In this document: positions 1-64,000 of the stretch, piece by piece
Numbering within the stretch: the first letter of the stretch is position 1
Layout of the letters: every line of letters starts with the position of its first letter
Source of the DNA: Patescibacteria group bacterium
GTDB lineage: Bacteria; Patescibacteriota; Minisyncoccia; Phycocordibacterales; UBA9973
Direction of reading: 5' to 3'
DNA length: 64,000 nucleotides
Assembly: GCA_040390725.1 (NCBI GenBank)
Contig: JAZJXT010000002.1
Span: 28,450-92,449, forward strand
Made by a program: the position numbers and the translations under genes
The notes under the pieces: generated by a model
Seen by the model: only the letters and a program-made list of their open reading frames with translations
What the model was told of the DNA's origin: nothing
Databases searched by the model: none

Positions 1-183
1 CAGTTTCATCCAGAAAGTTCTCCCGGCCCACTCGATACTGATTGGATTTTTGATTACTTTTTAGAAAAGGCGGGGATTTCGCCGAAGCTTAAAAATTTTC
101 TGGCGGACAAAACGGGGCCAGTGCCCGCAGGCGAAAACTTTCAATCTTCAGCGAAATCTAAATACAACAATTATGAAAAATAA
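1..183 (+). CDS. carA: carbamoyl-phosphate synthase small subunit, C-terminal fragment (5' end outside window)
   Basis: Frame-1 translation QFHPESSPGPLDTDWIFDYFLEKAG... matches the conserved CarA C-terminus (FHPE..PGP.D...F..F). TAA at 181-183 overlaps the carB ATG at 173 (translational coupling). Confidence 0.6.
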   Translation, partial: QFHPESSPGPLDTDWIFDYFLEKAGISPKLKNFLADKTGPVPAGENFQSSAKSKYNNYEK

Positions 184-3100
184 ATTTAAAAAAATAATAG
201 TATTAGGGTCAGGAGCTTTGAAGATAGGTGAAGCTGGGGAATTTGATTATTCTGGTAGTCAGGCAATCAAAGCGCTCAAAGAAGAAAAGATAAAAGTTAT
301 TTTGGTAAATCCAAACATCGCGACTTATCAGACTTCGAAAACTTTGGCAGATGAAGTTTACTTTTTGCCGGTCAACGCTTATTTCGTAGAAAAAATAATT
401 AAAAAAGAAAAGCCTGACGGTATAATGCTTTCCTTCGGCGGGCAGACGGCCTTGAATTGCGGGCTTGATTTAGATAAAAAAGGAATTTTGAAAAAATATA
501 ATGTGCAAGTTTTAGGCAGTCCGGTGGCGTCTATTGAACTCACTGAAGACAGGCAGATGTTCGCAGAACATTTGAAAAAAATCGGCATACCTATTCCGCC
601 TTCCGGCGCGGCGGTGAATTTGGAAGAAGCAAAAGTTATTGCGAAAAAAATCGGCTATCCACTTATGGTGCGCGCGGCATTTGCTCTCGGGGGGCAAAAA
701 TCCGGAGTGGTTTATAATGACATCGAACTAAAAGAAATAGTCGAAGGCGCTTTAGCTATTTCAAATCAAGTTCTGATAGAAAAATATTTGCATCATTTTA
801 AAGAAGTTGAATACGAAGTTGTGCGTGATAAATTCGACAATACTGTGACGGTTTGTAATATGGAAAATTTAGACCCGCTAGGCATTCACACGGGGGATTC
901 TATCGTCGTCGCGCCGAGTCAGACTTTGAATAATAATGAATACCACGGATTGCGCGAAGCAAGTATAAAAATAGTTAAAAGTTTGGGAATAGTCGGTGAA
1001 TGCAATGTGCAGTATGCTTTAAATCCGAAACCAAAAAATGGCGAACCTGATTATTTTGTTATCGAAGTAAATGCCAGACTTTCACGATCATCAGCACTTG
1101 CTTCAAAAGCGACAGGTTATCCGCTCGCATATGTCGCTGCAAAGCTCGCGCTAGGGAAAAGTTTACTTGAAATACAAAATAAAATTACAAAAGTGACGCA
1201 GAGTTTTTTTGAACCGGCGCTGGATTATGTGGTGGTGAAAATGCCTCGATGGGATTTGATAAAATTCAAAGGCGCGGAGGAAAAAATAGGGTCTGCAATG
1301 AAGTCCGTCGGTGAAGTGATGGCAATAGGGAGAAGTTTCGAAGAAGCATTGCAAAAAGCTGTGCGAATGCAGTCAGGAATTTTAGAAAGTGTGACCGACA
1401 GTGATTTTATAGATAAAGCTGAACAGAAAAAATATGTAGATACGCCGACGCCGAGGAGGCTTTTTGCTGTTGCGGGTGCGTTGCTAGATGGGCAAAGCGT
1501 TGAATCTTTGCACGACACTACCGGTATTGATAATTGGTTCCTATCCAGAATAGAAAGTATCGTAAAAGCGGAAAAAGAATTTATAAAAAATAAAAAGTTA
1601 GATAAAGAAATTTTTACAGAATTAAAACAACTTGGTTTTTCAGATAAAAAAATAGGACAGCTTTGTGGAAAAACAGAATTTGAAATTCGCAAAATACGAA
1701 AAAATTTCAAAGTTTTGCCTTCGGTATTCGCTATCGATACTTTGGCGGGGGAGGTGCCGGCCAAGACGAATTATTTATATATGACATATCACGGTGGGCA
1801 TCACGACGTAGCCCCGCTCGGTCAGAATGCCATAGCAGTCCTCGGTAGCGGGCCGTATCATATCGGTTCATCGGTGGAATTCGATTGGTCTTCAGTCTAT
1901 GCGAATTTGGCTTTGAAAAAACACGGTAAGAAATCAATAATAGTTAATTGCAATCCGGAAACTGTTTCGACTGACTATGATATGTCGGACAGATTGTATT
2001 TCGAAAATATTTCTTTTGAAACTGTTTCAGATATTTATGAATTCGAAAAGGCGGGCGGGCTGATAATCTCTGTCGGTGGGCAAAGACCGAATAATTTGGC
2101 GAAAAAACTTTCGAAAGAAGGATTTAAAATTTTAGGCACAAAAGCCGAAGACATAGACCGCGCGGAAGACAGAAATAAATTCTCAGCATTGTTAGATAAA
2201 TTAAATATTCTTCAGCCGAAATGGCAGAGTTTTGTAAATATAAAAGATGCGGAGAAATTCGTAGACGAAGAGGGTTTCCCAGTTTTGGTGCGTCCTTCAT
2301 ATGTTCTCTCTGGTAGTGCAATGCGGATTTGTTATAACAAAAATGAACTATATGATTTTGTGACCAAGGCCTCGATACTTTCTCCGGAATATCCTGTCAC
2401 TATTTCCAAATTTATGGAAAATGCTAAAGAATTGGAATTCGATGCTGTTGCGCAAAAAGGGGAAGTGATGATTTATGGGATTTCCGAACACGTAGAAAAT
2501 GCCGGAGTGCACTCTGGAGATGCTACGATAGTTTATCCGACGCAGAGAGTTTACGCTTCGACGGAATTCCAATTGCGAGAAATTTCTAAAAAAATATCTC
2601 ACGAATTAAAAATCACCGGACCATTTAATATACAATTTTTAGTCAAAGACAACAGACCATTTGTTATCGAAGTAAATGTGCGTGCATCGAGAACTTTGCC
2701 ATTTCTTTCCAAGGCAATGGATACGAATTTCCCGGAGATAGCTGTGGATGCATTTTTAGGCAAAGCGAAAAAACACGAATATGTGTATCCGAAAAGTGTC
2801 TTGGTAAAATCTTCACAGTTTTCATTCTCACGTTTACTCGGCGCTGACCCTGTGCTCCGAGTAGAAATGTCTTCGACTGGTGAAGTGGCTTGTTTTGGAA
2901 AAGATTATGATGAAGCATTATTAAAATCAATCCTCTCTGCGAATAAATTTGATTTCAATAAAAAGGCAGTTCTGTTTTCTCTAGGTGGCACGGTGAATAA
3001 AGCAAAATTTTTGGAAGCCGCGCAAACTATATCAAGCCTTGGTTATAAAATTTATGCGACTGATTCTACTGCGGAATTCTTTAAAAATAATGGCGTAGAA

Positions 3101-3382
3101 GCGCAGACTGTCAGCAAGGCATCGGAGCAATCACCCAATACGCTCGATGTGATAGACGGCAAAAAGGTGGCATTTGTGGTAAACTTGAGTGAGACGAAAA
3201 ATAGTGAGAGTAAAAAAGCAGACAATATAAATACCGACGGTTTCCGTATCCGCCGAGCGACAGTCGATAATCAAATTCCATTATTTACTGACCTTCACCT
3301 CGCGCGCGCATTTGTGAAAGCTCTCGCGCATTATAATATAGAAGATTTGGAAATAAAAAGTTATAGAGAATATATAGATTAA
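173..3382 (+). CDS. carB: carbamoyl-phosphate synthase large subunit
   Basis: 1069-aa ORF. N-terminus IIVLGSGALKIGEAGEFDYSGSQA; two ATP-grasp halves; MGS-like C-terminal domain. Confidence 0.95.
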   Translation: MKNKFKKIIVLGSGALKIGEAGEFDYSGSQAIKALKEEKIKVILVNPNIATYQTSKTLADEVYFLPVNAYFVEKIIKKEKPDGIMLSFGGQTALNCGLDLDKKGILKKYNVQVLGSPVASIELTEDRQMFAEHLKKIGIPIPPSGAAVNLEEAKVIAKKIGYPLMVRAAFALGGQKSGVVYNDIELKEIVEGALAISNQVLIEKYLHHFKEVEYEVVRDKFDNTVTVCNMENLDPLGIHTGDSIVVAPSQTLNNNEYHGLREASIKIVKSLGIVGECNVQYALNPKPKNGEPDYFVIEVNARLSRSSALASKATGYPLAYVAAKLALGKSLLEIQNKITKVTQSFFEPALDYVVVKMPRWDLIKFKGAEEKIGSAMKSVGEVMAIGRSFEEALQKAVRMQSGILESVTDSDFIDKAEQKKYVDTPTPRRLFAVAGALLDGQSVESLHDTTGIDNWFLSRIESIVKAEKEFIKNKKLDKEIFTELKQLGFSDKKIGQLCGKTEFEIRKIRKNFKVLPSVFAIDTLAGEVPAKTNYLYMTYHGGHHDVAPLGQNAIAVLGSGPYHIGSSVEFDWSSVYANLALKKHGKKSIIVNCNPETVSTDYDMSDRLYFENISFETVSDIYEFEKAGGLIISVGGQRPNNLAKKLSKEGFKILGTKAEDIDRAEDRNKFSALLDKLNILQPKWQSFVNIKDAEKFVDEEGFPVLVRPSYVLSGSAMRICYNKNELYDFVTKASILSPEYPVTISKFMENAKELEFDAVAQKGEVMIYGISEHVENAGVHSGDATIVYPTQRVYASTEFQLREISKKISHELKITGPFNIQFLVKDNRPFVIEVNVRASRTLPFLSKAMDTNFPEIAVDAFLGKAKKHEYVYPKSVLVKSSQFSFSRLLGADPVLRVEMSSTGEVACFGKDYDEALLKSILSANKFDFNKKAVLFSLGGTVNKAKFLEAAQTISSLGYKIYATDSTAEFFKNNGVEAQTVSKASEQSPNTLDVIDGKKVAFVVNLSETKNSESKKADNINTDGFRIRRATVDNQIPLFTDLHLARAFVKALAHYNIEDLEIKSYREYID

Positions 3383-3403
3383 GAAATAAAAATAAAAGAT
3401 AAC

Positions 3404-4324
3404 ATGGTTAAGCATATTTTAAACACAAAACAATTTACGAAGGATGAAGTGGAGCAGATTTTTTCTATGGTTCCTAAAATGGAAAAAATCTGCTCTGGAA
3501 GTGTGAAAGAAAAACCATTGGAAGGAAAAATAATAGCTACTATTTTTTTCGAACCATCTACTCGCACGCGACTTTCTTTTGAGACTGCGGCTCTCCGCCT
3601 CGGCGCGCAAGTTATCTCTTCGGAAAATGCATCTGCTAATTCTTCTGCGAAGAAGGGTGAAACAGCTGAAGACACCGCTCGAATTCTTTCTTGTTTTGCT
3701 GATGCGATAGTGGTGCGTCATTCTGAAGTTGGCTCAGTCGAGAAGATGGCAAGTGCAGCGACTAAGTCTATGATTAATGCGGGCGATGGTACCAATCAAC
3801 ACCCGACTCAAGGATTGCTCGACCTTTATACAATAAAAAAAGAACTCGGGAAATTGGAAGGTCTTTCCATAGCTTTTGTAGGTGATGTTTTAAATAGTCG
3901 AACTGTTCGTTCACTGTTGCCACTCCTCGCTCTTTACGGCGATAATACTATTTATCTTTTCCCTGTGGGCGGGCAAACTCTTACTGAAGAATATAAAAAT
4001 TATTTGCGTGAACACAAAGTAAAATTTGAAGAAGCAGAAAGCTTGTTAGAAATTTTACCAAAACTCGATGTGTTGTATATGACACGTTTACAAAAAGAGC
4101 GTTTCACCAATCCTGAAGATTACGAAAAAGAAAAAAATTATTTTATTTTAAAACCCGAGCATGTTCAGAAAATGAAAAAAGATTCTATCATTATGCATCC
4201 TCTTCCTCGAGTAGAGGAAATTGATCCTGCTGTCGACTCTGATCCTCGTGCCGCATATTTCCGCCAAGTTCAAAACGGGCTTCTTGTTCGTATGGCATTA
4301 TTACTTTATGTTTTTGGAATTTAA
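3404..4324 (+). CDS. pyrB: aspartate carbamoyltransferase catalytic subunit
   Basis: STRTRLSFE, HPTQGLLDL and HPLPR motifs. Immediately downstream of carB. Confidence 0.9.
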   Translation: MVKHILNTKQFTKDEVEQIFSMVPKMEKICSGSVKEKPLEGKIIATIFFEPSTRTRLSFETAALRLGAQVISSENASANSSAKKGETAEDTARILSCFADAIVVRHSEVGSVEKMASAATKSMINAGDGTNQHPTQGLLDLYTIKKELGKLEGLSIAFVGDVLNSRTVRSLLPLLALYGDNTIYLFPVGGQTLTEEYKNYLREHKVKFEEAESLLEILPKLDVLYMTRLQKERFTNPEDYEKEKNYFILKPEHVQKMKKDSIIMHPLPRVEEIDPAVDSDPRAAYFRQVQNGLLVRMALLLYVFGI

Positions 4325-4335
4325 TATAAAAAAAT

Positions 4336-4378
4336 CACCCCGCTTTGCTGTTTTGATTTAAGCAAGGCAGGGTGGTGT
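4336..4378 (-). terminator. imperfect GC-rich hairpin between convergent pyrB and a minus-strand hypothetical; U-rich only on the minus-strand side
   Basis: caccccgctttgct...agcaaggcagggtggtg arms, preceded on the + strand by an A-run (a U-run for the minus-strand transcript). Confidence 0.35.
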
Positions 4379-4381
4379 GAA

Positions 4382-4705
4382 TTAATTTCCCCTTAGAAAG
4401 GGTATGATTAGGGTATGTTCAATGCTCGGGCACGGTGTCTCATCGTTTGTTTTTAAAACTTTGTGTTTTAAGCCATCCTCAGAGGGATAATCTAAAAAAA
4501 CATGCACCTCATCGTCTATCTTAATAAGAAACATTAATGCCCCATTTCTTTTAGGGTTTTTCTCCTCAATTTCTTTAAGGTATCCTTCTATATATTGTCT
4601 ATTTAGACAATATATTTTTAGCTTTTCTTTAAAAGGCAACAACATTGTTGCTACGGTCCGTCCTTGGACGTGACATTCTTCGGTGTACAGGGGGTCGTCG
4701 TTCAT
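4382..4705 (-). CDS. hypothetical protein (107 aa)
   Basis: ORF only; no recognisable motif. Confidence 0.4.
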   Translation of the reverse strand: MNDDPLYTEECHVQGRTVATMLLPFKEKLKIYCLNRQYIEGYLKEIEEKNPKRNGALMFLIKIDDEVHVFLDYPSEDGLKHKVLKTNDETPCPSIEHTLIIPFLRGN

Positions 4706-4865
4706 ATCTTTTATTTTAAAATTTAAGTGAAAAAATCAAAATCCCCAAAGATTTAGGAACTTGAATTTTTCCACTAAATTTTTTAAATCAAAAAATTTTA
4801 CCCGAATACAATCATAAGGAGCCTTCCATTTAAGGATATTAGTCTTTTATAGCAGAAAGTCAAAT

Positions 4866-5942
4866 TTAGGATTTTTCCAACATATTGAAAACTTTTTCGT
4901 TGGTTAGAACCATCTCGGCGTGCATTTTTGCTCGTTCTGGGTCGGCATCTTTGTAGTGTTCTAGGATATGCGCAACTTCATTCGCAACTTGTTCATCGTC
5001 GGCTTTGATATTTTCTATTTTAGCTATATCGTTTAAAATAAGAGCAAGCTTGGCTTTTTTCTCACCATCTTTGCGGAATTCTTTTTTCAAATCTTCAACT
5101 GTTTTGTTTAAGTGCTTTAAATACTCATCGAATTTCAAACCCATTTGAGTGATGTCGGATTCCATTTTATATAATATTTTACCGACTTCAGATTCAATTA
5201 AAATTTCCGGTAAATCCGCCTTAGTTTCTTCGATTATTTTTTCAATAATTTTTAGACGAGTTTTTTCTTTCGCTTGATTTACTTTTTCGAGCTTTATATT
5301 CTCGCGAAGTTTTTCAGTAAAATCAGCCACGTCCTTGAAGGGTCCGAGAGCTTGCACAAAATCATTATTAAAAGGCGGAAGCTCAGGGGCAAGATTTTTC
5401 TCTTCTTCGGTGGGTGTATGCACTGTGCCGTCTTCGTGAGTGTGAGGTTCTTTCATGTGCATTTTCGGCGCGCGGGATTTGCGGATATCCATAATAGTGT
5501 TTTCCACATCTTCATCAGTCACTTCCACATTTTTTTCTGCATCTGTGGTGTCGGCAATTATTTTCTTTGAGATTTTTTTGTAATCAGGAAGTTTCATTTC
5601 CGGCAAGATTGCGGTTTTGATTTTAAAAGTCAAAGGGTTATTGCGGGCGAGTTTTGTAATCATTATTTCCGGACGGCTGATAGCATCAATTTTATTTTCT
5701 TCCAAAATTTTCGGATAATATTCTGCTAAAGCCATCTCTGCCATTTCTTCCAAAACTCTTATTTCTGGGATATTAGCAGTTAAGATATTCTCTGGGGCTT
5801 TGCCTTTCCTAAAGCCATCCATCTCGAAATTCTCGCCAAGTTTCTTTAAAGCGTTTTTATAATAAGCCTCAAAAACACCGGACTCTATTTCACCCTCCAT
5901 TTCCACCATACTTTGTGGCAATTTGTTTATTTTTATTTGCAT
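4866..5942 (-). CDS. tig: trigger factor (short form, 358 aa)
   Basis: N-terminal ribosome-binding signature GFRKGKAP. Overall TF-like N- and C-domains. Shorter than the canonical ~430 aa (reduced or absent PPIase domain). Confidence 0.8.
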   Translation of the reverse strand: MQIKINKLPQSMVEMEGEIESGVFEAYYKNALKKLGENFEMDGFRKGKAPENILTANIPEIRVLEEMAEMALAEYYPKILEENKIDAISRPEIMITKLARNNPLTFKIKTAILPEMKLPDYKKISKKIIADTTDAEKNVEVTDEDVENTIMDIRKSRAPKMHMKEPHTHEDGTVHTPTEEEKNLAPELPPFNNDFVQALGPFKDVADFTEKLRENIKLEKVNQAKEKTRLKIIEKIIEETKADLPEILIESEVGKILYKMESDITQMGLKFDEYLKHLNKTVEDLKKEFRKDGEKKAKLALILNDIAKIENIKADDEQVANEVAHILEHYKDADPERAKMHAEMVLTNEKVFNMLEKS

Positions 5943-5978
5943 AGGGCTATCCTATACTAAAATAGACTTTTTTTCAAA

Positions 5979-6063
5979 TTTCTACTATAACAAACATATG
6001 TCGACTATCGTAGAAAAGCAAATTGTCTACTATGTCTACATATGGAAGGATAGTAGACAATTT
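5979..6063. promoter_or_regulatory. cluster of GTCTAC-containing repeats including a perfect 14-bp inverted repeat aaattgtctactat / atagtagacaattt (6020-6033 / 6050-6063)
   Basis: Read directly. Additional half-sites tttctactata (5979-5989) and atgtctacata (6033-6043). Located upstream of tig (minus strand) and downstream of ppa. Confidence 0.4.
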
Positions 6064-6084
6064 TGGTGTTTTCGCATGTGGGCA

Positions 6085-6142
6085 TTAAGCAAGAACGGTT
6101 CTTGCTTAAATAGAACTGGGCAACAAACCCTTCAGCGGGTTT
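6085..6142 (-). terminator. two tandem perfect hairpins downstream of ppa (minus strand)
   Basis: ttaagcaagaac g gttcttgcttaa (6085-6109, 12-bp stem) and aaaccc ttcagc gggttt (6125-6142), followed by a G9 homopolymer at 6144-6152. Confidence 0.45.
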
Positions 6143-6175
6143 AGGGGGGGGGTTAAAATAGCAAACATTTATAAT

Positions 6176-6757
6176 TTATTTCTCCAATTTCGGCGCGTAT
6201 TCTTTTTGGTATCTTTCAGCGCATTCTTTGATCACTTTTATCGCTTCTTCTTTTTCGTGAAAAGTTTCCACGACACCGGTGCCGGGCTTTTTCATAGCTT
6301 TGTAATTCTCCCAATAGTATTTGGTTTCTTTTTCCCAATATTCACCGAGGTCTTTATAACTTTTTATGTGATCTGATCTTTTGTCGTCATTTAATACCGC
6401 GATTATTTTGTCGTCTACTTCTCCGCCGTCTATAAATTTCATTATGCCTATTATGCGCGCTTCTACTAATGAACCCGGCACGAGTGGCTCGCTGATGTTT
6501 ACTATTTCTACGTCTAGAGGGTCATTATCTTGATCCCAAGTTTGAGGGATAGCTCCGTAAGTAAAAGGATATGCGAGTGAAGAATATCCGACGCGGTCGA
6601 GTTTGAGTTGTCCGCTTTCTGTTATTATTTCATATTTATTTATTGAACCGGCTGAGACTTCGACAATTACATTTACAACATCATCTTTTGCAAAAGGCGA
6701 AATGACGTGTAAAAGGTTGAGCATGTATTTACTTGGGGGAACGTTTATGTTTGCCAT
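6176..6757 (-). CDS. ppa: inorganic pyrophosphatase (family I)
   Basis: DNDPLDV and EIV motifs. 193 aa. Confidence 0.9.
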   Translation of the reverse strand: MANINVPPSKYMLNLLHVISPFAKDDVVNVIVEVSAGSINKYEIITESGQLKLDRVGYSSLAYPFTYGAIPQTWDQDNDPLDVEIVNISEPLVPGSLVEARIIGIMKFIDGGEVDDKIIAVLNDDKRSDHIKSYKDLGEYWEKETKYYWENYKAMKKPGTGVVETFHEKEEAIKVIKECAERYQKEYAPKLEK

Positions 6758-6827
6758 AGGATTATTATACTTTAATCAAAAAAAAATGCAAAATTTTAAT
6801 TAAATGTATTTATGATACACTTAGGCT

Positions 6828-7313
6828 GTGAATAAAAATACTTTTGCATACATTGATGCTTCAAATTTAAAGTTTGGCGTAAAACAAAGTGGTTGGGATC
6901 TTGATTACAAATCATTCAGGTCTTGGCTTCGTGATAAATTCGGTGTTTCTAAGGCGATACTTTTTATGGGACTTATGCCTGACAATTTTGAATTATATAA
7001 TCATTTGCAAAGCATAGGTTATGATATTTCTTTTAAACCTACTATTACTAGCAAGGAAGGCAAGACAAAAGGAAATGTGGATGGTGAACTTATTTTAACC
7101 ATTGCAAAAGATTTTTTTGAAAATAATTTAGAGAGCGCTGTGCTCGTAGCTGGTGATGGGGATTATCATTGCATTGTGGAATTCTTAAAAGAAAAAAATA
7201 TACATATTAGTATTGTGTCTCCAAACAGAAAATATTTGTCGCTTTTATTGAAAAGAACGAATGTGCCTATAATTATTCTTGATAAATTTATTGAGAAACT
7301 AAAGATAAAATAA
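6828..7313 (+). CDS. NYN-domain (LabA/PIN-like) protein
   Basis: AYIDASNL ... GNVDGEL ... VLVAGDGDY acidic-residue pattern of NYN/LabA-like nucleases. Confidence 0.7.
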   Translation: MNKNTFAYIDASNLKFGVKQSGWDLDYKSFRSWLRDKFGVSKAILFMGLMPDNFELYNHLQSIGYDISFKPTITSKEGKTKGNVDGELILTIAKDFFENNLESAVLVAGDGDYHCIVEFLKEKNIHISIVSPNRKYLSLLLKRTNVPIIILDKFIEKLKIK

Positions 7314-7317
7314 AAAA

Positions 7318-7356
7318 GCCCCCAGATATGCCGTGACATATCAGGGGTCTTTTTCT
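7318..7356 (+). terminator. rho-independent terminator
   Basis: gcccccagatatg-ccgtgac-catatcaggggtc stem (one mismatch) followed by tttttctt. Confidence 0.6.
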
Positions 7357-7439
7357 TGTTTATGAGTATATATTATCATATGTAAAAAATGATGCAAGTT
7401 TTTGCTTTATAATTAAAATTTTGTTATTATTTTATTCAT

Positions 7440-7925
7440 ATGGATGAATCTTGGGTGCCACAACCGTTAAAAGAAGATAATAGACCTGATTATATCAAAA
7501 ATAATGAGGTCAGTACTGGCGAAATAGAATATGGCGGGAAAAAATATTTTTTTACTGTTTTAAAAAAGGAAGTGGGACCAAAAACATTACCTGGTTTTTT
7601 AGGTAAAGATGGCGAACATTTTTTTATTTCAGAAGAAGCGCCTGAAAAATTTAGAGTCTTACAATTAACTCATGAGATTATTGAGTTTACAGAGCTAGAA
7701 GGCAAAAAGGGGAGATGCCTTGAAGCATTAAAACGGGAACTTTTATTAGTACCAGATGAGATTAGAAAGGAATACATTGAATATCGAAGAAATCTTTTTA
7801 ATAATTTAATTCAATATTACAAGAAATTATTAGAAGATAAAAAATTAGAACAGAAAATAAAAGAAAGTTATGAAGATATTGAGAAGGAAATGAAGGGAAG
7901 CTATGAGTATTTGTGTACTTTATAA
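7440..7925 (+). CDS. hypothetical protein (161 aa)
   Basis: ORF only; charged C-terminal half. Confidence 0.4.
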   Translation: MDESWVPQPLKEDNRPDYIKNNEVSTGEIEYGGKKYFFTVLKKEVGPKTLPGFLGKDGEHFFISEEAPEKFRVLQLTHEIIEFTELEGKKGRCLEALKRELLLVPDEIRKEYIEYRRNLFNNLIQYYKKLLEDKKLEQKIKESYEDIEKEMKGSYEYLCTL

Positions 7926-7942
7926 TTAAGTAATTTATTCTG

Positions 7943-9112
7943 CTACTCTTCTTTTGCCACTTCTTCAGTTTCAACTTTATCTCCGTCAGTTTTTGCAACA
8001 GTTTTACCGTCACCTTTTATGTCTATTCTCCAGCCGGTTAATTTTGCGGCTAGGCGCACATTTTGTCCGCCTTTACCGATAGCGAGTGAGAGCTGATCAT
8101 CAGCGACTTCTACTACTGCTTTGTGTTCTTTTTCATCAACATCAATAGAGAGAACTTTGGCAGGGGAAAGGGAATTGGTAATAAATTCTTTTGGATCCGC
8201 AGACCAAGGAATGATATCTATTTTTTCTCCGCCGAGTTCGGCTGTGACAGTATTCACGCGAGCTCCTCTTTGGCCGACGCAAGAACCTACTGGGTCAATG
8301 TGTTCGTCATTTGAGTGAACGGTTATTTTCGAACGAGCTCCAGCTTCGCGAGCGATGGATTTTATTTCCACTACTCCGCTGGCAATTTCTGGCGCTTCAA
8401 TGGCGAAAAGTTTTTCCAAGAATTTCGGATGCGTACGAGAAAGGCGAAGGTTGATGCCTCTTGGGGTGTCTTCGACAGAATACAAATACACGCGAATTCT
8501 TTGACCACGCTGTAAATATTCTCCGGGGATTTGTTCTTCGGCTGGCAAAATACCTGTCGCTCTGGAAAAATCAATGTATGCATTGCCTCGTTCTATTTTT
8601 TGGACAACACCGGAAATTATTTCTCCTTCTTTTATGCCGTATTCATCAATGATAGATGTGCGTTCTGCTTCACGGATTCTTTGGATAATGACTTGTTTTG
8701 CAGTTTGAGCGGCGATGCGTCCATAATCTTCTTTTGCTTCGAGGGCAAAAATGATTTCATCGTTAAGCTCTGCGCCTTTTTTTATTTTCTTCGCATCTTC
8801 GAGTAAGATGTGGTGTTCGTCGTTGAAATAAGGGCGTTCGTCTTCGTCTTTTACTTCGTAATCTTTTTCATCTTCATTTTTTTCATCCATTCGGACGATA
8901 GTGTCATCAACGACGATTTTGATTTGGAAAAAATCGGTCTTACCTGTTTCCATGTCGAATTTCGCGCGGATGATTTGTCCTTTTTTGCCGTAATCTTTTT
9001 TGTACGCGGCGGCCATGGCTTGTTCGATAGCGTCCAATATTTTTTCTTTTGGAATTTTCCTTTCTTGTTCCAATTGTTCTAATGCTGATTTGAATGTTTT
9101 TATGTCTAACAT
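7943..9112 (-). CDS. nusA: transcription termination/antitermination factor NusA
   Basis: N-terminal NusA domain (MLDIKTFKSALEQLEQERKIPKE), S1 domain, and two KH domains (GQRGARVNTV..; AIGKGGQNVRLAAKLTGW). Confidence 0.9.
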   Translation of the reverse strand: MLDIKTFKSALEQLEQERKIPKEKILDAIEQAMAAAYKKDYGKKGQIIRAKFDMETGKTDFFQIKIVVDDTIVRMDEKNEDEKDYEVKDEDERPYFNDEHHILLEDAKKIKKGAELNDEIIFALEAKEDYGRIAAQTAKQVIIQRIREAERTSIIDEYGIKEGEIISGVVQKIERGNAYIDFSRATGILPAEEQIPGEYLQRGQRIRVYLYSVEDTPRGINLRLSRTHPKFLEKLFAIEAPEIASGVVEIKSIAREAGARSKITVHSNDEHIDPVGSCVGQRGARVNTVTAELGGEKIDIIPWSADPKEFITNSLSPAKVLSIDVDEKEHKAVVEVADDQLSLAIGKGGQNVRLAAKLTGWRIDIKGDGKTVAKTDGDKVETEEVAKEE

Positions 9113-9228
9113 AATTGATTTTGTTATATTTTTTAATAAAAAAAGCCCTGTTCTGCAGGACTTTACTGCACCCAGTATAGCATATTAAAATTTTTTACAC
9201 AAGTTATCCACAATGGCTCTATTATTGA

Positions 9229-9594
9229 TTGTCTTTTTGCTTGGTTTGGTTGTATAATATAAACAATATGTCTAAACGAAGTTTTATTGTGTTACTTATA
9301 TCTTTTATTGTTGTTGCTATTTTCGTGTTTTTATATTTTTATATAAATAATCAAGGTATTTTTAATCCAAATTCTTCCAATACTGCTGTAGTTCCAGCCT
9401 CAAATTCAAATGTATCATCTACACCTCAAATAGTGAAAGAGCTCACCGAGTATACACCACCGTCAAAAGACTTAAAAAGCACAAAACAAATCACTAAAGA
9501 GCTCTATTCATTTAAGGTTTCCACTGCTACTAAAACTTCTTCACGAACAGATTTATTAAAAGCATTACAAAGTGTTCAGCCTTCAAGTAATTAA
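9229..9594 (+). CDS. small membrane-anchored Ser/Thr-rich protein
   Basis: N-terminal TM (FIVLLISFIVVAIFVFLYFYI) then a low-complexity S/T-rich tail. Confidence 0.4.
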   Translation: MSFCLVWLYNINNMSKRSFIVLLISFIVVAIFVFLYFYINNQGIFNPNSSNTAVVPASNSNVSSTPQIVKELTEYTPPSKDLKSTKQITKELYSFKVSTATKTSSRTDLLKALQSVQPSSN

Positions 9595-9600
9595 AAAACC

Positions 9601-11094
9601 ATGAATAATAATTTTCAAAAACTTTTAACTTCCGGGATCATTGTTTCATTATTTTTTGTTTTTTTTGGTTTTTATAATTCCGTCAGCTCGAGCGCCATTG
9701 GACGAGGCTCGGGATATGCTTGGTCTGCCAATGATGGTGACGGCATGGGGTGGCTTTCTTTTAATTGTACTTCGGGTGGAAATTGCGGTGATACAAACTA
9801 TGAAGTTACCGCAGATAGAACCACTGGTGATATGACTGGGTATGCTTGGTCTCCTAATTACGGTTGGATTAAATTTGGAGGTTTGTCAGGCTTCCCGACG
9901 GGCGGAGGCACTACTCCTGCCAATGCAAAGCTTGATTATCATACCGGCATCATGACGGGTTGGGCTAGGTTTTGTTCGGTGGCTGCGACTCCTTCACTTT
10001 GTTCAGGATGGCCTGGAACCAATAATACTAATGGAGGATGGGATGGCTGGGTGAGTTTGAATGGTACTGGATATGGAGTCAGCAAGTCAGGTACTAATTT
10101 TACAGGTTTTGCTTGGGGTGGGGCTGATGTTGTCGGCTGGATTGATTTTTCAAATGTTTCTATACGTTATCCTCACAGTCCTGCTTCGGATCCTTTTGTT
10201 ATTTTGACTGTTAATAATCAGACGAATACTGAAGCAGACCCAGTCTTGGTTAATTCCGGAGAGCCATTTGTGTTGAGGTGGGATAGTGAAAATTCTAGTT
10301 CTTGTAATGGTGATTGGACTACTGATGCATTGACTATGCCGGCAGGGTCAGCGATATTGTCAGTAATTACAGACAAGCCTTTACCGAAAACTTACACCAT
10401 TTCTTGTGTTGGACAATCTGGAACCACTGATAGTGTTGTCAATGTCAGTATTGTGCCTTCTGACGTTGTGAATGCTGTTCCAAAACTTAATTTTTACTCT
10501 TCTCCTAATAATTACGTTCTTCTTCCAAATACTAAAACGACCTTGAAGTGGAATTCAAACGTTGCTATGGCTTGTAAGGCAGATAATGCTATTCAAAATA
10601 TTCGATCATCTTCCTCATGGTCTGGTAATGTAGGTGATTTATCTGCTTCGAATTCTTTCCAAAATTCTCTTGTAGTTGATGTTCCAGACAATACTCCATC
10701 TACCGAATATGGCATAGTTTGTACTGATGAAAGTGGTGCAGAATTTAAAAAGCAGGTTTATGTTTCTCAACAATTCCCTCCTGAAGGATTTAATATCGGA
10801 TATGATGCAGTGGATCCAACATCACATACCACCATGCTTCGCTTGAAAGATATCTTTAATCTTACTAGCAGTGATTGTACTACTACGGCATCCGTAGTAG
10901 GTACTGGATGGGATGGCACCATAAAGAGTGATGGTTCTGAGGTAAAGACTGTGACTGTTCCTGGAAGTGGCGCGACTTATACAGCTACATGTACTGGGTT
11001 GAATTCCGGGCTTCCTGTCATTAGATTTATTTCCTTGAAACAAGACAGTACCGCCGGCTCAACACAAATATCACCTTCATATATTGAACATTAA
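9601..11094 (+). CDS. secreted/membrane-anchored repeat protein (497 aa) with GYAWS...GWI.F repeats
   Basis: Signal anchor LLTSGIIVSLFFVFFGFY. Repeated GYAWSANDGDGMGWLSF / GYAWSPNYGWIKFGG / GFAWGGADVVGWIDFS units. Cys-rich C-terminal half. Confidence 0.55.
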   Translation: MNNNFQKLLTSGIIVSLFFVFFGFYNSVSSSAIGRGSGYAWSANDGDGMGWLSFNCTSGGNCGDTNYEVTADRTTGDMTGYAWSPNYGWIKFGGLSGFPTGGGTTPANAKLDYHTGIMTGWARFCSVAATPSLCSGWPGTNNTNGGWDGWVSLNGTGYGVSKSGTNFTGFAWGGADVVGWIDFSNVSIRYPHSPASDPFVILTVNNQTNTEADPVLVNSGEPFVLRWDSENSSSCNGDWTTDALTMPAGSAILSVITDKPLPKTYTISCVGQSGTTDSVVNVSIVPSDVVNAVPKLNFYSSPNNYVLLPNTKTTLKWNSNVAMACKADNAIQNIRSSSSWSGNVGDLSASNSFQNSLVVDVPDNTPSTEYGIVCTDESGAEFKKQVYVSQQFPPEGFNIGYDAVDPTSHTTMLRLKDIFNLTSSDCTTTASVVGTGWDGTIKSDGSEVKTVTVPGSGATYTATCTGLNSGLPVIRFISLKQDSTAGSTQISPSYIEH

Positions 11095-11186
11095 AAATAG
11101 CATGGTATACTTATTATTATAAAAATAAAATTATTATCAAAAAATTATTAGCCCCGACGCAAGTCGATTAAAATATTAAAAAAATT

Positions 11187-14100
11187 ATGAGTCACAAAAT
11201 AAAAACAGCTTTAAAATCAATATTCGTTCTCTCTATGGTCGTGTTGTCAGCGCATGCTTTTGCAGTATGGACACCGCCACCAGCAGGGATACCTCCAGCC
11301 AACAATACTACGGCTCCTGTGAATGTGGGTTCTGTGACTCAATATAAAACCGGTGGGCTCGTCGTCGGAGGTTTTCGTTCTACTGGGCCTGCATTTTTTG
11401 ATGATACTGTGCAATTCAAACAGGTGACGACTTTGCCTGATTGTACTGCGACTGATTCTAGCGGTAATTTTATATACAAAGGGGCACAAATATACTACAA
11501 CGGCAGTATGGAATTTTGTAATGGAGTTACTTGGTCAGTAGTAGGCACCAAAGATTGGCTGACTACAGCAATGGGCAATATTTACTATACAAATGCCGGC
11601 AATGTAGGTATCGGTACGCAAACTCCAGCTACCAAACTCGACGTAGTGGGAACCATTACATCAACTGGCTTGAATGTCGTAGGCAATACGGCGACAACTG
11701 GTTTGACTACGGGTGCAACTGGGCTCACAGTTAGCGGACCACTTTCTATTCCTGACGGTGCATCAGCAGGGAAGGTTTTGACTTCTGATGCTGCTGGTAC
11801 TGCAACATGGCAAGGCTTAATTGCATCTTGGAGTCTTTCTGGCTCTAGTCTTTTCCCTACAGATTTTGCAAATGACAATGTCGGCATCGGCACTGATAGT
11901 CCTGCTGAACGCTTGCAAGTCAGTGGAGGTAATATTTTGACAGATAATAAATGGGCATTTGAAGCTAAAAATGCTTCGGGTGTAAAAGAGGCTTGGATGT
12001 GGCCTAGATATACTGATAATGTAATGTACACTAATTATGGTGCAAATGGTTGGAATATTCGCGACAACGGTGGAGCTCCTGTTATGTTTATGGACAAGAA
12101 TGATAATGTTGGCTTAGGTAATATTCTTCCAACTAATAAACTTTCTGTGACCGGGAATGCGGACTTCTCGGGTAATGTTGGGATAGGAACAAAAACTCCA
12201 AGCGCTCAGCTTTCTGTACTTGGTAATATTGCGATAGTAAGAGATCCAGGTTTTACAAATTACTCCCCAGGATCATCTTTGTCTCTTGAGTCTTGGAGTG
12301 ATGGAACTTCCACTAGTCATGATGATGATGTAGGGGCACAAGTTAGCGCTGCTGATTGGCTGGCTGGTACTGATGGTGCTCCGGGCACAGATAAAATTGT
12401 AAAGTATGCTTGTCCTTCCGGTAGTGGTGGTAGTACTTATCATAATGATTATTACAGAATTGACCTCGGTTCAGGAGCTTATGATTATCGAAAAATCAGT
12501 GATGTTTTTTGTGTTGCCGGTACAGATAAATTCTCTTTGAGAACCGACAGAGGCAATTTGCAATTTTTAGATACTAATTCTAATCCTAAATTTATTATGA
12601 CTCAGTCAGGTAATGTCGGTATCGGCGTCACTGCTCCTGCTGTAAAGCTTGACGTAAACGGCGCAGTAAAATTCGGCGATGATACTACGATTGTTTGTGA
12701 TACCACTCATCCGCAAAACGCAGGAATACAGAGATATGACAAAGTAGATAATATAATGAAAGCTTGTAACGGCACCACATGGATAGCTGTCGGAGCAAAT
12801 GCTGCACCTTCATCTTCACTCTGGTCTGCAGGTACGGGTGATGATGTTTTCAAAACACTAAATACTGGCAATACTGGTATCGGAACCCAAACTCCAGCAG
12901 CAAAATTGCATTTGAGCGGAGGTAATTTCTTGATGGATAATAGCGCGACTTTGCAAGCTTACAATCACGCTGTGCCGGCGATGATTAATGATTGGATGTG
13001 GCCTAGATACCATGATCCTGTTTCCGGTACTGACATCATGTACACTAATTTTGATGTAAATGGATGGAGCATTCGCAACAATACTGCGCACCCTGTGATG
13101 TTTATGAAAGACAATGGCAATGTCGGTATCAACACAATAAACCCGGTAAACAAGCTTTCAGTTAACGGAGATGTTAATATCGGTGATTCTATAATTCCTG
13201 GAAAGCTCGGTATAAATACCACGACTCCTACTTCTTCTTTGGATGTAAATGGAGACATCACTGCTTCTAGGGGTGTTTCACTTGTGAATAGTTCAGCGCT
13301 TAGTTTTTATTCTGGCACAAAGGGAACAAGTGTATATGAGCTTCCATATTTGCCTGCGACGGGCAATGATACTTGTGGCACTTTAAATTCTGATACTGAT
13401 GGTGATGGCAGTGTTGTTCCAAACAACGATCGTGTCATGTGTGATGGTTTAATTTCAGGACCTAGATGTTATGATCGTGTTCATCAAAGCACTGGAGATG
13501 TGGGCGCTTATGTGACATGTGTGGCTGATGCGGGTACTTATACTATTGCAAACAATACTAATAATTTACAATTTTCAAATGGCACAGGCACTAATGCGGG
13601 TGTCAGAGTCACTTTAGATAAAGACGGCAAGATGGGCGTGGGTACGACGATTCCACAGGCAAAACTCGACGTCAACGGCGGAATTAAATTCGGTTTAGAT
13701 GGCTTGGCTACGGATACTATTTGTACTGTTGCCGGTGTGCAGAGGTACAATGGTGCTATGCAATATTGTGATGGAACAAATTGGGTTCCTGTCGGGTCTC
13801 CTATGTTTTGGAATGTTATCGGTACGGGTTCTGACCTCGCTACTATAAATACTGGTAATGTCGGCATCGGTACGGGCACGAATCCTCCATTAGCAAAGCT
13901 TGATGTAAATGGTGCAGTTAAATTCGGTGATCAAACTGTTGTAAAAGATATTACTACTCCAAATTCAAATGTGCCGGGCTTTCCAAATGTCACTTGTAAT
14001 GTAGCCGGTACCCAGAGATACAATTCTGTTTCTGCAAAGATGGAATCTTGCGATGGTCATTATTGGTCAAGCGTTGGAGATAAATCTCTTTGGAATGCTG

Positions 14101-17100
14101 ACACGACTGGTGTCATGGTTTCTTTGGCTACTCCTGGACAAAAAGTCGGTATCGGCACAGCTACTCCTCATTCTGCTCTCGAAGTTGTCGGTAATTTACA
14201 AATCACAAGCCCTATCAGTGGTCCTAGTTCCAACAGTATAATTTTAGGAAGTGGAAAGTATGACAATTATGGTGGATGGCCTCTTATTCCAATGCTGACA
14301 ACTTCTGGTGATCCATTACCAGCAGACCCTGGATCAAGTGCGGATACTTGTGACAGTAATGAAAATGCTGTATATAGTTGTCCGGATAGTGTTACAAAGA
14401 ATTGTACAGATGTTACTTCGGGTACATTTAAGTCTTCCACTAGTAGTGCTCCTAGGGACGCATGGTATAAGCGAGATGTGTCTTGTGTTTCTCCTGATGA
14501 GCCTTTATATCAAATACAAAATAATTCTGGGGATTTGAAATTCATAAATAATAATGGTCCGCAAGTTACAGTTAATCAAAATGGCAATGTCGGCATAGGC
14601 ACTACCACTGCTCCGGGTGCAAAACTCGATGTAAACGGTGGCATCAAATTCGGCCTTGATGGTTTGGCTACGGATACTACTTGTACTGTTGCCGGTGTGC
14701 AGAGATATAATCCTGCTAATTCAAATGGAATGCAATTTTGTGATGGCTCACACTGGAAAGATGTCGGTTCTCCTGCTACATGGAATGAAGTTGCTGGTGT
14801 GCTTTCTCCATTTACTCTGACAGATAAAATCAGTATTGGTAATGTTGCTCCTTTTGAAATAGATCCAGGCAATGTTTCTTCAAATTCCTCAAATGCTGGA
14901 TTCCTTCGTTTTGGTGATAATTCTGGATGGAAATTCCATTTTGGAAGAGCTAAAGAATCCACTTCTTCCGGTTTCAATACTGACACTACCGGTTCTATTA
15001 TGACGATGCAAGACAATGGCAATGTGGGTATTGGTACTACATCTCCGAAGGCAAAATTTGAAGTTGCAGGAAATAGTGGAGATGACTTAATTAACATTAG
15101 AAATCTTTCTACCAGTCAGCCAAATGCAACTTCTTGGGCATTGCGTCCGGTTACAAATAGTAAGACTGCTTATGCTACAGATTTGCAATTCTTCGAACAC
15201 GGACTAGACGGAGCTAGAGTTACCTTCCAAGGTAATGGTGGAAATGTAGGTATCGGTACGACAAATCCTACCGCTAGGCTCGATGTTGCCGGAGCAGTTA
15301 AATTCGGTGATGAGCACGTAGTTACTACTTGTGATTCTACTACGAATGGTACACAAAGGTATAATAGTTCTGGAGTAATGCAATGGTGTAATGGTGTAAA
15401 CTGGCAGAGTTATGGTAGTGGTGTGGGCTGGATAGCTAATGGCAATGATATTTATAATGGTAACAATGCTGGAAATGTAGGGATAGGCACCGGAGCAACT
15501 CCTGTAAAAAATAAACTTTTTGTTAATGGTGATGTTGGTACTTCTGCTTCTATTATTAGTGGCGGTATGATGTATTTGCAAGGCAATGATTATGAACATT
15601 TAGGTAATTTGAAATATGTCAGCCAAGGAATCTTTCTCGGAGGAGATGGATTGAGTCATGGAGATATTTCATGGCTTCCAAATTCCAATACCCTTAACCT
15701 AGGTACAGGTGATGATCCTACAAAGGCAGCTAATTATCCTGATCAATATGGCCCTGTAAATCTTTCCTTGGGTGGACAAATCAGAATCGGTGGCTCTACT
15801 GCGGTTTTTGATTACAATGGACACAGTGTTACTACTGTCCCTCATCCTCCTACGAAGGGGCAAGTTTTGACAGCGTTAGATTCTACCGGTCTTGCTTCTT
15901 GGCAAGCACCCCAAGCTGGCCCTTGGTCAGTTGTAGGTGATGATATTTCAAATTCAAATACCGGAATGGTTAAAGTGAATGGTTCAATAGCTACAATATT
16001 GGGATTAAATAATAATGCGAACATCAGCCAGTATGATTTGGGAGCAAACAAGATTGGTGCCGCTACTTCTATTTATTCTTATGGACGCATTTGTGCCGGA
16101 AATAATTGGGGAACTTGTGACAGTGCTACTCAGTCCGGTGTAGTTATAGAATCTTCCGGTCAAGGTAAATTTGGAGCCGTTGATATTTCTGGGAATGGGC
16201 CGTCATACTTTGCTGCCGGGAATCTCGGAGTAGGCACAAATTCTCCTAACGCTAAACTTGATGTGAGCGGTGATGTGCAGGTTTCAGATGGTGTTTCTGT
16301 GGTAGATAGCTCAGCGGTTAGTTTTTATTCCGGTGATAAACATATCAACTCTCATACGGATTGGACTAATAAAAGTTCAAATAGTGCGACGCGTACCCCT
16401 GATACTTGTCCTGGTGCTGATACAAAACTTAAATTTGAGTGTATAGGTTCTAATACTGTGAATTCTTGTACAGACACCGCTGATTATCAGGAATATACTT
16501 CCGGACAACTTACCTTTGATGGTTGGGCAACTCGCACAGTTTCTTGTGTGGCTACTACCGGTGTTTATTCTGTAAAGAATAATAATAGCACTTTGCAATT
16601 CTTGAATGATAAAGGCACTGCTAAGTTAACTTTGGATCAAAATGGCAATTTGGGTGTAGGTGGCAATGTTAGTCTAGGGGCTGGCGGTAGTCTTCTTCAG
16701 ACTTCACCATTATACTTACTCGGTGATGCTAATGGATATACTGCTCTTAATTTAGACCCTAGCCAGTACGCCAGCCAGGGTATTCGTTTCGGAGGAGATG
16801 GAAAATCTCACGGAGACATGGCATGGATTCCAGGCTTAAATACATTTTATCTTGGAACAGGAGATAATCCGCAAGATATGCTCACAGGTGTTCCAAATAG
16901 ATACGGTCCGGCTAATCTTACTTTGGCGGGTGCTCTATCTATCGGCGGGCAAATTACAATTGCCGGCGGTTCCCCTGGTGCCGGAAAAGTTTTGACATCA
17001 GACAGTACAGGTAAGGCGACTTGGCAACAGCTCCCTCCTTCATCTGTATCTCCTTGGCTAGTAGGAACGAATCCAAACACACATAATACTACTATTAGTA

Positions 17101-17372
17101 CTGCGGCTAATACTGAAGTTACAGTAAATGGAAATTTGACAATTGCTAATGGCGCTAATGGGGTCCTTACTACTTCGGGAGATATTAACGCTGGTCAGAA
17201 TTTAAATGTTGCAGGAAGTTTAATTTTACTAAAAAAGTGTTACACTAATGATAAAAAAACTACTTTTACTAATTTCTATGGTACTAGTACCCCGAATCTA
17301 TATGGTAGAGCACTTTTTTTAAATGGAGATGGCAGTATTTACCCACAGCATGTAGATGGTTGTGATAACTAA
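11187..17372 (+). CDS. giant secreted tail-fibre-like repeat protein (2061 aa)
   Basis: Signal peptide (LKSIFVLSMVVLSAHAFA). At least 15 'GNVGIGT.TP.AKLDVNG' units. About six copies of the C...G.QRYN...C.G..W..VG module. Large internal duplications (WMWPRY...VMFM twice; GDG.SHGD..W.P..NT..LGTGD..YGP.NL twice; G.VLTSD..G.A.WQ three times). Confidence 0.7.
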   Translation: MSHKIKTALKSIFVLSMVVLSAHAFAVWTPPPAGIPPANNTTAPVNVGSVTQYKTGGLVVGGFRSTGPAFFDDTVQFKQVTTLPDCTATDSSGNFIYKGAQIYYNGSMEFCNGVTWSVVGTKDWLTTAMGNIYYTNAGNVGIGTQTPATKLDVVGTITSTGLNVVGNTATTGLTTGATGLTVSGPLSIPDGASAGKVLTSDAAGTATWQGLIASWSLSGSSLFPTDFANDNVGIGTDSPAERLQVSGGNILTDNKWAFEAKNASGVKEAWMWPRYTDNVMYTNYGANGWNIRDNGGAPVMFMDKNDNVGLGNILPTNKLSVTGNADFSGNVGIGTKTPSAQLSVLGNIAIVRDPGFTNYSPGSSLSLESWSDGTSTSHDDDVGAQVSAADWLAGTDGAPGTDKIVKYACPSGSGGSTYHNDYYRIDLGSGAYDYRKISDVFCVAGTDKFSLRTDRGNLQFLDTNSNPKFIMTQSGNVGIGVTAPAVKLDVNGAVKFGDDTTIVCDTTHPQNAGIQRYDKVDNIMKACNGTTWIAVGANAAPSSSLWSAGTGDDVFKTLNTGNTGIGTQTPAAKLHLSGGNFLMDNSATLQAYNHAVPAMINDWMWPRYHDPVSGTDIMYTNFDVNGWSIRNNTAHPVMFMKDNGNVGINTINPVNKLSVNGDVNIGDSIIPGKLGINTTTPTSSLDVNGDITASRGVSLVNSSALSFYSGTKGTSVYELPYLPATGNDTCGTLNSDTDGDGSVVPNNDRVMCDGLISGPRCYDRVHQSTGDVGAYVTCVADAGTYTIANNTNNLQFSNGTGTNAGVRVTLDKDGKMGVGTTIPQAKLDVNGGIKFGLDGLATDTICTVAGVQRYNGAMQYCDGTNWVPVGSPMFWNVIGTGSDLATINTGNVGIGTGTNPPLAKLDVNGAVKFGDQTVVKDITTPNSNVPGFPNVTCNVAGTQRYNSVSAKMESCDGHYWSSVGDKSLWNADTTGVMVSLATPGQKVGIGTATPHSALEVVGNLQITSPISGPSSNSIILGSGKYDNYGGWPLIPMLTTSGDPLPADPGSSADTCDSNENAVYSCPDSVTKNCTDVTSGTFKSSTSSAPRDAWYKRDVSCVSPDEPLYQIQNNSGDLKFINNNGPQVTVNQNGNVGIGTTTAPGAKLDVNGGIKFGLDGLATDTTCTVAGVQRYNPANSNGMQFCDGSHWKDVGSPATWNEVAGVLSPFTLTDKISIGNVAPFEIDPGNVSSNSSNAGFLRFGDNSGWKFHFGRAKESTSSGFNTDTTGSIMTMQDNGNVGIGTTSPKAKFEVAGNSGDDLINIRNLSTSQPNATSWALRPVTNSKTAYATDLQFFEHGLDGARVTFQGNGGNVGIGTTNPTARLDVAGAVKFGDEHVVTTCDSTTNGTQRYNSSGVMQWCNGVNWQSYGSGVGWIANGNDIYNGNNAGNVGIGTGATPVKNKLFVNGDVGTSASIISGGMMYLQGNDYEHLGNLKYVSQGIFLGGDGLSHGDISWLPNSNTLNLGTGDDPTKAANYPDQYGPVNLSLGGQIRIGGSTAVFDYNGHSVTTVPHPPTKGQVLTALDSTGLASWQAPQAGPWSVVGDDISNSNTGMVKVNGSIATILGLNNNANISQYDLGANKIGAATSIYSYGRICAGNNWGTCDSATQSGVVIESSGQGKFGAVDISGNGPSYFAAGNLGVGTNSPNAKLDVSGDVQVSDGVSVVDSSAVSFYSGDKHINSHTDWTNKSSNSATRTPDTCPGADTKLKFECIGSNTVNSCTDTADYQEYTSGQLTFDGWATRTVSCVATTGVYSVKNNNSTLQFLNDKGTAKLTLDQNGNLGVGGNVSLGAGGSLLQTSPLYLLGDANGYTALNLDPSQYASQGIRFGGDGKSHGDMAWIPGLNTFYLGTGDNPQDMLTGVPNRYGPANLTLAGALSIGGQITIAGGSPGAGKVLTSDSTGKATWQQLPPSSVSPWLVGTNPNTHNTTISTAANTEVTVNGNLTIANGANGVLTTSGDINAGQNLNVAGSLILLKKCYTNDKKTTFTNFYGTSTPNLYGRALFLNGDGSIYPQHVDGCDN

Positions 17373-17420
17373 TTAGCAAGTAGCTCGTAAGGATTTTTCT
17401 TACGCTTGTGTTGTTCTTAC

Positions 17421-17449
17421 AAAAAAATCCCCATGACGGGGATTTTTTT
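17421..17449 (+). terminator. rho-independent terminator after the giant gene
   Basis: aaaaaaatcccc atgac ggggattttttt: perfect stem flanked by an A-run and a T-run (bidirectional). Confidence 0.6.
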
Positions 17450-17463
17450 GGTATAATAAGTGT
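17449..17463 (+). promoter_or_regulatory. extended -10 (TGgTATAAT) abutting the pilB start codon; a leaderless or near-leaderless pilB mRNA is possible
   Basis: tataat at 17452-17457 with TG at 17449-17450; ATG at 17464. Confidence 0.3.
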
Positions 17464-19215
17464 ATGCAAGTAAATGAAGATCAGTTAAAAAAATTTATTT
17501 TGGAAGCAGGGCTTGTGACGCGGACGGATTTGGAAGAAGTCGCAGAGAAAGAGGTAAAGACAAATCAAAAATTTGGCAATATTTTATTGTCAGAAGGAAA
17601 AATTTCTGAAACAGATTTAAAAAGAATGGAAGCTTTGGTTTTAGGAATTCCATTTGTGAATTTGGCAAATGAAAAAATAGATTTTTCTGTTATATCTTTG
17701 GTTCCCGAACCTATCGCTCGCAATCACAATATTATTGCTTATAAAAAAAGTGACAAGGGTCTCGAGGTTGCGATGTTTGATGTGGATGATTTACCTGTGA
17801 TTGATTTCGTAAAGAAACATTCCGGTTTGAAAATATTGCCTAGGCTTACTGATAGTTCTTCTATCAAAACTGCTTTGGCGCAATACGGCAAAACTTTGCA
17901 AATGGAATTTGATGATATTATTCAAAAAGAAAATTCTTCTTTCAAGAAAATAAATGAGATAGAAGATGGTGAGAAATCAGAAAAAGAATTAAAAGAAATG
18001 GCGGAAGATTTGCCTGTGGTAAAAATAGTCGATTCTTTGATTTCTCATGCCATATTGCAGAATGCTTCCGACGTGCATATCGAGCCGGGGGAAAATAATC
18101 TCGTTGTGCGATACCGAATAGACGGTATATTGCATGATGCTATGACTTTGACAAAAAGTGCGGCTAGCGGGGTCACCGCTAGAATAAAAGTTTTAGCCAA
18201 TTTGAAACTAGACGAAAAAAGATTACCTCAAGATGGCAGATTTAAAATAGAAAAAAATGGAGATAAAGTTTCCTTTCGTGTTTCCACCTTGCCGACTTTT
18301 TATGGAGAGAAAACTGTTATTAGAATTTTGAAAGAAGGCGCACATGGATTTTCTTTGGAAGGCCTCGGTTTTCACGGTGAAGGATTGGAGAGGATTCACA
18401 ATTCTTTGAAACAAAGAATAGGTATGGTATTGGCTACGGGCCCTACGGGCTCGGGTAAAACAACAACTCTCTATACGATGCTCGATATTTTAAACAGGCC
18501 GGAAGTGAATATTTCCACCGTTGAAGATCCTATCGAATATCAAATGCCGAGAGTAAATCAAACGCAAGTAAAACCGGAAATAGGAATGACTTTTGCAAAT
18601 GGCTTGCGCAGTTTATTGCGACAAGATCCTGATATAATAATGGTGGGGGAGATACGTGACGGAGAAACTGCCGGACTCGCAGTGAATGCATCTCTTACCG
18701 GGCACTTGGTTCTTTCTACAATCCACACGAATTCTGCTGCGGGTGCGATACCGAGACTTATAGACATGGGAATATTACCATTTTTGATAATTTCTACGGT
18801 AAAAACAATCATAGCTCAGAGGTTGGTGCGTCAGCTTACAGCAAATAAAGAAAAATATTTTTTATCTGCGGATGAAATAAAAAATTTGGCAAAAATTATA
18901 GATTTGGACAGGATGCTCCAAATGTTAAAAAATGAAAAAGTCGTAGGAGTGAAAGACACTTGGGAGAAAATTCCTTTTTATAAAGCAGTACCGAGCAGTG
19001 AAACACCTGACGGGTATTCAAATCGTATAGGTATTCACGAAGTTTTAAAAATGTCTCTGGCTATAAAAGAAATAATTACTCGCGGAGGAAGCCAAGACGA
19101 GATAGAGAAACAAGCAAAAGAAGAAGGCATGATGACAATATTAGAAGATGGAGTTTTCCAGTCAGTCTTGGGCAATACGACACTGGAAGAAGTATTTAGA
19201 GTTGTTTCAGAATAA
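17464..19215 (+). CDS. pilB: type IV pilus assembly ATPase PilB/GspE
   Basis: GspE_N-like N-terminus; Walker A GPTGSGKTTTLY; Asp and His boxes. Confidence 0.9.
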   Translation: MQVNEDQLKKFILEAGLVTRTDLEEVAEKEVKTNQKFGNILLSEGKISETDLKRMEALVLGIPFVNLANEKIDFSVISLVPEPIARNHNIIAYKKSDKGLEVAMFDVDDLPVIDFVKKHSGLKILPRLTDSSSIKTALAQYGKTLQMEFDDIIQKENSSFKKINEIEDGEKSEKELKEMAEDLPVVKIVDSLISHAILQNASDVHIEPGENNLVVRYRIDGILHDAMTLTKSAASGVTARIKVLANLKLDEKRLPQDGRFKIEKNGDKVSFRVSTLPTFYGEKTVIRILKEGAHGFSLEGLGFHGEGLERIHNSLKQRIGMVLATGPTGSGKTTTLYTMLDILNRPEVNISTVEDPIEYQMPRVNQTQVKPEIGMTFANGLRSLLRQDPDIIMVGEIRDGETAGLAVNASLTGHLVLSTIHTNSAAGAIPRLIDMGILPFLIISTVKTIIAQRLVRQLTANKEKYFLSADEIKNLAKIIDLDRMLQMLKNEKVVGVKDTWEKIPFYKAVPSSETPDGYSNRIGIHEVLKMSLAIKEIITRGGSQDEIEKQAKEEGMMTILEDGVFQSVLGNTTLEEVFRVVSE

Positions 19216-19216
19216 A

Positions 19217-20434
19217 ATGAAATTTTTTTACACTGCAAAATTACAAAATGGAGAAATTTTAAAAGGAGAAATGGATTCTTCAGATCGTTTTACTCTTTCA
19301 CGCGAGTTGCGAACACGCGGGTATATTCCTTTGTCTGTTTCAGCAAGGGGAGTAAATTCTTTTGATGTAATGAAAGAATTTACTCGTATTTTTGGCCGTA
19401 TTAAAGTCTCTGAGCAAGTTATTTTAACCAAGAATTTAGGCAACATGCTCAAGGCCGGGTTGGCATTGTCTCGCGCATTGTCTGTTTTGGAAAAACAAAC
19501 AACAAATGAAACATTAAGAAAAATTTTAATAGCACTTACAGGGGAAATAAATTCAGGTGGGACATTTTCTTCCGGGTTATCAAAATTTCCAAAAGTTTTT
19601 TCAAAACTTTTTGTTTCGATGGTTCGCGCCGGCGAGGAGTCGGGCAATCTCGCCGGCGCATTGGCTGAAGTCGGTGCGAATTTGGAGAAATCAAATGCTT
19701 TGACTAAAAAAATAAAGGGTGCGCTCATTTATCCGGGAGTTATTCTCTCTGCTATGGTTGTCGTCGGAGTATTGATGTTTGCGTTCGTGGTGCCGACGCT
19801 TGCAAAAACTTTCATTGAGCTCGGCGTAGCATTGCCGGCATCTACTCAGTTTATAATATTTTTAGGTAATTTCTTTTCAAATTATTTAATTTTATCTTTT
19901 GCTTTGATTATTGGTTTTGTTTTCGGCATCGTGGCTCTTTTCCGAGCGTCTTTCATGGCTAGGCCCATTGATTTTGTAGTTTTGCGTATTCCAATTATTA
20001 GTAATTTGGCCAAGGAATTAAATACTGCCCGCACAGCGAGGACCATCGCATCGCTTATTATTTCCGGAGTTCCCATTACCCGCGCAGTGCAAATAGCCGA
20101 AGATGTGGTTCAAAATGTATATTATAAAAAAGTTTTAAAGGATGCGCGCATAGCCATAGAAAAAGGTGCGCCATTTTCGGAAGTTTTTACAGAACATCCG
20201 GAACTTTATCCGGTGATGATGTCGGAGATGGTAGAAGTCGGAGAAGAGACGGGCAAGCTTTCCGATATGTTGCTCGAGATTGCTGTTTTTTATGAAAATG
20301 AAATAGAAAATAAAACAAAAAATCTATCCACTATCATAGAACCATTTTTGATGATAATAATCGGTACAGGAGTAGGATTTTTTGCAGTGTCTATGATCAC
20401 ACCTTTGTACTCTATACTTAATAATATAAATTAA
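19217..20434 (+). CDS. pilC: type IV pilus inner-membrane platform protein PilC/GspF
   Basis: Starts MKFFYTAKLQNGEIL at the ATG (19217) two nt after the pilB stop; the 19148 start in the ORF track overlaps pilB and is rejected. Two GspF repeats with TM segments. Confidence 0.9.
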   Translation: MKFFYTAKLQNGEILKGEMDSSDRFTLSRELRTRGYIPLSVSARGVNSFDVMKEFTRIFGRIKVSEQVILTKNLGNMLKAGLALSRALSVLEKQTTNETLRKILIALTGEINSGGTFSSGLSKFPKVFSKLFVSMVRAGEESGNLAGALAEVGANLEKSNALTKKIKGALIYPGVILSAMVVVGVLMFAFVVPTLAKTFIELGVALPASTQFIIFLGNFFSNYLILSFALIIGFVFGIVALFRASFMARPIDFVVLRIPIISNLAKELNTARTARTIASLIISGVPITRAVQIAEDVVQNVYYKKVLKDARIAIEKGAPFSEVFTEHPELYPVMMSEMVEVGEETGKLSDMLLEIAVFYENEIENKTKNLSTIIEPFLMIIIGTGVGFFAVSMITPLYSILNNIN

Positions 20435-20435
20435 A

Positions 20436-20903
20436 ATGAGAAATTTTTATCAAAAGGGAATAACATTAGTTGAGACTTTGGTTGCAGTGGCTATCATTGT
20501 TCTCATTCTTGCTATTGTTTTGCCTTCTTTTAATACAATAAAAAAAAATAATATTTTGAAAAGTACCACTGAAGATATTTTTTCAGCTCTGGACAATGCT
20601 CATTCACAGACTCTCTCGTCTGTGAGTTCGTCCACGTATGGGGTGCACTTTCAGTCTGATAAAGTTGTGATTTTTAAAGGCACAGTTTATTCATCGAATG
20701 ATGTAAATAATAAAACTGTAAATATAAACTTTCCGGCAAGTATTTCAAATGTAAATTTTAATAGTGTGAGTGCAATTTCCGGTGATATATACTTTGCTCA
20801 TCTGACTGGAGTGCCGAGCAAGACCGGTACGGTGACCATTGCTGTTTCTTCCAGTACAAAAATAATTACGATTTCAGCAACGGGGAATTTTAGTATAAAT
20901 TAA
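20436..20903 (+). CDS. prepilin-type N-terminal cleavage/methylation domain protein (pilin/pseudopilin)
   Basis: KG|ITLVETLVAVAIIVLILAIV: class III signal with Glu+5. Confidence 0.8.
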   Translation: MRNFYQKGITLVETLVAVAIIVLILAIVLPSFNTIKKNNILKSTTEDIFSALDNAHSQTLSSVSSSTYGVHFQSDKVVIFKGTVYSSNDVNNKTVNINFPASISNVNFNSVSAISGDIYFAHLTGVPSKTGTVTIAVSSSTKIITISATGNFSIN

Positions 20904-20905
20904 TC

Positions 20906-21343
20906 ATGATAAATTTTCTTAAAAATATAAAAGAAAAAAGAAATAAAGCCGGATTTTTAATGGTTGAAGTCATTGTGGCTATTTCTATTATTACCGCTTC
21001 TGTTTTGTCAGCGATGGCAGTCGCCCAAAAGGCAGTATCTATTTCCAGACAATCAGTTCATTCCGCACAAGCCGCATTCTTATTGGAAGAAGGTTCAGAG
21101 AATGCCCGAATATCGAGAGATAATGCATGGGCCAATGTTGCAAGCATAAACACAACAGAGACAATAGGTATTTTTACAAGGACGGTGGTGGCTTCTAGTG
21201 TATTGCGAAATGTGACGACGGGAGCTATTGGCTCCGGAGTCAGTGATGCCAATACAAAATTAATAACTGTCACGGTTTCTTGGAAGGAGGGAGCTACGAC
21301 TTTATCAAAAACTTTACCATTTTATTTGGTAAATATTTTTTAA
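20906..21343 (+). CDS. prepilin-like protein
   Basis: AG|FLMVEVIVAISIITASVL. Confidence 0.7.
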   Translation: MINFLKNIKEKRNKAGFLMVEVIVAISIITASVLSAMAVAQKAVSISRQSVHSAQAAFLLEEGSENARISRDNAWANVASINTTETIGIFTRTVVASSVLRNVTTGAIGSGVSDANTKLITVTVSWKEGATTLSKTLPFYLVNIF

Positions 21344-21350
21344 TAATTAT

Positions 21351-21866
21351 ATGCAAATATTTTTCAAAAATAAAAAATTAATAAATAGCGGCGGGTATGC
21401 TTTGGTGGAAACTATTTTTTACATTGCTATTTTAGGTATTCTTTCTACGGCTGTTATCAGTGCTTTGGTGACTATGGGAAAAACATTCAAAGAAACTGTC
21501 GCACAAACGGCATTATTGCAAAGTTCCTCTATTATGGAAAGAATGTCCAGAGAAGTACGGCAAGACTATAGCGCAACTTTAGTCAGTTCAACTGATTTAA
21601 TCTTAAAAGATTCCGCCGGAGTAAATAAAACGGAATTCAAGCTTTCTGGTACTGATTTGCAATTATTGGAAGGTTCCGGTTTAACTTTTACCGGTAACTT
21701 GAATTCTCCAAATGTTACAGTTACAGCTTTGAGTTTTACACAGATTACAACCACACAAGGAAAAGCATTTAAAGTGGTCATGTCAGTCAGATACACTTTA
21801 GGGTCAGTTGTTCGCACTGCGGATTTTTATGATACAGTTACATTGAGGGGAAGTTATGTGCATTAA
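21351..21866 (+). CDS. prepilin-like protein
   Basis: GG|YALVETIFYIAILGILSTAV. Confidence 0.7.
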   Translation: MQIFFKNKKLINSGGYALVETIFYIAILGILSTAVISALVTMGKTFKETVAQTALLQSSSIMERMSREVRQDYSATLVSSTDLILKDSAGVNKTEFKLSGTDLQLLEGSGLTFTGNLNSPNVTVTALSFTQITTTQGKAFKVVMSVRYTLGSVVRTADFYDTVTLRGSYVH

Positions 21867-21868
21867 TT

Positions 21869-23188
21869 ATGAAAATAAAAAATAAAAAAATAAAATATAA
21901 TTCCGGCGCGGCGATGCTCATATCTGTGATATTTTTTCTTTTTATTTCTTTGGCGATTATTGCCGGACTTGTTTCTCCTTCAGTGCGAGAATTTAAAATT
22001 GCCAGGGATTATTTGCAGTCCAGGCAAAGTTTCTTTTTGTCTGAATCTGCTATTGAAGATTCTTATTATCGTATAAATAATAGCTTGCCACTTGGTTCGA
22101 CAGATACTTTGACTATCGGCAGTACTACGGCGACAGCTACTATTGTGGCTGACGATGTTAATAATAAAACCATTACATCTCTTGGTGATTTATCTTCAAG
22201 ACAAAGAACAAATCAATTAAAAATAAATTCCAATTCTTCGGTAGTTTTTGCTTATGGAACACAGGCAGGTGAGGGGGGAATTATTTTTTTACAGAATACA
22301 GGATTAGTCGGTAATTTGTATTCCAATGGACCTATTGCGGGATATAGTAATGCTTATGTGACAGGTAATGCGTATGCTGCTGGCAGTTCAGGAACAATCA
22401 CTACGAGTGGCGGTTCTTTTTGCATAGGGGGTTTTACTTCAAATAATCATTGTACATTAAATTCTAGTGATGCTCATGCTCATACAATAACAGGGACGAC
22501 AGTAGCAGGTACTCTATACTGCCAAACAGGTTCTTCTAATAGTACTTCTTGCAATACAACCCAAGCAGACCCGGCAGTTATTTCTTTGCCTGTAACTGAT
22601 GCAAATATTACTACATGGAAACACGATGCTGCTACAGGAACTATTATTAATGGTGATTATACTGTCTCTGCGGATACTACTCTCGGCACAGCAAATGCCA
22701 CGGAAATTACTGGAAATCTTACAGTGAATAGCCGTACTACTCTTACAATTGCAAATACTATTTATGTTGTTGGAAATATTGTAATTAACGGTGATTTACA
22801 AATGGCATCTATTTACGGACCACACAGCGCAGTGATTATTGCAGATGGCTTGATTTCAACTGGTGGAGGTGTTCATGTTTATGATTCCGGAACTGCTGGG
22901 AGCTATGTAATGTTACTTTCAACTAGCACTTGCGATGAAAATACTTCTACTGGCCCTTGTAGCGGGCATAATGCTATGGATATAGGAAATAGCTCTGATA
23001 TTATGATTATTAATGCGCAGAATGGAACTGTTTATATGGCTAATGGCGGAAACGCAAAAGAAGTTGTTGGACAAAAAATACGCTTAAAGAATAATACTGT
23101 TGTTACTTATGGTACTGGTTCCACTACTGCTAATTTTTTGAGTGGTATTGGTAATGTTTGGCGGGTTTCGAGCTGGCTCGAGATATAA
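21869..23188 (+). CDS. large pilin-like / pilus-associated protein (439 aa)
   Basis: Pilin-like hydrophobic N-terminus SGAAMLISVIFFLFISLAIIAGLV lacking Glu+5. Thr/Gly/Asn-rich C-terminal beta-rich domain. Confidence 0.5.
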   Translation: MKIKNKKIKYNSGAAMLISVIFFLFISLAIIAGLVSPSVREFKIARDYLQSRQSFFLSESAIEDSYYRINNSLPLGSTDTLTIGSTTATATIVADDVNNKTITSLGDLSSRQRTNQLKINSNSSVVFAYGTQAGEGGIIFLQNTGLVGNLYSNGPIAGYSNAYVTGNAYAAGSSGTITTSGGSFCIGGFTSNNHCTLNSSDAHAHTITGTTVAGTLYCQTGSSNSTSCNTTQADPAVISLPVTDANITTWKHDAATGTIINGDYTVSADTTLGTANATEITGNLTVNSRTTLTIANTIYVVGNIVINGDLQMASIYGPHSAVIIADGLISTGGGVHVYDSGTAGSYVMLLSTSTCDENTSTGPCSGHNAMDIGNSSDIMIINAQNGTVYMANGGNAKEVVGQKIRLKNNTVVTYGTGSTTANFLSGIGNVWRVSSWLEI

Positions 23189-23210
23189 AAAGTTATGATA
23201 TAATAGGTGA

Positions 23211-23975
23211 ATGAAGAAGATAGTTATAGGCAATTGGAAAATGAATCCGCTTTCTAGTAAAGAAGCGGAGAAAATTTTTTCCGGTATTGTTAAAAATTTA
23301 AAAGTTAAAAAAACAGAGGTGGTTATTTGCCCGCCGTTTTTGTATTTGGAAAAGCTGGGGAAAATTTCAAAGAAAGTTTCCTTGGGAGCACAGAATGCTT
23401 TTACAGAAGATGGTGGTGCGTACACTGGGGAAGTTTCTGTAAAAATGCTCGCGAATATGGGTGTGAAGTATGTGATATTAGGACATTCAGAAAGGCGCAG
23501 TCCGCCGGCCGGCGGAGGGGAATCTAATCAAGATGTAAATAAAAAAATAAAAGCATCACTATCTGTTGGGCTTATTCCGGTAGTTTGTATTGGAGAAAAA
23601 GAACGGGATGAAAATCACGAGTATTTGAATTTTGTGCGTGAACAAGTCGAGCAAGGTTTTACAGGAATTTCCAAGAATTTAATTTCAAATATTATTATTG
23701 CTTATGAGCCTGTATGGGCTATCGGCAAGAATGCAAAGAGAGAGGCGTCTCCTGCGGAGTTTCGCGAGATGAGTATTTTTATCAGGAAAATTTTGTCTGA
23801 TAAATTTGGCGCAAAAAATATTGAAAAAATCAGAATTATTTACGGTGGTTCCGCGCATCCGGAAAATGTTGCTGGATTTTTAGCAGAAGGCGCGGATGGT
23901 TTTTTGCCAGGCAGGGATAGTTTGGATCCGAAGAAGTTTTTATCAATTGTTAATACAACAGAAAGTATCTTTTAA
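23211..23975 (+). CDS. tpiA: triosephosphate isomerase
   Basis: IGNWKMN, ILGHSERR and AYEPVWAIG motifs. Confidence 0.9.
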   Translation: MKKIVIGNWKMNPLSSKEAEKIFSGIVKNLKVKKTEVVICPPFLYLEKLGKISKKVSLGAQNAFTEDGGAYTGEVSVKMLANMGVKYVILGHSERRSPPAGGGESNQDVNKKIKASLSVGLIPVVCIGEKERDENHEYLNFVREQVEQGFTGISKNLISNIIIAYEPVWAIGKNAKREASPAEFREMSIFIRKILSDKFGAKNIEKIRIIYGGSAHPENVAGFLAEGADGFLPGRDSLDPKKFLSIVNTTESIF

Positions 23976-24069
23976 AAACCGCACATAATTTTCTGCTGAA
24001 AATTTGCTATGTTCGGCTCGTCAGCCTGCGCAATGCTTTTTAAAAAATACTTTCTGTTTTCTTAAAGTT

Positions 24070-25218
24070 ATGAATAGTATAAAAAGTTTAAAAAACATAA
24101 AAGGTAAAAAAGTTCTTGTGAGAGTTGATTTCAATGTGCCTGTTTTGAACGGTAAGGTGGAAGACGATTTCCGAATACAAAAAGCATTGCCAACAATTAA
24201 ATTTTTACAGAAAAAAGGCGCGAAAGTTATTTTAATAACGCACTTGGGTAAAGGCGGGGAAACTCTTTTGCCGGTGGAAAAAGTTTTGAATAAATATGTA
24301 AAAGCTGTTTTTGTGGCTGATATTGTGGGAGAAAAAGCAGAAAATGCTGTGGATGCTATGAAAAATGGTGATGTAATTTTGTTAGAAAATTTACGTAATA
24401 ATGACGGCGAGAAAAATTGTGATAAAACTTTTGCGAAAAGTTTGGCAAAATTCGGGGATATTTATGTGAATGAAGCCTTTCCTGTGTCACACAGAGCTGA
24501 TGCTTCTATTGTTTTGTTGCCGAAGCTTTTGCCGGCGTATGCGGGTTTGCAGTTAGAAAATGAAGTGAAAAATCTTTCGAAAGTTTCCAAGAGCGTAAAG
24601 CATCCATTTCTTTTTATTTTAGGCGGTGCGAAATTTTCTACCAAGATGCCTTTGATTAAAAAATATTTAAAAACTGCGGACAATATTTTTGTTGGCGGAG
24701 CATTAGCGAATGATTTTTTGAAAGCGAAGGGTTATGAAGTTGGCAAATCTTTGACGGACAATGGTGATTTTGGAATTAAGAAATTTATAAATAATAAAAA
24801 ACTTATTTTACCGGTGGATGCTGTAGTCACCTCACCCCAGCCCTCTCCTTATAAAGGAGAGGGGGAATTCGTAAATAAAAAAGCAAGTGAAGTAAAAAAA
24901 GATGAAATTATTTTAGATGTCGGCAGTGAATCAGTAAAAAATTTAGCACCGATTATTAAAAAAGCAAAAATGATTCTCTGGAATGGGCCTTTGGGAAAAT
25001 ATGAAGAAAAAGAATGCAGAGCGACAAAAGAAGTTTTGAAAATGGTGATGAATTCAAAAGCTCAAGTGACTATAGGTGGCGGAGACATAGTCGCTGTTTT
25101 ATCTCAAATGAAAATTAATACTGACAAAAGAAAAAATTTATTTGTATCTACTGGCGGAGGAGCAACTCTCGACTTTCTTGCTAATGGCACCTTGCCAGGA
25201 ATTAAAGCGTTAAAATAA
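24070..25218 (+). CDS. pgk: phosphoglycerate kinase
   Basis: VLVRVDFNVP and ILWNGPLG motifs. Start moved to the ATG at 24070 (MNSIKSLKNIKGKKVLVRVDFNVP). Contains the in-frame palindromic insert at 24828-24865. Confidence 0.9.
   Translation: MNSIKSLKNIKGKKVLVRVDFNVPVLNGKVEDDFRIQKALPTIKFLQKKGAKVILITHLGKGGETLLPVEKVLNKYVKAVFVADIVGEKAENAVDAMKNGDVILLENLRNNDGEKNCDKTFAKSLAKFGDIYVNEAFPVSHRADASIVLLPKLLPAYAGLQLENEVKNLSKVSKSVKHPFLFILGGAKFSTKMPLIKKYLKTADNIFVGGALANDFLKAKGYEVGKSLTDNGDFGIKKFINNKKLILPVDAVVTSPQPSPYKGEGEFVNKKASEVKKDEIILDVGSESVKNLAPIIKKAKMILWNGPLGKYEEKECRATKEVLKMVMNSKAQVTIGGGDIVAVLSQMKINTDKRKNLFVSTGGGATLDFLANGTLPGIKALK
24828..24865 (+). repeat. RPE-like palindromic element, copy 1 (in-frame within pgk; encodes TSPQPSPYKGEGE)
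   Basis: cacctcaccccagccctctccttataaaggagaggggg; core is a perfect 10-bp inverted repeat ccctctcctt/aaggagaggg. Identical reverse-complement copy at 62919-62955 and a 2-mismatch copy at 57294-57329. Confidence 0.6.
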
Positions 25219-25303
25219 ATTTTTGTCATTTTAAAAAATTGACAAATTACTAGATATATATTAATCTTCTTCTTAGAAACATTCTTTGAAAAGGAAAGTT
25301 GAA

Positions 25304-25753
25304 GTGTTAATACGTCAGCTGAAATTCGGCTTATGTTTTAACATTTTAACTATATTATTAATTATGAACACGATTTCTAAAGAAAACACCGCTATTGTCG
25401 CAAGCGTGCTCAATGAAGAAAATATTGAGACCCTTGCTGTTGCTCTAGGGCAGCAAATCTTGCCTTTTTTTAAAGCAAAATCATATTTGGAAAAATTCAA
25501 GTCCCCTGCTCTTAAGCACGTAGTATTTTTTAGAGATGGAACACAAACATCTGATATTAAATTTCATATTTACGATCAAAAAGGGAATGAAAGAGTTGAG
25601 TTTGATTATTTTATTTCTGTGAAGGATAGCTTGACTCATAATTTTTATGGTCAGGACTCTTTCAAAGATGCAGGCTCTATCTTGGAAAGAGAATTTCTTC
25701 TTTCTGTTTCTTTTTATTGGTTTGAGTTGGCTTTAAAGAAGGATAAAAAATAA
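25304..25753 (+). CDS. hypothetical protein with N-terminal hydrophobic segment
   Basis: GTG at 25304 preceded by AAGGAAAG (25291-25298); alternative start ATG 25364. No recognisable domain. Confidence 0.4.
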   Translation: MLIRQLKFGLCFNILTILLIMNTISKENTAIVASVLNEENIETLAVALGQQILPFFKAKSYLEKFKSPALKHVVFFRDGTQTSDIKFHIYDQKGNERVEFDYFISVKDSLTHNFYGQDSFKDAGSILEREFLLSVSFYWFELALKKDKK

Positions 25754-25772
25754 TTGATTACTAGTATCTCGG

Positions 25773-25803
25773 CTGATTTCTGAAAGGGAATCAGTCATTT
25801 TTT
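25773..25803. terminator. weak hairpin + T-run between convergent genes
   Basis: ctgatt ... aatcag stem then tcattttttttat. Confidence 0.35.
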
Positions 25804-26199
25804 TTATACTTTTGCAATAATTTTTTCAGCAACTTCTAATTTTACTGTTTTGTTAATGCAGTCCACAATAGCAGTATATTTAAATTTTTCCATAAAACTT
25901 ATTCCCATTAACGGTCGGTTGTTTGAAATTAAAACAGTGACAAGCAATTCTTGTCCTTCCATATATGCAATAGCAGAAGCTGTTTGGAGAACAACAATTC
26001 CTCCGTTTGCATTTTCAACTTTTTCAATGCCATCTATTTTTAATCCCAATTCCTGGGCAATCTTGGGCGTGACAACTAAATCTCCGGTAAATCCCGTATC
26101 AACTACAAAATACGGAGTTTGAACGGACTGACCCCATAATATTACTGTCGGGACATAAGGTAAGGGATGTTTTAAATCATCAAATTTTCCTGTTACCAT
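25804..26199 (-). CDS. retropepsin-like (clan AA) aspartic protease
   Basis: FVVDTGFTGDLVV active-site D-T-G motif; ~130-aa size typical of the bacterial retropepsin-like family. Confidence 0.65.
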   Translation of the reverse strand: MVTGKFDDLKHPLPYVPTVILWGQSVQTPYFVVDTGFTGDLVVTPKIAQELGLKIDGIEKVENANGGIVVLQTASAIAYMEGQELLVTVLISNNRPLMGISFMEKFKYTAIVDCINKTVKLEVAEKIIAKV

Positions 26200-26200
26200 A

Positions 26201-26473
26201 TTATTTATTTTGGAAAAGATGAGAGATAGTTTCCGCTGTATCTGAACCGATTTTTACCACATAAAATATATTATCAGGGTGTTCCATTTTTGCATTTCTT
26301 ACTGCTTCTGCTGATGTATCACCTAAATATACTTTCTTACTACCAGTATCAATAGCCAAGAATTTACCATTCTCGGCAGGCTGATAGTTATTTTTAACGG
26401 ATTCATATATTTCTACTCCGTCAGTTACTATTTTTTCTATATTGTTGGTTTTGAGTAATTCGTCTGTGCTCAT
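26201..26473 (-). CDS. small hypothetical protein (90 aa) adjacent to the aspartic protease, probably co-transcribed
   Basis: 1-nt intergenic gap with the protease gene; contains AIDTGSKKVYLGD. Confidence 0.4.
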   Translation of the reverse strand: MSTDELLKTNNIEKIVTDGVEIYESVKNNYQPAENGKFLAIDTGSKKVYLGDTSAEAVRNAKMEHPDNIFYVVKIGSDTAETISHLFQNK

Positions 26474-26530
26474 AGTCCAAGTATATTACATTACCGCTTG
26501 CCATTCAACAAGTAGGCAGTGTGGATAAGA

Positions 26531-26941
26531 TTAAAGTTTTGAAGTAATTTTTTCTGAAATAGATTTCATTTCGCCGTCTTCATAAGGGCGTTTGCCGTGC
26601 CAGGGTTCGAAACCATCGTTGGAGAAGCGGGGTATGACATGAATGTGCGAGTGAAAAACCAATTGTCCGGCGGCGTGATTGTTATTCATTGCTATATTTA
26701 TGCCGTCAGCTTTTACGGCATCTTTGATTGCAAGTGATATTTTTTTGGCGACTTTTATCATATCTGCCATTACTTCTTCGGGCGTTTCATAAATATTTGG
26801 GTAGTGTGTCTTAGGAATGACGAGCGCGTGGCCTATGTTTACCGGAGCAATGTCTAAAAAAGCGAGAGTTTTATCGTCCTCGTAAATCTTTGTGCTGGGA
26901 ATTTTACCCTCTATAATTTTGCAAAAAATGCATTCTTCCAT
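26531..26941 (-). CDS. HIT-family (histidine triad) nucleotide hydrolase
   Basis: HSHIHVIP histidine triad; N-terminal CIFCKI. Confidence 0.85.
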   Translation of the reverse strand: MEECIFCKIIEGKIPSTKIYEDDKTLAFLDIAPVNIGHALVIPKTHYPNIYETPEEVMADMIKVAKKISLAIKDAVKADGINIAMNNNHAAGQLVFHSHIHVIPRFSNDGFEPWHGKRPYEDGEMKSISEKITSKL

Positions 26942-26978
26942 AATTTAATTATACTAAATATGTGTTAGAATTGCATCT

Positions 26979-28727
26979 ATGCAACAAAGTGAGTTATTGA
27001 TGAAATTATTAGAAAAAAGAGGCATAACTATCCCTGCCGAAATTGAGAAATTTTTAAACTCCAGCTACGAGAGCGATATGCACGACCCTTTTTTAATGCG
27101 CGATATGGAAAAAGCTTGCGTGCGGATTTTTGAGGCGATGGAAGCCAAAGAAAAAATACTGGTTTATGCGGATTATGATTGCGATGGCATTCCGGGCGCG
27201 GTTATTTTAAATGATTTTTTTAATAAATTAAATTATCAAAACTTTGAGGTGTATATTCCGCAGAGGAATTCCGAGGGATATGGTTTGAATTTGGAAGCGG
27301 TAAAAAAAATGGATGAGGATAGGGTGAAACTTTTGATTACTATTGATTTAGGTATCACAGCCGTGGCGGAAATAGCTCAAGCGGAAGTGTATGGCATAGA
27401 CGTGATAATTACTGACCACCATATTCCTCATGAAGTATTGCCGAGGGCTTATGCTATTTTGAATCCAAAAGTTGATAACTATCCGGAGAAAATGTTGTGC
27501 GGGTCTGGGGTTGTTTTTAAATTAGTGCAAGGGTTTTTGAAAAAGTATGGCGATTACTATCGCGGGGGCGGAGTTTATAATTTTTTGCCTGCGGAACTCG
27601 CCTCCGCTTCGCTACAGCTCAAACAGTCCTCGTCTGCAAAATTACAAACTCCGCCCCCGCGAGACTGGGAGAAATGGCTTCTCGATATGGCAGGGCTCGC
27701 TACACTTTCTGATATGGTGCCGTTATTGGGTGAGAACAGGGCGATTGCGAGTTTTGGAATAAAAGTTTTTAGGAAATCTCCGCGTCCGGGTTTGCAAAAA
27801 CTTTTAGCGAAAATGAATATAGAGCAGAAATATATTTCGGAAGACGATATAGGTTTTATGGTAACGCCACGACTCAATGCAGCATCAAGAATGGATGATC
27901 CGCGTCGAGCTTTTGAATTACTGGCTACGCAAGATGAAACGGAAGCCGGAGTATTGGCAAACCATTTGACGAAAATAAATGATGACAGGAAAAAAATCGT
28001 TGCGGGGATAATGAAAGATGTAAATAAAAAATTCGACAAAAGAGAAATAAAAAATGTGATAGTGATAGGGCATCCGGAGTGGCGGGTCGGGGTTCTCGGT
28101 TTGGTTGCGGGGAAAATTTGTGATGAACATAAAAAGCCGGTTTTCGTGTGGGGGAAAGATGAAAATGATTGCATTAAAGGCTCGTGTCGTTCTGACGGTT
28201 CTGTATCTGTGGTGGAACTTATGACGGAAACAAAAGAATATTTCTTGGATTTCGGCGGACACGAAGGCGCAGGAGGTTTTACTGTGCACAGTGAAAAAAT
28301 ACATTTCTTGGAAGAAAATTTATCTCAATCTTTTCAAAAAATTATAGAGAAAACTATAGTTAAAGAAAAAGTATCGCTTCCAGGCTTTGATGTTAAATTA
28401 AATTTAGGTGATGTAAATATGAAAAATTGGAAAGAGATAGAAAAAATGGCGCCATTTGGTTGTGAAAATCCAAAACCAGTTTTTCTTTTTGAAAATGTAA
28501 AAATAGAAAAATTAAAAAAATTTGGAAAAAACAATTCACAAGAACATTTGGAGATTATTTTTTCTGATGCTACAGGTAAAGCTAAAGCGATTGCATTTTT
28601 CTCCGGCTTGGAATCTTTCAAAAAATCATTAGCCGAAAATTTAAATGTAAACTTATTGGCAACTTTTGATTTATCCCGTTTCCTAAGGAGAGAAGAGCTA
28701 AGATTAAGAATTGTTGATATTTTTTAA
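26979..28727 (+). CDS. recJ: single-stranded-DNA-specific exonuclease RecJ
   Basis: DHH motifs (YADYDCDGI, ITDHH) and DHHA1 region (GGHEGAGG). Contains a 102-bp in-frame palindromic insert at 27561-27662. Confidence 0.9.
   Translation: MQQSELLMKLLEKRGITIPAEIEKFLNSSYESDMHDPFLMRDMEKACVRIFEAMEAKEKILVYADYDCDGIPGAVILNDFFNKLNYQNFEVYIPQRNSEGYGLNLEAVKKMDEDRVKLLITIDLGITAVAEIAQAEVYGIDVIITDHHIPHEVLPRAYAILNPKVDNYPEKMLCGSGVVFKLVQGFLKKYGDYYRGGGVYNFLPAELASASLQLKQSSSAKLQTPPPRDWEKWLLDMAGLATLSDMVPLLGENRAIASFGIKVFRKSPRPGLQKLLAKMNIEQKYISEDDIGFMVTPRLNAASRMDDPRRAFELLATQDETEAGVLANHLTKINDDRKKIVAGIMKDVNKKFDKREIKNVIVIGHPEWRVGVLGLVAGKICDEHKKPVFVWGKDENDCIKGSCRSDGSVSVVELMTETKEYFLDFGGHEGAGGFTVHSEKIHFLEENLSQSFQKIIEKTIVKEKVSLPGFDVKLNLGDVNMKNWKEIEKMAPFGCENPKPVFLFENVKIEKLKKFGKNNSQEHLEIIFSDATGKAKAIAFFSGLESFKKSLAENLNVNLLATFDLSRFLRREELRLRIVDIF
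27561..27662 (+). repeat. 102-bp element with 20-bp terminal inverted repeats inserted in-frame in recJ
   Basis: cgcgggggcggagtttataa (27561-27580) vs ttacaaactccgcccccgcg (27643-27662): 19/20 complementary. 102 bp = 34 codons, encoding RGGGVYNFLPAELASASLQLKQSSSAKLQTPPPR. Confidence 0.55.
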
Positions 28728-28779
28728 CGAGTTTTTTTGCTTATTTTTAGGAGGTTTGATATAGTTTACTTGTAAATAT

Positions 28780-29502
28780 ATGCTTGAATTTATACCAAAT
28801 GAGTTTCCAAAAAAGAATAGAAATCTTCCACCTGAAAGTGAGATCCTTTGGAGTGGTGGAGGAAGTCCATTAGTAGATGAGAATAAAGAAGATTTTGAAC
28901 TAATGTTAGTTAATAAGACTATTGAGTTAATTGAACAAAATCCAAATTTAGCGTTTATTCTTTCCGGAAATGGTAATGTTATAGATAAAAACGACAAAAG
29001 AAGAAATGGCGGTAAGGATTATTTTTTCGACAAAAAACAACAAAAAATGGCTCCTTATCCAAAGGATAGTTTGTATCAAGGATTAGATTTTAATATTCTT
29101 GATATTCCTGGTAATAAAAATGGAGAATTAAAAACCTTTGGGATGTATTGGAATTTTTTAAAAGCATATAAAAAAAATTTTTCACATGAAAAACAACAAT
29201 TACCTTTTAATATTATTAGTTTAAGATTGCCATTTAAAGCATTAACAGATAATCCTTATTGCATAGAAAATAGACCAAGCACTCATTTATCATTTGGATT
29301 AATGTATCCTAATAATAAACCTGAAATCTTTGATTCTTTTGGAGAAGAAAAAATAAAAGAATATTTAAAAAATCCAGATACAGATGAAGCAAAAAAATTT
29401 CTTTTAAAATTATTTGATACCTGTGCTAAAAAATGGATTCCAGAATATTGGAATTTTTATATTGGGCAACTGAATTTATATAAAAAGAATATACAAAAAT
29501 AA
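28780..29502 (+). CDS. hypothetical protein (240 aa), very AT-rich
   Basis: ORF only; Lys/Asn-rich; no recognisable domain. Confidence 0.4.
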   Translation: MLEFIPNEFPKKNRNLPPESEILWSGGGSPLVDENKEDFELMLVNKTIELIEQNPNLAFILSGNGNVIDKNDKRRNGGKDYFFDKKQQKMAPYPKDSLYQGLDFNILDIPGNKNGELKTFGMYWNFLKAYKKNFSHEKQQLPFNIISLRLPFKALTDNPYCIENRPSTHLSFGLMYPNNKPEIFDSFGEEKIKEYLKNPDTDEAKKFLLKLFDTCAKKWIPEYWNFYIGQLNLYKKNIQK

Positions 29503-29505
29503 TTT

Positions 29506-29973
29506 ATGCAAAATGAAAAGATAATTATTTATACAGATGGCGCAGCGAGGGGGAATCCGGGTCCGGCTGGATGGGGGGTTGTTATTATTTCTGGTGATAA
29601 ACTTTTTGAAGTTGGTGGAAGAGCTGATAATGCCACTAATAATCAAATGGAACTTTCTGCGCCTATTGGTGCTTTGAAATATTTGAAAAATAAAAATTTT
29701 ACAGGCGAAGTGGAGATTTTTTGTGATTCGAAATATGTGATATTGGGCATTACAGAATGGATTTTTAATTGGCAGAAAAATAATTGGCGAAATTCTGCGA
29801 AAAAGCCGGTTCTAAATAAAGAGCTTTGGCAGGAACTTTATGATCTCGTAAAAGACTTTAAAATAAAATGGACTTATGTGGAAGGGCACGCGGGCATAAA
29901 ATACAATGAACGGGCGGATGTGATAGCTACGAGTTTTGCTGACGGGGAACCGGTAGAGCTTGCCGGCAATTAA
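29506..29973 (+). CDS. rnhA: ribonuclease HI
   Basis: IIIYTDGAARGNPGPAGWGVVI ... CDSKYV ... ERADVIA. Confidence 0.9.
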   Translation: MQNEKIIIYTDGAARGNPGPAGWGVVIISGDKLFEVGGRADNATNNQMELSAPIGALKYLKNKNFTGEVEIFCDSKYVILGITEWIFNWQKNNWRNSAKKPVLNKELWQELYDLVKDFKIKWTYVEGHAGIKYNERADVIATSFADGEPVELAGN

Positions 29974-32139
29974 ATGCGAGATAAAATATTTTATTTTACT
30001 TGTTTTGGTTTCGCCCTAGGAGTGCTTTTGCGCTCTTTTGTTTTTGTGAATTTTTATACGGCTATTTTTGCCGGAGTGATTGCTGTTTTTCTTTTATTAT
30101 TTTTCACTTTGATTTCTAAAAATAATCAGGGCATAGTCGCCAGTATTTTTATCATAACTTTTTCACTGGGAATTATACGTTTTCATATTGCCGACGAGCC
30201 TGCACCGTATATTTATGAGTCTCAAGTCGGCAGTAGTGTAGAATTCTCCGGTGAAATAATCGACGAGCCGAGCATTAAAGAAAAAAATATCAGTTTAACT
30301 GTACTTTTGGCTCCTCAAGGTTCTGCCTCGGGCTTACTAGAGGCAAAACCTTTTCCCGCCAAAACAGAAATTTTAATCACTACTGATTTTGCAGGGGATT
30401 ATAAATATGGTGATGAAATAAATTTCAAGGGTAAGCTAGAAAAACCGGAGAACTTTATGACGGATCAAGGGAAGGAATTTGATTATGTAAATTATCTGCG
30501 TAAAGATGGGATTTTTTATGTGATGAAATATCCAAAAATTGAAGTTATTTCACGCGGGCATGGGAACTTTTTAAAAAATATTTTATTTTCTGCGAAAGAA
30601 AAGTTTTTAGAAAAAATGAATATGGCAATATCTGAGCCGGAGTCATTGTTAATGGGCGGGCTTATCTTGGGAGAGAAATCTTCATTTAGTCAGGCATTGC
30701 GACAATCTTTCGTAAATACCGGCACGATACATATAGTAGCTCTTTCTGGATATAACGTGACCATTGTCGCTGAATGGATTATGAAACTCTTCTCATTCTT
30801 GCCGAAAAATTTAGGCATAGGAATGGGTATTTTGTCTGTGATTCTTTTTATAATAATGTCAGGCGGGAGTTCTACGGCTATTCGCGCCGGAGTGATGGCA
30901 GTTTTGGCACTCTTCGCTCGTGCGACAGGGAGGAATTATGATGTAGGGCGAGCATTAGTACTCGCCGGGATAATAATGATTTTATTTAATCCTTTTGTTT
31001 TGGCTTTTGATGTGTCTTTTCAACTTTCTTTTATCGCTACCATTGCTGTGATTTTCTTGTCGCCGAGAATTGAAAAATATTTTCTTTGGGTGCCCAAGCG
31101 TTTTGAGTTGCGGGATATTATTTCTGTCACCTGCGCGGCGTATATTTTTGTTCTTCCTTTTATTTTATACAAAATGGGTAATTTGTCGCTCGTAGCGTTG
31201 CCGGCGAATATTATGATTTTGCCTTTTATTCCTATTACGATGATATTTGGTTTTCTCACAGGTTTTGCCGGAATTATTTGGCATTTCTTGGCTTTGCCTT
31301 TCGGCTATGTTTCGTATTTTTTATTGCATTACGAACTCAGCACTATTAGTTTCTTTTCAAATTTACCTTTTGCGTCATTTTCTATCCCTAATTTTCCATT
31401 AATTTTAACTTTAGTAATTTATGCATTTATGCTCTGGAAAATTTTTAGGTATCCTTTGCCGGAAAAAAAAGAAGAAATTAAAAAAGAGAAAAAATTCAGA
31501 ATAAACGATATTTTAAAATCTAAATTTAAGTTTTTAATTTTGTTATTTATTTGTTCGGTAATTATTTTAAGTAGTTTTTATTTTTATTATTCAAACAGAG
31601 AACAAAATAATATTGCTGAGCAAAAACTGCAAGCACTTTTATTAAAAACTCCGACGCATCTTCTTGTTCTTGAATCAAGGGATAAAGACAACGATTGTCG
31701 GGTTAGGGGGCCTTTGCCTGATCCTGATTGCAGTCCGGGGGCAGTATTTACCGATAAAACATTGGAACAAATATGCGTGCGTGGGTATACAAAAACTGTC
31801 CGTAATGTTTCTACGAATTTAAAAAAGAAAATTTATGCCGAATATAGTATAGCGTATCCGGCACCAAAAGGTTCTTACGAAGTAGACCACATTATTCCTC
31901 TTGAACTCGGAGGTAGTAATGACATATCAAATTTATTTCCAGAATCAGCCGAGCCTATGCCAGGCTTTCGTGAGAAAGATTTAGTAGAAAATTATTTGCA
32001 CCAAGAATCTTGCGCCGGCAACGTCGCCTTGTCTGTCGCGCAATATCAAATAGCCACTGACTGGCTAGCTGTTTATAATAGCTTGAGTCCTGATCAAATC
32101 ACCGCATTAAAAAATCAATATCACAATTGGTCGTATTAA
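29974..32139 (+). CDS. comEC: ComEC/Rec2 DNA-uptake channel protein with a C-terminal HNH-nuclease-like domain
   Basis: DUF4131/OB region, then the competence domain (LMGGLILGEKS...VNTGTIHIVALSGYNVTIV, multiple TMs). The C-terminal ~150 aa has YEVDHIIPLELGGSNDISNLFP (HNH-like) in place of the beta-lactamase-like domain. Confidence 0.8.
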   Translation: MRDKIFYFTCFGFALGVLLRSFVFVNFYTAIFAGVIAVFLLLFFTLISKNNQGIVASIFIITFSLGIIRFHIADEPAPYIYESQVGSSVEFSGEIIDEPSIKEKNISLTVLLAPQGSASGLLEAKPFPAKTEILITTDFAGDYKYGDEINFKGKLEKPENFMTDQGKEFDYVNYLRKDGIFYVMKYPKIEVISRGHGNFLKNILFSAKEKFLEKMNMAISEPESLLMGGLILGEKSSFSQALRQSFVNTGTIHIVALSGYNVTIVAEWIMKLFSFLPKNLGIGMGILSVILFIIMSGGSSTAIRAGVMAVLALFARATGRNYDVGRALVLAGIIMILFNPFVLAFDVSFQLSFIATIAVIFLSPRIEKYFLWVPKRFELRDIISVTCAAYIFVLPFILYKMGNLSLVALPANIMILPFIPITMIFGFLTGFAGIIWHFLALPFGYVSYFLLHYELSTISFFSNLPFASFSIPNFPLILTLVIYAFMLWKIFRYPLPEKKEEIKKEKKFRINDILKSKFKFLILLFICSVIILSSFYFYYSNREQNNIAEQKLQALLLKTPTHLLVLESRDKDNDCRVRGPLPDPDCSPGAVFTDKTLEQICVRGYTKTVRNVSTNLKKKIYAEYSIAYPAPKGSYEVDHIIPLELGGSNDISNLFPESAEPMPGFREKDLVENYLHQESCAGNVALSVAQYQIATDWLAVYNSLSPDQITALKNQYHNWSY

Positions 32140-32147
32140 ATAAAATT

Positions 32148-32744
32148 TTATTTTGCTGCTAAAAAGTTATTTTCAATAACTTCCCAGTTTAGATTTTCAA
32201 AAAATGCTTCGATGTATTTTTTCTTTTCGCTTGTTGCATAGTCGTAGACATAAGCATGTTCCCACATATCAATTCCTAAAACCCAAGACAGTCCGTTTAG
32301 TTGGCCCAAGTGTTGCTCGTCTATCCATGCTGGCACGAGTTGCTCTGTTTGTTTATCCCAGTAAATTACCGCCCAGCCTATTCCTCTGGTCATCGCAAGA
32401 GTTTTAAATCCACCGAGCCATGCTTCCATTGTGCCTGCTTGTTTTTCCATTTCTTTTTTGAGTTCCGAATTTTCTGGCAATGATTTTGCTCCACCTTCTA
32501 GCGAGGAGAAATAATATTCATGATTACGCATACCATTAAATTCAAATCCGACTCGGCGCATAAGTTCTCCGACAACATATGTATTTTTTTCTGGATCACT
32601 TGTCATAAGTTCACCGACTTTTTCATAAATTAAATTTATATTTTTTACATAGCCTGCGTAGAGCTTTAAATGCTCCTCGATATTTTTTTTAGAGATGCCT
32701 TTTAATTCCGCAATATTAAACTTTCGTTCGTCAAATTTTTCCAT
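32148..32744 (-). CDS. Fe/Mn superoxide dismutase
   Basis: HEYYFSSL, DMWEHAYVYDY and WIDEQH motifs. Confidence 0.9.
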   Translation of the reverse strand: MEKFDERKFNIAELKGISKKNIEEHLKLYAGYVKNINLIYEKVGELMTSDPEKNTYVVGELMRRVGFEFNGMRNHEYYFSSLEGGAKSLPENSELKKEMEKQAGTMEAWLGGFKTLAMTRGIGWAVIYWDKQTEQLVPAWIDEQHLGQLNGLSWVLGIDMWEHAYVYDYATSEKKKYIEAFFENLNWEVIENNFLAAK

Positions 32745-32820
32745 ATATTTTATATTTGCTTATTTTTTTACAGTTACTTATAATACACTAATTATACATT
32801 AATTATTTAAGAATTAAAAT

Positions 32821-34065
32821 ATGAAAGACAAAAAAATCGAGCAAGCTATAAAAGGCGAAGCCAAGAGGCAATCAGAAGGTTTGGAACTTATTCCATCGGA
32901 AAACTATGTTTCCGCTGATGTTTTGACTGCAAATGGGTCTATTTTTACCAATAAATACTCTGAAGGGTACCCAGGCAGGCGCTATTATGGAGGGCAAGAT
33001 TTTACTGATACTGTGGAACGTCTCGCTATCGAGCGTGTTTGTAAACTTTTTAAATGTAAATTTGCTAATGTTCAGCCTCACTCCGGTGCACCGGCGAACC
33101 TCGCTGTATATGCGGCGCTTCTCGAGCCGGGGGATACAGTTCTCGGAATGGATCTTTCGCACGGAGGGCATTTGACGCATGGGCACCCTATGACTTTGCC
33201 AGCAAAGATTTATAAATTCGTCACTTATAAAATGAAGAATCCTGACACGGGTGAGATTGATTATGAAGATATGCTAAGAGTAGCAAAAGAAACTAAACCA
33301 AAATTAATCATTGCCGGATTTTCTGCATACTCTCGTACTCTTGATTATAAAAAATTCGTGGATATCGGGCGTGAAGTCGGAGCTATAACTATGGCAGACA
33401 TGGCGCACATCGCGGGGCTCATAGCGGCGGGAGCACTTAGGAATCCTTTTGATGATGGTTTTGATATTATTACTTCGACAACGCACAAGACCTTGCGTGG
33501 ACCTCGCGGAGGAATTATTTTGACTCGTGAGAGTGAAGAGATTGCTAAAAAAATAGATAAAGCTATTTTCCCCGGCATCCAAGGCGGTCCGCATATGCAT
33601 ACTATCGCTGCGAAGGCTGTGGCTTTCGGAGAAGCTCTTACTCCTGCATTTAAAAAATATGCAAAACAAATTTTGAAAAATGCGAAAGCGATGGAGAAAG
33701 TGATGAAGAAAAATAATGTGCGAATGATCGGTGGAGGTACTGATAACCATTTGATACTTGCTGATGTTTTTGGATCCCTCGGCGTCACAGGAAAAGAAGC
33801 GCAGACTGTTCTCGATGAAGTCGGTATCACACTTAATATGAACTCTATCGCAGGAGATACTAGAAAACCGCTCGATCCTTCTGGTATTCGTTTTGGTACG
33901 CCGGCTATCACTACTCGAGGATTTAAAGAAAAAGAATGTACGCTAGTAGCAGAGCTTCTGCTTGAAACTTTGAGAAACAAAGACAATAAAAAGAAAAAAG
34001 AAGAAATCTCCAAAAAAATAAAACAACTCGCAAAGAAATTCCCAATACCTAAAAAGTTTGTATAA
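32821..34065 (+). CDS. glyA: serine hydroxymethyltransferase
   Basis: LELIPSENYVS, TTTHKTLRGPRGG (PLP lysine region). Confidence 0.95.
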   Translation: MKDKKIEQAIKGEAKRQSEGLELIPSENYVSADVLTANGSIFTNKYSEGYPGRRYYGGQDFTDTVERLAIERVCKLFKCKFANVQPHSGAPANLAVYAALLEPGDTVLGMDLSHGGHLTHGHPMTLPAKIYKFVTYKMKNPDTGEIDYEDMLRVAKETKPKLIIAGFSAYSRTLDYKKFVDIGREVGAITMADMAHIAGLIAAGALRNPFDDGFDIITSTTHKTLRGPRGGIILTRESEEIAKKIDKAIFPGIQGGPHMHTIAAKAVAFGEALTPAFKKYAKQILKNAKAMEKVMKKNNVRMIGGGTDNHLILADVFGSLGVTGKEAQTVLDEVGITLNMNSIAGDTRKPLDPSGIRFGTPAITTRGFKEKECTLVAELLLETLRNKDNKKKKEEISKKIKQLAKKFPIPKKFV

Positions 34066-34129
34066 TTTAACACAATTTCTCTGTTTTATAAAATTAGTTT
34101 TTTAGCATTTTTTTTGCTATATTTTCTAT

Positions 34130-34834
34130 ATGGTAAAAAAGGGCAAACTCATAGTAATAGATGGTACGGATGGTAGTGGAAAGGCTACACAGACTGATTT
34201 ATTGATTAAACAGCTAAAAAAAGAGGGAAAAAAGGTGAAAGTTGTGGATTTCCCGGAATATTATGATAATTTTTTTGGTGATTTTATCGGACACTGTCTC
34301 TCCGAGCAGTATTTTAATTTTGTGAAAGTGCATCCCAAGATAGCTTCGGTGCTTTACGCTGCGGATCGTTTTGAGTCAAAAGAAAAAGTGGAGAGTTGGC
34401 TGAAAGAAGGCAATATAGTTATTGCAAACAGATACGCGAGCGCAAACCAAATACATCAAGGCGGGAAAATTTCAAATACAAAAAAGCGTGAAGCATTTAT
34501 CAAATGGCTGGATGAGATGGAATATAAAGTTTTTAAAATTCCTCGTCCCGATGCGGTATTTTATTTGAGTGTGCCTATATCTATAGTTTTGAAATTAATA
34601 AAAGAAAGAAATAATGGAAAAAGGCGAAAATATTTAGGCAAGAAAAAAACAAACAAAACTGATGTGCACGAAAAAGATGTGCACTTTTTGGAGAATTCTA
34701 GAAAGAGCGCATTATGGCTCGCCAAGACGCAAAAAAATTGGATAAAAATCGAGTGTGTGAAAAATGGAGATTTACTGTCTAGAGAAATTATCCATCAAGA
34801 AATTTACGAAAAAATTAAAAAAGTTTTGAAATAA
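34130..34834 (+). CDS. tmk: thymidylate (dTMP) kinase
   Basis: P-loop IVIDGTDGSGKATQ, DRY-like ADRF, extended LID region. Confidence 0.75.
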   Translation: MVKKGKLIVIDGTDGSGKATQTDLLIKQLKKEGKKVKVVDFPEYYDNFFGDFIGHCLSEQYFNFVKVHPKIASVLYAADRFESKEKVESWLKEGNIVIANRYASANQIHQGGKISNTKKREAFIKWLDEMEYKVFKIPRPDAVFYLSVPISIVLKLIKERNNGKRRKYLGKKKTNKTDVHEKDVHFLENSRKSALWLAKTQKNWIKIECVKNGDLLSREIIHQEIYEKIKKVLK

Positions 34835-34838
34835 ATTT

Positions 34839-35261
34839 ATGAAAATAAAAGTTAAAAAATTAAAAGATGGGGCGAAGTTACCGACTTATCATCATCCGGG
34901 TGATGTCGGTATGGATATGTATGCCATGGAGGAAATTATTGTTGGCCCTGGTGAGCACGCGCGTATATGGCACGGTTTTGCTTTGGAATTCCCGATAGGA
35001 TATGGCGCATTGGTCATGGATAAGGGCAGTATTTCAAAGGCAGGATTGCATACTATGGGGGGAGTTTTTGATGCCGGGTATAGGGGTGAATACAATACGC
35101 ATTTGGTAAATTTATCTGACAAGCCTTATACTATAGAAGTGGGGGATAAAGTTTCGCAACTTGTGATCACACCTATTGTTGTTGCTGACTTAGAAGAAGT
35201 TGATTCACTTAGCGAGTCGGCTCGCGGTGAGGGAAGGTTTGGGAGTACGGGTAAAAAATAA
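34839..35261 (+). CDS. dut: dUTP diphosphatase
   Basis: Five dUTPase motifs including C-terminal RGEGRFGSTG. Confidence 0.9.
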   Translation: MKIKVKKLKDGAKLPTYHHPGDVGMDMYAMEEIIVGPGEHARIWHGFALEFPIGYGALVMDKGSISKAGLHTMGGVFDAGYRGEYNTHLVNLSDKPYTIEVGDKVSQLVITPIVVADLEEVDSLSESARGEGRFGSTGKK

Positions 35262-35262
35262 A

Positions 35263-37050
35263 ATGAGTATAAAAAATAAGCTAGAAAATTTAATAAAAGA
35301 TGCGTTAAAAAAGTTAGAAATGAATTCGCCAGACGGCGAAGTTAATTTTGTCGTAGAACATCCGGAAGATTTTAAGAATGGGGATTACTCTACGAATGTG
35401 GCATTGGTTTATGCTAAGAAATTAAAAATGAAACCTGTTGATTTGGCGGAGAAAATTTTAGCAGAACTTTATGAAGATACAGATGAAAAGGGCATTAAGG
35501 GTGTGGAAAATATAGAGATAGCCGGCGCGGGGTTTATAAATTTTTATTTAACACGTGAATTTTTCAGTGATTCTATAAAAGATATTTTACACAAGAATGA
35601 AGACTGGGGCAGGAATAATTTATTGGAAGGAAAAAAAGTAATGGTGGAATACACTCAGCCGAATCCTTTCAAGCCTTTTCACATAGGGCATTTGATGAGC
35701 AATGCCATCGGAGAGTCAGTTTCGAGAATTGTAGAATTCTCCGGCGCGAAAACTATCCGTGCGAATTATCAGGGTGATGTTGGTCCGCATATTGCGAAAG
35801 CGATTTATGGGATTATGAAAGACCCTGAGTACTTAGAGGCAAGACCTCTCAGTAGAGGTCTTGCCTCTAAGTCGGCATCTTGGATTGGGGAGTGTTATTC
35901 AAAAGGCAGTGATTTGTATGACAATGATCCGGAAGCAAAAAAAGAAATTGATGTAATAAATAAAAAAGTTTACGACAAGAGCGATGAAGAAATAAATAAA
36001 GTTTATGATTGGGGGAGGAAAGTCACCCTCGAAGCATTTGAAGAACTTTATAAAATTCTCGGCACGAAATTCGACTATTATTTTTTTGAAAGCGAGATGG
36101 CACCGATAGGTGAAAAAATTGTCCGCGCAAATGTGCCGAATGTTTTTGAAGAATCCGACCCCACACCAGAGCAAGCTCAGTACGGGGCAAGAGGCGCTAT
36201 TATTTTTCGTGCTGAGAAGTATAACCCTAAATTGCATACGCGAGTGTTCTTAACTTCACAAGGCATACCGCTTTATGAGACGAAGGAAATAGGTTTGACG
36301 ATGACGAAATTTGAAAAAGAAAATCCTGATATTTCTATTGTTGATACAGCTATTGAGCAAGGCGAATATATGAAAGTTGTTCAGCAGGCTATCGCACTCA
36401 TGCATCCGGAATTGGAAAAGAAAATGTTGCATATCACGCACGGTATGATGCGCCTCGCATCGGGCAAAATGTCTTCCCGAAAAGGTAACGTAGTCACAGG
36501 TGAGTCATTGTTGCGAGATTCTATGGATGTCGTATTGGAAAAAATCCAAGATAGAGATTTTACCGAAGAAGAAAAGAAAAAAGTCTCAGAAGTCGTCGGC
36601 GTGTCGGCGCTCAAATATTCTATTTTGCGTTCTTCTGTCGGCTCGGATATTGTTTATGATTTTGATAAATCAATTTCGTTTGAAGGGGATTCCGGCCCAT
36701 ATTTACAATATTCCGCTATCCGCGCGAAATCAATCCTCGCAAAAGCCAAAAGTGAAAATTTGGAGGCTAAACCTCCAAAAGAAGTTCCAGAACAAATTTC
36801 AGATTTAGAAAAAATTCTTTATCGTTTCCCCGAAGTTGTCGCGCGCTCATATGAAGACCTCGAACCGCACAATATCGCCACATATTTGACCGAGCTTTCA
36901 TCATCCTTCAATTCTTTTTACGCCAATACACAAATCTTAAACAATGAAGATAAATTTTCTTCATATTATTTAGCACTCACCAAAGCATTTTTCATCACAA
37001 TGCAAAACGGCCTTTGGCTTTTGGGAATTAAATTGCCGGAGAGGATGTAA
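35263..37050 (+). CDS. argS: arginyl-tRNA synthetase
   Basis: Start at the ATG at 35263 (MSIKNKLENL), 1 nt after the dut stop. PNPFKPFHIGHLMSNAIG (HIGH), DALR-type C-terminus. Confidence 0.9.
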   Translation: MSIKNKLENLIKDALKKLEMNSPDGEVNFVVEHPEDFKNGDYSTNVALVYAKKLKMKPVDLAEKILAELYEDTDEKGIKGVENIEIAGAGFINFYLTREFFSDSIKDILHKNEDWGRNNLLEGKKVMVEYTQPNPFKPFHIGHLMSNAIGESVSRIVEFSGAKTIRANYQGDVGPHIAKAIYGIMKDPEYLEARPLSRGLASKSASWIGECYSKGSDLYDNDPEAKKEIDVINKKVYDKSDEEINKVYDWGRKVTLEAFEELYKILGTKFDYYFFESEMAPIGEKIVRANVPNVFEESDPTPEQAQYGARGAIIFRAEKYNPKLHTRVFLTSQGIPLYETKEIGLTMTKFEKENPDISIVDTAIEQGEYMKVVQQAIALMHPELEKKMLHITHGMMRLASGKMSSRKGNVVTGESLLRDSMDVVLEKIQDRDFTEEEKKKVSEVVGVSALKYSILRSSVGSDIVYDFDKSISFEGDSGPYLQYSAIRAKSILAKAKSENLEAKPPKEVPEQISDLEKILYRFPEVVARSYEDLEPHNIATYLTELSSSFNSFYANTQILNNEDKFSSYYLALTKAFFITMQNGLWLLGIKLPERM

Positions 37051-37054
37051 ATAT

Positions 37055-37558
37055 ATGGAATTTAAAATAATAAAATTACCAAAAGAAAGATGGGAGGAAT
37101 ATAAAAAACTTCGTATTTTTGCAGTCACTGTCGATACTTTGGCTTTTTGGACAACACCTGAGGAGGATAAAAAAAGAACAGATGAGGATTGGATGAAAAA
37201 CCTCGGTGATAATTCACCACAGCCAATGTTCTTTATTGAGAGTAATGGTGAGCTTGTTGGGATGATTAGAGTTGCAATAAATTCAGGAGAAAAAGTAAAA
37301 CATAATGCTTTTATTTATTCTTTTTTTGTAAAACCGGAAATGCGTGGTATGGGTGCAGGTAAAGCTTTGCTCGAACAAGCGATTTCTTTTTTGAAAGAAC
37401 ACAATGTAAAGAATGTTTATTTAAACGTGACAGTTACTCAAGAAAATGCAATAAGATTATATAAAAAATGGGGATTTAAAGTTATTGGTAAGTATAAAAA
37501 TATTTTAAATTATGAGGGTAAATATTACGATGAGGATATTATGTGTTTGAGTTTGTAA
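37055..37558 (+). CDS. GNAT-family N-acetyltransferase
   Basis: VKPEMRGMGAGKALLEQAI acetyl-CoA-binding motif. Confidence 0.75.
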   Translation: MEFKIIKLPKERWEEYKKLRIFAVTVDTLAFWTTPEEDKKRTDEDWMKNLGDNSPQPMFFIESNGELVGMIRVAINSGEKVKHNAFIYSFFVKPEMRGMGAGKALLEQAISFLKEHNVKNVYLNVTVTQENAIRLYKKWGFKVIGKYKNILNYEGKYYDEDIMCLSL

Positions 37559-37604
37559 AAGTAAATCTTTTACAAAAAGATTTAAAATGTAGTATCATAG
37601 ACGA

Positions 37605-39230
37605 ATGACTCAAGCAGAAGCACTGAATATTTTGAAGACGGGGGCGAATGTTTTTTTGACTGGGGAACCTGGTGCGGGGAAAAGTTATACGATAAATTCT
37701 TTTGTGGAATATTTGCGCGAGAGGGATATAGAGCCGGCGATAACAGCGAGCACGGGAATAGCCGCGACGCATATAGGCGGGATGACTATACATTCTTGGA
37801 GCGGTATAGGCATCAGGAAAAAACTCGATCAATATGATTTGGATAAAATAGCGAGCAGTGAATATATTGCGCGCAGGGTGCGGAGGACGCGCGTTTTGAT
37901 AATTGATGAAATTTCAATGCTGACGGCGGACATGCTCGATATGATAGACGCGGTGTGTAGGGAAGTGAAACAAAGCTCCGAGCCTTTCGGCGGAATGCAG
38001 ATAGTTTTGGTGGGAGATTTTTTCCAACTTCCGCCGATTGTGAAAAATGATACGGACGAAAAACAAAAAACTCTTTTAGTGGAAAAGAAGAAGAGCGTTT
38101 TTGCTTATGATTCAAATGCTTGGGCTCGGGCGGGACTGGTAATGTGCTATCTGACGGAACAACACAGGCAGGATGACAAAGATTTCTTGGATTTTCTTTC
38201 CGCTATTCGCGCGGATAAAATAAATGACGAGCATATGGAATACGTGACGGCGCGACAGACTATTTTAGACGATGTGCCGGATAATGTGACGAAATTATTC
38301 ACGCATAATTTTAATGTGGACACGGTGAATAATATGGAATTGGAAAAAATTACGGAAGAGAAAAGAAAATTCGAAATGATTTCCGAAGGACGCGACGCAT
38401 TGGTGATGGCATTGAAAAAAGGATGCCTCTCGCCGGAGAATTTGGAACTCAAAATAGGCGCGGTGGTGATGTGCACGAAAAATAATCAAAAAGAAGGATA
38501 TGTGAACGGCACATTGGGCATAGTGGAAGATTTTGACGAATTCACCGGCTATCCGATAATTAAAAAAAGAAATGGCAAAAGTATAAATGTTTCTCCGCTT
38601 GACTGGGTGGTGGAAGAAAATGGAAAAATTTTGGCGATGATTTCGCAAGTGCCTTTGCGCCTGGCATGGGCGATGACGGTGCATAAAAGCCAAGGGATGT
38701 CGCTCGATGCGGCTATTATGGATTTGTCGCAAGTCTTTGAATACGGGCAGGGGTATGTGGCGCTCTCTCGCGTGCGCAGGCTTTCCGGACTTTATCTTCT
38801 CGGCATAAATGAGCGTGCATTCAAAGTGCATCCGGAAATTTTAGAAAAAGATATTTTCTTTAAAGAGCAATCAGCCGAAGCGGTAAAAGTCTTCGGCAAA
38901 CTTTCCGAAAGTGAACTTCAAAAAATGCATGATAATTTTGTGTTGGCTAGTGGAGGGGAAGTAAAGATAGAGTATAAAAGAGAAGAGCAGATGCGCGCGC
39001 CGAGTACGGCGCGCGCCCTGGATAATTCTGAAAGTTCTCCAGTTAAACCTTTTGAAAAAATAAGAGAACAACACCCCAATGCTTATCGTCCTTGGGATAA
39101 AATACAAGACGAAGAATTAGAAAAATTATTCAGCGAAGGAGTACCAACAGCTGACCTTATGAAAAAATTTGGCAGGAAAAAAGGAGGAATAACTGCCAGA
39201 CTTGAAAAACTTGGTTTAGTTAAATCATGA
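37605..39230 (+). CDS. PIF1/RecD-family ATP-dependent DNA helicase with C-terminal HTH-like tail
   Basis: Walker A GEPGAGKSY, ASTGIAA, DEISML, and the PIF1 signature region. Confidence 0.8.
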   Translation: MTQAEALNILKTGANVFLTGEPGAGKSYTINSFVEYLRERDIEPAITASTGIAATHIGGMTIHSWSGIGIRKKLDQYDLDKIASSEYIARRVRRTRVLIIDEISMLTADMLDMIDAVCREVKQSSEPFGGMQIVLVGDFFQLPPIVKNDTDEKQKTLLVEKKKSVFAYDSNAWARAGLVMCYLTEQHRQDDKDFLDFLSAIRADKINDEHMEYVTARQTILDDVPDNVTKLFTHNFNVDTVNNMELEKITEEKRKFEMISEGRDALVMALKKGCLSPENLELKIGAVVMCTKNNQKEGYVNGTLGIVEDFDEFTGYPIIKKRNGKSINVSPLDWVVEENGKILAMISQVPLRLAWAMTVHKSQGMSLDAAIMDLSQVFEYGQGYVALSRVRRLSGLYLLGINERAFKVHPEILEKDIFFKEQSAEAVKVFGKLSESELQKMHDNFVLASGGEVKIEYKREEQMRAPSTARALDNSESSPVKPFEKIREQHPNAYRPWDKIQDEELEKLFSEGVPTADLMKKFGRKKGGITARLEKLGLVKS

Positions 39231-39243
39231 TTCGTGATATCAT

Positions 39244-39274
39244 TACAACATTATCAATAATGTCATAATGTACA
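39244..39274. promoter_or_regulatory. ACATTAT/ATAATGT palindrome and direct repeats immediately upstream of the ArsR-like regulator (candidate autoregulatory operator)
   Basis: acattat ca ataatgt (39248-39263), then a second ataatgt (39266-39272); 12 nt before the ATG. Confidence 0.35.
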
Positions 39275-39284
39275 AAGTAAAAAT

Positions 39285-39560
39285 ATGAAAAAGGGAATTA
39301 ATTATAAATATTTGGAAAGAATAATAAAAGGCGGAGCTAATCATCGCCGACTCCAAATACTTTTTCTCTTGGAAAAGAATCCGGGCCTGTCTGTGGAGTT
39401 GGTGTCTGAAATGTTGAATGTAAACTTCGTTACCATAGCTAGTCATTTACAGAAATTGCATCACTCCGGTCTTATTACTAAAAAATACATCGGGCGAACA
39501 GTTATTCACGATATCACGCCGAGAGGAAAGAACATTATGACATTATGTAGAATGTTGTAA
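39285..39560 (+). CDS. ArsR/SmtB-family winged-helix transcriptional regulator
   Basis: HRRLQILFLLEKNPGLSVELVSEMLNVNFVTIASHLQKLHHSGLI. Confidence 0.65.
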   Translation: MKKGINYKYLERIIKGGANHRRLQILFLLEKNPGLSVELVSEMLNVNFVTIASHLQKLHHSGLITKKYIGRTVIHDITPRGKNIMTLCRML

Positions 39561-39628
39561 TGTGGATTTTGAAATAGTTATCCCCATATTTCTTTCCCTA
39601 ATTTTCGAGTAAGTTATATAATTTAGCA

Positions 39629-42600
39629 ATGTTCAAAATTAAATACTCGAAGTTTTTGTTTCTATTTTTTACTTTCTCTGTCGCCGTTGGCATTTTTTCT
39701 TTTTCACATCAGGCTTTCGCTTCGACTGTTGTGACTGACGATATTATTGATGATACGACTTGGACTCTGGATGGCAGTCCGTATTTGGTGGATGGTTATG
39801 TGCCTGTTTATTCTACGCTTACCATAGAGCCGGGCGTAGTAGTGCAAAATGGCAGTTTAGATATTTTTGGAACTTTAAAGGCCGAAGGCACGAGCGACCA
39901 GCATATTTCTTTTACTTCATCTATAATTTATTTTGACGGATCTACAGGATCTTCCTTAAAATATATTGATATTTCTCACGAGCATGTCGGGATGTCTTTT
40001 TGGGCTAGTGATGCATCTATTTCAAATATTAATGCGCAGTATAATGATACGGATTTATATATAGAAGGAGGTAGTAGTATTTCTATTTCTGATTCTAGTT
40101 TTTCCAATGCGAAATACGATTCTATTTATATAGAGGACGGTTCTTTGAGTGCAAATAATTTAACAATTGAGGGAGGGTCGCAATATTATGAAGCAGTCCG
40201 GGTGCGGTTTGGTCAGGTTTCTATGGTTGATTCAGTTATTCAAAATATACCTGACGGCGAAGCTTTGGCTGTCGGTAGACTTAGCAATGTAGACCTGGAG
40301 AGAACAAATATTAAAAATGTGGGCAGAGGATTCTGGGTTGATGAGAGTAGTACTACGAATATAAATGATTCTACTTTGGACAACACTTACGTTTACGCTT
40401 TTGCTTGCGCATCTTTTAATGCTGATAATAGTATATTTAAAAATAGTATTTGGGGCGCGATTATTGATTTTGGACAAGGATGTGAATTTAACATTGTAAA
40501 TAGTAAATTTATAAATAATCAAGACGGATTTTATATTTTTAACAATGGAAGTTATCCGGAATCTGTCTACAATATTTCCAATTCTGAAATTTCCGGCAAC
40601 ACACAATACGGAGTTTATTCTCAAGCTTCGTATCCTGTAGATTTTACAAAAACTTGGTGGGGCGATGCATCCGGTCCGCAACATCCGGACTTAAACTCCA
40701 CCGGCCTTGGCAACGCAGTTTCTGATGGCGTCCTTTTTGACCAGTGGTGCAAAAATGAAACTTGTAAAACAAAAACCCCGGTGATAATTATTCCGGGAAT
40801 CTTAGGGTCAATTCTTTCTAAGAATTATGGGGATAGTAGCGAGATGTGGCCGAATATAAATACATTACTCACTTCTTTCTTTGATGGATTTATGGATGAT
40901 TTGGCTTTGCAGGCGGACGGCACCGAAGACCCGGCCATGCCTGTGAGCGTCGGCGATATTTTGCGCAAGGTTGATGTATTGGGTAATACTGTCACAGATA
41001 CTTGGTCAGGACTTATAGATAAATTAACTACATCTGTGATCGGCGGATATGTCGAAGGCACCGACCTTTTTGTTTTTCCTTATGATTGGCGCAAGAGTGA
41101 TGCAGATACAGCAGTGCTTTTGAAAGATAAAATTGACGCAGTGCTGGCACAAACAGGCGCGGAAAAGGTGGATATTATTTCACATTCAATGGGTGGGCTT
41201 ATTGCCGAGAAATATATTGCGGATAACGGTAAAGATAAAATAAATAAATTATTTTTCATAGGCACGCCTCACCTCGGCGCGCCAAAGGCATTCAAGGCTT
41301 TGATGTATGGGGATGATATGAATATAAAATTTGGAAGTTATAGTGTTCTTTATCCAGCTGAAATGAAAAAGATTTCTCAAAATATGCCGTCTGCTTTTGA
41401 TTTATTACCGAGTCGTATTTATGTGGATGGTAATCCGAATGCGAGTATAGTTTTGCCGAATCAATATGTCTATGACGCAGTCGCAGGTAAATGGCTCAAT
41501 TATGATGAGACGAAAAATTTTATGATTACGGATGGCAGGAATGCGGATATTTTTCCACAAGCGGATGACTTGCATCAAGTAGTGGATAAAGTAGACCTGA
41601 GCGGAGTGGATGTTTATAATTTTGCCGGTTGTGGGATGACGAAAACTCTTTCTACCATTACTGCTAAAAAAGAAAAATCCTGGACTTCGCTTTGGCAAAA
41701 AGTCGTGGATGATTATGATTTAGGTTTTACCAATGGTGATGAGACTGTGCCACTGATTTCCGCTTCCGGTCAGTATCAAAATCAATATTTTATAAAAGGC
41801 GCGACTCATTCAGAGTTGCCATCTACTGCTGGAGTGCCAGAAACTATTTTAGCTTTGCTTTCGGGGGATGCTGTTCCTATGGAAACAAATATTTCTACTG
41901 ATAGTAATAATTTCTGTGATGTGACAGGGCGTGTAGTTTCTACACATAGTCCTGTGACTATGCATATTTATGATGACAATGGACACCACACAGGACCGAC
42001 AGATAATGGCGACATAGAATACGGCATTCCTGGTGTGTCGTATGATGTGATAGGGGGTGATGCTTTTGCGTTCTTGCCTGAAGGTGGTAATTATAAAGTA
42101 GTAAATAAAGCGACGGACACGGGAGCGTATGATTTTTATATAAAAGATATAGGGGCGAATGATGCAATAACAAATGAAACATATTTTAATGAAATTCCTC
42201 TCACGAATTTGGCATCAAGTTCAGAAATAGATTTTACACCTTCAGGTAATGATTATAAAATTAAAATGGATCAAGATGGCGATAATACTTTTGAAAAAGA
42301 ATTTGCGCCATCGTCCAGCCTGGGTGCAACGCAAGCAAATGATTTAACTGCGCCGGAAACTACAGCGAGTGTCGCAGGCAGGAATCTTTCTTTTTCTTCG
42401 ACTGATGAAAATTCCGGAGTATTAAAAACAGAGTATTCTATTGATGATGGTGTTAGTTGGGTTTTATATAATTCTGCATTCAATGCATCAGGAAAAACTG
42501 TGAAATATTTTTCTACTGATAAGGCTGGCAATATTGAGAGTATAAAAGAAATAATAGTGCCGAAACGTCATACTGCGTATGTTGAAGATGTAGTGGAAGA

Positions 42601-42958
42601 CCCTAAGCCGGTTGAAAATCAAGAAGTCGCTCATTCTTCAGAATGCAGTGGGTGTAATGTTTTATCTCAAAATCCTGTTGAAATAACTCCTATTGCAAAG
42701 GAAATTGTTGCCGTGGCTACAGTAACATCGGATAAAATAATTATTCCCGAGCAGAAAAAAGTTTTATCTAAAAATCAAAAAACTATTGTCAAATCTGAGC
42801 AAGTTTTTAAAGCTAGCAAGGAGGTGGCAAAAAATGCTAAAATAGAAGTATTGCCGGAAATGATTACGGCGTCAGCCATAAATGCCGACAATAGCGCAGG
42901 ATTTTGGAGCAGAGTCGGGAATTTTATTAAAAGCATATTTTACAGAAAGAAAAAATAA
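39629..42958 (+). CDS. large secreted protein (1109 aa): parallel beta-helix repeats + lipase/esterase (alpha/beta-hydrolase) domain + Ig-like 'DKAGN' module
   Basis: Signal peptide ending HQAFA|ST. Beta-helix-type repeats (residues ~60-330). Lipase motifs PVIIIPGILGS, IISHSMGGLIAEKY (GxSxG), GTPHLGAP. C-terminal YSIDDGVSWVLY...STDKAGNIE. Confidence 0.7.
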   Translation: MFKIKYSKFLFLFFTFSVAVGIFSFSHQAFASTVVTDDIIDDTTWTLDGSPYLVDGYVPVYSTLTIEPGVVVQNGSLDIFGTLKAEGTSDQHISFTSSIIYFDGSTGSSLKYIDISHEHVGMSFWASDASISNINAQYNDTDLYIEGGSSISISDSSFSNAKYDSIYIEDGSLSANNLTIEGGSQYYEAVRVRFGQVSMVDSVIQNIPDGEALAVGRLSNVDLERTNIKNVGRGFWVDESSTTNINDSTLDNTYVYAFACASFNADNSIFKNSIWGAIIDFGQGCEFNIVNSKFINNQDGFYIFNNGSYPESVYNISNSEISGNTQYGVYSQASYPVDFTKTWWGDASGPQHPDLNSTGLGNAVSDGVLFDQWCKNETCKTKTPVIIIPGILGSILSKNYGDSSEMWPNINTLLTSFFDGFMDDLALQADGTEDPAMPVSVGDILRKVDVLGNTVTDTWSGLIDKLTTSVIGGYVEGTDLFVFPYDWRKSDADTAVLLKDKIDAVLAQTGAEKVDIISHSMGGLIAEKYIADNGKDKINKLFFIGTPHLGAPKAFKALMYGDDMNIKFGSYSVLYPAEMKKISQNMPSAFDLLPSRIYVDGNPNASIVLPNQYVYDAVAGKWLNYDETKNFMITDGRNADIFPQADDLHQVVDKVDLSGVDVYNFAGCGMTKTLSTITAKKEKSWTSLWQKVVDDYDLGFTNGDETVPLISASGQYQNQYFIKGATHSELPSTAGVPETILALLSGDAVPMETNISTDSNNFCDVTGRVVSTHSPVTMHIYDDNGHHTGPTDNGDIEYGIPGVSYDVIGGDAFAFLPEGGNYKVVNKATDTGAYDFYIKDIGANDAITNETYFNEIPLTNLASSSEIDFTPSGNDYKIKMDQDGDNTFEKEFAPSSSLGATQANDLTAPETTASVAGRNLSFSSTDENSGVLKTEYSIDDGVSWVLYNSAFNASGKTVKYFSTDKAGNIESIKEIIVPKRHTAYVEDVVEDPKPVENQEVAHSSECSGCNVLSQNPVEITPIAKEIVAVATVTSDKIIIPEQKKVLSKNQKTIVKSEQVFKASKEVAKNAKIEVLPEMITASAINADNSAGFWSRVGNFIKSIFYRKKK

Positions 42959-42962
42959 AAAC

Positions 42963-43310
42963 ATGAAAGACCAAATAAATAATTTTTTTCATACGGACAA
43001 ATGGTGGGGGAAGACCATTTTTATAATTTTGATTTATGCAGTTTATTGGTGCGTGTTTTATGGAGTTTGGTTTTTAATTCCACCTGATAATTTTGATAAA
43101 AATACTGATATAAGTGGAATTTTGTTTTTAATACTTAATTTAGCAGTTGTGCCTATTATTAGTTTTTTCATTCCGTATTTTATAAAAAAACTTTTTACGA
43201 TAAATAAAGTAGTATTGTATGTCTTACATAGTTTTCTTTTATTAATATCTGTTGCATTATTTATATTTTTAGCTATTATCTCAGCTTTATCTCATATTCA
43301 AATTGGTTAA
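42963..43310 (+). CDS. small polytopic membrane protein
   Basis: Start at the ATG at 42963 (MKDQINNFFHTDKWW); three hydrophobic segments. Confidence 0.45.
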   Translation: MKDQINNFFHTDKWWGKTIFIILIYAVYWCVFYGVWFLIPPDNFDKNTDISGILFLILNLAVVPIISFFIPYFIKKLFTINKVVLYVLHSFLLLISVALFIFLAIISALSHIQIG

Positions 43311-43393
43311 TTCGTAAGAACAGTCTCTGTGCGGTTAATAAAATGCTTATTTACCAAAATACCCAGTAAATACTGGATATTTTGTATTTTTAC

Positions 43394-43422
43394 TTGACTT
43401 TTAGGTTGTAAGGTGCTATACT
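43394..43422 (+). promoter_or_regulatory. sigma70-type promoter TTGACT-N17-TATACT
   Basis: ttgact (43394-43399), 17-nt spacer, tatact (43417-43422); ~145-nt leader before the lipoprotein ATG at 43569. Confidence 0.5.
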
Positions 43423-43568
43423 TTGCATAGTATTTTGCTCGTTGAAAAACATATTGATATTTTCCCTATATTAACTAAGTTCACTATTAAATTAGCGATT
43501 TCAGTTAATACAGGGAAATGCCGAACACCCTTTTCCAAAGTAGGCACTTATGTCAATTTCATACACCA

Positions 43569-44168
43569 ATGAAAAAATTCATTTTAATTTCAACCGTGGC
43601 TTTCTTTATGGTTCTGGCTTTAACAAGTTGTTCAGATAATAAAGAAGAAAAATCAGTAAAACAGGAGGCACTTGCTGTGGGGGTAGTAAAAACAGAAACC
43701 CCTAAGGTTTCTGTTTCAGAAATATCCTCAAGCGAATTACTTTCAAAAATTGATACTTCAAAAATTAAAACCTTCGATGACTATTACGCTTTGAAGCAAA
43801 AACTTTTTGACGAGTATTATGCATTAAAGCAAGAGTCATTCGATGATTATTACAGCAATAAACATCGTGCTTTTGATCAGTATTGGACTAAAAAACAAAA
43901 TGCTTTGATGGTTGTTCGTGAAAAACATAATTCAAAGTATCTTGAATGGTTGGATACTGAAAAGATGAGTAGGTATGATAAGCAGATGGTAATTGAAAAA
44001 TCACCTGAGTTTGCTGATTATATTTTGGTTGAAAAAACTGAATATAAAAAGTATGAAGAAATTGAAAAATCTTTATACGTCGCATATGAGCAAATCGAGC
44101 AGGGTAGTTATAAAGAATATACCCAAAAAGAACAGTTAGCTTATAAGGCATATCAGATTAATCATTGA
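43569..44168 (+). CDS. lipoprotein with FDDYYALKQ repeats
   Basis: Lipobox LALTS|C; repeated FDDYYALKQKLFDEYYALKQESFDDYYSNK; Tyr/Glu/Lys-rich. Confidence 0.55.
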   Translation: MKKFILISTVAFFMVLALTSCSDNKEEKSVKQEALAVGVVKTETPKVSVSEISSSELLSKIDTSKIKTFDDYYALKQKLFDEYYALKQESFDDYYSNKHRAFDQYWTKKQNALMVVREKHNSKYLEWLDTEKMSRYDKQMVIEKSPEFADYILVEKTEYKKYEEIEKSLYVAYEQIEQGSYKEYTQKEQLAYKAYQINH

Positions 44169-44184
44169 GGAAATTCTCAAGAAG

Positions 44185-44217
44185 TAGCCTACCATTTATT
44201 GGTAGGCTCTTTTTTTT
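44185..44217 (+). terminator. rho-independent terminator
   Basis: agcctacc atttatt ggtaggct followed by cttttttttt. Confidence 0.65.
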
Positions 44218-44315
44218 GCTATTGCAGTTATGGTATTAGCTCGGTTTTTGTTCTTTTAATAATGATTTGTGGGAAGAAATGAGCCGTTGGCGGGGGAATT
44301 TGTTATAATAAAAAT

Positions 44316-44903
44316 ATGGAAATTTTAAAAATTATTTTTGCCGTTTTAGGAACAGTCGTTTTTATTTTTGGCTATGTTCCGTATTTTCGTGATATATTTA
44401 AAAAGCGTACAAAGCCTCACGCGTACACTTGGTTGATTTGGTCTATCACTCAAGGCACGGCTGCCGCAGGAATTTTATATGGAGGCGGAGGTGTCGGCGC
44501 TACCCAATTAATCGTCGGCTTGATTCTTGTTTTTTTGGTTTTTGTTTTATCTCTTAAATATGGAACAAAAAATATCACTTGGCATGACACGGTCCTATTG
44601 ATTTTAGCCTTGATTGCAGTATTTGTCTGGTGGCAATTACACGATGCCGCGCTCTCTATGTTAATGGTTACAGGCATAGACGCGCTCGGATATATTCCAA
44701 GCTATAGAAAATCTTGGCAAAATCCCTGGGATGAAACTTTATCTTCTTGGCTTATTTTTTCTGTCGGAAATGTGTTTGCGATAATGGCTCTTGAAAAATA
44801 TAATCTTTTAACCTTTTCCTATCTTTTAATGAGCATAACTTTGAATATAATTATGATTTTTTTGTGCGCATGGCGAAGACGGAGGATACCAAAGCCGGCG
44901 TAG
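44316..44903 (+). CDS. polytopic membrane protein (195 aa), unknown function
   Basis: 5-6 predicted TM segments; Gly-rich loop GILYGGGGVGA. Confidence 0.45.
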   Translation: MEILKIIFAVLGTVVFIFGYVPYFRDIFKKRTKPHAYTWLIWSITQGTAAAGILYGGGGVGATQLIVGLILVFLVFVLSLKYGTKNITWHDTVLLILALIAVFVWWQLHDAALSMLMVTGIDALGYIPSYRKSWQNPWDETLSSWLIFSVGNVFAIMALEKYNLLTFSYLLMSITLNIIMIFLCAWRRRRIPKPA

Positions 44904-44977
44904 ATTTAAAAAACTCGCATCTTTTTAATGTAAATAATCATTTGTAATTCAGCCCTATTTTGTGCTATATTTCAGTA

Positions 44978-47900
44978 ATGTCTGAAGAAAAAAATAATAA
45001 AAATACAAAATCAATAAATGCAGAGAGGGAGGAGAAAATTCTGAAATTCTGGGCGGAAAATAAAATTTTTGAAAAATCTATTGAAAAAGAAGCGCCGAAG
45101 GGGAATTATGTTTTTTATGATGGTCCGCCTTTTGCAACGGGGTTGCCACACTACGGGCATATCTTGGGAAGCACTGTGAAAGATGTCATCGGGCGGTATC
45201 AGACGATGCGTGGATTCCGTGTGCCTAGGCGTTGGGGTTGGGATTGTCACGGTTTGCCTATTGAAAATATCGTGGAAAAAGATTTGGGAATTTCCGGACG
45301 GAAAGCCATTGAAGAATTTGGTATTGATAAATTTACCGAGCACGCGCGGAGTAAAGTGCTGACTTATGTGGAAGAATGGCGAAAGACTGTGAACCGCATG
45401 GGGCGATGGGTGGATTTTGATAATTCTTATAAGACAATGGACAATACTTTTATTGAAAGTGTGTGGTGGGCGCTCGGCGAATTGCATAAAAAAGAATTGT
45501 TGTATGAGGGTGTGCGAGTACTCGCGTATTGTCCGAGGTGTGAGACGCCTATCGCAAATTCTGAAATTGCGATGGATAATAGTTATAAAGATATTACTGA
45601 TATTTCTGTGTACGTGAAGTTTAAGATAATCACCGACCAAGAAATTTCTAGGTCCTCGGGTCGCGTCGCTTCTGAGGTTTTTCCTGCGGAAAAACAAACG
45701 AAGCTAGCTCAACCAGACGCTAAAAATTCCTTGGTCGGCTCGTATCTTTTAGCTTGGACGACGACGCCGTGGTCTTTGCCGGGGGATACTGCTCTAGCGA
45801 TAAATAAAAATATAAAATATGTGAAAGTTGAACACAATGGCGAATTTTATATTTTGGCGGAAGATAGAATAAAATTCGTGCCGACATTGAAAGATATAGA
45901 ATTTAAAAAAGGAGAAAATATGTGGGATGTAAATGCGGAGGAACTTATTGGTAAAAGTTACGAACCGCCTTTTGATTATTATAAAAATGCAGACTTGCCG
46001 CACAAAGAAAATATTTGGAAAATTTGGCATGCAGATTTTGTGACTATTGATGCGGGTACGGGTATAGCGCACGAGGCGCCGGCTTTTGGTGAGGAAGATA
46101 TGAACTTGGCAAAGGAAAATAATATTCCTTTTATTCGACATGTCGAGCCGAACGGAGTTTTCTCAAAAGAAGTGACGGATTTCGCTGGAACAAAAGTAAA
46201 ACCAAAAGAAGACCATCAGTCGGGAGATGTTTTGATAATAAAATATTTAGCAGGGAAAGGTTTGCTTTTTGCGAAAGAAAAAATAATCCACTCGTATCCG
46301 CATTGTTATAGATGTGATACGCCTTTGCTTTATTACGCTTTGCCGTCGTGGTTTGTAAATATTCAAAAAGTAAAAAATGATTTGCTTGAAAAAGCGCAAG
46401 AGATGAACTGGATTCCGGCGCATTTAAAAGACGGACGTTTTAAAAACATAATGGAAAACGCGCCGGATTGGACTATTTCTAGGAATAGATATTGGGCAAG
46501 TCCTTTGCCTATTTGGAAATCAGAAAGTGGAAAAATAATGATGGTGAGTTCACTCGAAGATTTGAGAAATAAAACAAAAAAATCAGGAAATAAATTTTTC
46601 GTAATGCGTCACGGGGAAGCAGATCATAACGTGAAACAGCTTTGCAGTAGTGGACCAAATGACCCGCATCATTTGACGGAAAATGGAAAAGCAAAGGCAA
46701 AAGAATCCGCCCAGAAATTAAAAAATGAAAAAATAGACTATATATATGTATCGCCATTTGTGCGCACAAAAGAAACAGCAGAAATTGTCGCAAAAGAAAT
46801 AGGTTTATCCTCGGATAAAATAATTATAGATAATCGTTTACATGAAGTAAATTGGGGGGATTTTGATGGTAAAACTTTTGCAGAAGGCATGGCTTTTGTT
46901 AAAGAAAAAATGATGACCGCAGATGTACCATTGCCAAATGGCGAGTGTTGGCAGGATGTGAAAAATAGAGTGGGGGATTGTATTTACGACGTTGATTCAA
47001 AACATAAAAATTCTAATATTTTATTTGTCGGGCATGGAGGCACATTGGAAATCTTGCCAACTATTGCAAAAGGTTTTAACCAAACAGAAACTATGCAAGA
47101 AGTAATGCGGACAGTAGGAGGGAAAGTTTATGTCCCTGGAGAATTTTATGAATTAAATTTTGTTTCCATACCGCATAATGCAAAATATGAACTCGACCTG
47201 CACCGACCTTATATAGATGCAATAATTTTGGCAGACGAAAAAGGAGAAGAGTATAAAAGAATTCCTGAAGTTATCGATTGTTGGTTTGAGTCCGGCTCGA
47301 TGCCTTTTGCGCAGGACCATTTTCCATTTGAGAATCCAAATTGGCAGAAAGAAAATTTCCCCGCAGGTTTCGTGGCGGAATACATAGCGCAGACGAGGAC
47401 ATGGTTTTACTATACGCATGCAATTTCTACGATGCTCTTTGAGCATGCGCCATTTAAAAATGTCGTGACCACTGGCACAGTGCTCGCGGAAGACGGCAGT
47501 AAAATGTCTAAATCAAAAAATAATTTCCCTGACCCTTGGATATTGTTTGAAAAATACGGCGTGGATGCTTTGCGTTTTTATTTGATGTCTAGTCCTTTGA
47601 TGAAAGGGGAAGATGTGAACTTCTCTGAAAAATCTGTGCAGGAAATCTCCAGTAAAATAATAGGCCGACTCGATAATGTTTTTGCTTTTTATGAATTATA
47701 CAGAGACAGAAATTTAGAAAGTGAAAATGCAAAACCTGAAAGTAAAAATGTTTTGGATATTTGGATTCTATCTCGATTGGAACAATTGATTTCTGAAGCA
47801 ACAAAAAATATGGAAGCTTATGATTTGGCTTTGGCGACGCGACCTTTTGAATTATTTATGGAAGACCTTTCGACTTGGTATTTGCGTCGTTCACGCGAGA

Positions 47901-48568
47901 GATTAAAAGATGGTGACAAAGATGCCAGACAAACTTTATATTTTGTTTTGAAAAATACTGTAAAATTACTCGCTCCTTTTACACCGTTTATTTCGGAAGA
48001 TATTTGGGCAAAATTAAGAAACGAAAACGATGTAGAGAGTGTGCATTTAGCTGAATGGCCAGAAGTATCAGTGGTTAATATTTCTACGGATGAAATGCAA
48101 ATTGCAAAGATGCAGATTGTAAGAAATTTTGTTTCTCTTGGCTTAAAAGAAAGACAAAAAGCGGGAATCCCTGTCAGGCAACCGCTTAAATCAATCAGTG
48201 TTTCAAATATGGTTTTAGAAAGTTATTACAAAGATCTTATTAAAGATGAGTTGAATGTAAAAGAAGTTTTGGAAATATCTTTAAATGAAGGTGAAGTAAA
48301 ACTTGATACAGAAATAACTCCAGAATTAAAAATGGAAGGGGATTATCGCGAGCTAGTGCGAGCTGTGCAAGACATGCGAAAAGCAAAAGGTTTAATGCCG
48401 AGCGATATTATTACGTTGACTATTGATACTGATACAAAAGGTCAAGAAATAATAAATAAATTTAAAGAAGAATTCTTGAAAGTTGTCGGCGCGAAAGAAA
48501 TAATGTTTGGCGAAAATGATGGAATGGAAGTAAAAATTGATTCTCTAATTTTTAAGATTAAAATATAA
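44978..48568 (+). CDS. ileS: isoleucyl-tRNA synthetase carrying an internal histidine-phosphatase-like domain
   Basis: PPFATGLPHYGHILG (HIGH), KMSKSKNN, WTISRNRYWASPLPIW, zinc knuckles CPRCETP/CYRCDTP. ATG at 44978. Residues ~520-740 form an RHGE...HGG phosphatase-like insertion. Confidence 0.9.
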   Translation: MSEEKNNKNTKSINAEREEKILKFWAENKIFEKSIEKEAPKGNYVFYDGPPFATGLPHYGHILGSTVKDVIGRYQTMRGFRVPRRWGWDCHGLPIENIVEKDLGISGRKAIEEFGIDKFTEHARSKVLTYVEEWRKTVNRMGRWVDFDNSYKTMDNTFIESVWWALGELHKKELLYEGVRVLAYCPRCETPIANSEIAMDNSYKDITDISVYVKFKIITDQEISRSSGRVASEVFPAEKQTKLAQPDAKNSLVGSYLLAWTTTPWSLPGDTALAINKNIKYVKVEHNGEFYILAEDRIKFVPTLKDIEFKKGENMWDVNAEELIGKSYEPPFDYYKNADLPHKENIWKIWHADFVTIDAGTGIAHEAPAFGEEDMNLAKENNIPFIRHVEPNGVFSKEVTDFAGTKVKPKEDHQSGDVLIIKYLAGKGLLFAKEKIIHSYPHCYRCDTPLLYYALPSWFVNIQKVKNDLLEKAQEMNWIPAHLKDGRFKNIMENAPDWTISRNRYWASPLPIWKSESGKIMMVSSLEDLRNKTKKSGNKFFVMRHGEADHNVKQLCSSGPNDPHHLTENGKAKAKESAQKLKNEKIDYIYVSPFVRTKETAEIVAKEIGLSSDKIIIDNRLHEVNWGDFDGKTFAEGMAFVKEKMMTADVPLPNGECWQDVKNRVGDCIYDVDSKHKNSNILFVGHGGTLEILPTIAKGFNQTETMQEVMRTVGGKVYVPGEFYELNFVSIPHNAKYELDLHRPYIDAIILADEKGEEYKRIPEVIDCWFESGSMPFAQDHFPFENPNWQKENFPAGFVAEYIAQTRTWFYYTHAISTMLFEHAPFKNVVTTGTVLAEDGSKMSKSKNNFPDPWILFEKYGVDALRFYLMSSPLMKGEDVNFSEKSVQEISSKIIGRLDNVFAFYELYRDRNLESENAKPESKNVLDIWILSRLEQLISEATKNMEAYDLALATRPFELFMEDLSTWYLRRSRERLKDGDKDARQTLYFVLKNTVKLLAPFTPFISEDIWAKLRNENDVESVHLAEWPEVSVVNISTDEMQIAKMQIVRNFVSLGLKERQKAGIPVRQPLKSISVSNMVLESYYKDLIKDELNVKEVLEISLNEGEVKLDTEITPELKMEGDYRELVRAVQDMRKAKGLMPSDIITLTIDTDTKGQEIINKFKEEFLKVVGAKEIMFGENDGMEVKIDSLIFKIKI

Positions 48569-48570
48569 TT

Positions 48571-49179
48571 ATGAAAAAATTAGTACTTTTTGATTTTGAT
48601 GGGGTGTTGGTGGACACTTTGAATATTTGCTACACCATTAGTAGTGAAGTAAATGAGTGTATGGATATAGAAGAATATAAAAAGTTTTTTGAAGTTAATA
48701 TAAATGATGCACTAAGAAAAGATGGAAGCAAGAGGATACTTAATCCTAATTTTCATGAAAGATTTTTAGATAATATACGGAAAGTAAAAATCCCGGAAAT
48801 TTTGAAAGTGACATTAAGAGATTTATCTAAAAAATATAAAATTTTTATTGTGTCTTCAACTTCTACGGAAACTTTAAAACATGTATTAGCTATTGAAGAG
48901 GTGTCTCAATATTTTACAGAGCTATTGGGTAGAGATGTTCACGCAAGTAAAGTTGTAAAAACAAAAATGCTTTTGGAAAAATATAATGTTAAGCCCACAG
49001 ATGCGGTATTTATTACCGATACTACTGGGGACATAAAGGAGGCAAGAGAGTGCGAGGTAGAATCCATCGCGGTGACTTGGGGTTTTCATGAAGAGGAAAC
49101 ATTAAAAAAAGCCAATCCGGCAAAAATAATAAACAATCCGGAATACTTACTCGGTGCGATAGAAGATATGTTAAAATAA
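48571..49179 (+). CDS. HAD-superfamily hydrolase (phosphatase)
   Basis: LVLFDFDGVLVDT motif I; motif II/III pattern (VSST...TDTTGD). Confidence 0.8.
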   Translation: MKKLVLFDFDGVLVDTLNICYTISSEVNECMDIEEYKKFFEVNINDALRKDGSKRILNPNFHERFLDNIRKVKIPEILKVTLRDLSKKYKIFIVSSTSTETLKHVLAIEEVSQYFTELLGRDVHASKVVKTKMLLEKYNVKPTDAVFITDTTGDIKEARECEVESIAVTWGFHEEETLKKANPAKIINNPEYLLGAIEDMLK

Positions 49180-49180
49180 G

Positions 49181-49765
49181 TTGATGCATCACATTTATCA
49201 CACAGAAGGAATAATTTTAGGTAGTAAGGCTTATGGCGAAGCGGGGAAATGTTATTACATTTTTACAAAAGATTTAGGGATGATTTTTGCTTCGGCGCAG
49301 GGGGTGCGGAAAATTTCTTCGAAACTTCGCTATGTTCTGCAAGATTTTTCTTATATAAAATTAGATTTGGTAAGGGGGAAAGATTTTTGGCGATTAACGA
49401 GTGCTTCGAAAACAAATGCTTTGGAAAATATTTCTAAAAATCCGGAAACTTTTGCCGTCGTTTTCAATGTGTCGCGACTTTTAAAACGTCTGCTCGCCGG
49501 TGAGGAAAAAAATGAGATATTATTTACTGACTTAATAAATGGATTTTCTGTTTTGGAAAAAGCAGAAAACAAAGAAGATTTGCAAAATATCGAAGCGATA
49601 ATAGTTTTGCGTGTATTACACAACTTGGGTTACATAGGTGGAAGTGAAAAACTCAGCGCCCTAATACAATCGCCATTTGAAGAAAATCTTATTTTTGAAG
49701 CCGGAAAAAGCCGAACAAAAATGCTTTCTGAAATCAATAAGGCTCTCAAGGAAACACATTTGTAA
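49181..49765 (+). CDS. recO: DNA repair protein RecO
   Basis: N-terminal OB-fold signature TEGIILGSKAYGEAGKCYYIFTKDLGMIFASAQGVRK. Confidence 0.7.
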   Translation: MMHHIYHTEGIILGSKAYGEAGKCYYIFTKDLGMIFASAQGVRKISSKLRYVLQDFSYIKLDLVRGKDFWRLTSASKTNALENISKNPETFAVVFNVSRLLKRLLAGEEKNEILFTDLINGFSVLEKAENKEDLQNIEAIIVLRVLHNLGYIGGSEKLSALIQSPFEENLIFEAGKSRTKMLSEINKALKETHL

Positions 49766-49820
49766 GTCTTTGTTCTCCGGGAGATTTTTATAATCTTGTT
49801 TAGGGTGTTATACTTAAGAA

Positions 49821-51746
49821 ATGCTAGAGAATGATAATGAAAAGCTTAATAGATTGGAAGACCTAAAGATGAGGCTTGTCAGCAAGGGTTATAGGCCAGA
49901 AGGTCCTCGTCGTGAAATATTTATTCCTCACCGAAAACAAGAAGTGCCGGATTCTTGGAAAAAAGAAGAAGATGATGATGAAAGCATGGAGGATAAATTT
50001 TTTACTAAAACATCAATGTTCAAGAAATTTTTTATTTTTTCAATTATTTTTTTTGTTTTGGCTTGCGGGCTCGCTTCTTACTTTTTCTTTTTTGGAGGAA
50101 ACACAGTTTCAAATGACAATATAGACATAGCTGTTTTGGGTAATACTTTTACTGCCGGCGGGGAAGAGCTCCCTTTGCAGATTGAGATTACAAATAAAAA
50201 TAATACTGATCTTCAACTAGTGGATATGGTTCTAGAATACCCAAAGGGCACTGCTGACCAGTCTGGCAATACGGAACATTTTCGTCAATCACTGGGCACT
50301 ATTCCTGCCGGTTCTATTCATACGGAAAATGTTAAAATAATTTTGTTTGGTGAACAAAACAGTATTCAGCCGGTAAAAATTTCTCTCGAGTATCGAGTCG
50401 AAGGTTCTAATGCAATTTTTGTTAAGGAAAAAGATTATGAAGTTTCTATCAGCTCAGCGCCCATCAACCTTTCCGTCGATGCGCCTGCTGAAGTCAGCCC
50501 AAATCAAGATGTCACTTTAAATATTAAAGCGACTTTAAATGCTACAAAAACTGCTTCAAAAATGTTGCTCAAAATAGATTATCCGATAGGTTTTCAATTT
50601 GAAAATGCGACTCCTAGTCCTTTTTCAGGGAATAATGTTTGGAATCTAGGAGACCTTGCCCCAGGGTCAGAGACCAGTATTTCAGTGACTGGCAAGATGG
50701 TAGATGTATCAGAAGGGGAAGATAAAACTTTTCATATTTGGAGCGGTTCACAGAGTGAGACAGATAAATCTGTGATCGGGGTTGTATTTAGTTCTTTGGG
50801 GCAAACAATAAATATCAAGAAACCATTTATCGCGGCGCAACTTTTTGTAAATGGTGTGTACCAGAGAGAGTACGCAGCAGATTCCAAAACCCCTATTCGG
50901 GGTGAGATACGTTGGGTAAATAATTTACCCGTAAAGATGAACGATCTTGTTATCAAAGCTAAAATTTCCGGCAATGCGATGGATAGAAAAACAATTACTT
51001 CCAGTCAAGGATTTTATGATTCCACTCAAGACACGATAGTCTGGGATAAAAATTCTGACAATAATTTTTCTGAAGTTTCCCCGGGTGACAGAGGCACGGT
51101 TTCATTTTCTGTTTTACCTTTGCCTCTTTTTTCTGGAGGTGGGATGTTGGTTGATCCTAGTATCAAAATCGATGTTTCTATCGCAGGCAAGCAAGCTCTA
51201 TCAGGTAATGCTTTGCAAGAATTAAATAATTCAGAATCTAAAATCGTGAGAATAATTTCTGACGTAGGGTTTGCAAATAAAGCATTGTATTATTCAGGAC
51301 CTTTTACCAATACCGGACCTATTCCGCCAAAGGTGGAAAAAGAAACGACATATACTATAGTATGGTCTCTTTCTAACACTGCGAATAATATTTCCAAAGC
51401 GCAAGTGAGGGCTACTTTGCCAGAGTGGATAAATTTTGTCGGACACATTTCTCCTGACACCGAAGATTTAACTTTTAATTCTGGAACAAAGGAAATTGTT
51501 TGGAATGTCGGTGGTATTCCAAAGGGTACAGGTATTACCGAGGCTGATAGGGAAGTTGCTTTTCAAGTTTCGCTTACGCCATCACTTTCACAAGTGGGCA
51601 CTGCTCCGGTTATTATCAACGATGCCACTTTGACCGGACACGATGATTTTGCTAATGTGGATGTGCGGGTAAACAAAACGTCCCTCAATACAAAGCTATC
51701 GAGTGATTCAGCGGCAGGGATCGGTTCGGAGAGAGTGTCTGAGTAG
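49821..51746 (+). CDS. membrane-anchored extracytoplasmic protein (641 aa), unknown function
   Basis: Charged N-terminus, single TM (FFIFSIIFFVLACGLASYFFFF), then a long beta-rich ectodomain. Confidence 0.5.
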   Translation: MLENDNEKLNRLEDLKMRLVSKGYRPEGPRREIFIPHRKQEVPDSWKKEEDDDESMEDKFFTKTSMFKKFFIFSIIFFVLACGLASYFFFFGGNTVSNDNIDIAVLGNTFTAGGEELPLQIEITNKNNTDLQLVDMVLEYPKGTADQSGNTEHFRQSLGTIPAGSIHTENVKIILFGEQNSIQPVKISLEYRVEGSNAIFVKEKDYEVSISSAPINLSVDAPAEVSPNQDVTLNIKATLNATKTASKMLLKIDYPIGFQFENATPSPFSGNNVWNLGDLAPGSETSISVTGKMVDVSEGEDKTFHIWSGSQSETDKSVIGVVFSSLGQTINIKKPFIAAQLFVNGVYQREYAADSKTPIRGEIRWVNNLPVKMNDLVIKAKISGNAMDRKTITSSQGFYDSTQDTIVWDKNSDNNFSEVSPGDRGTVSFSVLPLPLFSGGGMLVDPSIKIDVSIAGKQALSGNALQELNNSESKIVRIISDVGFANKALYYSGPFTNTGPIPPKVEKETTYTIVWSLSNTANNISKAQVRATLPEWINFVGHISPDTEDLTFNSGTKEIVWNVGGIPKGTGITEADREVAFQVSLTPSLSQVGTAPVIINDATLTGHDDFANVDVRVNKTSLNTKLSSDSAAGIGSERVSE

Positions 51747-51784
51747 TTGGTTAAGAATTATAAATTAAAAATTAAGATTTACTA

Positions 51785-53008
51785 ATGATAAATAAAAATG
51801 ATGATAATTTAATGGAGAAAATAGTTTCGCTTTGTAAAAGGCGCGGTTTTGTTTTTCCCGGTTCAGAAATATACGGAGGGTTTGCTGGTTTTTATGATTA
51901 TGGGCATCTCGGCCTAGCATTACAGAATAATATAAAGAATTCTTGGTGGAAAAAATTTGTGGATAATAGGCGCGATATGTACGGTATAAATTCCGCGATA
52001 ATTTTGAATCCAAAAGTTTGGGAGGCGACGGGGCACGTGGCGAATTTTGCGGATCCGCTCGACGGCAAAGCTTTTAATACTATGTTAACAACTAACGTAG
52101 GTGCCGGAGAAGAATCAACCTTATCATATCTGCGCCCGGAGACTGCTCAGGGAATATTTGTTAATTTTAAAAATACTGTAGATGCGTATCATCCGAAGCT
52201 TCCTTTTGGCATGGCGCAAATCGGCAAGGCATTCAGGAATGAAATTGCTCCGCGGGATTTTACTTTTAGGCAGAGAGAATTTGAACAGATGGAAATAGAA
52301 TATTTTGTACGCGCTGAAGATTGGGAAAAATATTTTACTTATTGGCAAGATGAAGTGAATGAATGGATAGAAGAAATAGGGCTCGATATGAGCAAAATGC
52401 ACGAGCTCGAAGTAGAAGAAGCTGACCGTGCACATTATTCAAAAAGAACGATAGATTTTGAGTTTGATTTTCCTTTTGGCAGGAAAGAACTTTTTGGTTT
52501 GGCGTATCGTTCTGATTTTGATTTAAAAACTCACAAGATTGAATATGTGGATGAAGATGCAGGAGGAAAGATTATCCCGCATGTCATAGAGCCGTCTTTT
52601 GGGTTGGACCGCGCATTTTTGGCTTTGCTTATTTCCGCTTACACGGAAGATAATTCCAAAGACGAAATGCGTCCGTATTTGAAATTCAAGCCAAGCATCG
52701 CACCGATTATTTGTGCAGTTTCACCTTTACTAAAAAATAAACCTGAGCTAGTAGAGTATGCGAATGTAAAAGTTTTTGCTATGCTCAAAGCTGAATTTGG
52801 CAGAGTGGCTTGGGATGACAATGGTAATATCGGCAAACGCTATCGCCGACAAGATGAAATCGGCACGCCATTTTGCATAGTTATAGATTTTGAGACACTG
52901 GAAGGCGACACAAAAGATACCGTAACAATCCGCGACCGCGATACTGGCGAGCAGGAGAGAGTGAAAGTTTCCGAACTTGTGGGGTATATAAAAAGTAAAT
53001 TGGAATAA
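51785..53008 (+). CDS. glyQS: glycyl-tRNA synthetase (alpha2 dimeric type)
   Basis: RRGFVFPGSEIYGGFAGFYDYGHLG class II motif 1; FRNEIAPR motif 2. Confidence 0.85.
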   Translation: MINKNDDNLMEKIVSLCKRRGFVFPGSEIYGGFAGFYDYGHLGLALQNNIKNSWWKKFVDNRRDMYGINSAIILNPKVWEATGHVANFADPLDGKAFNTMLTTNVGAGEESTLSYLRPETAQGIFVNFKNTVDAYHPKLPFGMAQIGKAFRNEIAPRDFTFRQREFEQMEIEYFVRAEDWEKYFTYWQDEVNEWIEEIGLDMSKMHELEVEEADRAHYSKRTIDFEFDFPFGRKELFGLAYRSDFDLKTHKIEYVDEDAGGKIIPHVIEPSFGLDRAFLALLISAYTEDNSKDEMRPYLKFKPSIAPIICAVSPLLKNKPELVEYANVKVFAMLKAEFGRVAWDDNGNIGKRYRRQDEIGTPFCIVIDFETLEGDTKDTVTIRDRDTGEQERVKVSELVGYIKSKLE

Positions 53009-53009
53009 A

Positions 53010-53447
53010 ATGATAGAAAATTACAAAAATGTAATAATTGCACCTTCTTTTGAACACTTAAGTGCGTTGCAGAAAGAAGAGGATTTTAAAAAAATAAATA
53101 AAAATAGGCTTATTAAAATTGAAGAAAATCTTGTTGCTGTTGAGATGATAATGATAGAAATAGAAGAGGATATAAGTGATCAAGAACATAAGATTAAAAA
53201 TTTAAAATTTATTACAAAGGATAATGACGAAAGTAGTAAAATTAAATTGCGGAGTGCAAAAAGTGTTTTAAGAAATTTTAAAAATGAATTGGCGAAAAGT
53301 ATTTCTCTCAGAAATGACCTTCTTAATTCTATTGATGAAATTAAGTTACAAAATGATATTGCCTCGTTAAATTTAGAGGAGGTTGAAAAACAAATAAAAA
53401 CATTTAAAGAAAATTTATTAAATATATCAAAAGGTTCACAGAATTGA
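53010..53447 (+). CDS. hypothetical coiled-coil protein
   Basis: ORF with heptad-like charged repeats. Confidence 0.4.
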   Translation: MIENYKNVIIAPSFEHLSALQKEEDFKKINKNRLIKIEENLVAVEMIMIEIEEDISDQEHKIKNLKFITKDNDESSKIKLRSAKSVLRNFKNELAKSISLRNDLLNSIDEIKLQNDIASLNLEEVEKQIKTFKENLLNISKGSQN

Positions 53448-53450
53448 AAT

Positions 53451-54719
53451 ATGAAATTCAAAAAAATAATTTTAAAGAATGGGCTCAGGGTGGTGATGGT
53501 GCCGATGAAGGATAACCCGACGGCGACTGTTTTGGTGTTGGTGGAAACGGGTTCTAAATACGAAAATAAAAAGAATAATGGCATATCACATTTCTTGGAG
53601 CATATGTGTTTTAAGGGTACGGAGAAAAGGCCGAAGGCTATAGATATTTCAAAAGAATTGGATGCACTCGGCTCGCAATATAATGCATTTACGGCGCAGG
53701 AATACACAGGCTATTATGCTAAAAGTGATGCTCGACATTTCAAACAGATTTTCGATATTGTTTCTGACATTTATTTGAATTCCACTTTCCCCGATGCAGA
53801 AATTGAAAAAGAAAAAGGCGTGATAATCGAGGAAATAAATATGTACGAAGATATGCCTAGCAGGCATGTGCAGGATTTGTTTATGGAATTACTTTATGGT
53901 GACCAACCGGCAGGATGGAATATTGCAGGGGAGAAAGAAAATATTTTAAAAATGAAACGCAGTGATTTTGTCGATTATAAAAAAGCACATTACGTACCGG
54001 AAGCGACGGTGATGATAGTCGCAGGGAAAGTGACGGAGAAAGAAATAATGCAAGAAGTTAAAAAAGTTTTCGGAAAAATTCCAAGAAGCAAGAAACATGG
54101 AAAATTAAAAGTAAAAGAAAAACAAACAAAGCCGGAAGTTTTGGTGAAATTTAAAAAGACGGATCAGACGCATTTTGTGCTAGGTGTGCGAACTTATGAT
54201 TTATTTAATAAAAAAAATGTGGCGCTGGCTGTGCTCGGGGGGATACTAGGTGGGGGAATGAGCTCCAGGCTTTTCCAAAAACTGCGCGAGGAAATGGGTG
54301 TGGGGTATTATGTGCGCGCTTATAATGATGCGTATACTGACCACGGAGTTTTTCAAATTTCCGCCGGAGTGGACAATAAAAGAATCGATGAAGTTATCCA
54401 AGCGGTTCTTTTGGAATGTATAAAACTTAAAATAGAAAAAGTTTCCGAAGAAGAAATGAATAAAGTAAAAGAATGCTTGATAGGTAATATGAAGCTTTCT
54501 TTGGAATCGAGTGATGATATTGCCAATTTTTATGGCGGTCAGGAACTCTTGAAAAAAGAAATAAAATTAGCAGAAGACAAAGCGCAGGAAATCCGCAAAG
54601 TCACAGCAGAACAAATAAAAGACTTGGCTAATAAAATTTTCACAACCAAAATGCTTAACTTGGCAGTCATAGGACCATTTAAAGAAAAAGCTAAGTTTGT
54701 AAAAATTCTAAAATTTTAG
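53451..54719 (+). CDS. M16-family (insulinase/pitrilysin-like) zinc peptidase
   Basis: Inverted zinc motif HFLEHM; distal E...E; two-domain M16 layout. Confidence 0.85.
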   Translation: MKFKKIILKNGLRVVMVPMKDNPTATVLVLVETGSKYENKKNNGISHFLEHMCFKGTEKRPKAIDISKELDALGSQYNAFTAQEYTGYYAKSDARHFKQIFDIVSDIYLNSTFPDAEIEKEKGVIIEEINMYEDMPSRHVQDLFMELLYGDQPAGWNIAGEKENILKMKRSDFVDYKKAHYVPEATVMIVAGKVTEKEIMQEVKKVFGKIPRSKKHGKLKVKEKQTKPEVLVKFKKTDQTHFVLGVRTYDLFNKKNVALAVLGGILGGGMSSRLFQKLREEMGVGYYVRAYNDAYTDHGVFQISAGVDNKRIDEVIQAVLLECIKLKIEKVSEEEMNKVKECLIGNMKLSLESSDDIANFYGGQELLKKEIKLAEDKAQEIRKVTAEQIKDLANKIFTTKMLNLAVIGPFKEKAKFVKILKF

Positions 54720-54757
54720 ATTTTCCTAATTTATTATGTTTGTGTTATAATGCTCTC

Positions 54758-55834
54758 ATGCATGAGAATGGAAAAATGACTACTGTTTCTGTCAGCACCA
54801 ACACCATGATCCGGGCTGTTTTGGTCGGATTGGGATTTTTTCTCATATACTTATTGAGAGATTTGGTTTTGGTTATTTTGACTTCTATCGTCATAGCTTC
54901 ATTTGTGGAGTCTGCTGTTCCAAAGTTTAAAAAAATAGGATTAGGGCGCGTATCCGGAGTTTTTCTTTTGTATCTTATTTCTCTTTTGATTTTGGCTGCC
55001 CTGTTTTATCTTTTTGCCCCGCTTCTCATCACTGAGTTATATAATTTCTCAACATTGCTTTCGTCTTATCTTCCAGATTCCAATTTGCTGAATTTTTTCC
55101 AAAATGACGCTTTTTCCGGGGCTAAAAATATAGTGACGAGTCTTTCACATAATTTTTCTTTAGAGACATTATTGGCGACTTCAAAAGCCTTTGTCGCAAA
55201 CTTGGCCGGTGGATTTTTCCAAACTCTTTCTTCTGCCTTTGGAAGTATTTTTAATGTGACGATGATTATTGTTATTTCTTTTTATCTTTCGATTCAAGAA
55301 AAGGGTATAGAAAACTTTTTGCATATTGTTGTGCCACCAAAACATGAAAATTATGCCGTGGATTTATGGGAACGTTCTCGAAGAAAAATCGCGCTCTGGA
55401 TAAAAGGACAAATGTTATTGGGTCTTCTTATCGCTATTTTAATATATTTATTGCTTTCACTTTTAGGCATATCATACGCGCTTTTGTTGGCTTTACTTAC
55501 CGGCATGATGGAGCTCGTGCCTTATGGGATGCTGATAGCCATGGTCCCGGCGGTCGGCCTCGGATATTTATCAGGAGGATTTACGGGTTCATTTATGGTT
55601 TTAGGCGCATACCTTATTATTCATCAATTTGAAGTTTATTTATTATCTCCTTTGATTGTCAGAAAGGTGACAGGGCTTTCTCCGCTCGTGGTTATACTTG
55701 CGGTGCTCATTGGTTTTGACTTGGCGGGGTTTTGGGGGCTTATTCTTGCTATTCCTTCCGCTGTAGTTATTATGGAATTTTTAAATGATGTTGAAAAAGA
55801 CAAACTTTTTGCCCGTATTAGCCATGAAAAATAG
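54758..55834 (+). CDS. AI-2E family transporter (PerM/UPF0118)
   Basis: Eight predicted TMs with an AI-2E-like pattern. Start uncertain (ATG 54758 or 54776; the ORF track uses TTG 54740). Confidence 0.7.
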   Translation: MHENGKMTTVSVSTNTMIRAVLVGLGFFLIYLLRDLVLVILTSIVIASFVESAVPKFKKIGLGRVSGVFLLYLISLLILAALFYLFAPLLITELYNFSTLLSSYLPDSNLLNFFQNDAFSGAKNIVTSLSHNFSLETLLATSKAFVANLAGGFFQTLSSAFGSIFNVTMIIVISFYLSIQEKGIENFLHIVVPPKHENYAVDLWERSRRKIALWIKGQMLLGLLIAILIYLLLSLLGISYALLLALLTGMMELVPYGMLIAMVPAVGLGYLSGGFTGSFMVLGAYLIIHQFEVYLLSPLIVRKVTGLSPLVVILAVLIGFDLAGFWGLILAIPSAVVIMEFLNDVEKDKLFARISHEK

Positions 55835-57290
55835 TTTTTACCTTACAACCACATTGCCTTATGTAAATGCAGATCTGCATTTAGGGCATGCGCTTGAATT
55901 TGTGCGTGCAGATGTCATCGTGAGATATAAAAAACTCGCAGGCTTTGATGTGTATTTTAATACCGGCACGGATGAACACGGTATGAAGATATTTGAAAAG
56001 GCTAAAGAGAAAAATATTTCTGCACAAGAATTTGTAGATCAAAGTTTTTTAAATTTTAAAGAATCGGTTAAAATTTTCGGCATGGTTGATGATTTGCATT
56101 ATATACGCACTACTGATAAAAAACATGAAAACATTGCGAAAGATTTTTGGATGAAATGTTTTAACAATGGGTATATTTACAAGAAAAATTATGAGACGAA
56201 ATATTGCGTGGGCTGTGAATCAGAAAAGACTGATTCTGACCTCGTAAATGGCGAATGCCCTGATCATCCAGGTAAAAAGCTCGAAATAATCCAAGAAGAA
56301 AATTACTTTTTTAAGTATAGTGAATTTACTGATAAGTTAAATAAATTTTATGCTGAGCGTCCTGATTTTGTCGTGCCGGATTTTCGTTTTAATGAAATAA
56401 AAGCTTTTGTCGAAAGAGGATTGCAGGATTTTTCTATTTCAAGATTGAAAACAAAAATGCCTTGGGGGATAGAAGTGCCGAACGATAGTGACCATGTGAT
56501 GTATGTGTGGTTCGATGCTTTGACGAATTATATCTCGACTTTGGCAGATGATGGAGTAGATACTCTCGATGCACTGGTTGCTAGTGAAAAATTCCAAAAA
56601 TATTGGGTTAATGGAAATCCGACGCAATATTGCGGGAAAGATAATTTACGTTTTCAGTCTGCGATGTGGCAAGCGATGCTCATGTCTGTAAATATTCCTA
56701 ATTCGCATCAGATAGTTATCAATGGATTTATTACCGGTGACGGGGGAGTAAAAATGTCTAAAAGCTTGGGTAATGTTGTAGACCCCAAAGATATTGTAGC
56801 CGAATATGGCATTGATGCTTTGCGATACTTTTTACTCTCAGAAGTTTCTTCTTTTGAAGATTCGCCTTTTACTATCGAGCGTTTTAAAGAATGTTATAAT
56901 GCCAAACTCGCGAATGGTTTGGGTAATTTAACGAGCAGAATTATGAAAATGGCAGAGACTAATTTAATTTCACCAGTTTCCATAGATGATAATTTTTATC
57001 CGAAGTTAGACGTAGGAGTTGATTTAGAAATGTTTGACTTATCCAATGCTATGAAAAAAATTTGGGCGTACATGAGTACTATGGATGGTCACATACAAGA
57101 CAAACAACCTTTTAAATTAATTAAAACAGATAAAGAAAACGGAGTTAAAGAGATTACAATACTTACACAAATGCTTTTTTGTGTTGCCAAAGAGCTTGCT
57201 TCTTTTATGCCTGAAGCTTCGGAAAAAATATTAAAATTGATTAAAGAAAATAAGAAGCCTGAGCAGCCTTTATTTCAGAGGAAAGATTAA
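55824..57290 (+). CDS. metG: methionyl-tRNA synthetase (short form)
   Basis: ATG at 55824 (MKNSFYLTTTLPYVNADLHLGHA; HLGH); zinc knuckle CVGCE; KMSKSLGN. Confidence 0.9.
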   Translation: MKNSFYLTTTLPYVNADLHLGHALEFVRADVIVRYKKLAGFDVYFNTGTDEHGMKIFEKAKEKNISAQEFVDQSFLNFKESVKIFGMVDDLHYIRTTDKKHENIAKDFWMKCFNNGYIYKKNYETKYCVGCESEKTDSDLVNGECPDHPGKKLEIIQEENYFFKYSEFTDKLNKFYAERPDFVVPDFRFNEIKAFVERGLQDFSISRLKTKMPWGIEVPNDSDHVMYVWFDALTNYISTLADDGVDTLDALVASEKFQKYWVNGNPTQYCGKDNLRFQSAMWQAMLMSVNIPNSHQIVINGFITGDGGVKMSKSLGNVVDPKDIVAEYGIDALRYFLLSEVSSFEDSPFTIERFKECYNAKLANGLGNLTSRIMKMAETNLISPVSIDDNFYPKLDVGVDLEMFDLSNAMKKIWAYMSTMDGHIQDKQPFKLIKTDKENGVKEITILTQMLFCVAKELASFMPEASEKILKLIKENKKPEQPLFQRKD

Positions 57291-57293
57291 GAA

Positions 57294-57329
57294 CCTCACC
57301 CCAACCCTCTCCTTATTAAGGAGAGGGGG
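57294..57329 (+). repeat. RPE-like palindromic element, copy 2 (intergenic, metG-tatD)
   Basis: cctcaccccaaccctctccttattaaggagaggggg; 2 mismatches to copies 1 and 3; perfect 10-bp stem. Confidence 0.55.
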
Positions 57330-57343
57330 AGGAAGAAAAGATT

Positions 57344-58222
57344 ATGACACCAAAATACATCGACATACATTCACATACGAATTTCAAAGCCTTTGATGAA
57401 GATAGGGAGGCAGTACTTCAGCGTGCTTTGGACACTGAGACTTGGGTTATAAATGTCGGCACGCAGATAGACACTTCTAGGTTTGCAGTAGAAATGGCAA
57501 ACAAATATAGTGAAGGCATTTATGCAATTATTGGGCTTCACCCTATACATACCGGCGCATCGTATCACGATACAAAAGAGCTCGGTGAAGAAGGGAAAGC
57601 ATTTACTTCGCGCGGGGAAGTTTTTGAAAAAGAAAAATATCGGGAACTTTTACGCGACCCGAAAGTCGTCGGCATCGGCGAATGCGGACTTGATTATTAC
57701 AGATGCACTACGGAAACAATCTCAAAACAAAAACAAGCATTCATAGAGCAGATAGAACTTGCGAATGAATTTAATAAACCTTTGATGTTGCATATTCGAA
57801 ATAATCCAAACGTCCACCCCGCCATAAATGGCACCCCTCAAGAGGGGAATTTAAATGCAAGTGCTTATTTTGATGCATTGGAAATTTTAAAAGCTCATGC
57901 GAAAGTAAAAGGGGACGTGCATTTCTTTGCTGGAAGCTGGGAAGAGGCAAAAGGTTTTATTGAACTTGGTTTTACATTGTCTTTTACCGGAGTGATAACA
58001 TTTACTCATGATTATGACGAAGTCGTCCGCAATACTCCACTCGATATGATAATGTCCGAGACTGATTCACCGTACATTACCCCTGTGCCGTATCGAGGCA
58101 AGCGCAATGAACCTGTGTATGTTTCAGAAGTTGTAAAAAAAATTGCGGAAATAAAAGGTTTACCTGAAAATGAAGTATCTAAGGCTATCATTGCAAACGC
58201 CAAAAGGGTATTCGGGATTTAA
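57344..58222 (+). CDS. tatD: TatD-family metal-dependent hydrolase/DNase
   Basis: IDIHSHT, GECGLDY and MSETDSPY motifs. Confidence 0.85.
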   Translation: MTPKYIDIHSHTNFKAFDEDREAVLQRALDTETWVINVGTQIDTSRFAVEMANKYSEGIYAIIGLHPIHTGASYHDTKELGEEGKAFTSRGEVFEKEKYRELLRDPKVVGIGECGLDYYRCTTETISKQKQAFIEQIELANEFNKPLMLHIRNNPNVHPAINGTPQEGNLNASAYFDALEILKAHAKVKGDVHFFAGSWEEAKGFIELGFTLSFTGVITFTHDYDEVVRNTPLDMIMSETDSPYITPVPYRGKRNEPVYVSEVVKKIAEIKGLPENEVSKAIIANAKRVFGI

Positions 58223-58266
58223 GGCAATAATTTGCATTTTAAAAGTTTTCTGCTATTATAGGATTC

Positions 58267-58767
58267 ATGCAAGAAATGGAAAATAAAGATGAAAATATGG
58301 ATGGAGATGCTCGAGTTTATGAAGTCGGGTATCTTTTAGCGCCTACTATTCCAAGCGAAGAAGTCGCTAGTGTTTATGGTAATCTAAAAGAACTCATTAA
58401 CTCTTTGGGTGGTCAGGTAATAGCAGACGAGATGCCTAGGCAGATAAATTTGGCTTACCAAATGCTCCATGTTTTTCAGAATAAGAGACAAAAATTCGAC
58501 ACAGCGTATTTTGGCTGGATGAAGTTTTCTGTGGTTCCTGCAAAAGTCGCCGAGCTCAAGAAGAGTTTAGATTTAGACCCAAACTTTATCAGATTTTTAA
58601 CTATGAAGACTGTTAAAGAAAATACTTTAGCTACAAAGAAATTTGTACGTCCTGATATGGCAAAACGAAAACCTTTTACTGCAAAGAAAGAGGGTGAGAC
58701 AGAAGAAGTTGTAGAAATCAATAAAGAAGAGTTGGATAAAGAAATCGAAGCGATGGTGTCAGCTTAA
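58267..58767 (+). CDS. rpsF: 30S ribosomal protein S6 (with N- and C-terminal extensions)
   Basis: RVYEVGYLLAPT...LGGQV...RQINLAYQM core; operon context rpsF-ssb-rpsR. Exact start uncertain. Confidence 0.7.
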   Translation: MQEMENKDENMDGDARVYEVGYLLAPTIPSEEVASVYGNLKELINSLGGQVIADEMPRQINLAYQMLHVFQNKRQKFDTAYFGWMKFSVVPAKVAELKKSLDLDPNFIRFLTMKTVKENTLATKKFVRPDMAKRKPFTAKKEGETEEVVEINKEELDKEIEAMVSA

Positions 58768-58782
58768 AAATTTTAAAATATT

Positions 58783-59244
58783 ATGTATTTAAACAAAGCA
58801 ATTGTAATAGGAAATCTAACCCGCGACCCGGAACTTCGTTCTTTGCCGTCTGGGATCAAGGTCTGTACATTTTCTCTTGCTACAAATCGTGTTTGGAAAG
58901 ATAAAAATGGCGCGAAACAAGAATCTGCGGATTATCACAATGTTGTAGTATTCGGACGCCAAGCAGAAACAGTTGCTCAATACATGAAAAAAGGGAATTC
59001 AATTTTAGTAGAAGGCAGAATGCAGACACGCAGTTGGGATGACAAAACTTCTGGCGAGAAAAAATATCGTACAGAAATAGTCGCCGACAGAACACAATTC
59101 GGACCGAAAGGGGGAGCAGCGCCAAGCGGAGGTACTAGTATGGGTTCTGGTCAGACACACACACCGACAGGAGCGAGCGCAGAGGAAACAGACAGCATCG
59201 AGTATCCAGAAGAAGATATTAACCCAGAAGATATACCATTTTAA
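58783..59244 (+). CDS. ssb: single-stranded DNA-binding protein
   Basis: OB-fold (NKAIVIGNLTRDPELR); Gly/Ser-rich linker; acidic C-terminal tip EDIPF. Confidence 0.9.
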   Translation: MYLNKAIVIGNLTRDPELRSLPSGIKVCTFSLATNRVWKDKNGAKQESADYHNVVVFGRQAETVAQYMKKGNSILVEGRMQTRSWDDKTSGEKKYRTEIVADRTQFGPKGGAAPSGGTSMGSGQTHTPTGASAEETDSIEYPEEDINPEDIPF

Positions 59245-59257
59245 TTAATTAATAAGT

Positions 59258-59298
59258 CCCGATGTCGGACATATGGGAACCATATGTCCGACATCGGG
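59258..59298 (+). promoter_or_regulatory. perfect 19-bp inverted repeat (3-nt loop) between ssb and rpsR
   Basis: cccgatgtcggacatatgg gaa ccatatgtccgacatcggg; 13 nt upstream of the rpsR ATG. Confidence 0.5.
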
Positions 59299-59311
59299 GC
59301 AAAAAATACTT

Positions 59312-59512
59312 ATGAAACAAGATTACTTTTCAGCAAACAATATAAAATTTATAGACTATAAGGATATTGAAATCCTAAAGAAATTTTTGAACCCAAACGG
59401 CAAAATAATGAGCCACAAGCGTACTGGTGTAACAGCTAAAAACCAGCGCGCTCTAGCTACTGCTGTTAAGCGTGCTCGCTTTTTCGGACTCTTACCTTTT
59501 GTCGCTAAATAA
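59312..59512 (+). CDS. rpsR: 30S ribosomal protein S18
   Basis: [28 protein letters not shown]. Start at the ATG at 59312 (the ORF-track start lies inside the hairpin). Confidence 0.85.
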
Positions 59513-59604
59513 GATTTCTATATAAAGTTACTTTCTGGCTAGCATTAAATTTATTTTAATGATATTATGCAGTTATTATAATTTAAATAATTAACAAAAA
59601 TTAC

Positions 59605-60279
59605 ATGAAAAATACATCATTTTTTGAACAAGTTTCAGCGATTATTAAAGAAAAGTCTATATTAAACCACCCTTTTTATAAGTGTTGGCAAATGGGCAAG
59701 CTGACAAAGGAAGAAATGCAGGATTATACAAAGCAATATTATCACTTAGAAAATGCTTTTCCTCGTTTTATGTCCGGTATTCACACCAATTGCGAAAATG
59801 CAGATATGCGTCAAAATATGTTGAAAGATTTAATCGGCGAAGAAGGCGAAGCCACAAATCATGTCAATCAATTATTTGCTTTTGGAAAAGCATTCGGTTT
59901 ATCAAAAGAAGAACTTATGAACTCTAGGGCGAATCAAAATACAACTGATGCTATTAATACAATTTTGTCTTTGACTCAAGATAAAGATATCAATAAAGGT
60001 TTGGCTGCGCTTGCGACCTATAAAGAACAAATTGCGAAAGTCGCCGTGACAAAAGAATTCGGCTTGAAAGAATTTTATGGAGTAGAGGGCGACGAAGCTT
60101 TGCAATTCTTCCGAACTCACGCAAAGAAAAATGTCATTTGGCACGAAATGCTCGATGAGATGATAAATGATAAAGAACAACCTATTGCATTAAATTCTGT
60201 TGGGACTCTTTGTGATGCATGGTGGCACTATTTGGATGGCGTTACTACTCCTGCGATGAGAGAAATGGTTTGTGCTTAA
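59605..60279 (+). CDS. heme-oxygenase-like fold protein of the PqqC/TenA/CADD family
   Basis: HPFYKCWQMGKLTKEEMQDYTKQYYH... helical pattern with conserved E/H positions typical of the family. Confidence 0.55.
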   Translation: MKNTSFFEQVSAIIKEKSILNHPFYKCWQMGKLTKEEMQDYTKQYYHLENAFPRFMSGIHTNCENADMRQNMLKDLIGEEGEATNHVNQLFAFGKAFGLSKEELMNSRANQNTTDAINTILSLTQDKDINKGLAALATYKEQIAKVAVTKEFGLKEFYGVEGDEALQFFRTHAKKNVIWHEMLDEMINDKEQPIALNSVGTLCDAWWHYLDGVTTPAMREMVCA

Positions 60280-60291
60280 TTAGATTTTCTA

Positions 60292-60996
60292 ATGCAAATC
60301 AAAGCGATAAAAACAAAAGTTTTCAAAGAAAACGAAGACTTGTTTTTATTTGTGCTCAAATATATAAAAAAAATTCCGGAGAATTCTGTGCTAGTAGTTA
60401 CTTCAAAAATTGTTTCTTTGGCTGAAGGCAGGGCAGTGCCATTGAAAGATGAAAAACAAAAAATAAAAATAATAAAACAAGAAAGTTCTTTCGCGCTAAA
60501 AACAAAAATAACTTGGCTCACTATTAAGGATGGGATGGTGATGGCCGCCGCTGGTGTGGATGAATCAAATGCTGACGGGAAATTAATTTTACTGCCAAAA
60601 GATAGTTTCAAATCTGCGGAAATTTTGCGTAAAAAATTGATGCAGAAATTTAAAGTAAAAAATATTGGTGTATTAATTACTGATTCTAGGCTGATGCCCC
60701 TGCGCGCAGGAGTCGTCGGTGTCGCGCTCGGTTATGCAGGATTTAAAGGCATTAAAAATTATATCGGGAAACGCGACATTTTCGGTAGGAAATTCAAAAT
60801 GGAGCAGACGGACGTGGCAGATAGTTTAGCGACTGCAGCGGTATTGTGTATGGGGGAAGGGGCTGAATGCCAACCGTTGGCTTTGATGACGGACGTGCCG
60901 GCCGTTTTTACAAATAAAATAAACAAGAAAGAATTAATAATAGATCCGAAAAAGGACTTGTATCTGCCTTTGTTTGGGAGTATATTAAAGAAATGA
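60292..60996 (+). CDS. CofE-like gamma-glutamyl ligase family protein
   Basis: VVTSKIVSLAEGR...AAAGVDESNADGK...LITDSRLMPLRAGVVGVALGYAGF pattern of F420-0:gamma-glutamyl ligase (CofE) homologues. Confidence 0.55.
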   Translation: MQIKAIKTKVFKENEDLFLFVLKYIKKIPENSVLVVTSKIVSLAEGRAVPLKDEKQKIKIIKQESSFALKTKITWLTIKDGMVMAAAGVDESNADGKLILLPKDSFKSAEILRKKLMQKFKVKNIGVLITDSRLMPLRAGVVGVALGYAGFKGIKNYIGKRDIFGRKFKMEQTDVADSLATAAVLCMGEGAECQPLALMTDVPAVFTNKINKKELIIDPKKDLYLPLFGSILKK

Positions 60997-61499
60997 AAAA
61001 GGTTGTCAAAAAAATGGTGAAAAGTAAAAGACCGTCTTGGGATGAGTATTTTTTGCAAATGGCAGAGCTGGTGGGTACTAGAGGCACGTGCGACAGGGGG
61101 CACGCCGGTATTGTGATTGTGAAAGATAAAAGAATGCTCGCGACTGGGTATGCAGGTTCACCTGTGGGCTTAGCGCATTGCGATGATGTCGGGCACGAGA
61201 TGCATATGGTGACAAATGAAGATGGTTCGTGTTCACAACATTGCGTGCGCACTACGCATTCGGAAACCAATGCCATTGCGAACGCCGCGCGTTTCGGTGT
61301 TTCCGTAGATGGAGCGACTATGTATTCTACGATGGTGGCTTGTTATGCTTGCGCGAAAGTCGTCGTAAATGCGGGGATAAAAAGATTTGTAGCATTGAAG
61401 GACTATCACAAAAGCGCCAATACAAAAAAGATTTTCAGAGAAGCAGGAATAAAATTGGAAATAATAAATAAAGAAATTACTAAATACCCAAATCAATAA
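60993..61499 (+). CDS. dCMP deaminase (cytidine/deoxycytidylate deaminase family)
   Basis: HSETNAI and ...CYACAKV zinc-binding motifs. Start overlaps the upstream stop (ATGA). Confidence 0.85.
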   Translation: MKKVVKKMVKSKRPSWDEYFLQMAELVGTRGTCDRGHAGIVIVKDKRMLATGYAGSPVGLAHCDDVGHEMHMVTNEDGSCSQHCVRTTHSETNAIANAARFGVSVDGATMYSTMVACYACAKVVVNAGIKRFVALKDYHKSANTKKIFREAGIKLEIINKEITKYPNQ

Positions 61500-61509
61500 T
61501 CTAAATAAA

Positions 61510-61836
61510 ATGATAGATCTCAAACAATTACAAAAAGAAATAATGCAAAATAAGTTAGAGAAGGGTTTTAATACTGATGTGACCCATGAATTTTGTCGAG
61601 CCTACGAAGAACTCTCGGAGGCATTTTCAAAATATAATAAAGGTCAAGACGGGATAGCCGAAGAATTTGCAGATGTCGCCATATTTTTACTAGGTATGTG
61701 CGAAACACTAGGTTTTGATTTGGAGAAAGAAATAAAAAATAAAGTTCAAAAAAATAAAAATAGAAAATATAGAAAAGAAAAATCACCAGACGGCAAAGAT
61801 ATTTTTATACGTATAAAGACCGACGAAGATCCTTAG
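61510..61836 (+). CDS. MazG-like nucleoside triphosphate pyrophosphohydrolase (small)
   Basis: EELSEA...EEFADVAIFLLGMCETLGFDLE...K...KNRKY EExxE/ExxD pattern. Confidence 0.6.
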   Translation: MIDLKQLQKEIMQNKLEKGFNTDVTHEFCRAYEELSEAFSKYNKGQDGIAEEFADVAIFLLGMCETLGFDLEKEIKNKVQKNKNRKYRKEKSPDGKDIFIRIKTDEDP

Positions 61837-61884
61837 AAAATTGTCTACTCTCACTATCATATGAGTTTCATAGTAGACAAAATT
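61837..61884. promoter_or_regulatory. inverted repeat aaaattgtctact-N20-agtagacaaaatt (same motif as at 6020-6063)
   Basis: Read directly; upstream of the 62064 gene, immediately after the MazG-like stop. Confidence 0.4.
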
Positions 61885-61911
61885 AATTACAGTTTTTTGT
61901 TAAGTGCACCA

Positions 61912-61940
61912 TTGACATTAAAAGTTTTATATGCTACATT
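61912..61940 (+). promoter_or_regulatory. candidate promoter TTGACA-N17-TACATT
   Basis: ttgaca (61912-61917), 17-nt spacer, tacatt (61935-61940). Confidence 0.35.
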
Positions 61941-61985
61941 TTTTGTGATGCTAGTTCGTTGAAAAGATCTTGTTTTTGATGAAAA

Positions 61986-62039
61986 TTTTGAAAACTATCA
62001 TAACAACTATTTACTTGGTTTGTATGATAGTTTTCAAAA
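61986..62039 (+). promoter_or_regulatory. perfect 17-bp inverted repeat in the 5' leader of the 62064 gene
   Basis: ttttgaaaactatcata -N20- tatgatagttttcaaaa. Confidence 0.4.
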
Positions 62040-62063
62040 TTAATTTCACAAATTCAAATCAAA

Positions 62064-62630
62064 ATGAAAAGAATAGTTATCATGGCTGTAATCAGCTTGA
62101 GTATTTGTTTATCCGTTTTTTCTCAGGAAAATAAAAATGGATGGTTTGCAAATCTTCAAACGCAAACAGGTGACAGTATTAGGTTATACTTAATTTCTAA
62201 TATAAGTGTAGCTTATACAAAACAGTTCAATAATGTTGCAAAAGCAGCTGGACCTTTAACAAAAAGTGATGACGAAATTTTTAAGGTTGCTGAGCTCTAC
62301 AAGGCACCAGAGAAAGATTCGATTGAAACAGTTGTTTTAGTTAACTTTCCTAATGGTGATGGAAGTTGGTCTAAAGCTCTCAGCTGGGGAGTTAAGAATA
62401 ATCTTCGTATAACAGACCCACACCTTGTTTTTGCAATCGCAGAGAAGTTCCCAAAGCTTAACTGGAAACCTCCTTTTGGTAGTTGGACATACCTTATTGA
62501 GACAACAGGTTGCACTTTTAATGAAAGTAGACAAATGTGCTGTGTTTTGTTTAATGGTTTGGATAGAGCATCTTTATTGCTTTACCAAAAAGCCGGGCAA
62601 AAAAATACCTGGTTTGCTTTTCGAAAATAA
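62064..62630 (+). CDS. secreted hypothetical protein (188 aa)
   Basis: Signal peptide MKRIVIMAVISLSICLSVFS|QE; no recognisable domain. Confidence 0.45.
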   Translation: MKRIVIMAVISLSICLSVFSQENKNGWFANLQTQTGDSIRLYLISNISVAYTKQFNNVAKAAGPLTKSDDEIFKVAELYKAPEKDSIETVVLVNFPNGDGSWSKALSWGVKNNLRITDPHLVFAIAEKFPKLNWKPPFGSWTYLIETTGCTFNESRQMCCVLFNGLDRASLLLYQKAGQKNTWFAFRK

Positions 62631-62657
62631 AAAGTAATTTAAAAAAGAGAAATCTTC

Positions 62658-62688
62658 CCTGTAATAAAATACAGGGTTTTTTATTTTT
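62658..62688. terminator. bidirectional rho-independent terminator between convergent genes
   Basis: ccctgta ataaaa tacaggg followed by ttttttatttttt; A-run upstream. Confidence 0.6.
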
Positions 62689-62694
62689 TAAAAA

Positions 62695-63243
62695 TTACTT
62701 TTTTTCATAAACCACAAAAGAATACGGCAAGGGGTTTTTGTCGTCGGGTTGGTGATTTTCGCGCCAGGTTTCTTTCCAGATGTTTTTATCTATTGCAGGG
62801 AAAAACACATCGGCAGTTTTGTCTTCGGCACTTATTTCTGTGATGTCTAGGTGCGTCGCCACTGTATTTATGGCTTGTCGGTAAATATCCGCTCCGCCTA
62901 TTATGTAAACTTTTTCTTCCCCCTCTCCTTTATAAGGAGAGGGCTGGGGTGAGGTGCTTACTTTTTTAACTGCCTCCTCTAAAGAATGCACTACGTCTAT
63001 GCCGAGGCGTAGATAGCTTTTATCTCGTGTGATTATTATATTTCTGCGGGATGGCAAAGGTCGTCCAAGTTCGCCAGAAGGGCTTTTGCCCAATGATTCA
63101 AAAGTTTTCCTGCCCATTATTACCGGATGCCCCAAAGTTTTATCTCGAAAATATTTTTGATCTGCCGGCATTTTCCAAACTAAATCATTACCCTTGCCGA
63201 GCTCATTATTTTTTCCTATGGCTGCTATTAGTGAAATTATCAT
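62695..63243 (-). CDS. folA: dihydrofolate reductase
   Basis: MIISLIAAIGKNNELGKGNDLVWKMPADQKYFRDKTLGHPVIMGRKTF. Contains the in-frame palindromic insert (STSPQPSPYKGEGEE). Confidence 0.9.
   Translation of the reverse strand: MIISLIAAIGKNNELGKGNDLVWKMPADQKYFRDKTLGHPVIMGRKTFESLGKSPSGELGRPLPSRRNIIITRDKSYLRLGIDVVHSLEEAVKKVSTSPQPSPYKGEGEEKVYIIGGADIYRQAINTVATHLDITEISAEDKTADVFFPAIDKNIWKETWRENHQPDDKNPLPYSFVVYEKK
62919..62955 (-). repeat. RPE-like palindromic element, copy 3 (in-frame within folA)
   Basis: Reverse complement is cctcaccccagccctctccttataaaggagagggg, identical to the pgk copy; same orientation relative to its host gene. Confidence 0.6.
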
Positions 63244-63264
63244 AAGTTTAAAATGCTTAATTTT

Positions 63265-64000
63265 TTAAACCGCAATCGGGGCTTTGATGCCTTCGTGCGG
63301 ATTGTAATCAATTAATTCAAAATCTTCTATAGTAAAATCTTCTATATTTTTTTTATTTGGATTTATTTTCATTTTCGGTAATGGGCGTATGTCACCACGG
63401 CGGGAGAGTTGCAGTTTGGCTTGTTCTAAATGATTGGAATACAAATGCACATCACCTCCGGTCCAGACAAATTCTCCGGCTTCGAGTCCGCAGATTTGCG
63501 CCATCATCATGGTGAATACGGAATACGATGCGATATTGAAAGGCAAACCTAAAAAAGTATCGCAGCTTCTTTGGTAAAGCTGGCAAGATAATTTTCCATC
63601 AGCTACATAAAATTGAAAAAAACAATGACACGGAGGCAGGCCGGCTTTTGACATCTCTTCAATGTCGGCTACATTCCAAGCGGATACAATCAGTCGGCGA
63701 GAGTCGGGAGTATTTTTAATTTGTTCAATGACATTTTTTAATTGGTCAATGTGTTTTCCATTTGGCGCTGGCCAATTCCTCCATTGGTATCCGTAAATAG
63801 GTCCGAGGTTGCCATATTCTTTTGCAAAATTTTCATCAGTTTTTACTTTTTCCACAAATTCCGCCATACCTTTTTTCCATTCTTCACCATTGATTTTCGG
63901 AATTGGTAAATTATTTCTTTTCAAATACGCTTTGTAAGGCCATTCATCCCAAATGTGCACATTGTTGTCCGCAAGATATTTTAAATTCGTATCGCCTCGC
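63265..64000 (-). CDS. thyA: thymidylate synthase (ThyA), N-terminus beyond window end
   Basis: [23 protein letters not shown] (catalytic Cys), DVHLYSNH. The ORF continues upstream past 64000 (IWDEW region is internal in ThyA). Confidence 0.9.

Follow-up and report, generated by a model that had tools for sequence, protein, structure and literature searches.

Judged by comparison of their sequences, the two inverted repeats found in the window, which is the whole 64-kb stretch of DNA analyzed here, are members of a conserved ~36–38-bp element family of Parcubacteria. This element is probably the binding site of a PaaX-like regulator, a protein predicted to combine a winged helix with a Cas2-like domain, which would repress its own gene and act at a small and evolutionarily fluid set of further sites. 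Our confidence is higher for one component of this statement, that the element is the cognate site of the PaaX-like protein, than for the statement as a whole, and lower for another, that the window copies control the trigger factor gene tig and ORF188, for which the evidence is positional.

At locus A, the arms AAATTGTCTACTAT (6020–6033) and ATAGTAGACAATTT (6050–6063) are complementary at 14 of 14 positions and flank a 16-nt spacer, confirming the perfect 14-bp inverted repeat described in the original prediction. At locus B, TTGTCTACT (61841–61849) and AGTAGACAA (61872–61880) are complementary at 9 of 9 positions around a 22-nt spacer. The arms had been reported as shared with the segment 61837–61884; the 9-bp arms within 61841–61880 are indeed shared, but the A/T flanks that had been included with them are not complementary. 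The dyad center of both repeats is exactly CATATG, at 6039–6044 in locus A and at 61858–61863 in locus B. Three things had been overlooked: this central hexamer, the full element length of ~38 bp, and a further copy (A1), the third and a degenerate one, whose center lies 44 bp from that of the main locus A copy (A2). The three copies and the features around them are the following.

4866..5942, minus strand: tig (trigger factor), with Trigger_N and Trigger_C matches; the gene downstream of A1 and A2.
5949..5977, minus strand: predicted tig promoter, TTGAAA-17-TAGGAT (consensus scan only).
5979..6016, no strand assigned: copy A1, degenerate, TTTCTACTATAACAAA-CATATG-TCGACTATCGTAGAAA, with CATATG at 5995–6000; weak profile match, E 0.056.
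6020..6063, no strand assigned: copy A2, with perfect 14-bp arms; core TGTCTACT-N7-CATATG-N7-AGTAGACA at 6024–6059; profile E 5.8e-10.
6176..6757, minus strand: ppa (inorganic pyrophosphatase), the gene upstream of A2, with 116 bp between its stop codon and the A2 core.
61510..61836, plus strand: MazG-like ORF (PF12643, E 1.7e-7); its stop codon immediately precedes copy B.
61841..61880, no strand assigned: copy B, TTGTCTACT-N8-CATATG-N8-AGTAGACAA; profile E 9.4e-8.
61912..61940, plus strand: predicted promoter, TTGACA-17-TACATT (with TG), of the ORF at 62064–62630 (consensus scan only).
62064..62630, plus strand: ORF188, 188 aa, N-terminus resembling a signal peptide, unmatched in Pfam; downstream of copy B.

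The profile E-values of A2, B and A1 refer to a profile built from related sites. Two additional GTCTAC half-sites had been proposed at locus A. The one placed at 5979–5989 is actually TTTCTACTATA (TTCTAC), the left arm of the degenerate copy A1, and the GTCTAC at 6034–6039 lies within the A2 spacer, where it abuts CATATG and represents a variant of the usual inner ATCTTTA rather than an extra half-site. The A1 arms, TTTCTACTAT and CGTAGAAA, carry the same change on both sides (G>T in one arm, C>A in the other), which yields the T-variant pair TTTCTAC/GTAGAAA; T-variant arms recur in four of the related loci (L041, L084, L086 and L087). The inner 8-mers of copy B depart from the element-family consensus. 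The 9-mer TTGTCTACT occurs exactly five times in the window, four of them within the two repeats; the fifth (62526–62534) is a lone half-site inside the ORF at 62064–62630 and is compatible with chance. The complete pattern, TGTCTACT-N5-10-CATATG-N5-10-AGTAGACA, is present twice in the window and in none of 100 shuffles.

A scan of metagenome contigs for the arms together with CATATG recovered 45 sites on 42 contigs. With 22 bases fixed in the pattern, only a few of these are estimated to be chance matches, for a collection of unstated size. Thirty-seven of the 42 contigs are AT-rich (27–46% GC), some of them from groundwater sets such as Hainich; the same scan of viral contigs returned no site. 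The gaps on either side of CATATG are symmetric, with 8/8 in most sites and 7/7 in others, and four contigs with 10/10 gaps as well as one contig of 62% GC were set aside as different things. Positions that had been left free in the search proved to be conserved as well (TGTCTACT-A-WCT-N3-A-CATATG-T-N3-AGW-T-AGTAGACA), and the consensus of the element, TGTCTAC-Y-A-W-CT-N3-A-CATATG-T-N3-AG-W-T-R-GTAGACA, describes a three-part palindrome of ~36–38 bp. Copies occur away from the regulator gene at about one per 25–30 kb: there are 2–3 such solitary copies in the 64-kb window and ~3 extra ones in 80 kb of contigs picked independently of the motif. Some solitary copies lie just upstream of promoters (purH, dnaX, L25, gatB and a tRNA whose anticodon reads as GAT). 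Several copies, among them the solitary ones at L066 and L083/L084, are found where two convergent genes end and no promoter is available for control (L045, L049, L063, L066, L071, L083 and L084), and many copies begin 2–25 bp past a stop codon. Inner sequences that are not palindromic, for example ATCTTTTA..TTCGAGAT, recur at unrelated loci. The copies do not form a CRISPR array, being single or paired, 44–680 bp apart and separated by genes. We also considered whether solitary palindromes might act as promoters directed outward and rejected this, the spacing to the −10 box being 24–27 bp at purH and dnaX and not 17 bp.

When the ORFs flanking the sites were clustered, a single gene family (19 ORFs) was found to adjoin the site directly in 17 of the 37 AT-rich contigs, an adjacency with p about 1e-33 by a rough binomial estimate that assumes ~700 intergenic regions per genome. 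The family proteins are ~188–195 aa long (typically ~189 aa) and score 29–34 bits with PF20803 PaaX_M, above its curated threshold of 24 bits (E 1e-7 to 3e-8), an assignment that is precomputed for nearly all homologs of the family. The match to an N-terminal winged helix is weak (HTH_45, below the Pfam cut-off), and PADLOC Cas2 models match residues 116–160 with E about 1e-5. PaaX_C gave no match, and the proteins end ~10 residues past the Cas2-like domain. Searches of Pfam, NCBIfam, PADLOC and PHROGs returned only these PaaX_M, Cas2-like and winged-helix matches and no transposase, HUH, Y1_Tnp or phage family. The AlphaFold2 model (58-sequence alignment, pLDDT 85) shows a winged helix, with helices at 2–13, 20–30 and 57–72 followed by a beta wing at 76–86, and then a ferredoxin-like domain. 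Compared with solved structures, the model comes closest to E. coli PaaX (8a39, probability 0.99); Rv0674, numerous Cas2 proteins and Sso10a rank next, and PadR is also matched. PDB sequence searches with the family protein found nothing. The Cas2-type Asp, contained in a SYDIP motif, is invariant across the family.

Homologs that carry a source name are annotated as "hypothetical protein" of Nomurabacteria, Parcubacteria or Paceibacterota. When 1.84 billion representatives of 50%-identity clusters were searched with a profile, 239 proteins reached E <= 1e-30 and 1,946 reached E <= 1e-3; almost all of the proteins retrieved are 185–205 aa long. The gene neighborhood, obg, family gene, gatB, fba ... 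L25, is conserved across many lineages, and pyrG and dnaX are among the other neighbors. Element family and protein are tied together on the basis of gene adjacency, promoter overlap and protein–DNA covariation. The site of a dimeric regulator and a small palindromic repeat family had originally been offered as alternatives, and each holds in part: the repeats form a dispersed family, and that family is tied to one DNA-binding protein.

All 12 intact genes found through the motif that have both ends in their contig are bracketed by two copies of the element, one 5–35 bp upstream of the start and one 2–45 bp past the stop, 620–680 bp apart. Because this first gene set had been found through the motif and was biased to that extent, we ran the test in reverse on genes picked by protein homology alone (L082–L088), together with L021, which was found through the arms without a CATATG requirement. 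Eight of these eight genes are bracketed as well: one copy sits at the promoter, where it provides or adjoins the −35 box or holds the promoter entirely, and the other follows the stop codon; at L082, decayed arms surround an intact gene. The downstream copy is kept even where the next gene is convergent (L045, L049, L063, L071 and L085). At five genes (L034, L035, L039, L049 and L055) the right arm of the upstream copy is itself the −35 box, in the layout TAGACA/TGGACA, 17 nt, TACAAT/TATAAT/TACTAT, 6–7 nt, ATG, and a −10 box that close to the ATG implies a leaderless transcript. At four others (L037, L045, L053 and L063) the whole promoter, TTGTCT-18-TAAAAT/TACAAT/TATAAT, falls within the site and the ATG follows 7–8 nt past it; the inner halves of these sites are non-complementary because the promoter sits inside them.

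Protein and element together recall PaaX and its operator. In E. coli, PaaX recognizes TGATTC-N27-GAATCA and represses its own Px promoter by obstructing RNA polymerase (PMC9493321). PaaX, the regulator of phenylacetate catabolism in E. coli and Pseudomonas, has the same domain order as the family protein, a winged helix at the N-terminus and a Cas2-like PaaX_M domain after it. The putative operator is similar in layout, with 7–10-bp arms 16–24 bp apart as compared with inverted half-sites spaced by N27 in E. coli, and it overlaps the promoter of the presumed regulator gene, consistent with the blocking of RNA polymerase. The arm centers of the predicted operator are ~30 bp apart. The sequence of the element, on the other hand, is unrelated to that of the PaaX site and contains an extra conserved center, CATATG, that is not described for PaaX, and the regulator gene is here bracketed by two sites. 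The resemblance fails on two further counts, the PaaX_C domain and the paa gene context: the family protein lacks PaaX_C, the C-terminal helical effector domain with which PaaX binds phenylacetyl-CoA, and no paa genes are nearby, the neighbors being housekeeping genes (obg, gatB, fba, L25, pyrG and dnaX).

The bracketing also recalls LacI with its O1 and O2 operators, DeoR and GalR, which are repressors with auxiliary operators that form DNA loops. As in those systems, there are at least two copies of the palindrome, here a putative operator, one at the promoter and one hundreds of base pairs away. The difference is that the second site lies just beyond the stop codon of the regulator's own gene, even where the next gene is convergent.

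Arms and center vary by lineage and agree between the two copies at one gene: the arms read TATTACYATCT in L083, TTTCTAC in L084, L086 and L087, and CTTAC in L088, while the center is CGATCG in both copies of L021 and GTATATAC in both copies of L085. The arm sequence follows one position of the predicted recognition helix (KEKI-R-NFKKY). Arg occupies this position in 13 loci, all 13 of which have TGTCTAC arms, whereas six loci with Leu, Asn or Asp have arms that lack the G (TTTCTAC, TATTAC, CTTAC). The one exception is L035, which combines Val with TGTCTAC arms, so that the G is missing in 6 of 7 non-Arg loci (Fisher p 1.8e-4 for Arg versus arm G, not corrected for shared ancestry). Among 120 homologs the Arg position is hypervariable (L 29, R 24, N 22, others), which fits the behavior of a specificity-determining residue. 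In our view, nothing else argues as strongly for recognition of the element by the protein as this covariation of residue and arm.

The two arms also change with each other. Mirrored positions 2, 8, 10 and 16 change together, and none of 500 shuffles reaches the observed score. The pairs at position 2 are G:C (27) and T:A (3); at position 8, T:A (18), C:G (8) and T:G (4); at position 10, A:T (16) and T:A (11); and at position 16, which flanks CATATG, A:T (22), T:A (5), G:C (2) and C:G (1). Complementarity at mirrored positions 11–15 is not above chance. Independent recognition of two half-sites does not predict such joint change, and because arms change together within one genome (L044, L053 and the window), a shift in the specificity of the regulator cannot explain all of it. 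Possible causes are selection for a hairpin or cruciform, recognition of strict symmetry, symmetrization by template switching, and copying of sites. The joint change of the arms is what leaves some probability for the mobile-palindrome and structured-DNA readings discussed below.

That arms and center-flanking bases covary even within a single genome is one ground for a broader reading, possible but in our view doubtful, in which the palindrome and its bracketed gene form a self-contained module of candidate-phyla-radiation bacteria whose protein would recognize a structured or strictly symmetric form of the DNA. The other ground is that a Cas2-derived dimer might measure the 22–24-bp middle of the element, as Cas2 does for prespacers. 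The Cas2 dimer spans a duplex of ~23 bp in Cas1–Cas2 complexes; set beside the 22–24 bp between the arms here, this is a resemblance only. The C-terminal domain of the family protein matches Cas2 profiles, is modeled with a Cas2-like fold and keeps the YDI(P/S) Asp, but it is fused to a winged helix, and there is no cas1, no repeat–spacer array and no CRISPR context. Were this reading true, the dispersed copies would be marks of transcription-unit ends (roadblocks or insulators) or products of past mobility rather than classical operators, and the system would hint that Cas2-type proteins have an evolutionary connection to palindromic repeats beyond CRISPR.

We consider it unlikely that the element is simply a low-copy mobile or self-propagating palindrome with a bracketed partner gene, in the manner of REP/RAYT (REPtron) systems, and that the window copies are non-regulatory orphan insertions. 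REP palindromes likewise flank their gene as two copies, lie scattered between genes elsewhere and show compensatory arm changes. The constant flanking of the family gene by copies 620–680 bp apart would fit such an origin, as would the presence of copies in every kind of intergenic region, including between convergent genes, and the absence of the element from the tig upstream region of relatives. So would the G:T intermediates in the arm covariation, which are expected of hairpin-dependent elements, the non-palindromic inner sequences shared by unrelated loci, and the invariant Cas2-type Asp of SYDIP. However, the family protein has no transposase or HUH/Y1 domain in any of the four databases searched, and the density of about one copy per 25–30 kb, with ~3 extra sites in 80 kb of motif-independent contigs, compares with hundreds of REP copies per genome. 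The conserved neighborhood of the gene (obg, family gene, gatB, fba ... L25) in many lineages and the conserved phasing of the sites with −35 and −10 boxes also set the present system apart from REP/RAYT; target-site duplications are not evident at the element sites, and viral contigs lack the element.

Quite unlikely, in our assessment, is a function of the repeat as a hairpin or cruciform instead of a duplex site, whether as an unusual and maybe two-way terminator, as a 3′-end stabilizer or as a structure recognized by a protein. Both main copies are predicted to fold, A2 at −15.4 and −17.2 kcal/mol on its two strands (z −5.8 and −4.6) and B at −11.9 and −13.8 kcal/mol (z about −2.5), and the placement of many copies 2–25 bp past a stop codon, with B following after 5 bp, would fit this reading. 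The compensatory changes in the outer 10 pairs point the same way, and single-arm changes on the sense strand of the family gene are mostly G:T and not C:A (~9 vs. 3, not significant). Yet the stems are AT-rich, with 2–3 G:C pairs per 9, the loops measure 16–22 nt and there is no consistent T-tract; a terminator scan found no terminator-like site at locus A or locus B, and ordinary GC-rich terminators with T-tails are used by the same clade. Upstream copies overlap the −35 box and are therefore not part of the transcript that they precede. The pair flanking CATATG covaries although no stable stem extends beyond a 5x5 internal loop, and the lineage-specific arms follow a protein residue. Rfam gave no match at the gathering threshold anywhere in the window, the hits in 5900–6200 being no better than chance (E about 1 or higher), and ARAGORN detected no tRNA at the repeat loci.

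Under the preferred reading, in which the element is the operator of an autoregulated PaaX-like protein, the protein would bind as a dimer, with one winged helix on each outer arm; the arm centers lie ~30 bp, or three helical turns, apart. The dimerized Cas2-like domains would bridge the 22–24-bp middle, at whose dyad lies CATATG, a sequence that bends easily. As the position of the upstream site suggests, the regulator's own gene would be repressed by promoter occupancy, the bound protein occluding RNA polymerase. The copy past the stop codon may cooperate with the first through looping, or it may block transcription. Based on the covariation of Arg with the arm G, we predict that the genome of the window organism encodes, elsewhere than in the window, an Arg-type protein matching the TGTCTAC arms.

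Within the window, locus A lies in the gap that separates the ppa stop (6176) from the tig start (5942), the two genes running on the minus strand, and copy B lies 5 bp past the stop of the MazG-like ORF and 184 bp upstream of ORF188. A gap of 2 bp separates A1 from the predicted tig −35 box downstream of it, A2 is one site further upstream, and copy B ends ~32 bp upstream of the predicted −35 box of ORF188. A1 includes a possible extended −10, TGtTATAGT (minus strand, 5984–5992). The predicted −10 box of tig ends 7 nt before the ATG (5942), which points to a leaderless transcript, as in relatives. The window sites are located upstream of the predicted core promoters and not over them, these promoters being consensus matches only. 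Counted from the predicted tig start, the tandem copies A1 and A2 would cover the stretch from about −37 to −120. Bound protein could modulate the tig and ORF188 promoters, or it could insulate them from read-through out of ppa and the MazG-like gene, and the effect could be of either sign.

The nearest relatives of the window Tig are from Candidatus Nomurabacteria and Paceibacterota, at 70–76% identity. In four relatives with 72–76% identical Tig, the element is found neither upstream of tig nor anywhere in ~70 kb; their tig upstream regions contain a GC-rich terminator with a T-tail and TTGACA-17-TATAAT located 7–12 nt before the ATG. Any control of tig by the element would thus be at best specific to the lineage of the window. 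The suggestion that the repeats control tig and the "secreted protein" gene has a positional basis. Searches of the 64-kb window by tblastn and by profile found no family gene. That the window copies are decaying relic operators, left behind after the regulator gene moved or was lost and now without effect on tig or ORF188, is very unlikely: the missing regulator gene, the degenerate state of A1, the lack of the consensus inner sequence in B, the decayed arms of L082, which show that sites do erode, and the missing tig site of the relatives would all agree with it, but A2 keeps perfect 14-bp arms and B perfect 9-bp arms, each with the exact center, and such persistence is improbable without selection in AT-rich intergenic DNA.

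Two known operator types were also compared and rejected. CIRCE, the HrcA heat-shock operator, has the consensus TTAGCACTC-N9-GAGTGCTAA and, like locus A with tig, would be an inverted repeat upstream of a chaperone gene, but the sequence and spacing found here are unrelated to that consensus; GntR/HutC-type operator motifs do not match either, and for both types the comparative data pointed elsewhere.

Gene control is almost unknown in Parcubacteria and other CPR bacteria, which have tiny genomes, few recognizable regulators and no genetics. Searches of the literature (PaaX with CPR, the motif, Parcubacteria regulons) found no description of the protein family, the element or the bracketing. 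The present analysis connects one widespread protein family with a precise DNA element that is easy to search for, and it offers a candidate specificity residue, the Arg that is paired with the G of the arm. The copies upstream of genes in the window and in related contigs nominate tig, purH, dnaX, gatB, L25 and a tRNA as candidate targets. The bracketing of the gene and the Cas2-like domain are relevant, too, to the question of how PaaX-type regulators and Cas2 evolved.

A scan for the arms without the center (TTGTCTACTNT-N10-24-ANAGTAGACAA) in 185,579 reference genomes yielded 31 loci from unrelated phyla. These form a mixed set of unrelated palindromes (perfect hairpins, a Sphingobacterium repeat and others); L021, from Nomurabacteria, is the only one with the same element. 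At L025, a dense cluster of TGTCTAC and TGTCTAGACA lies upstream of a gene whose N-terminus resembles, by eye, an excisionase-type helix-turn-helix; this lead was dropped, the window having no homolog of that gene. At L005 and L022, repeats occur about 100 bp from tRNA-like sequence, and at L013 an operator-like palindrome precedes an antitoxin-like gene.

Palindromes sharing parts of the element occur in contigs fetched from other genomes. Two GC-rich contigs, L003 (labeled Elusimicrobia) and L046 (62% GC), carry nearly the same palindrome as the element, TGTCTACTTTTC.GNCCATATGGCTA.AAAAGTAGACA, at positions 1511-1550 and 558-595, respectively; we found no PaaX-like gene in the fetched sequence of either contig. 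In both, a reading frame MA(K/R)KVDN... begins at the ATG of the central CATATG (in L003, the sequence was read by eye), and in L046 this frame lies in frame inside a listed 397-aa ORF. Because the central ATG opens this frame, the upstream arm would pair with the first codons.

Four further contigs (L047, L048, L073, and L074) contain a near-perfect palindrome of 42-46 bp with the outer arms and centre of the element and with GC-rich inner arms of 10 nt (TTGCGTTTG). Its neighbors are a 128-aa gene on one side and, on the other, a gene encoding a large secreted protein, and this context identifies it as a different element that has arm sequence in common with the Parcubacteria element. TGTCTAC / TGTCTAGACA repeats are also densely clustered at 4536-4625 of L025, a Patescibacteria contig, immediately 5' of a 230-aa gene whose N-terminus has, by eye, the appearance of an excisionase-type helix-turn-helix. 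The motif TGTATAGGCGG recurs near this cluster, and in its layout the region resembles iterons or an operator array.

The window itself holds other strong palindromes:

59258-59298, palindrome CCCGATGTCGGACATATGG / CCATATGTCCGACATCGGG (19 bp, perfect; 3-nt loop)
27560-27662, inverted repeat with 25-nt arms 53 nt apart and a GC-rich core (TCGCGGGGGCGGAG...)
35831-35872, palindrome ACTTAGAGGCAAGACCTCT (19 bp, perfect; 4-nt loop)

The palindrome at 59258-59298 includes a CATATG and overlaps the start of a 79-aa ORF (59273). The repeats at 27560-27662 and 35831-35872 may be members of the other palindrome families to which the original prediction alluded.

An additional inverted repeat (61973-62052; 35-nt arms, 80% complementary, 10-nt loop) is placed after the predicted promoter and before the ATG of the ORF at 62064-62630 (+), downstream of element copy B. 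The 5' region has a folding energy of -33.8 kcal/mol (z -5.1), and the repeat could act as a leader hairpin or as a second operator.

Beyond the stop codon of ppa, two short hairpins and a G run occupy 6088-6152:

within 6088-6152, short hairpin GCAAGAAC-cg-GTTCTTGC
within 6088-6152, short hairpin AAACCC-gctgaa-GGGTTT
6144-6152, nine consecutive G

The terminator scan flagged neither hairpin nor the G run in this interval.

Upstream of tig in four relatives (contigs L075, L077, L078, and L080) stands TTGACA-17-TATAAT, with only 7-12 nt between the -10 box and the ATG, and the corresponding spacing at the family genes, which encode the PaaX-like protein, is likewise short (6-7 nt). These spacings suggest that, in this clade, transcripts commonly have no leader or almost none.

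The genomes represented by L083 and L084 encode, together with the family gene, a distant second PaaX_M paralog of 201 aa (4896-5501 in L083, 302-907 in L084). An element copy lies 440-660 bp downstream of this paralog, beside the stop codon of an RNase T gene in convergent orientation. In another contig, L041 (~4885-5195), an element copy is followed by two truncated repeats that correspond to the 5' portion of a tRNA, and after these comes the tRNA gene in intact form; in L057, a related contig, only one copy is present.

What the first reader, a model, noticed from the sequence alone, without database searches (positions are those of the whole stretch)
9601..11094. 497-aa secreted protein with GYAWS/GWI.F aromatic repeats preceding the giant gene
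Signal-anchor then four or more repeats of the type GYAWSANDGDGMGWLSF / GYAWSPNYGWIKFGG / MTGWARFCS / GFAWGGADVVGWIDFS, followed by a Cys-containing S/T/N-rich beta-region. The Trp/Tyr-rich repeats are reminiscent of carbohydrate-binding or cell-wall-binding modules. Together with the giant protein it forms a two-gene surface module upstream of the pilus genes.
Basis: partly seen in the sequence, partly recalled or inferred. Interest (0 to 1): 0.5.

Follow-up and report, generated by a model that had tools for sequence, protein, structure and literature searches.

The report
Surface protein partnered with tail-fibre genes
This gene encodes an exported protein of a very large, unnamed family found mainly in ultra-small Patescibacteria; it has a tryptophan-rich four-repeat domain, an Ig-like stalk and a conserved six-residue end, and it nearly always sits beside phage-tail-fibre-like surface proteins that may help these bacteria attach to other cells.

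Summary
ORF 9601-11094 encodes 497 aa: a signal peptide, four GYAWS/GWIxF repeats (the third is divergent), and three Cys-pair Ig-like domains. The repeats are predicted to fold into one compact beta-barrel-like domain. This domain matches no Pfam or NCBIfam model and has no significant solved relative. It defines a large unnamed family (8,159 clusters at 50% identity), mainly Patescibacteria and absent from viral contigs.

- Nearly all members end in P-x-[YFW]-x-E-x-COOH, whatever lies in between.
- The conserved partner is not the pilus operon. PilB lies within 10 kb in 41% of well-flanked loci.

The conserved partner is a module that stays on one strand in varying gene order. It has two other parts:
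- A ~100-aa single-TM protein (window 9268-9594).
- One or more secreted tail-fibre-like proteins sharing a ~35-aa N-terminal peptide (88% of well-flanked loci). The window's 2061-aa giant is one of them.

My best reading is a secreted adaptor or co-component of a cell-surface fibre-display module. This is inferred, not shown. The carbohydrate/cell-wall-binding idea found no support but is not excluded.

The parts
9229..9258 (+). Promoter-like site (TTGTCT-18-TATAAT) just upstream of the small gene's ATG
   Evidence: 10 of 12 match; the number of such sites in the region is no higher than in shuffled sequence, so this is weak evidence. Its position favours ATG 9268 as the true start rather than TTG 9229.
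9268..9594 (+). Small single-TM protein (108 aa). It has an N-terminal TM helix, then a hydrophilic region with three phi-phi-x-x-L-x-x-phi motifs (IVKELTEY, ITKELYSF, DLLKALQS). Its stop codon lies 6 nt before the family gene.
   Evidence: An equivalent TM protein with a hydrophilic tail is adjacent to the family gene, upstream or downstream, in 45 of 80 loci by a crude detector. It also directly precedes fibre-anchor genes in L091 and L092.
9601..9696 (+). Signal peptide of the 497-aa protein (aa 1-32; predicted cleavage SSA|IG)
   Evidence: Sequence. Family-wide statistics. AF2 predicts helix 2-23 followed by a low-confidence linker. Cleavage is inferred.
9697..10176 (+). N-terminal Trp-rich four-repeat domain (aa 33-192), predicted to be a compact beta-barrel-like fold. 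R1 9700-9825, R2 9826-9945, R3 9946-10092 (divergent, with a Cys125-Cys134 loop), R4 10093-10176.
10195..11037 (+). Three Ig/PKD-like beta-sandwich domains (aa 199-290, 296-391, 396-479), each with one Cys pair. This is the variable 'stalk'; family members range from 284 to 1223 aa.
   Evidence: AF2. Foldseek hits are to tandem-Ig arrays only. Weak PKD-type PDB sequence hit, E=8e-4. Cys positions. Length range.
11074..11094 (+). Conserved C-terminal tail P-S-Y-I-E-H followed by the stop codon (family motif P-x-[YFW]-x-E-x-COOH)
   Evidence: Among the 70 complete tails ending in E-x, P is present at -5 in 63. AF2 predicts the tail to be disordered. The same tail occurs on 9 adjacent non-family ORFs against about 0.4 expected.
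11187..17372 (+). 2061-aa secreted tail-fibre-like protein, the module partner. Signal peptide 11187-11258; conserved N-terminal 'anchor' peptide FAVWTPPPAGIPPANNTTAPVNVGSVTQYKTGGL at 11259-11387; nine NVGIGT..P..KL.V.G repeats.
   Evidence: Fibre-anchor HMM E=1.5e-15. PHROG tail-fibre families, E=1.7e-34. Homologous anchors in neighbours of family genes.
17421..17449 (+). Perfect 12-bp hairpin with flanking A and T runs (AAAAAAATCCCC-ATGAC-GGGGATTTTTTT). It is terminator-like and separates the three-gene module from pilB.
   Evidence: fold of the 40-nt stretch, -18.3 kcal/mol. Function is inferred.

Best explanation
The 497-aa protein is a Sec-exported, probably signal-peptide-cleaved, cell-surface protein. 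It belongs to a very large uncharacterised family found mainly in Patescibacteria (Paceibacteria/Parcubacteria).

It is built as a conserved head, a variable stalk and a conserved tail:
- Head: four Trp-rich beta-hairpin repeats that close into one compact barrel-like domain.
- Stalk: one to many Ig-like domains, three in this protein.
- Tail: a flexible C-terminal peptide, P-x-[YFW]-x-E-x-COOH.

It works as part of a three-component surface module encoded on one strand. The other two parts are a ~100-aa single-pass membrane protein with short repeated amphipathic motifs, and one or several secreted, phage-tail-fibre-like proteins. These fibre proteins are interchangeable in length and in their distal domains, but they share a ~35-residue Pro-rich N-terminal peptide.

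Most likely mechanism (inferred):
- The small membrane protein tethers the assembly.
- The barrel-stalk-tail protein acts as an adaptor or co-component. Through its two conserved ends it docks the conserved elements of its partners and holds the fibres at a set distance from the membrane.
- The fibres mediate contact with other cells or surfaces.

Shown: the architecture, export signals, family size, tail conservation and gene linkage. Inferred: which elements bind which, the cleavage of the signal peptide, and the adhesive role.
For: Architecture:
- ORF and motifs.
- Repeat homology.
- Confident AF2 models.
- Barrel-like fold matches.

Family:
- 523 full-length-type homologues.
- At least 4,209 N-domain homologues in the word-indexed search.
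- 8,159 clusters at 50% identity in the exhaustive search.
- None are named, and there is no Pfam or NCBIfam match.
- No relatives on 2.9 million viral contigs.

Export: 300 of 306 members have an N-terminal signal, and conserved Cys pairs are present.

Tail: conserved whatever the middle domains are.

Linkage:
- Across 80 species-level loci, 84 fibre-anchor ORFs lie in 57 loci, and all are on the family gene's strand.
- 48 of the 84 lie within 500 bp.
- 30 of the 34 loci with at least 8 kb on both flanks have a fibre-anchor ORF, against 14 of 34 for PilB.
- The fibre family is the top non-housekeeping neighbour in blast clustering, present in 58 of 80 loci.
- Gene order varies between lineages (s = small TM protein, F = family gene, T = fibre): sFT, FsT, TF, TTF. 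The genomic context also differs: next to nusA, fusA, rpoB or others. This argues for selection on linkage rather than inherited synteny.

Partners:
- The window's giant carries the anchor and matches phage tail-fibre families.
- Neighbouring fibres often end in Peptidase_S74 chaperone domains.
- Fibres share only their first ~35 residues, as expected of a docking peptide.
Against: - No physical interaction was tested. No structure prediction of the complex was possible.
- Reciprocal test: starting from three independent fibre-anchor proteins, no N-barrel gene lay within the flanks (0 of 3). One of the three loci looks non-Patescibacterial. The fibre anchor therefore does not need an adjacent N-barrel gene, and small TM plus fibre is the tighter pair.
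- Four of the 34 well-flanked loci lack a fibre gene. L004 and L005 have the family gene directly upstream of pilB.
- The small TM protein was detected in only 45 of 80 loci, with a crude detector.
- Co-location of surface-protein genes in variable islands could arise without direct interaction.
- Coordinates of the barrel model could not be inspected, so no binding groove was examined.
Confidence: 0.45

Rival explanations
1. It is a free-standing adhesin or lectin. The Trp/Tyr-rich barrel binds a glycan or cell-wall polymer of a host or neighbouring cell. The Ig domains act as a spacer, and the tail fixes the protein to its own envelope. The neighbouring fibres would be independent adhesins in the same surface-gene island.
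For: - The domain is aromatic-rich, strongly conserved and extracellular.
- The head-stalk-tail layout is typical of adhesins.
- Full-length fold hits are to tandem-Ig adhesins and to the glycan-binding SGBP-B.
- Weak Foldseek hits include the beta-barrel lectins OAA and BOA, but at probability 0.1 or lower and TM about 0.2.
Against: - No match to any CBM, choline-binding or cell-wall-binding family in the query or in 20 diverse members.
- A ligand-binding head facing diverse hosts would be expected to vary, yet the barrel is the most conserved part of the protein and the fibres are the variable part.
- This reading does not explain the same-strand, abutting linkage with fibres across shuffled gene orders.
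Confidence: 0.25
2. It is an accessory of the type IV / competence-type pilus encoded downstream. It could be a Sec-secreted, non-pilin tip adhesin (functionally like PilY1) or an assembly factor that docks onto the minor-pilin complex through its C-terminal tail.
For: - In the window, and in a clade of relatives, the gene lies between nusA and pilB-pilC plus four pseudopilin genes.
- In L004 and L005 it abuts pilB directly.
- The conserved C-terminal peptide could dock by strand addition. This is an inference by analogy.
Against: - PilB is within 10 kb in only 14 of 34 well-flanked loci, and is absent in L006-L009.
- A strong hairpin with a T-run separates the module from pilB in the window.
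- No PilY1/PilC-type domain and no prepilin leader.
Confidence: 0.1
3. It is a general envelope or S-layer-associated structural protein. Its C-terminal motif is a sorting signal handled by an unidentified enzyme, and the adjacency to fibre genes reflects only clustering of surface genes.
For: - Rare relatives carry the tail motif followed by PP and a hydrophobic helix, like a classical motif-plus-TM sorting signal.
- The tail also occurs on other secreted proteins next to the family gene.
- The family is very abundant and conserved.
Against: - No sortase, exosortase or peptidase gene recurs in the 80 loci.
- Most members lack any TM segment after the motif.
- No NCBIfam CTERM model matches.
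- The strict same-strand abutment with fibres goes beyond loose clustering.
Confidence: 0.15

Closest known systems
Phage tail fibres with Peptidase_S74 intramolecular chaperone, and cellular fibre adhesins of predatory bacteria (Bdellovibrio chimeric fibre proteins; recalled from memory, not checked here)
   Same: The partner proteins match PHROG tail-fibre families and often end in Peptidase_S74. They combine a conserved N-terminal attachment peptide with hypervariable distal parts, which is the logic of interchangeable receptor-binding fibres docked to a constant adaptor.
   Different: - These proteins are chromosomal and carry Sec signal peptides.
- The N-barrel family is absent from viral contigs.
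- The 497-aa protein has no detectable counterpart among phage adaptor or baseplate proteins (no PHROG hit).
   Same: Short Gly/Trp/Tyr-rich beta-hairpin repeats on secreted proteins of monoderm-type bacteria.
   Different: - No HMM match at E<=1.
- Each repeat unit is about 40 aa with up to three strands.
- Four units are predicted to close into one compact barrel-like domain rather than an open superhelical solenoid.
Small 8-stranded beta-barrel domains of secreted or surface ligand-binding proteins of Gram-negatives (hemophilin/HphA, HpuA, TbpB, NHBA, fHbp)
   Different: - Sequence identity is 5-17% and Foldseek E is above 0.4.
- Membrane OMP barrels and de novo barrels score equally well, so the similarity is generic to the fold.
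- They have no fourfold internal repeat.
- Their envelope type and secretion route are different.
C-terminal protein-sorting signals (LPXTG/sortase; PEP-CTERM/exosortase; PGF-CTERM/archaeosortase)
   Same: A short conserved C-terminal motif on secreted surface proteins, independent of the passenger domains. A few relatives have the motif followed by PP and a hydrophobic helix.
   Different: - In most members the protein ends one residue after the invariant Glu, with no TM helix and no basic tail.
- The motif P-x-[YFW]-x-E matches no NCBIfam CTERM model.
- No sorting enzyme recurs nearby.
PilY1-type non-pilin adhesins of type IV pili
   Same: A Sec-secreted large protein encoded beside pilus genes in this window, with possible C-terminal docking.
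   Different: - No PilY1 domain.
- Pilus adjacency holds in only about 41% of loci.

Membership tests
Unnamed Patescibacterial 'N-barrel / Ig stalk / PxYxE-tail' family (defined here) | N-terminal Sec signal followed within about 13 residues by the four-repeat Trp-rich domain | tested here: met
   Query matches the N-domain HMM at aa 39-190 of the stop-to-stop frame, E=3.7e-60. Family statistics.
Unnamed Patescibacterial 'N-barrel / Ig stalk / PxYxE-tail' family (defined here) | C-terminal P-x-[YFW]-x-E-x-COOH tail | tested here: met
   Query ends ..SPSYIEH. The motif is present in 55 (strict) plus 15 (E-x only) of 78 complete members in the species-level loci.
Unnamed Patescibacterial 'N-barrel / Ig stalk / PxYxE-tail' family (defined here) | Same-strand adjacency to a fibre-anchor protein and to a small TM protein | tested here: met
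   Window order: small TM 9268-9594, family gene 9601-11094, fibre 11187-17372. Frequencies.
Choline-binding / cell-wall-binding repeats (PF01473 and relatives) | Significant match to the repeat HMM | tested here: not met
   No Pfam hit at E<=1 for the query or for any of 20 N-domains.
Choline-binding / cell-wall-binding repeats (PF01473 and relatives) | Open beta-hairpin solenoid fold | tested here: inconclusive
   The AF2 model's best neighbours are closed small barrels, but the model coordinates could not be inspected directly.
Carbohydrate-binding modules (any curated CBM) | HMM match to a CBM family, or demonstrated glycan binding | tested here: not met
   No HMM match. Glycan binding is not testable with these tools.
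LPXTG sortase substrates | LPXTG-like motif, then a hydrophobic helix, then a basic tail at the C-terminus | tested here: not met
   The protein ends ..PSYIEH with no TM segment or basic tail. No sortase recurs nearby.
PEP-CTERM / exosortase substrates | PEP motif, then a TM helix, then an Arg-rich tail; NCBIfam CTERM model match | tested here: not met
   No NCBIfam hit. Most members have no TM helix. Three relatives have the motif followed by PP and a helix, which remains unexplained.
Type IV pilins / pseudopilins | Class III leader ending in Gly, hydrophobic N-terminus with Glu5, N_methyl motif | tested here: not met
   No N_methyl hit. The N-terminus is a Sec-type signal. Genuine prepilin motifs are seen only in ORFs 20436, 20906 and 21351.
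PilY1-type pilus tip adhesins | C-terminal PilY1/PilC beta-propeller domain; encoded with the minor pilins | tested here: not met
   No such Pfam domain. The gene is separated from the pilin genes by the giant gene, a terminator-like hairpin, and pilB and pilC.
Hemophilin / SLP-type 8-stranded barrel domains | Structural superposition with significant score plus sequence or profile relatedness | tested here: inconclusive

The most novel reading that the evidence does not exclude
The barrel-stalk-tail family, the small repeat-bearing membrane protein and the anchor-bearing tail-fibre-like proteins together form a previously undescribed cell-surface fibre-display system, mainly in Patescibacteria. 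In this reading the P-x-[YFW]-x-E-COOH tail is a new kind of C-terminal docking or sorting signal, and the conserved ~35-aa fibre N-terminus is its cognate attachment peptide. Ultra-small episymbionts could then swap host-recognition fibres on a constant adaptor.
Probability: 0.25. Interest if true: 0.8.

Novelty: new variant of a known kind. Interest (0 to 1): 0.6.

Why it matters
How uncultivated Patescibacteria (CPR) recognise and hold on to their host cells is largely unknown outside Saccharibacteria, where type IV pili are implicated (PMC11623550, abstract only, as listed). This analysis has three outcomes:
- It picks out a highly conserved, very abundant and entirely unannotated protein family: 8,159 clusters at 50% identity, with no Pfam or NCBIfam model.
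- It identifies a family-wide C-terminal peptide motif.
- It shows a tight genetic link between the family and hypervariable phage-tail-fibre-like secreted proteins.

If the module is a fibre-display apparatus, it offers concrete and testable candidates for host attachment and host range in Paceibacteria. It would also add a new domain, a new repeat and a new C-terminal signal for annotation pipelines. If instead the protein is simply one more Ig-stalk surface protein, the practical gain is an annotation for thousands of 'hypothetical' genes.

Tried and rejected
- Pfam, NCBIfam and PHROGs scans of the 497-aa protein gave no hits. Pfam scans of 20 N-domains gave only sporadic non-significant hits. 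Pfam and NCBIfam scans of multi-copy hairpin-array relatives hit only unrelated accessory domains such as PKD, TSP3 and Lcl_C.
- The PDB sequence search with the family profile gave only a weak PKD-type hit to the Ig region.
- Foldseek of the full model returned only generic tandem-Ig arrays.
- Foldseek of the N-domain against the PDB gave nothing significant.
- The AFDB library was unavailable, so no comparison with predicted structures was made.
- The idea that the tail is a genome-wide sorting signal found little support. In the window only one other ORF has a vaguely similar end (21869-23188..SSWLEI), and this is not recovered in the equivalent ORFs of related loci.
- The idea that the pilus operon is the conserved partner was rejected on frequency and on distant loci.
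- Prophage origin was rejected: there are no relatives on viral contigs, no other phage genes nearby, and all three proteins carry Sec signals.
- The word-indexed search with the fibre anchor was uninformative. It collected 1,359 candidates and returned only short proteins.
- Four literature searches found nothing on this family or module.
- The tail's last residue differs with gene order: Asn is commonest when the small gene is upstream, Val or Phe when it is downstream. I judged this to be confounded by phylogeny and did not pursue it.
Full report
**1. What is at the coordinates**

ORF 9601-11094 (+) encodes 497 aa, as stated. An identical protein is deposited as a 'hypothetical protein' of a Patescibacteria-group MAG.

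The sequence begins with a Sec-type signal: K7, a hydrophobic stretch at residues 8-24, and SSA|I at residues 30-33.

G[YFW]A[WR] occurs at aa 38, 80, 120 and 169, and GW[ILV]xF at aa 50, 88 and 179. The ten cysteines form two short loops in the N-terminal part (56/62 and 125/134) and three widely spaced pairs (235/269, 325/374, 426/464).

**2. Are the repeats real?**

I cut a 120-sequence family alignment into four segments and compared the sub-profiles with hhalign.
- R1, R2 and R4 match one another at 96-97% probability.
- R3 matches R1 at 84% over its second half. It is a copy whose hairpin is interrupted by the Cys125-Cys134 loop.

The unit is about 40 aa. It consists of a strand 'tGYAWs', a turn, a strand 'GWIxF', a loop, and a short strand 'YGV' that leads into the next unit. 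The Trp and Gly residues of these motifs are invariant across diverse members: 25 invariant columns in a 20-sequence alignment with 47-60% identity to the query.

**3. Structure**

AlphaFold2 with the family alignment gives a confident model (mean pLDDT 84). It shows these elements:
- An N-terminal helix at residues 2-23.
- An all-beta N-domain at about residues 35-190.
- Three beta-sandwich domains at 199-290, 296-391 and 396-479.
- A disordered last six residues.

Foldseek of the whole model finds only generic tandem-Ig arrays, such as adhesins, SGBP-B, GhpA fragments and complement.

The N-domain modelled alone has pLDDT 86 and pTM 0.82.
- Foldseek against the PDB gives nothing significant. 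The best hits are HphA (E = 0.44) and hemophilin (TM 0.46).

I read this as a compact barrel-like domain built from four repeats, with no solved close relative. I could not inspect the coordinates, and the AFDB library was unavailable.

**4. Family**

No Pfam, NCBIfam or PHROG model matches the protein or any of 20 diverse N-domains.

The full-length query retrieves 523 homologues, all unnamed and all from Patescibacteria. Many share only the N-terminal third. An N-domain-only profile gives three results:
- At least 4,209 proteins in the word-indexed search. The commonest form there is about 300-335 aa.
- 8,159 clusters at 50% identity in the exhaustive search, of which 5,308 have E <= 1e-10.
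- 355 stretches encoding relatives among the GTDB species-representative genomes. The 80 loci kept are labelled Nomurabacteria, Paceibacteria, Kaiserbacteria, Taylorbacteria, Parcubacteria or 'uncultured Saccharibacteria' MAGs.

There are no relatives on 2.9 million viral contigs.

Some proteins repeat the whole module two to six times, or carry long arrays of the basic hairpin. One of these, P0298, has TSP3 repeats and looks non-Patescibacterial. The hairpin is therefore a more general, uncurated repeat.

**5. An unexpected hallmark: the C-terminal tail**

Nearly every homologue ends in P-x-[YFW]-x-E-x-COOH, exactly one residue after the Glu. This holds whatever the number or type of middle domains.
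- In the 80 species-level loci, 55 of 78 complete members match a strict pattern and 15 more end in E-x. Among those 70 tails, Pro is at position -5 in 63.
- The same tail occurs on nine other ORFs of at least 100 aa in these loci, out of 1,750, against about 0.4 expected. All are on the same strand, upstream of the family gene, abutting it or within about 3 kb.
- Among representatives, a few relatives extend past the Glu by 2-5 residues.
- Three relatives have the motif followed by PP and a hydrophobic helix, for example ..LPKWKEIPP-FGSWLRDYFVSLTNFFF. This recalls a motif-plus-TM sorting signal.

No NCBIfam CTERM model matches, and no candidate sorting enzyme recurs nearby. The tail is a conserved linear element recognised by something. 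What recognises it remains unexplained.

**6. Genomic context in the window**

The order is as follows:
- nusA (7943-9112, minus strand)
- small TM protein (ATG 9268-9594)
- the family gene (9601-11094), starting 6 nt after the small gene's stop codon
- the giant gene (11187-17372), 92 nt further on
- a perfect 12-bp hairpin with a T-run (17421-17449)
- pilB (17464-19215)
- pilC (19148-20434)
- three prepilin-type ORFs with G|xxxVE motifs
- a 439-aa pilin-like ORF without Glu5
- tpiA, then pgk
- further downstream, recJ and comEC

**7. Which neighbour is the conserved partner?**

Close relatives keep the nusA | X | pilB arrangement. In L004 and L005 the family gene abuts pilB with no large gene in between.

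More distant members sit next to fusA, rpoB or other genes, with no pilus genes nearby. What stays constant is a pair of neighbours:
- An adjacent ~100-aa protein with one N-terminal TM helix and a hydrophilic tail.
- One or more secreted proteins of very different lengths (134 to 2061 aa). All begin, right after the signal peptide, with A-W-[TS]-x-P..PP-x-G-N..P-[ILV]-N-[VT]-[GS]..Q-x-K-x-G.

An HMM of this 'anchor' gives these counts:
- It finds 84 ORFs in 57 of the 80 loci.
- All 84 are on the family gene's strand.
- 48 lie within 500 bp.
- Among the 34 loci with at least 8 kb on both flanks, the anchor is present in 30 (88%), PilB in 14 (41%) and NusA in 19 (56%).

Blast clustering of all ORFs confirms that the fibre family is the top non-housekeeping neighbour, present in 58 loci.

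Gene order differs by lineage. With s = small TM protein, F = family gene and T = fibre, the orders seen include sFT, FsT, TF and TTF.

The window's giant matches the anchor HMM (E = 1.5e-15) and PHROG tail-fibre families (E = 1.7e-34). Its counterparts elsewhere often end in the Peptidase_S74 intramolecular chaperone domain. The fibres share only about 35 N-terminal residues and then diverge completely.

The small protein carries two to four short phi-phi-x-x-L-x-x-phi motifs. The window's copy has three: IVKELTEY, ITKELYSF and DLLKALQS.

**8. A caveat from the reciprocal test**

I started from three independent short anchor-bearing proteins. No N-barrel gene lay within their flanks. The small TM protein, however, directly preceded the anchor gene in two of the three loci. 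The third locus looks non-Patescibacterial.

So small TM protein plus fibre is the tighter pair. The N-barrel gene accompanies one fibre locus rather than every fibre gene. This fits one shared component serving several fibres. It also fits a looser relationship.

**9. Interpretation**

Shown:
- An exported multidomain protein with a conserved head and a conserved tail separated by a variable Ig stalk.
- A strong, order-independent, same-strand genetic linkage to tail-fibre-like secreted proteins and to a small membrane protein.

Inferred:
- The signal peptide is cleaved. Many members have canonical AxA sites just before the barrel.
- The protein is held at the surface through its conserved ends.
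- It serves as an adaptor or co-component that positions interchangeable fibres, which in turn contact other cells.

I give this reading 0.45. The rivals are:
- A free-standing lectin or adhesin (0.25). It found no family or fold support, but binding was not testable.
- An envelope protein with an unrecognised sorting signal (0.15).
- A pilus accessory (0.10).

**10. Novelty and verdict**

The protein is a typical, though extended, member of a very large but entirely uncurated family. The repeat, the barrel domain, the tail motif and the three-gene module are not described in the libraries or the literature I could search.

In kind, it is a bacterial surface-protein and fibre-adhesin system. 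That is a known kind, so I rate it a new variant rather than categorically new. Interest is 0.6: the linkage is robust and bears on how Patescibacteria attach to hosts, but the mechanism is not yet demonstrated.

Noticed in passing
window 11074-11094, and the C-termini of homologues P0002-P0357: A family-wide extreme C-terminal motif, P-x-[YFW]-x-E-x-COOH. Rare variants extend past the Glu, or add PP and a hydrophobic helix, which looks like a sorting signal. No known CTERM family matches.
   Followed up: partly
window 9268-9594: A small single-TM protein with three short amphipathic phi-phi-x-x-L-x-x-phi motifs. The equivalent gene accompanies both the family gene and fibre-anchor genes in other genomes. 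The annotated TTG start at 9229 is probably wrong; ATG 9268 follows a TATAAT box.
   Followed up: partly
window 11187-17372: The 2061-aa giant matches phage tail-fibre PHROGs. It has nine NVGIGT..P..KL.V.G repeats and a conserved ~35-aa Pro-rich N-terminal peptide shared with fibres of 134-2061 aa elsewhere. Unlike many counterparts, it has no detectable Peptidase_S74 domain.
   Followed up: partly
window 17421-17449: A perfect 12-bp hairpin flanked by A7 and T7 runs (-18.3 kcal/mol for the 40-nt stretch) between the giant gene and pilB. It looks like a bidirectional terminator, yet the simple terminator scan did not list it.
   Followed up: partly
window 17464-23188: A compact type IV / Com-type pilus cluster: PilB (T2SSE + MshEN), PilC, three prepilin-like ORFs (KG|ITLVE, AG|FLMVE, GG|YALVE) and a 439-aa pilin-like protein without Glu5. 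No PilM, PilN, PilO, PilQ, PilT or prepilin peptidase was found among the ORFs I scanned around the cluster. pilB and pilC overlap by 68 nt as called.
   Followed up: partly
window 29974-32139: ComEC-like protein (DUF4131 + Competence domains) with a weak HNH-endonuclease match near its C-terminus (aa 635-654, E about 2e-3). No other C-terminal domain matched.
   Followed up: no
L091 9700-15890: A tandemly duplicated three-gene unit: a 94-aa TM protein, a 125-aa fibre-anchor protein, and a large secreted protein (862 or 675 aa). The first two genes are identical between the copies. It has no N-barrel gene and may be a variant fibre module.
   Followed up: no
L044 7620-9821, L049 7535-9826, L066 2405-5071, L058 3242-5641: Large secreted proteins (733-888 aa) immediately upstream of the family gene carry the same ..P-G-[YF]-x-E-x tail. 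They did not reach the N-barrel HMM threshold in the locus scan (E <= 1e-5). Three of the four share a 'CPAG.(E/Q)C.W' N-terminus.
   Followed up: no
window 39629-42958 and 44960-48568: Two further large ORFs (1109 and 1202 aa) on the + strand were not examined. Neither matches the N-barrel or the fibre-anchor HMM.
   Followed up: no
window 1-64000: GC skew is positive in 31 of 32 2-kb bins and the cumulative skew rises almost throughout. Most long ORFs are on the + strand, which suggests that the whole window lies on one replichore's leading strand.
   Followed up: no

Follow-up and report, generated by a model that had tools for sequence, protein, structure and literature searches.

A giant, probably Sec-exported, phage-tail-fibre-like protein encoded beside the type IV pilus genes of a Patescibacterium

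The type IV pilus genes of the Patescibacterium analysed here are directly preceded by a gene for a protein of 2061 residues, which raises the question of what such a large protein does at this site, and whether it works with the pili. The initial annotation of the window, by which we mean the whole 64-kb stretch of DNA, had proposed a secreted cell-surface fibre or adhesin, and the predicted signal peptide and tail-fibre-like modules suggest that this is still the best reading. We think it probable that the product is a Sec-exported, phage-tail-fibre-like surface fibre, probably homotrimeric, that is anchored by a conserved N-terminal handle and contacts a ligand with its distal end; as such, it would be a candidate for the recognition of other cells by ultra-small Patescibacteria. 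The large open reading frame and the GYAWS-repeat gene upstream of it were found as the annotation had placed them, in the following arrangement:

9268..9594, + strand: small ORF of 108 aa counted from its ATG; one hydrophobic helix at the N-terminus; opens the + strand gene block past nusA
9601..11094, + strand: GYAWS-repeat protein (GYAWS..GWI.F repeats), 497 aa; conserved genomic partner of handle proteins
11187..17372, + strand: giant fibre gene, ATG start, 2061 aa
17421..17449, + strand: hairpin resembling an intrinsic terminator, flanked by runs of A and T; separates the fibre gene from pilB
17464..23188, + strand: type IV pilus block: pilB and pilC, three genes for prepilin-like proteins, and an ORF of 439 aa whose N-terminus has a hydrophobic segment

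In agreement with the claimed secretion, a Sec-type signal peptide is predicted at the N-terminus of the giant fibre protein, with a K-rich n-region, an 11-residue h-region and AHA ahead of the predicted cleavage site, and the N-termini of relatives align with it in the same n/h/c pattern ending in AxA. The protein has no hydrophobic segment besides the signal peptide and nothing recognisable as an anchor, with neither an LPXTG-type end nor a C-terminal TM segment nor an S74 chaperone. All 30 of its cysteines lie in paired module contexts; paired cysteines together with a signal peptide fit the expectation for an extracytoplasmic protein, and on these sequence features we predict it to be secreted. 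Pfam and NCBIfam searches gave no match anywhere in the protein, and its homology to other proteins therefore rests on a short repeated motif and on spacers of similar composition (23-32% identity). Its parts, in order, are:

11187..11264, + strand: Sec-type signal peptide, aa 1-26, cleavage predicted after AHA or AFA
11265..11441, + strand: N-terminal handle, aa 27-85, WTxPxxxPPxNNxxxPVNVGxxxQxKxGGLxV
11442..11546, + strand: degenerate QRYN-like Cys-pair module, aa 86-120, C86/C111
11598..16271, + strand: shaft, aa 138-1695, with 16 capping-loop motifs 23-249 residues apart that bound presumed beta-helix units
11724..11819, + strand: VLTSD box 1, aa 180-211
11910..12191, + strand: B unit 1, aa 242-335; copy at aa 573-650, and one also in the relative P0003
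12219..12608, + strand: C unit 1, aa 345-474, a Cys-bearing insertion unit with 2 Cys
12657..12803, + strand: QRYN module 1 (QRYD), C504/C527
12903..13136, + strand: B unit 2, aa 573-650
13254..13625, + strand: C unit 2, aa 690-813; C730, C752, C761, C778
13668..13799, + strand: QRYN module 2, C846/C861
13899..14081, + strand: QRYN module 3, C937/C955
14184..14582, + strand: C unit 3, aa 1000-1132; C1055, C1065, C1073, C1100
14628..14771, + strand: QRYN module 4, C1166/C1185
15285..15419, + strand: QRYN module 5, C1382/C1401
15525..15821, + strand: D unit 1, aa 1447-1545
15822..15911, + strand: VLTSD box 2
16284..16661, + strand: C unit 4, aa 1700-1825; C1741, C1752, C1761, C1787
16665..16961, + strand: D unit 2, aa 1827-1925
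16938..17033, + strand: VLTSD box 3
17034..17369, + strand: C-terminal 112 aa, presumed distal tip, with G/N/T-rich strands and then a loop closed by C2018/C2059

The short motif, GNVGIGTxxPxxKLxVxG, had been claimed in at least 15 copies; a looser regular expression finds 16 (starting at aa 138, 230, 306, 329, 475, 561, 644, 672, 814, 890, 985, 1133, 1278, 1352, 1429 and 1678), and the strict expression N[VTL]G[IV][GN]..L.[VL].G only 11, while in 2000 residue shuffles the mean was 0.012 and the maximum 1. The likeness to tail fibres that had been noted for these modules is borne out by matches to PHROG tail-fibre families (1.7e-34, 2.3e-13 and 1.2e-11) and, in a PDB search, to the Bdellovibrio fibres Bd1334 (8OML, E 3e-4) and Bd2133 (8OND), aligned via the motif. 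The motif agrees with the published capping-loop consensus V-G-G/N-pi-x-x-P-x-x-x-L (PMC10769870), and its spacing of 74-148 aa in the giant fibre protein agrees with beta-helix units of ~95-130 aa bounded by two capping loops (PMC10769870). These matches indicate that the motif is already known, as the capping loop of trimeric beta-helix domains in the mosaic adhesive trimeric (MAT) fibres of Bdellovibrio and in S74 phage fibres, and the protein accordingly looks like a non-S74, MAT-like fibre. Its homologues number 646 in total; among the best 120 of these, 48 end in Peptidase_S74 (counted from the table), several are named 'tail fiber domain-containing protein' and a few are named trimeric autotransporter adhesins. 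AF2 monomer models were poor (mean pLDDT 61.5 and 65.4), and Foldseek with such a low-confidence model gave no significant fold match; its non-significant top ranks were Bd2133, Bd2439, Bd1334 and the Mu, T4 gp34 and T5 fibres, along with phage S74 fibres.

The QRYN module, of which at least five copies had been claimed, is present in five copies plus one variant: four with the strict pattern (aa 846, 937, 1166 and 1382), a QRYD copy (504-527) and a degenerate N-terminal copy (86-111). Both of its cysteines are conserved in 6/6 copies here and in 30 of 32 when homologues are included, and at module 2 AF2 predicts three short strands (pLDDT about 76-89). Its novelty holds in part: neither QRYN nor any other module of the protein matches a Pfam family, and searches of the PDB with the QRYN, VLT and handle profiles found no matching sequence, but QRYN is found again in 7 of the best 120 of 646 homologues, as well as in small members of the handle family, with Cys-free variants among them. 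As the annotation had stated, there are three G.VLT..G.A.WQ boxes, at aa 195, 1558 and 1933, and several internal duplications exist, although at 99-131 aa they are longer than the 40-70 aa first given: aa 781-878 and 1104-1202 are 59% identical over 103 aa (E 1e-35), 242-360 and 573-703 are 44% identical over 131 aa, and 1447-1540 and 1827-1925 are 43% identical over 99 aa. Among the best 120 of 646 homologues the D unit occurs in the giant fibre protein only, and for the last ~220 residues of the protein no relative was found except via the VLT box.

A comparison with the non-S74 subgroup of MAT fibres of Bdellovibrio bacteriovorus, Bd2133 and Bd1334 (PDB 8OND, 8OML; Caulton et al. 2024, PMC10769870), suggests a common plan of a signal peptide and conserved N-terminal region, a capping-loop-bounded beta-helix shaft (aligned directly through the motif), disulphides, a lineage-specific C-terminal end with no S74 chaperone, and a mosaic of exchangeable modules. 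The giant fibre protein differs in having twice the length (2061 against ~1000 aa) and 16 capping motifs, in its Cys-rich C units, QRYN modules and D units, in its tightly linked GYAWS partner gene and pilus-locus site, and in its host, a Patescibacterium, of which Table S3 of PMC10769870 has none. With S74-type phage fibres and tailspikes (T5 pb1 L-shaped fibre, 4UW8; K1F endosialidase, 3GW6; Pfam PF13884) it shares the capping motif, repeat style and PHROG matches, and PF13884 in 48 of the best 120 of 646 homologues and the weak fold-search ranks agree; in contrast to them, it lacks the S74 domain, has a Sec signal peptide and a chromosomal, non-phage setting, and carries a handle that is common to cellular proteins rather than a virion-attachment domain. 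Trimeric autotransporter adhesins likewise form long surface fibres, repetitive and probably trimeric, with stalks built of modules, but their YadA-type C-terminal membrane anchor and head/neck/stalk Pfam domains are missing here. To our knowledge, Patescibacteria have no outer membrane into which such an anchor could be inserted.

The initial annotation had overlooked the extent of the handle family. By its profile, the handle defines a very large, undescribed family of which the giant fibre protein is an oversized member: the profile, which covers the first ~60 mature residues with the consensus WTxPxxxPPxxNxxxPxNxGxxxQxKxGGLxV, returned 7011 cluster representatives, nearly all matching from residues ~22-40. 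The handle nearly always directly follows a signal peptide, and there are members with and without S74. Lengths range from 69 to 3523 aa (median ~250 aa), most members being small, and the ends of the small proteins show no known binding fold. A handle next to the signal peptide, followed by a variable remainder, would parallel the MAT fibres, in which the N-domain is invariant and the tip varies.

Also overlooked was that the GYAWS gene is usually a more constant neighbour of handle genes than the pilus genes are. Its product starts with a hydrophobic anchor or signal, followed by a domain of ~145 aa with four G[YWF]AW[SG]xxxGW[IV]x[FL] hairpin repeats and then by three Cys-pair Ig-like repeats; it has no match in Pfam, NCBIfam, PHROG or PDB. 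The gene is present in 9/9 relatives whose nusA-pilB gap is fully visible and contains a handle gene and in 16/35 unbiased metagenome handle loci, and the linkage is also seen at loci L084, L087, L088 and L001; the two genes have a median spacing of ~25 bp and share a strand in 21 of 24 pairs.

The pilB, pilC and pilin-like genes lie downstream as claimed, and the nusA-pilB gap in which the cassette sits is a hypervariable slot, ranging among relatives from 114 bp to >9.8 kb. It holds the handle/GYAWS cassette in 9/44 relatives and is empty in 8/44, and in some relatives it holds other adhesin-type proteins, with CARDB, PKD, InlB-repeat, beta-helix or TSP1 domains. The 91-nt spacer between fibre gene and pilB folds at -29.4 kcal/mol (z = -5.1) and contains the hairpin AAAAAAAUCCCC-AUGAC-GGGGAUUUUUUU (17421-17449), which was not among the calls of a consensus terminator scan. 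A terminator had been described 14 nt before the pilB promoter; the hairpin is there, with its T-run stopping 14 nt ahead of the pilB ATG (17464), but no full promoter was called at the TATAAT (17452-17457).

Sec-exported PilY1/PilC adhesins ride on a minor-pilin tip complex, and the fibre, or handle proteins in general, might similarly sit at the type IV pilus tip or be exported and presented by the pilus machinery. Like these adhesins, the giant fibre protein is large, predicted to be Sec-exported, encoded at a type IV pilus locus and possibly involved in cell contact, and the genomic linkage goes beyond this locus: in 80 pilB-centred loci all 19 handle ORFs fall into the nusA-pilB gap, at 53-3156 bp from pilB on its upstream side; in independent lineages, P0005 immediately precedes pilB in a genome that is more distant, P0081 is downstream of three or four clustered prepilin-like genes and P0145 follows a complete pilB-pilC-pilins-pilD cluster; and pilB or pilC occurs in 8/35 unbiased loci against a rough expectation of about 5% (20-kb window, ~0.8-Mb genome). 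The MAT authors themselves brought up a possible interplay with type IV pili (PMC10769870). We nevertheless consider pilus mounting unlikely. In 27/35 unbiased loci no pilus gene lies within 10 kb of the handle gene, and P0002 and P0003, the two closest cellular homologues that were checked first, have no adjoining pilus genes, nor do P0150 and P0135. The terminator-like hairpin separates the fibre gene from pilB, the N-terminus is a predicted Sec signal rather than a prepilin signal, with no G/FTLxE motif, no PilY1/Neisseria_PilC beta-propeller or vWA domain was found, and the protein has a fibre architecture and is conserved N-terminally, not C-terminally. As the slot houses unrelated proteins in some relatives and is empty in others, a position there may, taken by itself, indicate no more than a hot spot for insertions. 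The claimed pilus link thus survives as a statistical tendency and not a rule, since handle genes recur near pilus genes yet most loci lack them, and the exact gene is not conserved beside pilB; the pilus block is best described as a neighbour of the fibre gene.

That the gene encodes a tail fibre of a prophage, prophage remnant or tailocin-like element, rather than a cellular adhesin, is very improbable, even though the best family matches are to phage tail-fibre PHROGs, many homologues have no signal peptide and resemble virion fibres, one homologue, P0004, which aligns with 64% of the query at 25% identity, is found on a phage-like contig with an amidase, a DnaB-type helicase-primase and RNR, and the gene's G+C, at 0.41-0.42, exceeds the average of the window. 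The 64-kb window is ordinary chromosome: phage genes, whether structural or for lysis, an integrase or replication, are absent from it, and the neighbours are nusA, pilus genes, tpiA, pgk, recJ and comEC; the signal peptide and handle are common to thousands of small cellular proteins, the cassette returns at the same chromosomal slot, and a search of 2.9 million viral contigs found no close relative. Doubtful, though less so, is a structural or protective envelope component that does not recognise a partner, whether a spacer, glycocalyx-like fringe, S-layer accessory or anti-phage decoy, which we take together as a single improbable reading. It would suit a huge family of mostly small proteins whose ends lack a known binding fold, and a distal part in which no binding domain, lectin-like or other, is recognisable; the aromatic-rich GYAWS repeats, themselves without a database match, might conceivably bind envelope polymers. 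By analogy, however, the relatives of this architecture that have been characterised, namely phage fibres and the MATs of Bdellovibrio, serve to bind receptors and have swapped tips, the same slot in relatives carries proteins with adhesion-type domains, and the strong differences in slot content between close relatives fit diversifying recognition better than housekeeping structure.

In the favoured reading of a surface fibre with a ligand-contacting end, about 16-20 short beta-helix units would be strung between the GNVGIGTxxPxxKLxVxG capping loops into a trimeric shaft of an estimated length of roughly 80 nm, decorated or stiffened by disulphide-bearing C units and by QRYN and VLTSD as small junction modules. 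The handle would fix the fibre at the cell surface, most likely by docking on the product of the adjacent GYAWS gene or on another envelope element, and the lineage-specific distal end, comprising the D units and the C-terminal loop, would touch a ligand on another cell or surface. It is plausible that fibre and pili, without co-transcription, serve one process, namely the contact with a partner cell, and such an attachment role would suit a presumed episymbiotic lifestyle of this Paceibacteria/Nomurabacteria-like organism. Whether the small ORF at 9268..9594 is part of this system is uncertain; it has a weak, sub-threshold Pfam match to ABC2_membrane_3 (E 3.3e-4; 20.3 bits, where the cut-off is 31.6), and the equivalent cassette at L084 also holds a small TM protein.

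The giant fibre, the 2061-aa product of the window ORF 11187-17372 (+), is encoded by an uninterrupted reading frame with an ATG start; Gly, Thr, Asn and Ser make up 41% of its residues, and Cys is present 30 times. The initial annotation had described this frame as a repetitive giant protein with internal duplications, and both the frame and the duplications were recovered, the longest of the latter spanning 103 aa at 59% identity. The NVGIGT motif, for which at least 15 copies had been proposed, occurs 11 times by a strict pattern and 16 times by a looser one, compared with an expected 0.012 (mean of 2000 residue shuffles), and most copies are spaced 74-148 residues apart. The five QRYN modules with paired Cys (QRYN/QRYD) and three VLTSD boxes of the annotation were likewise found, together with one degenerate QRYN copy near the N-terminus. 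Module units were defined by self-comparison and by HMMs built from the internal copies, and the remaining parts of the protein are as follows.

Module units and C-terminus of the giant fibre
aa 242-335 and 573-650: B units (self-comparison/HMM)
four copies, with two or four Cys each: C units (self-comparison/HMM)
two copies: D units (self-comparison/HMM)
C-terminal 112 residues: C-terminus, closed by C2018/C2059

Among the best 120 homologues, including the identical protein P0001, C units occur in 8, QRYN modules in 7 and VLT boxes in 16, while D units and the C-terminus are confined to the giant fibre. The QRYN profile matched no Pfam family and no PDB sequence, and PDB profile searches with the QRYN, VLT, GYAWS and handle alignments gave nothing but one chance nanobody match. 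The claim that QRYN belongs to no known family thus held, but its presence in other homologues means that it is unannotated, yet not unique to the giant fibre. Of 32 copies, 30 retain both Cys residues, whose conservation the initial annotation had proposed to check; there are also variants with no Cys (GTIRYNxxxGFQGxxGxxW). QRYN and VLT fill one and the same position, C-terminal to KLDVxGxIK and ahead of W...GxxIYxxNxGNVGIGT. A reading of QRYN as a disulphide-bearing variant of the common GKVLTSDxxGxAxWQ junction was considered and not adopted: MAFFT placed the two in register, but hhalign supported only the shared KLDVxGxIK lead-in, and we keep the relationship as a positional analogy. With the last 222 residues as query, four matches were obtained, all through the VLT box, and the D units and tip had no relatives at that sensitivity, at which the presumed tip is an orphan by sequence. 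Repeats in the DNA of the fibre gene reach at most 86% identity over 100 nt, inverted repeats were not found, and there was no sign of recombinational switching; the DNA-level repeats are old. G+C at window 10001-16000, the fibre gene region, is 0.41-0.42, compared with about 0.33-0.40 in most of the window, and may reflect either a Gly/Ala/Thr-rich composition or foreign origin.

The description of the NVGIGT repeats as tail-fibre-like was borne out. PHROG tail-fibre families match the giant fibre at 1.7e-34, 2.3e-13 and 1.2e-11, and a PDB sequence search gave four weak matches, of which the two best, Bd1334 (8OML, E 3.2e-4) and Bd2133 (8OND, E 0.08), align exactly through GNVGIGxxxPxAKxDVNG. 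Both are mosaic adhesive trimeric (MAT) fibres of Bdellovibrio bacteriovorus (PMC10769870), which share with S74 phage fibres a capping loop of consensus V-G-G/N-pi-x-x-P-x-x-x-L that closes both ends of each intertwined trimeric beta-helix unit of ~95-130 residues (PMC10769870). The tail-fibre-like module is therefore this capping loop, and the 74-148-residue spacing of most of its copies fits a chain of beta-helix units. Scaled from Bd2133 (370 residues, 142-150 Å), the mature giant fibre would be ~80 nm long. The S74 profile check that the initial annotation had suggested proved negative: Peptidase_S74 (PF13884) was absent at E <= 1 from the whole protein and from ten overlapping segments, and SDxxxK strings occur only in unrelated contexts. 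The reading as an S74 fibre was therefore dropped and the protein assigned to the non-S74 subgroup; by our count, the Peptidase_S74 chaperone forms the end of 48 of the best 120 homologues. No usable match came from Pfam, run on the whole protein and on the ten overlapping segments, or from NCBIfam, run on the whole protein.

Structure prediction pointed weakly in the same direction. AF2 models of single chains had a mean pLDDT of 61.5 (aa 27-240) and 65.4 (aa 690-915), with three short strands at pLDDT about 76-89 in the QRYN copy at aa 846-871. Low values are expected for single chains of a presumed trimeric fibre, and fold searches with these models are as such only suggestive. Foldseek returned nothing significant in either database: the top ranks in the PDB (E 0.08-4) were Bd2133, Bd2439 and Bd1334 together with T4 gp34 and the Mu and T5 fibres, and the top viral ranks in BFVD were S74/'intramolecular chaperone' fibres (E 5e-3 to 0.1). 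These ranks are consistent with a MAT/phage-fibre kind of protein, and no proof of it. One homologue, P0004, lies on a phage-like contig. An origin of the fibre gene, in its present state, from a phage is nevertheless unlikely: the window is ordinary chromosome, and viral contigs scanned with the whole giant fibre yielded no close relative. Identity as a virion tail fibre or prophage gene was likewise rejected on the chromosomal housekeeping context and the presence of a signal peptide.

The N-terminus of the giant fibre is Sec-like (K-rich, 11 hydrophobic residues, AHA) and conserved among relatives. For P0001 (2045 aa, Logan contig), the publicly available gene call places the start at Met17, so that most of the signal peptide (window 11187-11234) is lost; alignment with relatives favours the longer start. 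Several established classes of surface protein were considered and rejected. A type IV pilin or pseudopilin would not fit, as there is no class III signal (G/FTLxE) and no N_methyl match, unlike the neighbouring pilin genes, and a PilY1/PilC pilus-tip adhesin was rejected for want of a PilY1/Neisseria_PilC beta-propeller match in Pfam and NCBIfam. An LPXTG sortase substrate was also rejected: the C-terminus is hydrophilic and the only LPxTG-like string is internal, LPATG at aa 722-726. This string (window 13350-13364) lies inside C unit 2 and is followed by no hydrophobic segment, and is therefore probably not a sortase signal. An autotransporter reading was considered and dropped.

After the fibre gene come pilB and pilC, three prepilin-like genes, a 439-aa ORF and tpiA. 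Scanning species-representative genomes with the window PilB gave 80 loci from Nomurabacteria/Paceibacterota-type MAGs (PilB identity 63-81%), a result that also indicates the taxonomic position of the window. The conserved backbone of these loci is nusA(-) ... pilB-pilC-pilins-orf439-tpiA. The nusA-pilB gap, equivalent to window 9113-17463, ranges in these relatives (L004-L083) from 114 bp to >9.8 kb. It is visible in full in 44 loci, eight of them empty; the rest hold + strand ORFs that encode signal peptides and for the most part bear no relation to the giant fibre. Six large signal-peptide proteins scanned from this position, where it lacks the handle/GYAWS cassette described below, carry CARDB, PKD, InlB-B-repeat, beta-helix or TSP1 domains. 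The length and contents of the gap thus mark the nusA-pilB position as a variable slot for adhesion-type surface proteins.

Several slot proteins share with the giant fibre what we term the handle: after a signal peptide ending AxA comes WTxPxxxPPxxNxxxP[IV]NxGxxxQxKxGGLxV, within the first ~60 mature residues. The handle is ~40-60 aa long and directly follows the signal peptide, with a family consensus of WTxPTxxPPxxNxxAPINVGxxxQxKxGGL. An exhaustive search of 1.84 billion cluster representatives with the handle profile matched 7011 proteins at E <= 1e-3, of which 570 reach E <= 1e-10, the giant fibre ranking 7/7011 (72.5 bits, E 2.7e-15); a word-indexed search with the same profile was unsuited by comparison, giving only three matches. 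In nearly all 150 matches listed the handle begins at residues ~22-40. The 142 new proteins among the matches listed have a median length of ~250 aa (range 69-1067; the previously found P0006 has 3523 aa), and 62 of these 142 carry a fibre-type motif; 2 of 10 scanned handle proteins end in Peptidase_S74. Iterative searching of all ORFs of the 80 pilB loci found 19 handle ORFs in 12 loci, all inside the nusA-pilB gap, 53-3156 bp upstream of pilB and 117-1546 aa long, the smallest of which consist of the handle and a C-terminal Cys-closed hairpin.

Mini handle proteins (117-123 aa)
L035, 8366-8719
L039, 7208-7579
L072, 9131-9493 and 9524-9895

These mini proteins comprise signal peptide, handle and a C-x(8-10)-C hairpin, for example VPVCVDGLSGKLVICP, and their genes are at times in tandem, directly upstream of pilB. 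In L085 (9213-9896 and 12277-16848), the handle fibre P0081 has as neighbours genes for a Y1 transposase and for two proteins of the 23S_rRNA_IVP family, together with a second, 1523-aa fibre that ends in Peptidase_S74, an arrangement that suggests a mobile fibre-gene island. Like the MATs, the handle family combines an N-terminal domain that does not vary with tips that do, and exists in S74 as well as non-S74 form. The conserved N-domain of the Bdellovibrio MATs, which are represented in the PDB by C-terminal constructs only, is ~130 aa and beta-rich; in the giant fibre its position is taken by the CPR-wide, different-looking handle. The table of MATs from other lifestyles in the MAT paper contains no Patescibacteria.

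The repeat protein with GYAWS..GWI.F repeats noted upstream in the initial annotation is present as a 497-aa ORF at 9601-11094, ending 92 bp upstream of the fibre gene. The GYAWS domain, of ~145 aa, contains four G[YWF]AW[SG]xxxGW[IV] hairpins; the parts C-terminal to it vary within the family, which is without a relative in Pfam, NCBIfam, PHROG or the PDB. The domain was found in 13 of the 80 pilB loci, always within the nusA-pilB gap, and in all nine loci (9/9) with a full gap and a handle gene. It also adjoins handle genes outside the pilB-selected set.

GYAWS genes
window, 9601-11094 (+): upstream of the giant fibre gene
L084, 3051-4316: with P0005
L001, 19180-20757: with P0002, which has a divergent handle
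L087, 11394-12386: with P0145
L088, 6122-7288: with P0135

Metagenomes scanned with the handle profile yielded an unbiased set of 35 loci, each at least 8 kb long, of which 16 contain a GYAWS gene; over all GYAWS-bearing metagenome loci the median spacing to the handle gene is ~25 bp, usually 6-54 bp, and 21 of 24 pairs are on the same strand. Of all features of the system, this pairing of GYAWS and handle is the most constant. The GYAWS protein also contains a capping-loop-like string, GGGTTPANAKLDY (aa ~103-112, window 9907-9936), the DNA of which groups with the capping motifs of the fibre gene (repeat family D5), and which could be due to chance or be a shared element.

The relation to pili is looser. 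The initial annotation had taken the contiguity with pilB, pilC and the pilins to suggest a fibre that works with pili, and this stands in part: pilB or pilC is present in 8 of the 35 unbiased handle loci, compared with a chance background of ~5% that is an estimate and not a computed control (20-kb window, ~0.8-Mb genome, one or two pilus clusters), so that association with pili is enriched but far from obligatory. P0005 is encoded directly upstream of pilB, in the nusA slot too; the gene for P0081 immediately follows three or four prepilin genes, that for P0145 a complete pilus cluster, and P0180 is encoded 3.7 kb from a pilin gene. In contrast, the closest cellular homologues, P0002 and P0003, are not beside pilus genes, and targeted look-ups showed no pilus gene near P0150 or P0135. 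The predicted strong terminator before pilB was confirmed as a hairpin, AAAAAAAUCCCC/AUGAC/GGGGAUUUUUUU, at 17421-17449, between the fibre stop codon (17372) and the pilB ATG (17464), and the 91-nt spacer folds far better than its shuffles (z = -5.1). This hairpin separates the fibre gene from the pilus genes. Directly after its T-run is a perfect TATAAT, 6 nt before the pilB ATG (window 17452-17463), with which a consensus scan called no -35 element, so that the pilB promoter of the initial annotation is putative; transcription from this TATAAT would give a pilB mRNA with little or no leader. Promoter- and terminator-like consensus counts across 9000-17700 are at chance level, and so permit no conclusion on transcription units past the one strong hairpin. 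Direct mounting of the giant fibre on the pilus is possible but less likely.

The best-supported reading is of a secreted, probably trimeric, MAT-like fibre, with function inferred throughout. The conserved handle would anchor the fibre to the cell surface, and the variable distal end would contact something outside; the best candidate for a docking partner of the handle, on genomic linkage only, is the GYAWS protein. The giant fibre is a real feature. Its kind, that of bacterial tail-fibre-like/MAT proteins, is already known and explains the NVGIGT motif; new are its size, module set, orphan tip, CPR-wide handle, GYAWS partner and variable slot close to the pilus genes. More tentatively, and with considerable doubt, the handle and GYAWS pair may together form a widespread, undescribed Patescibacteria system of fibre display, made of a socket and interchangeable receptor-binding proteins. 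A membrane- or wall-anchored GYAWS protein would be the socket, into which handle proteins, from ~100-aa stubs to the 2061-aa fibre and with or without S74, would plug by their conserved N-terminus, serving as exchangeable receptor-binding proteins often deployed with type IV pili. If so, handle proteins would be a cellular counterpart of phage receptor-binding proteins and a main determinant of partner or host range. Even if this reading is wrong, ~7000 handle clusters and a partner family without annotation are a useful result; in the literature searched we found no published description, for Patescibacteria, of tail-fibre-like proteins, the handle or the GYAWS family.

Type IV pili and unnamed 'adhesins' are so far the only leads to the way in which ultra-small Patescibacteria locate and attach to their partner cells, and come from the few cultivated species (PMC10633639, PMC11665869, PMC11623550). 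In a hypervariable slot at the pilus operon, the locus brings together a phage-fibre/MAT-type protein, whose characterised relatives recognise cell surfaces (PMC10769870), a very large unannotated handle family and a partner gene in tight linkage, and as such offers concrete candidates for what determines host range. For the MAT fibres, it is relevant to what their conserved N-terminal end binds and to whether pili are involved (PMC10769870).

Several minor features of the surroundings were also observed. At window 19148-19215, the longest pilC ORF shares 68 nt with the end of pilB; as PilC matches in relatives begin only after pilB, a later codon is probably the true pilC start. In the genome that encodes P0005, pilB stands alone: tpiA and pgk come immediately after it, and neither pilC nor a pilin gene intervenes (L084, 10158-12732). 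A ComEC-type gene (Competence + DUF4131) lies at window 29974-32139, about 7 kb downstream of the pilus block, and a similar gene about 6 kb downstream of pilB in L084. Window 39629-42958 encodes a second large secreted protein of 1109 aa, with a right-handed beta-helix and an LCAT/lipase-type alpha/beta hydrolase domain, which could be a membrane-attacking enzyme.
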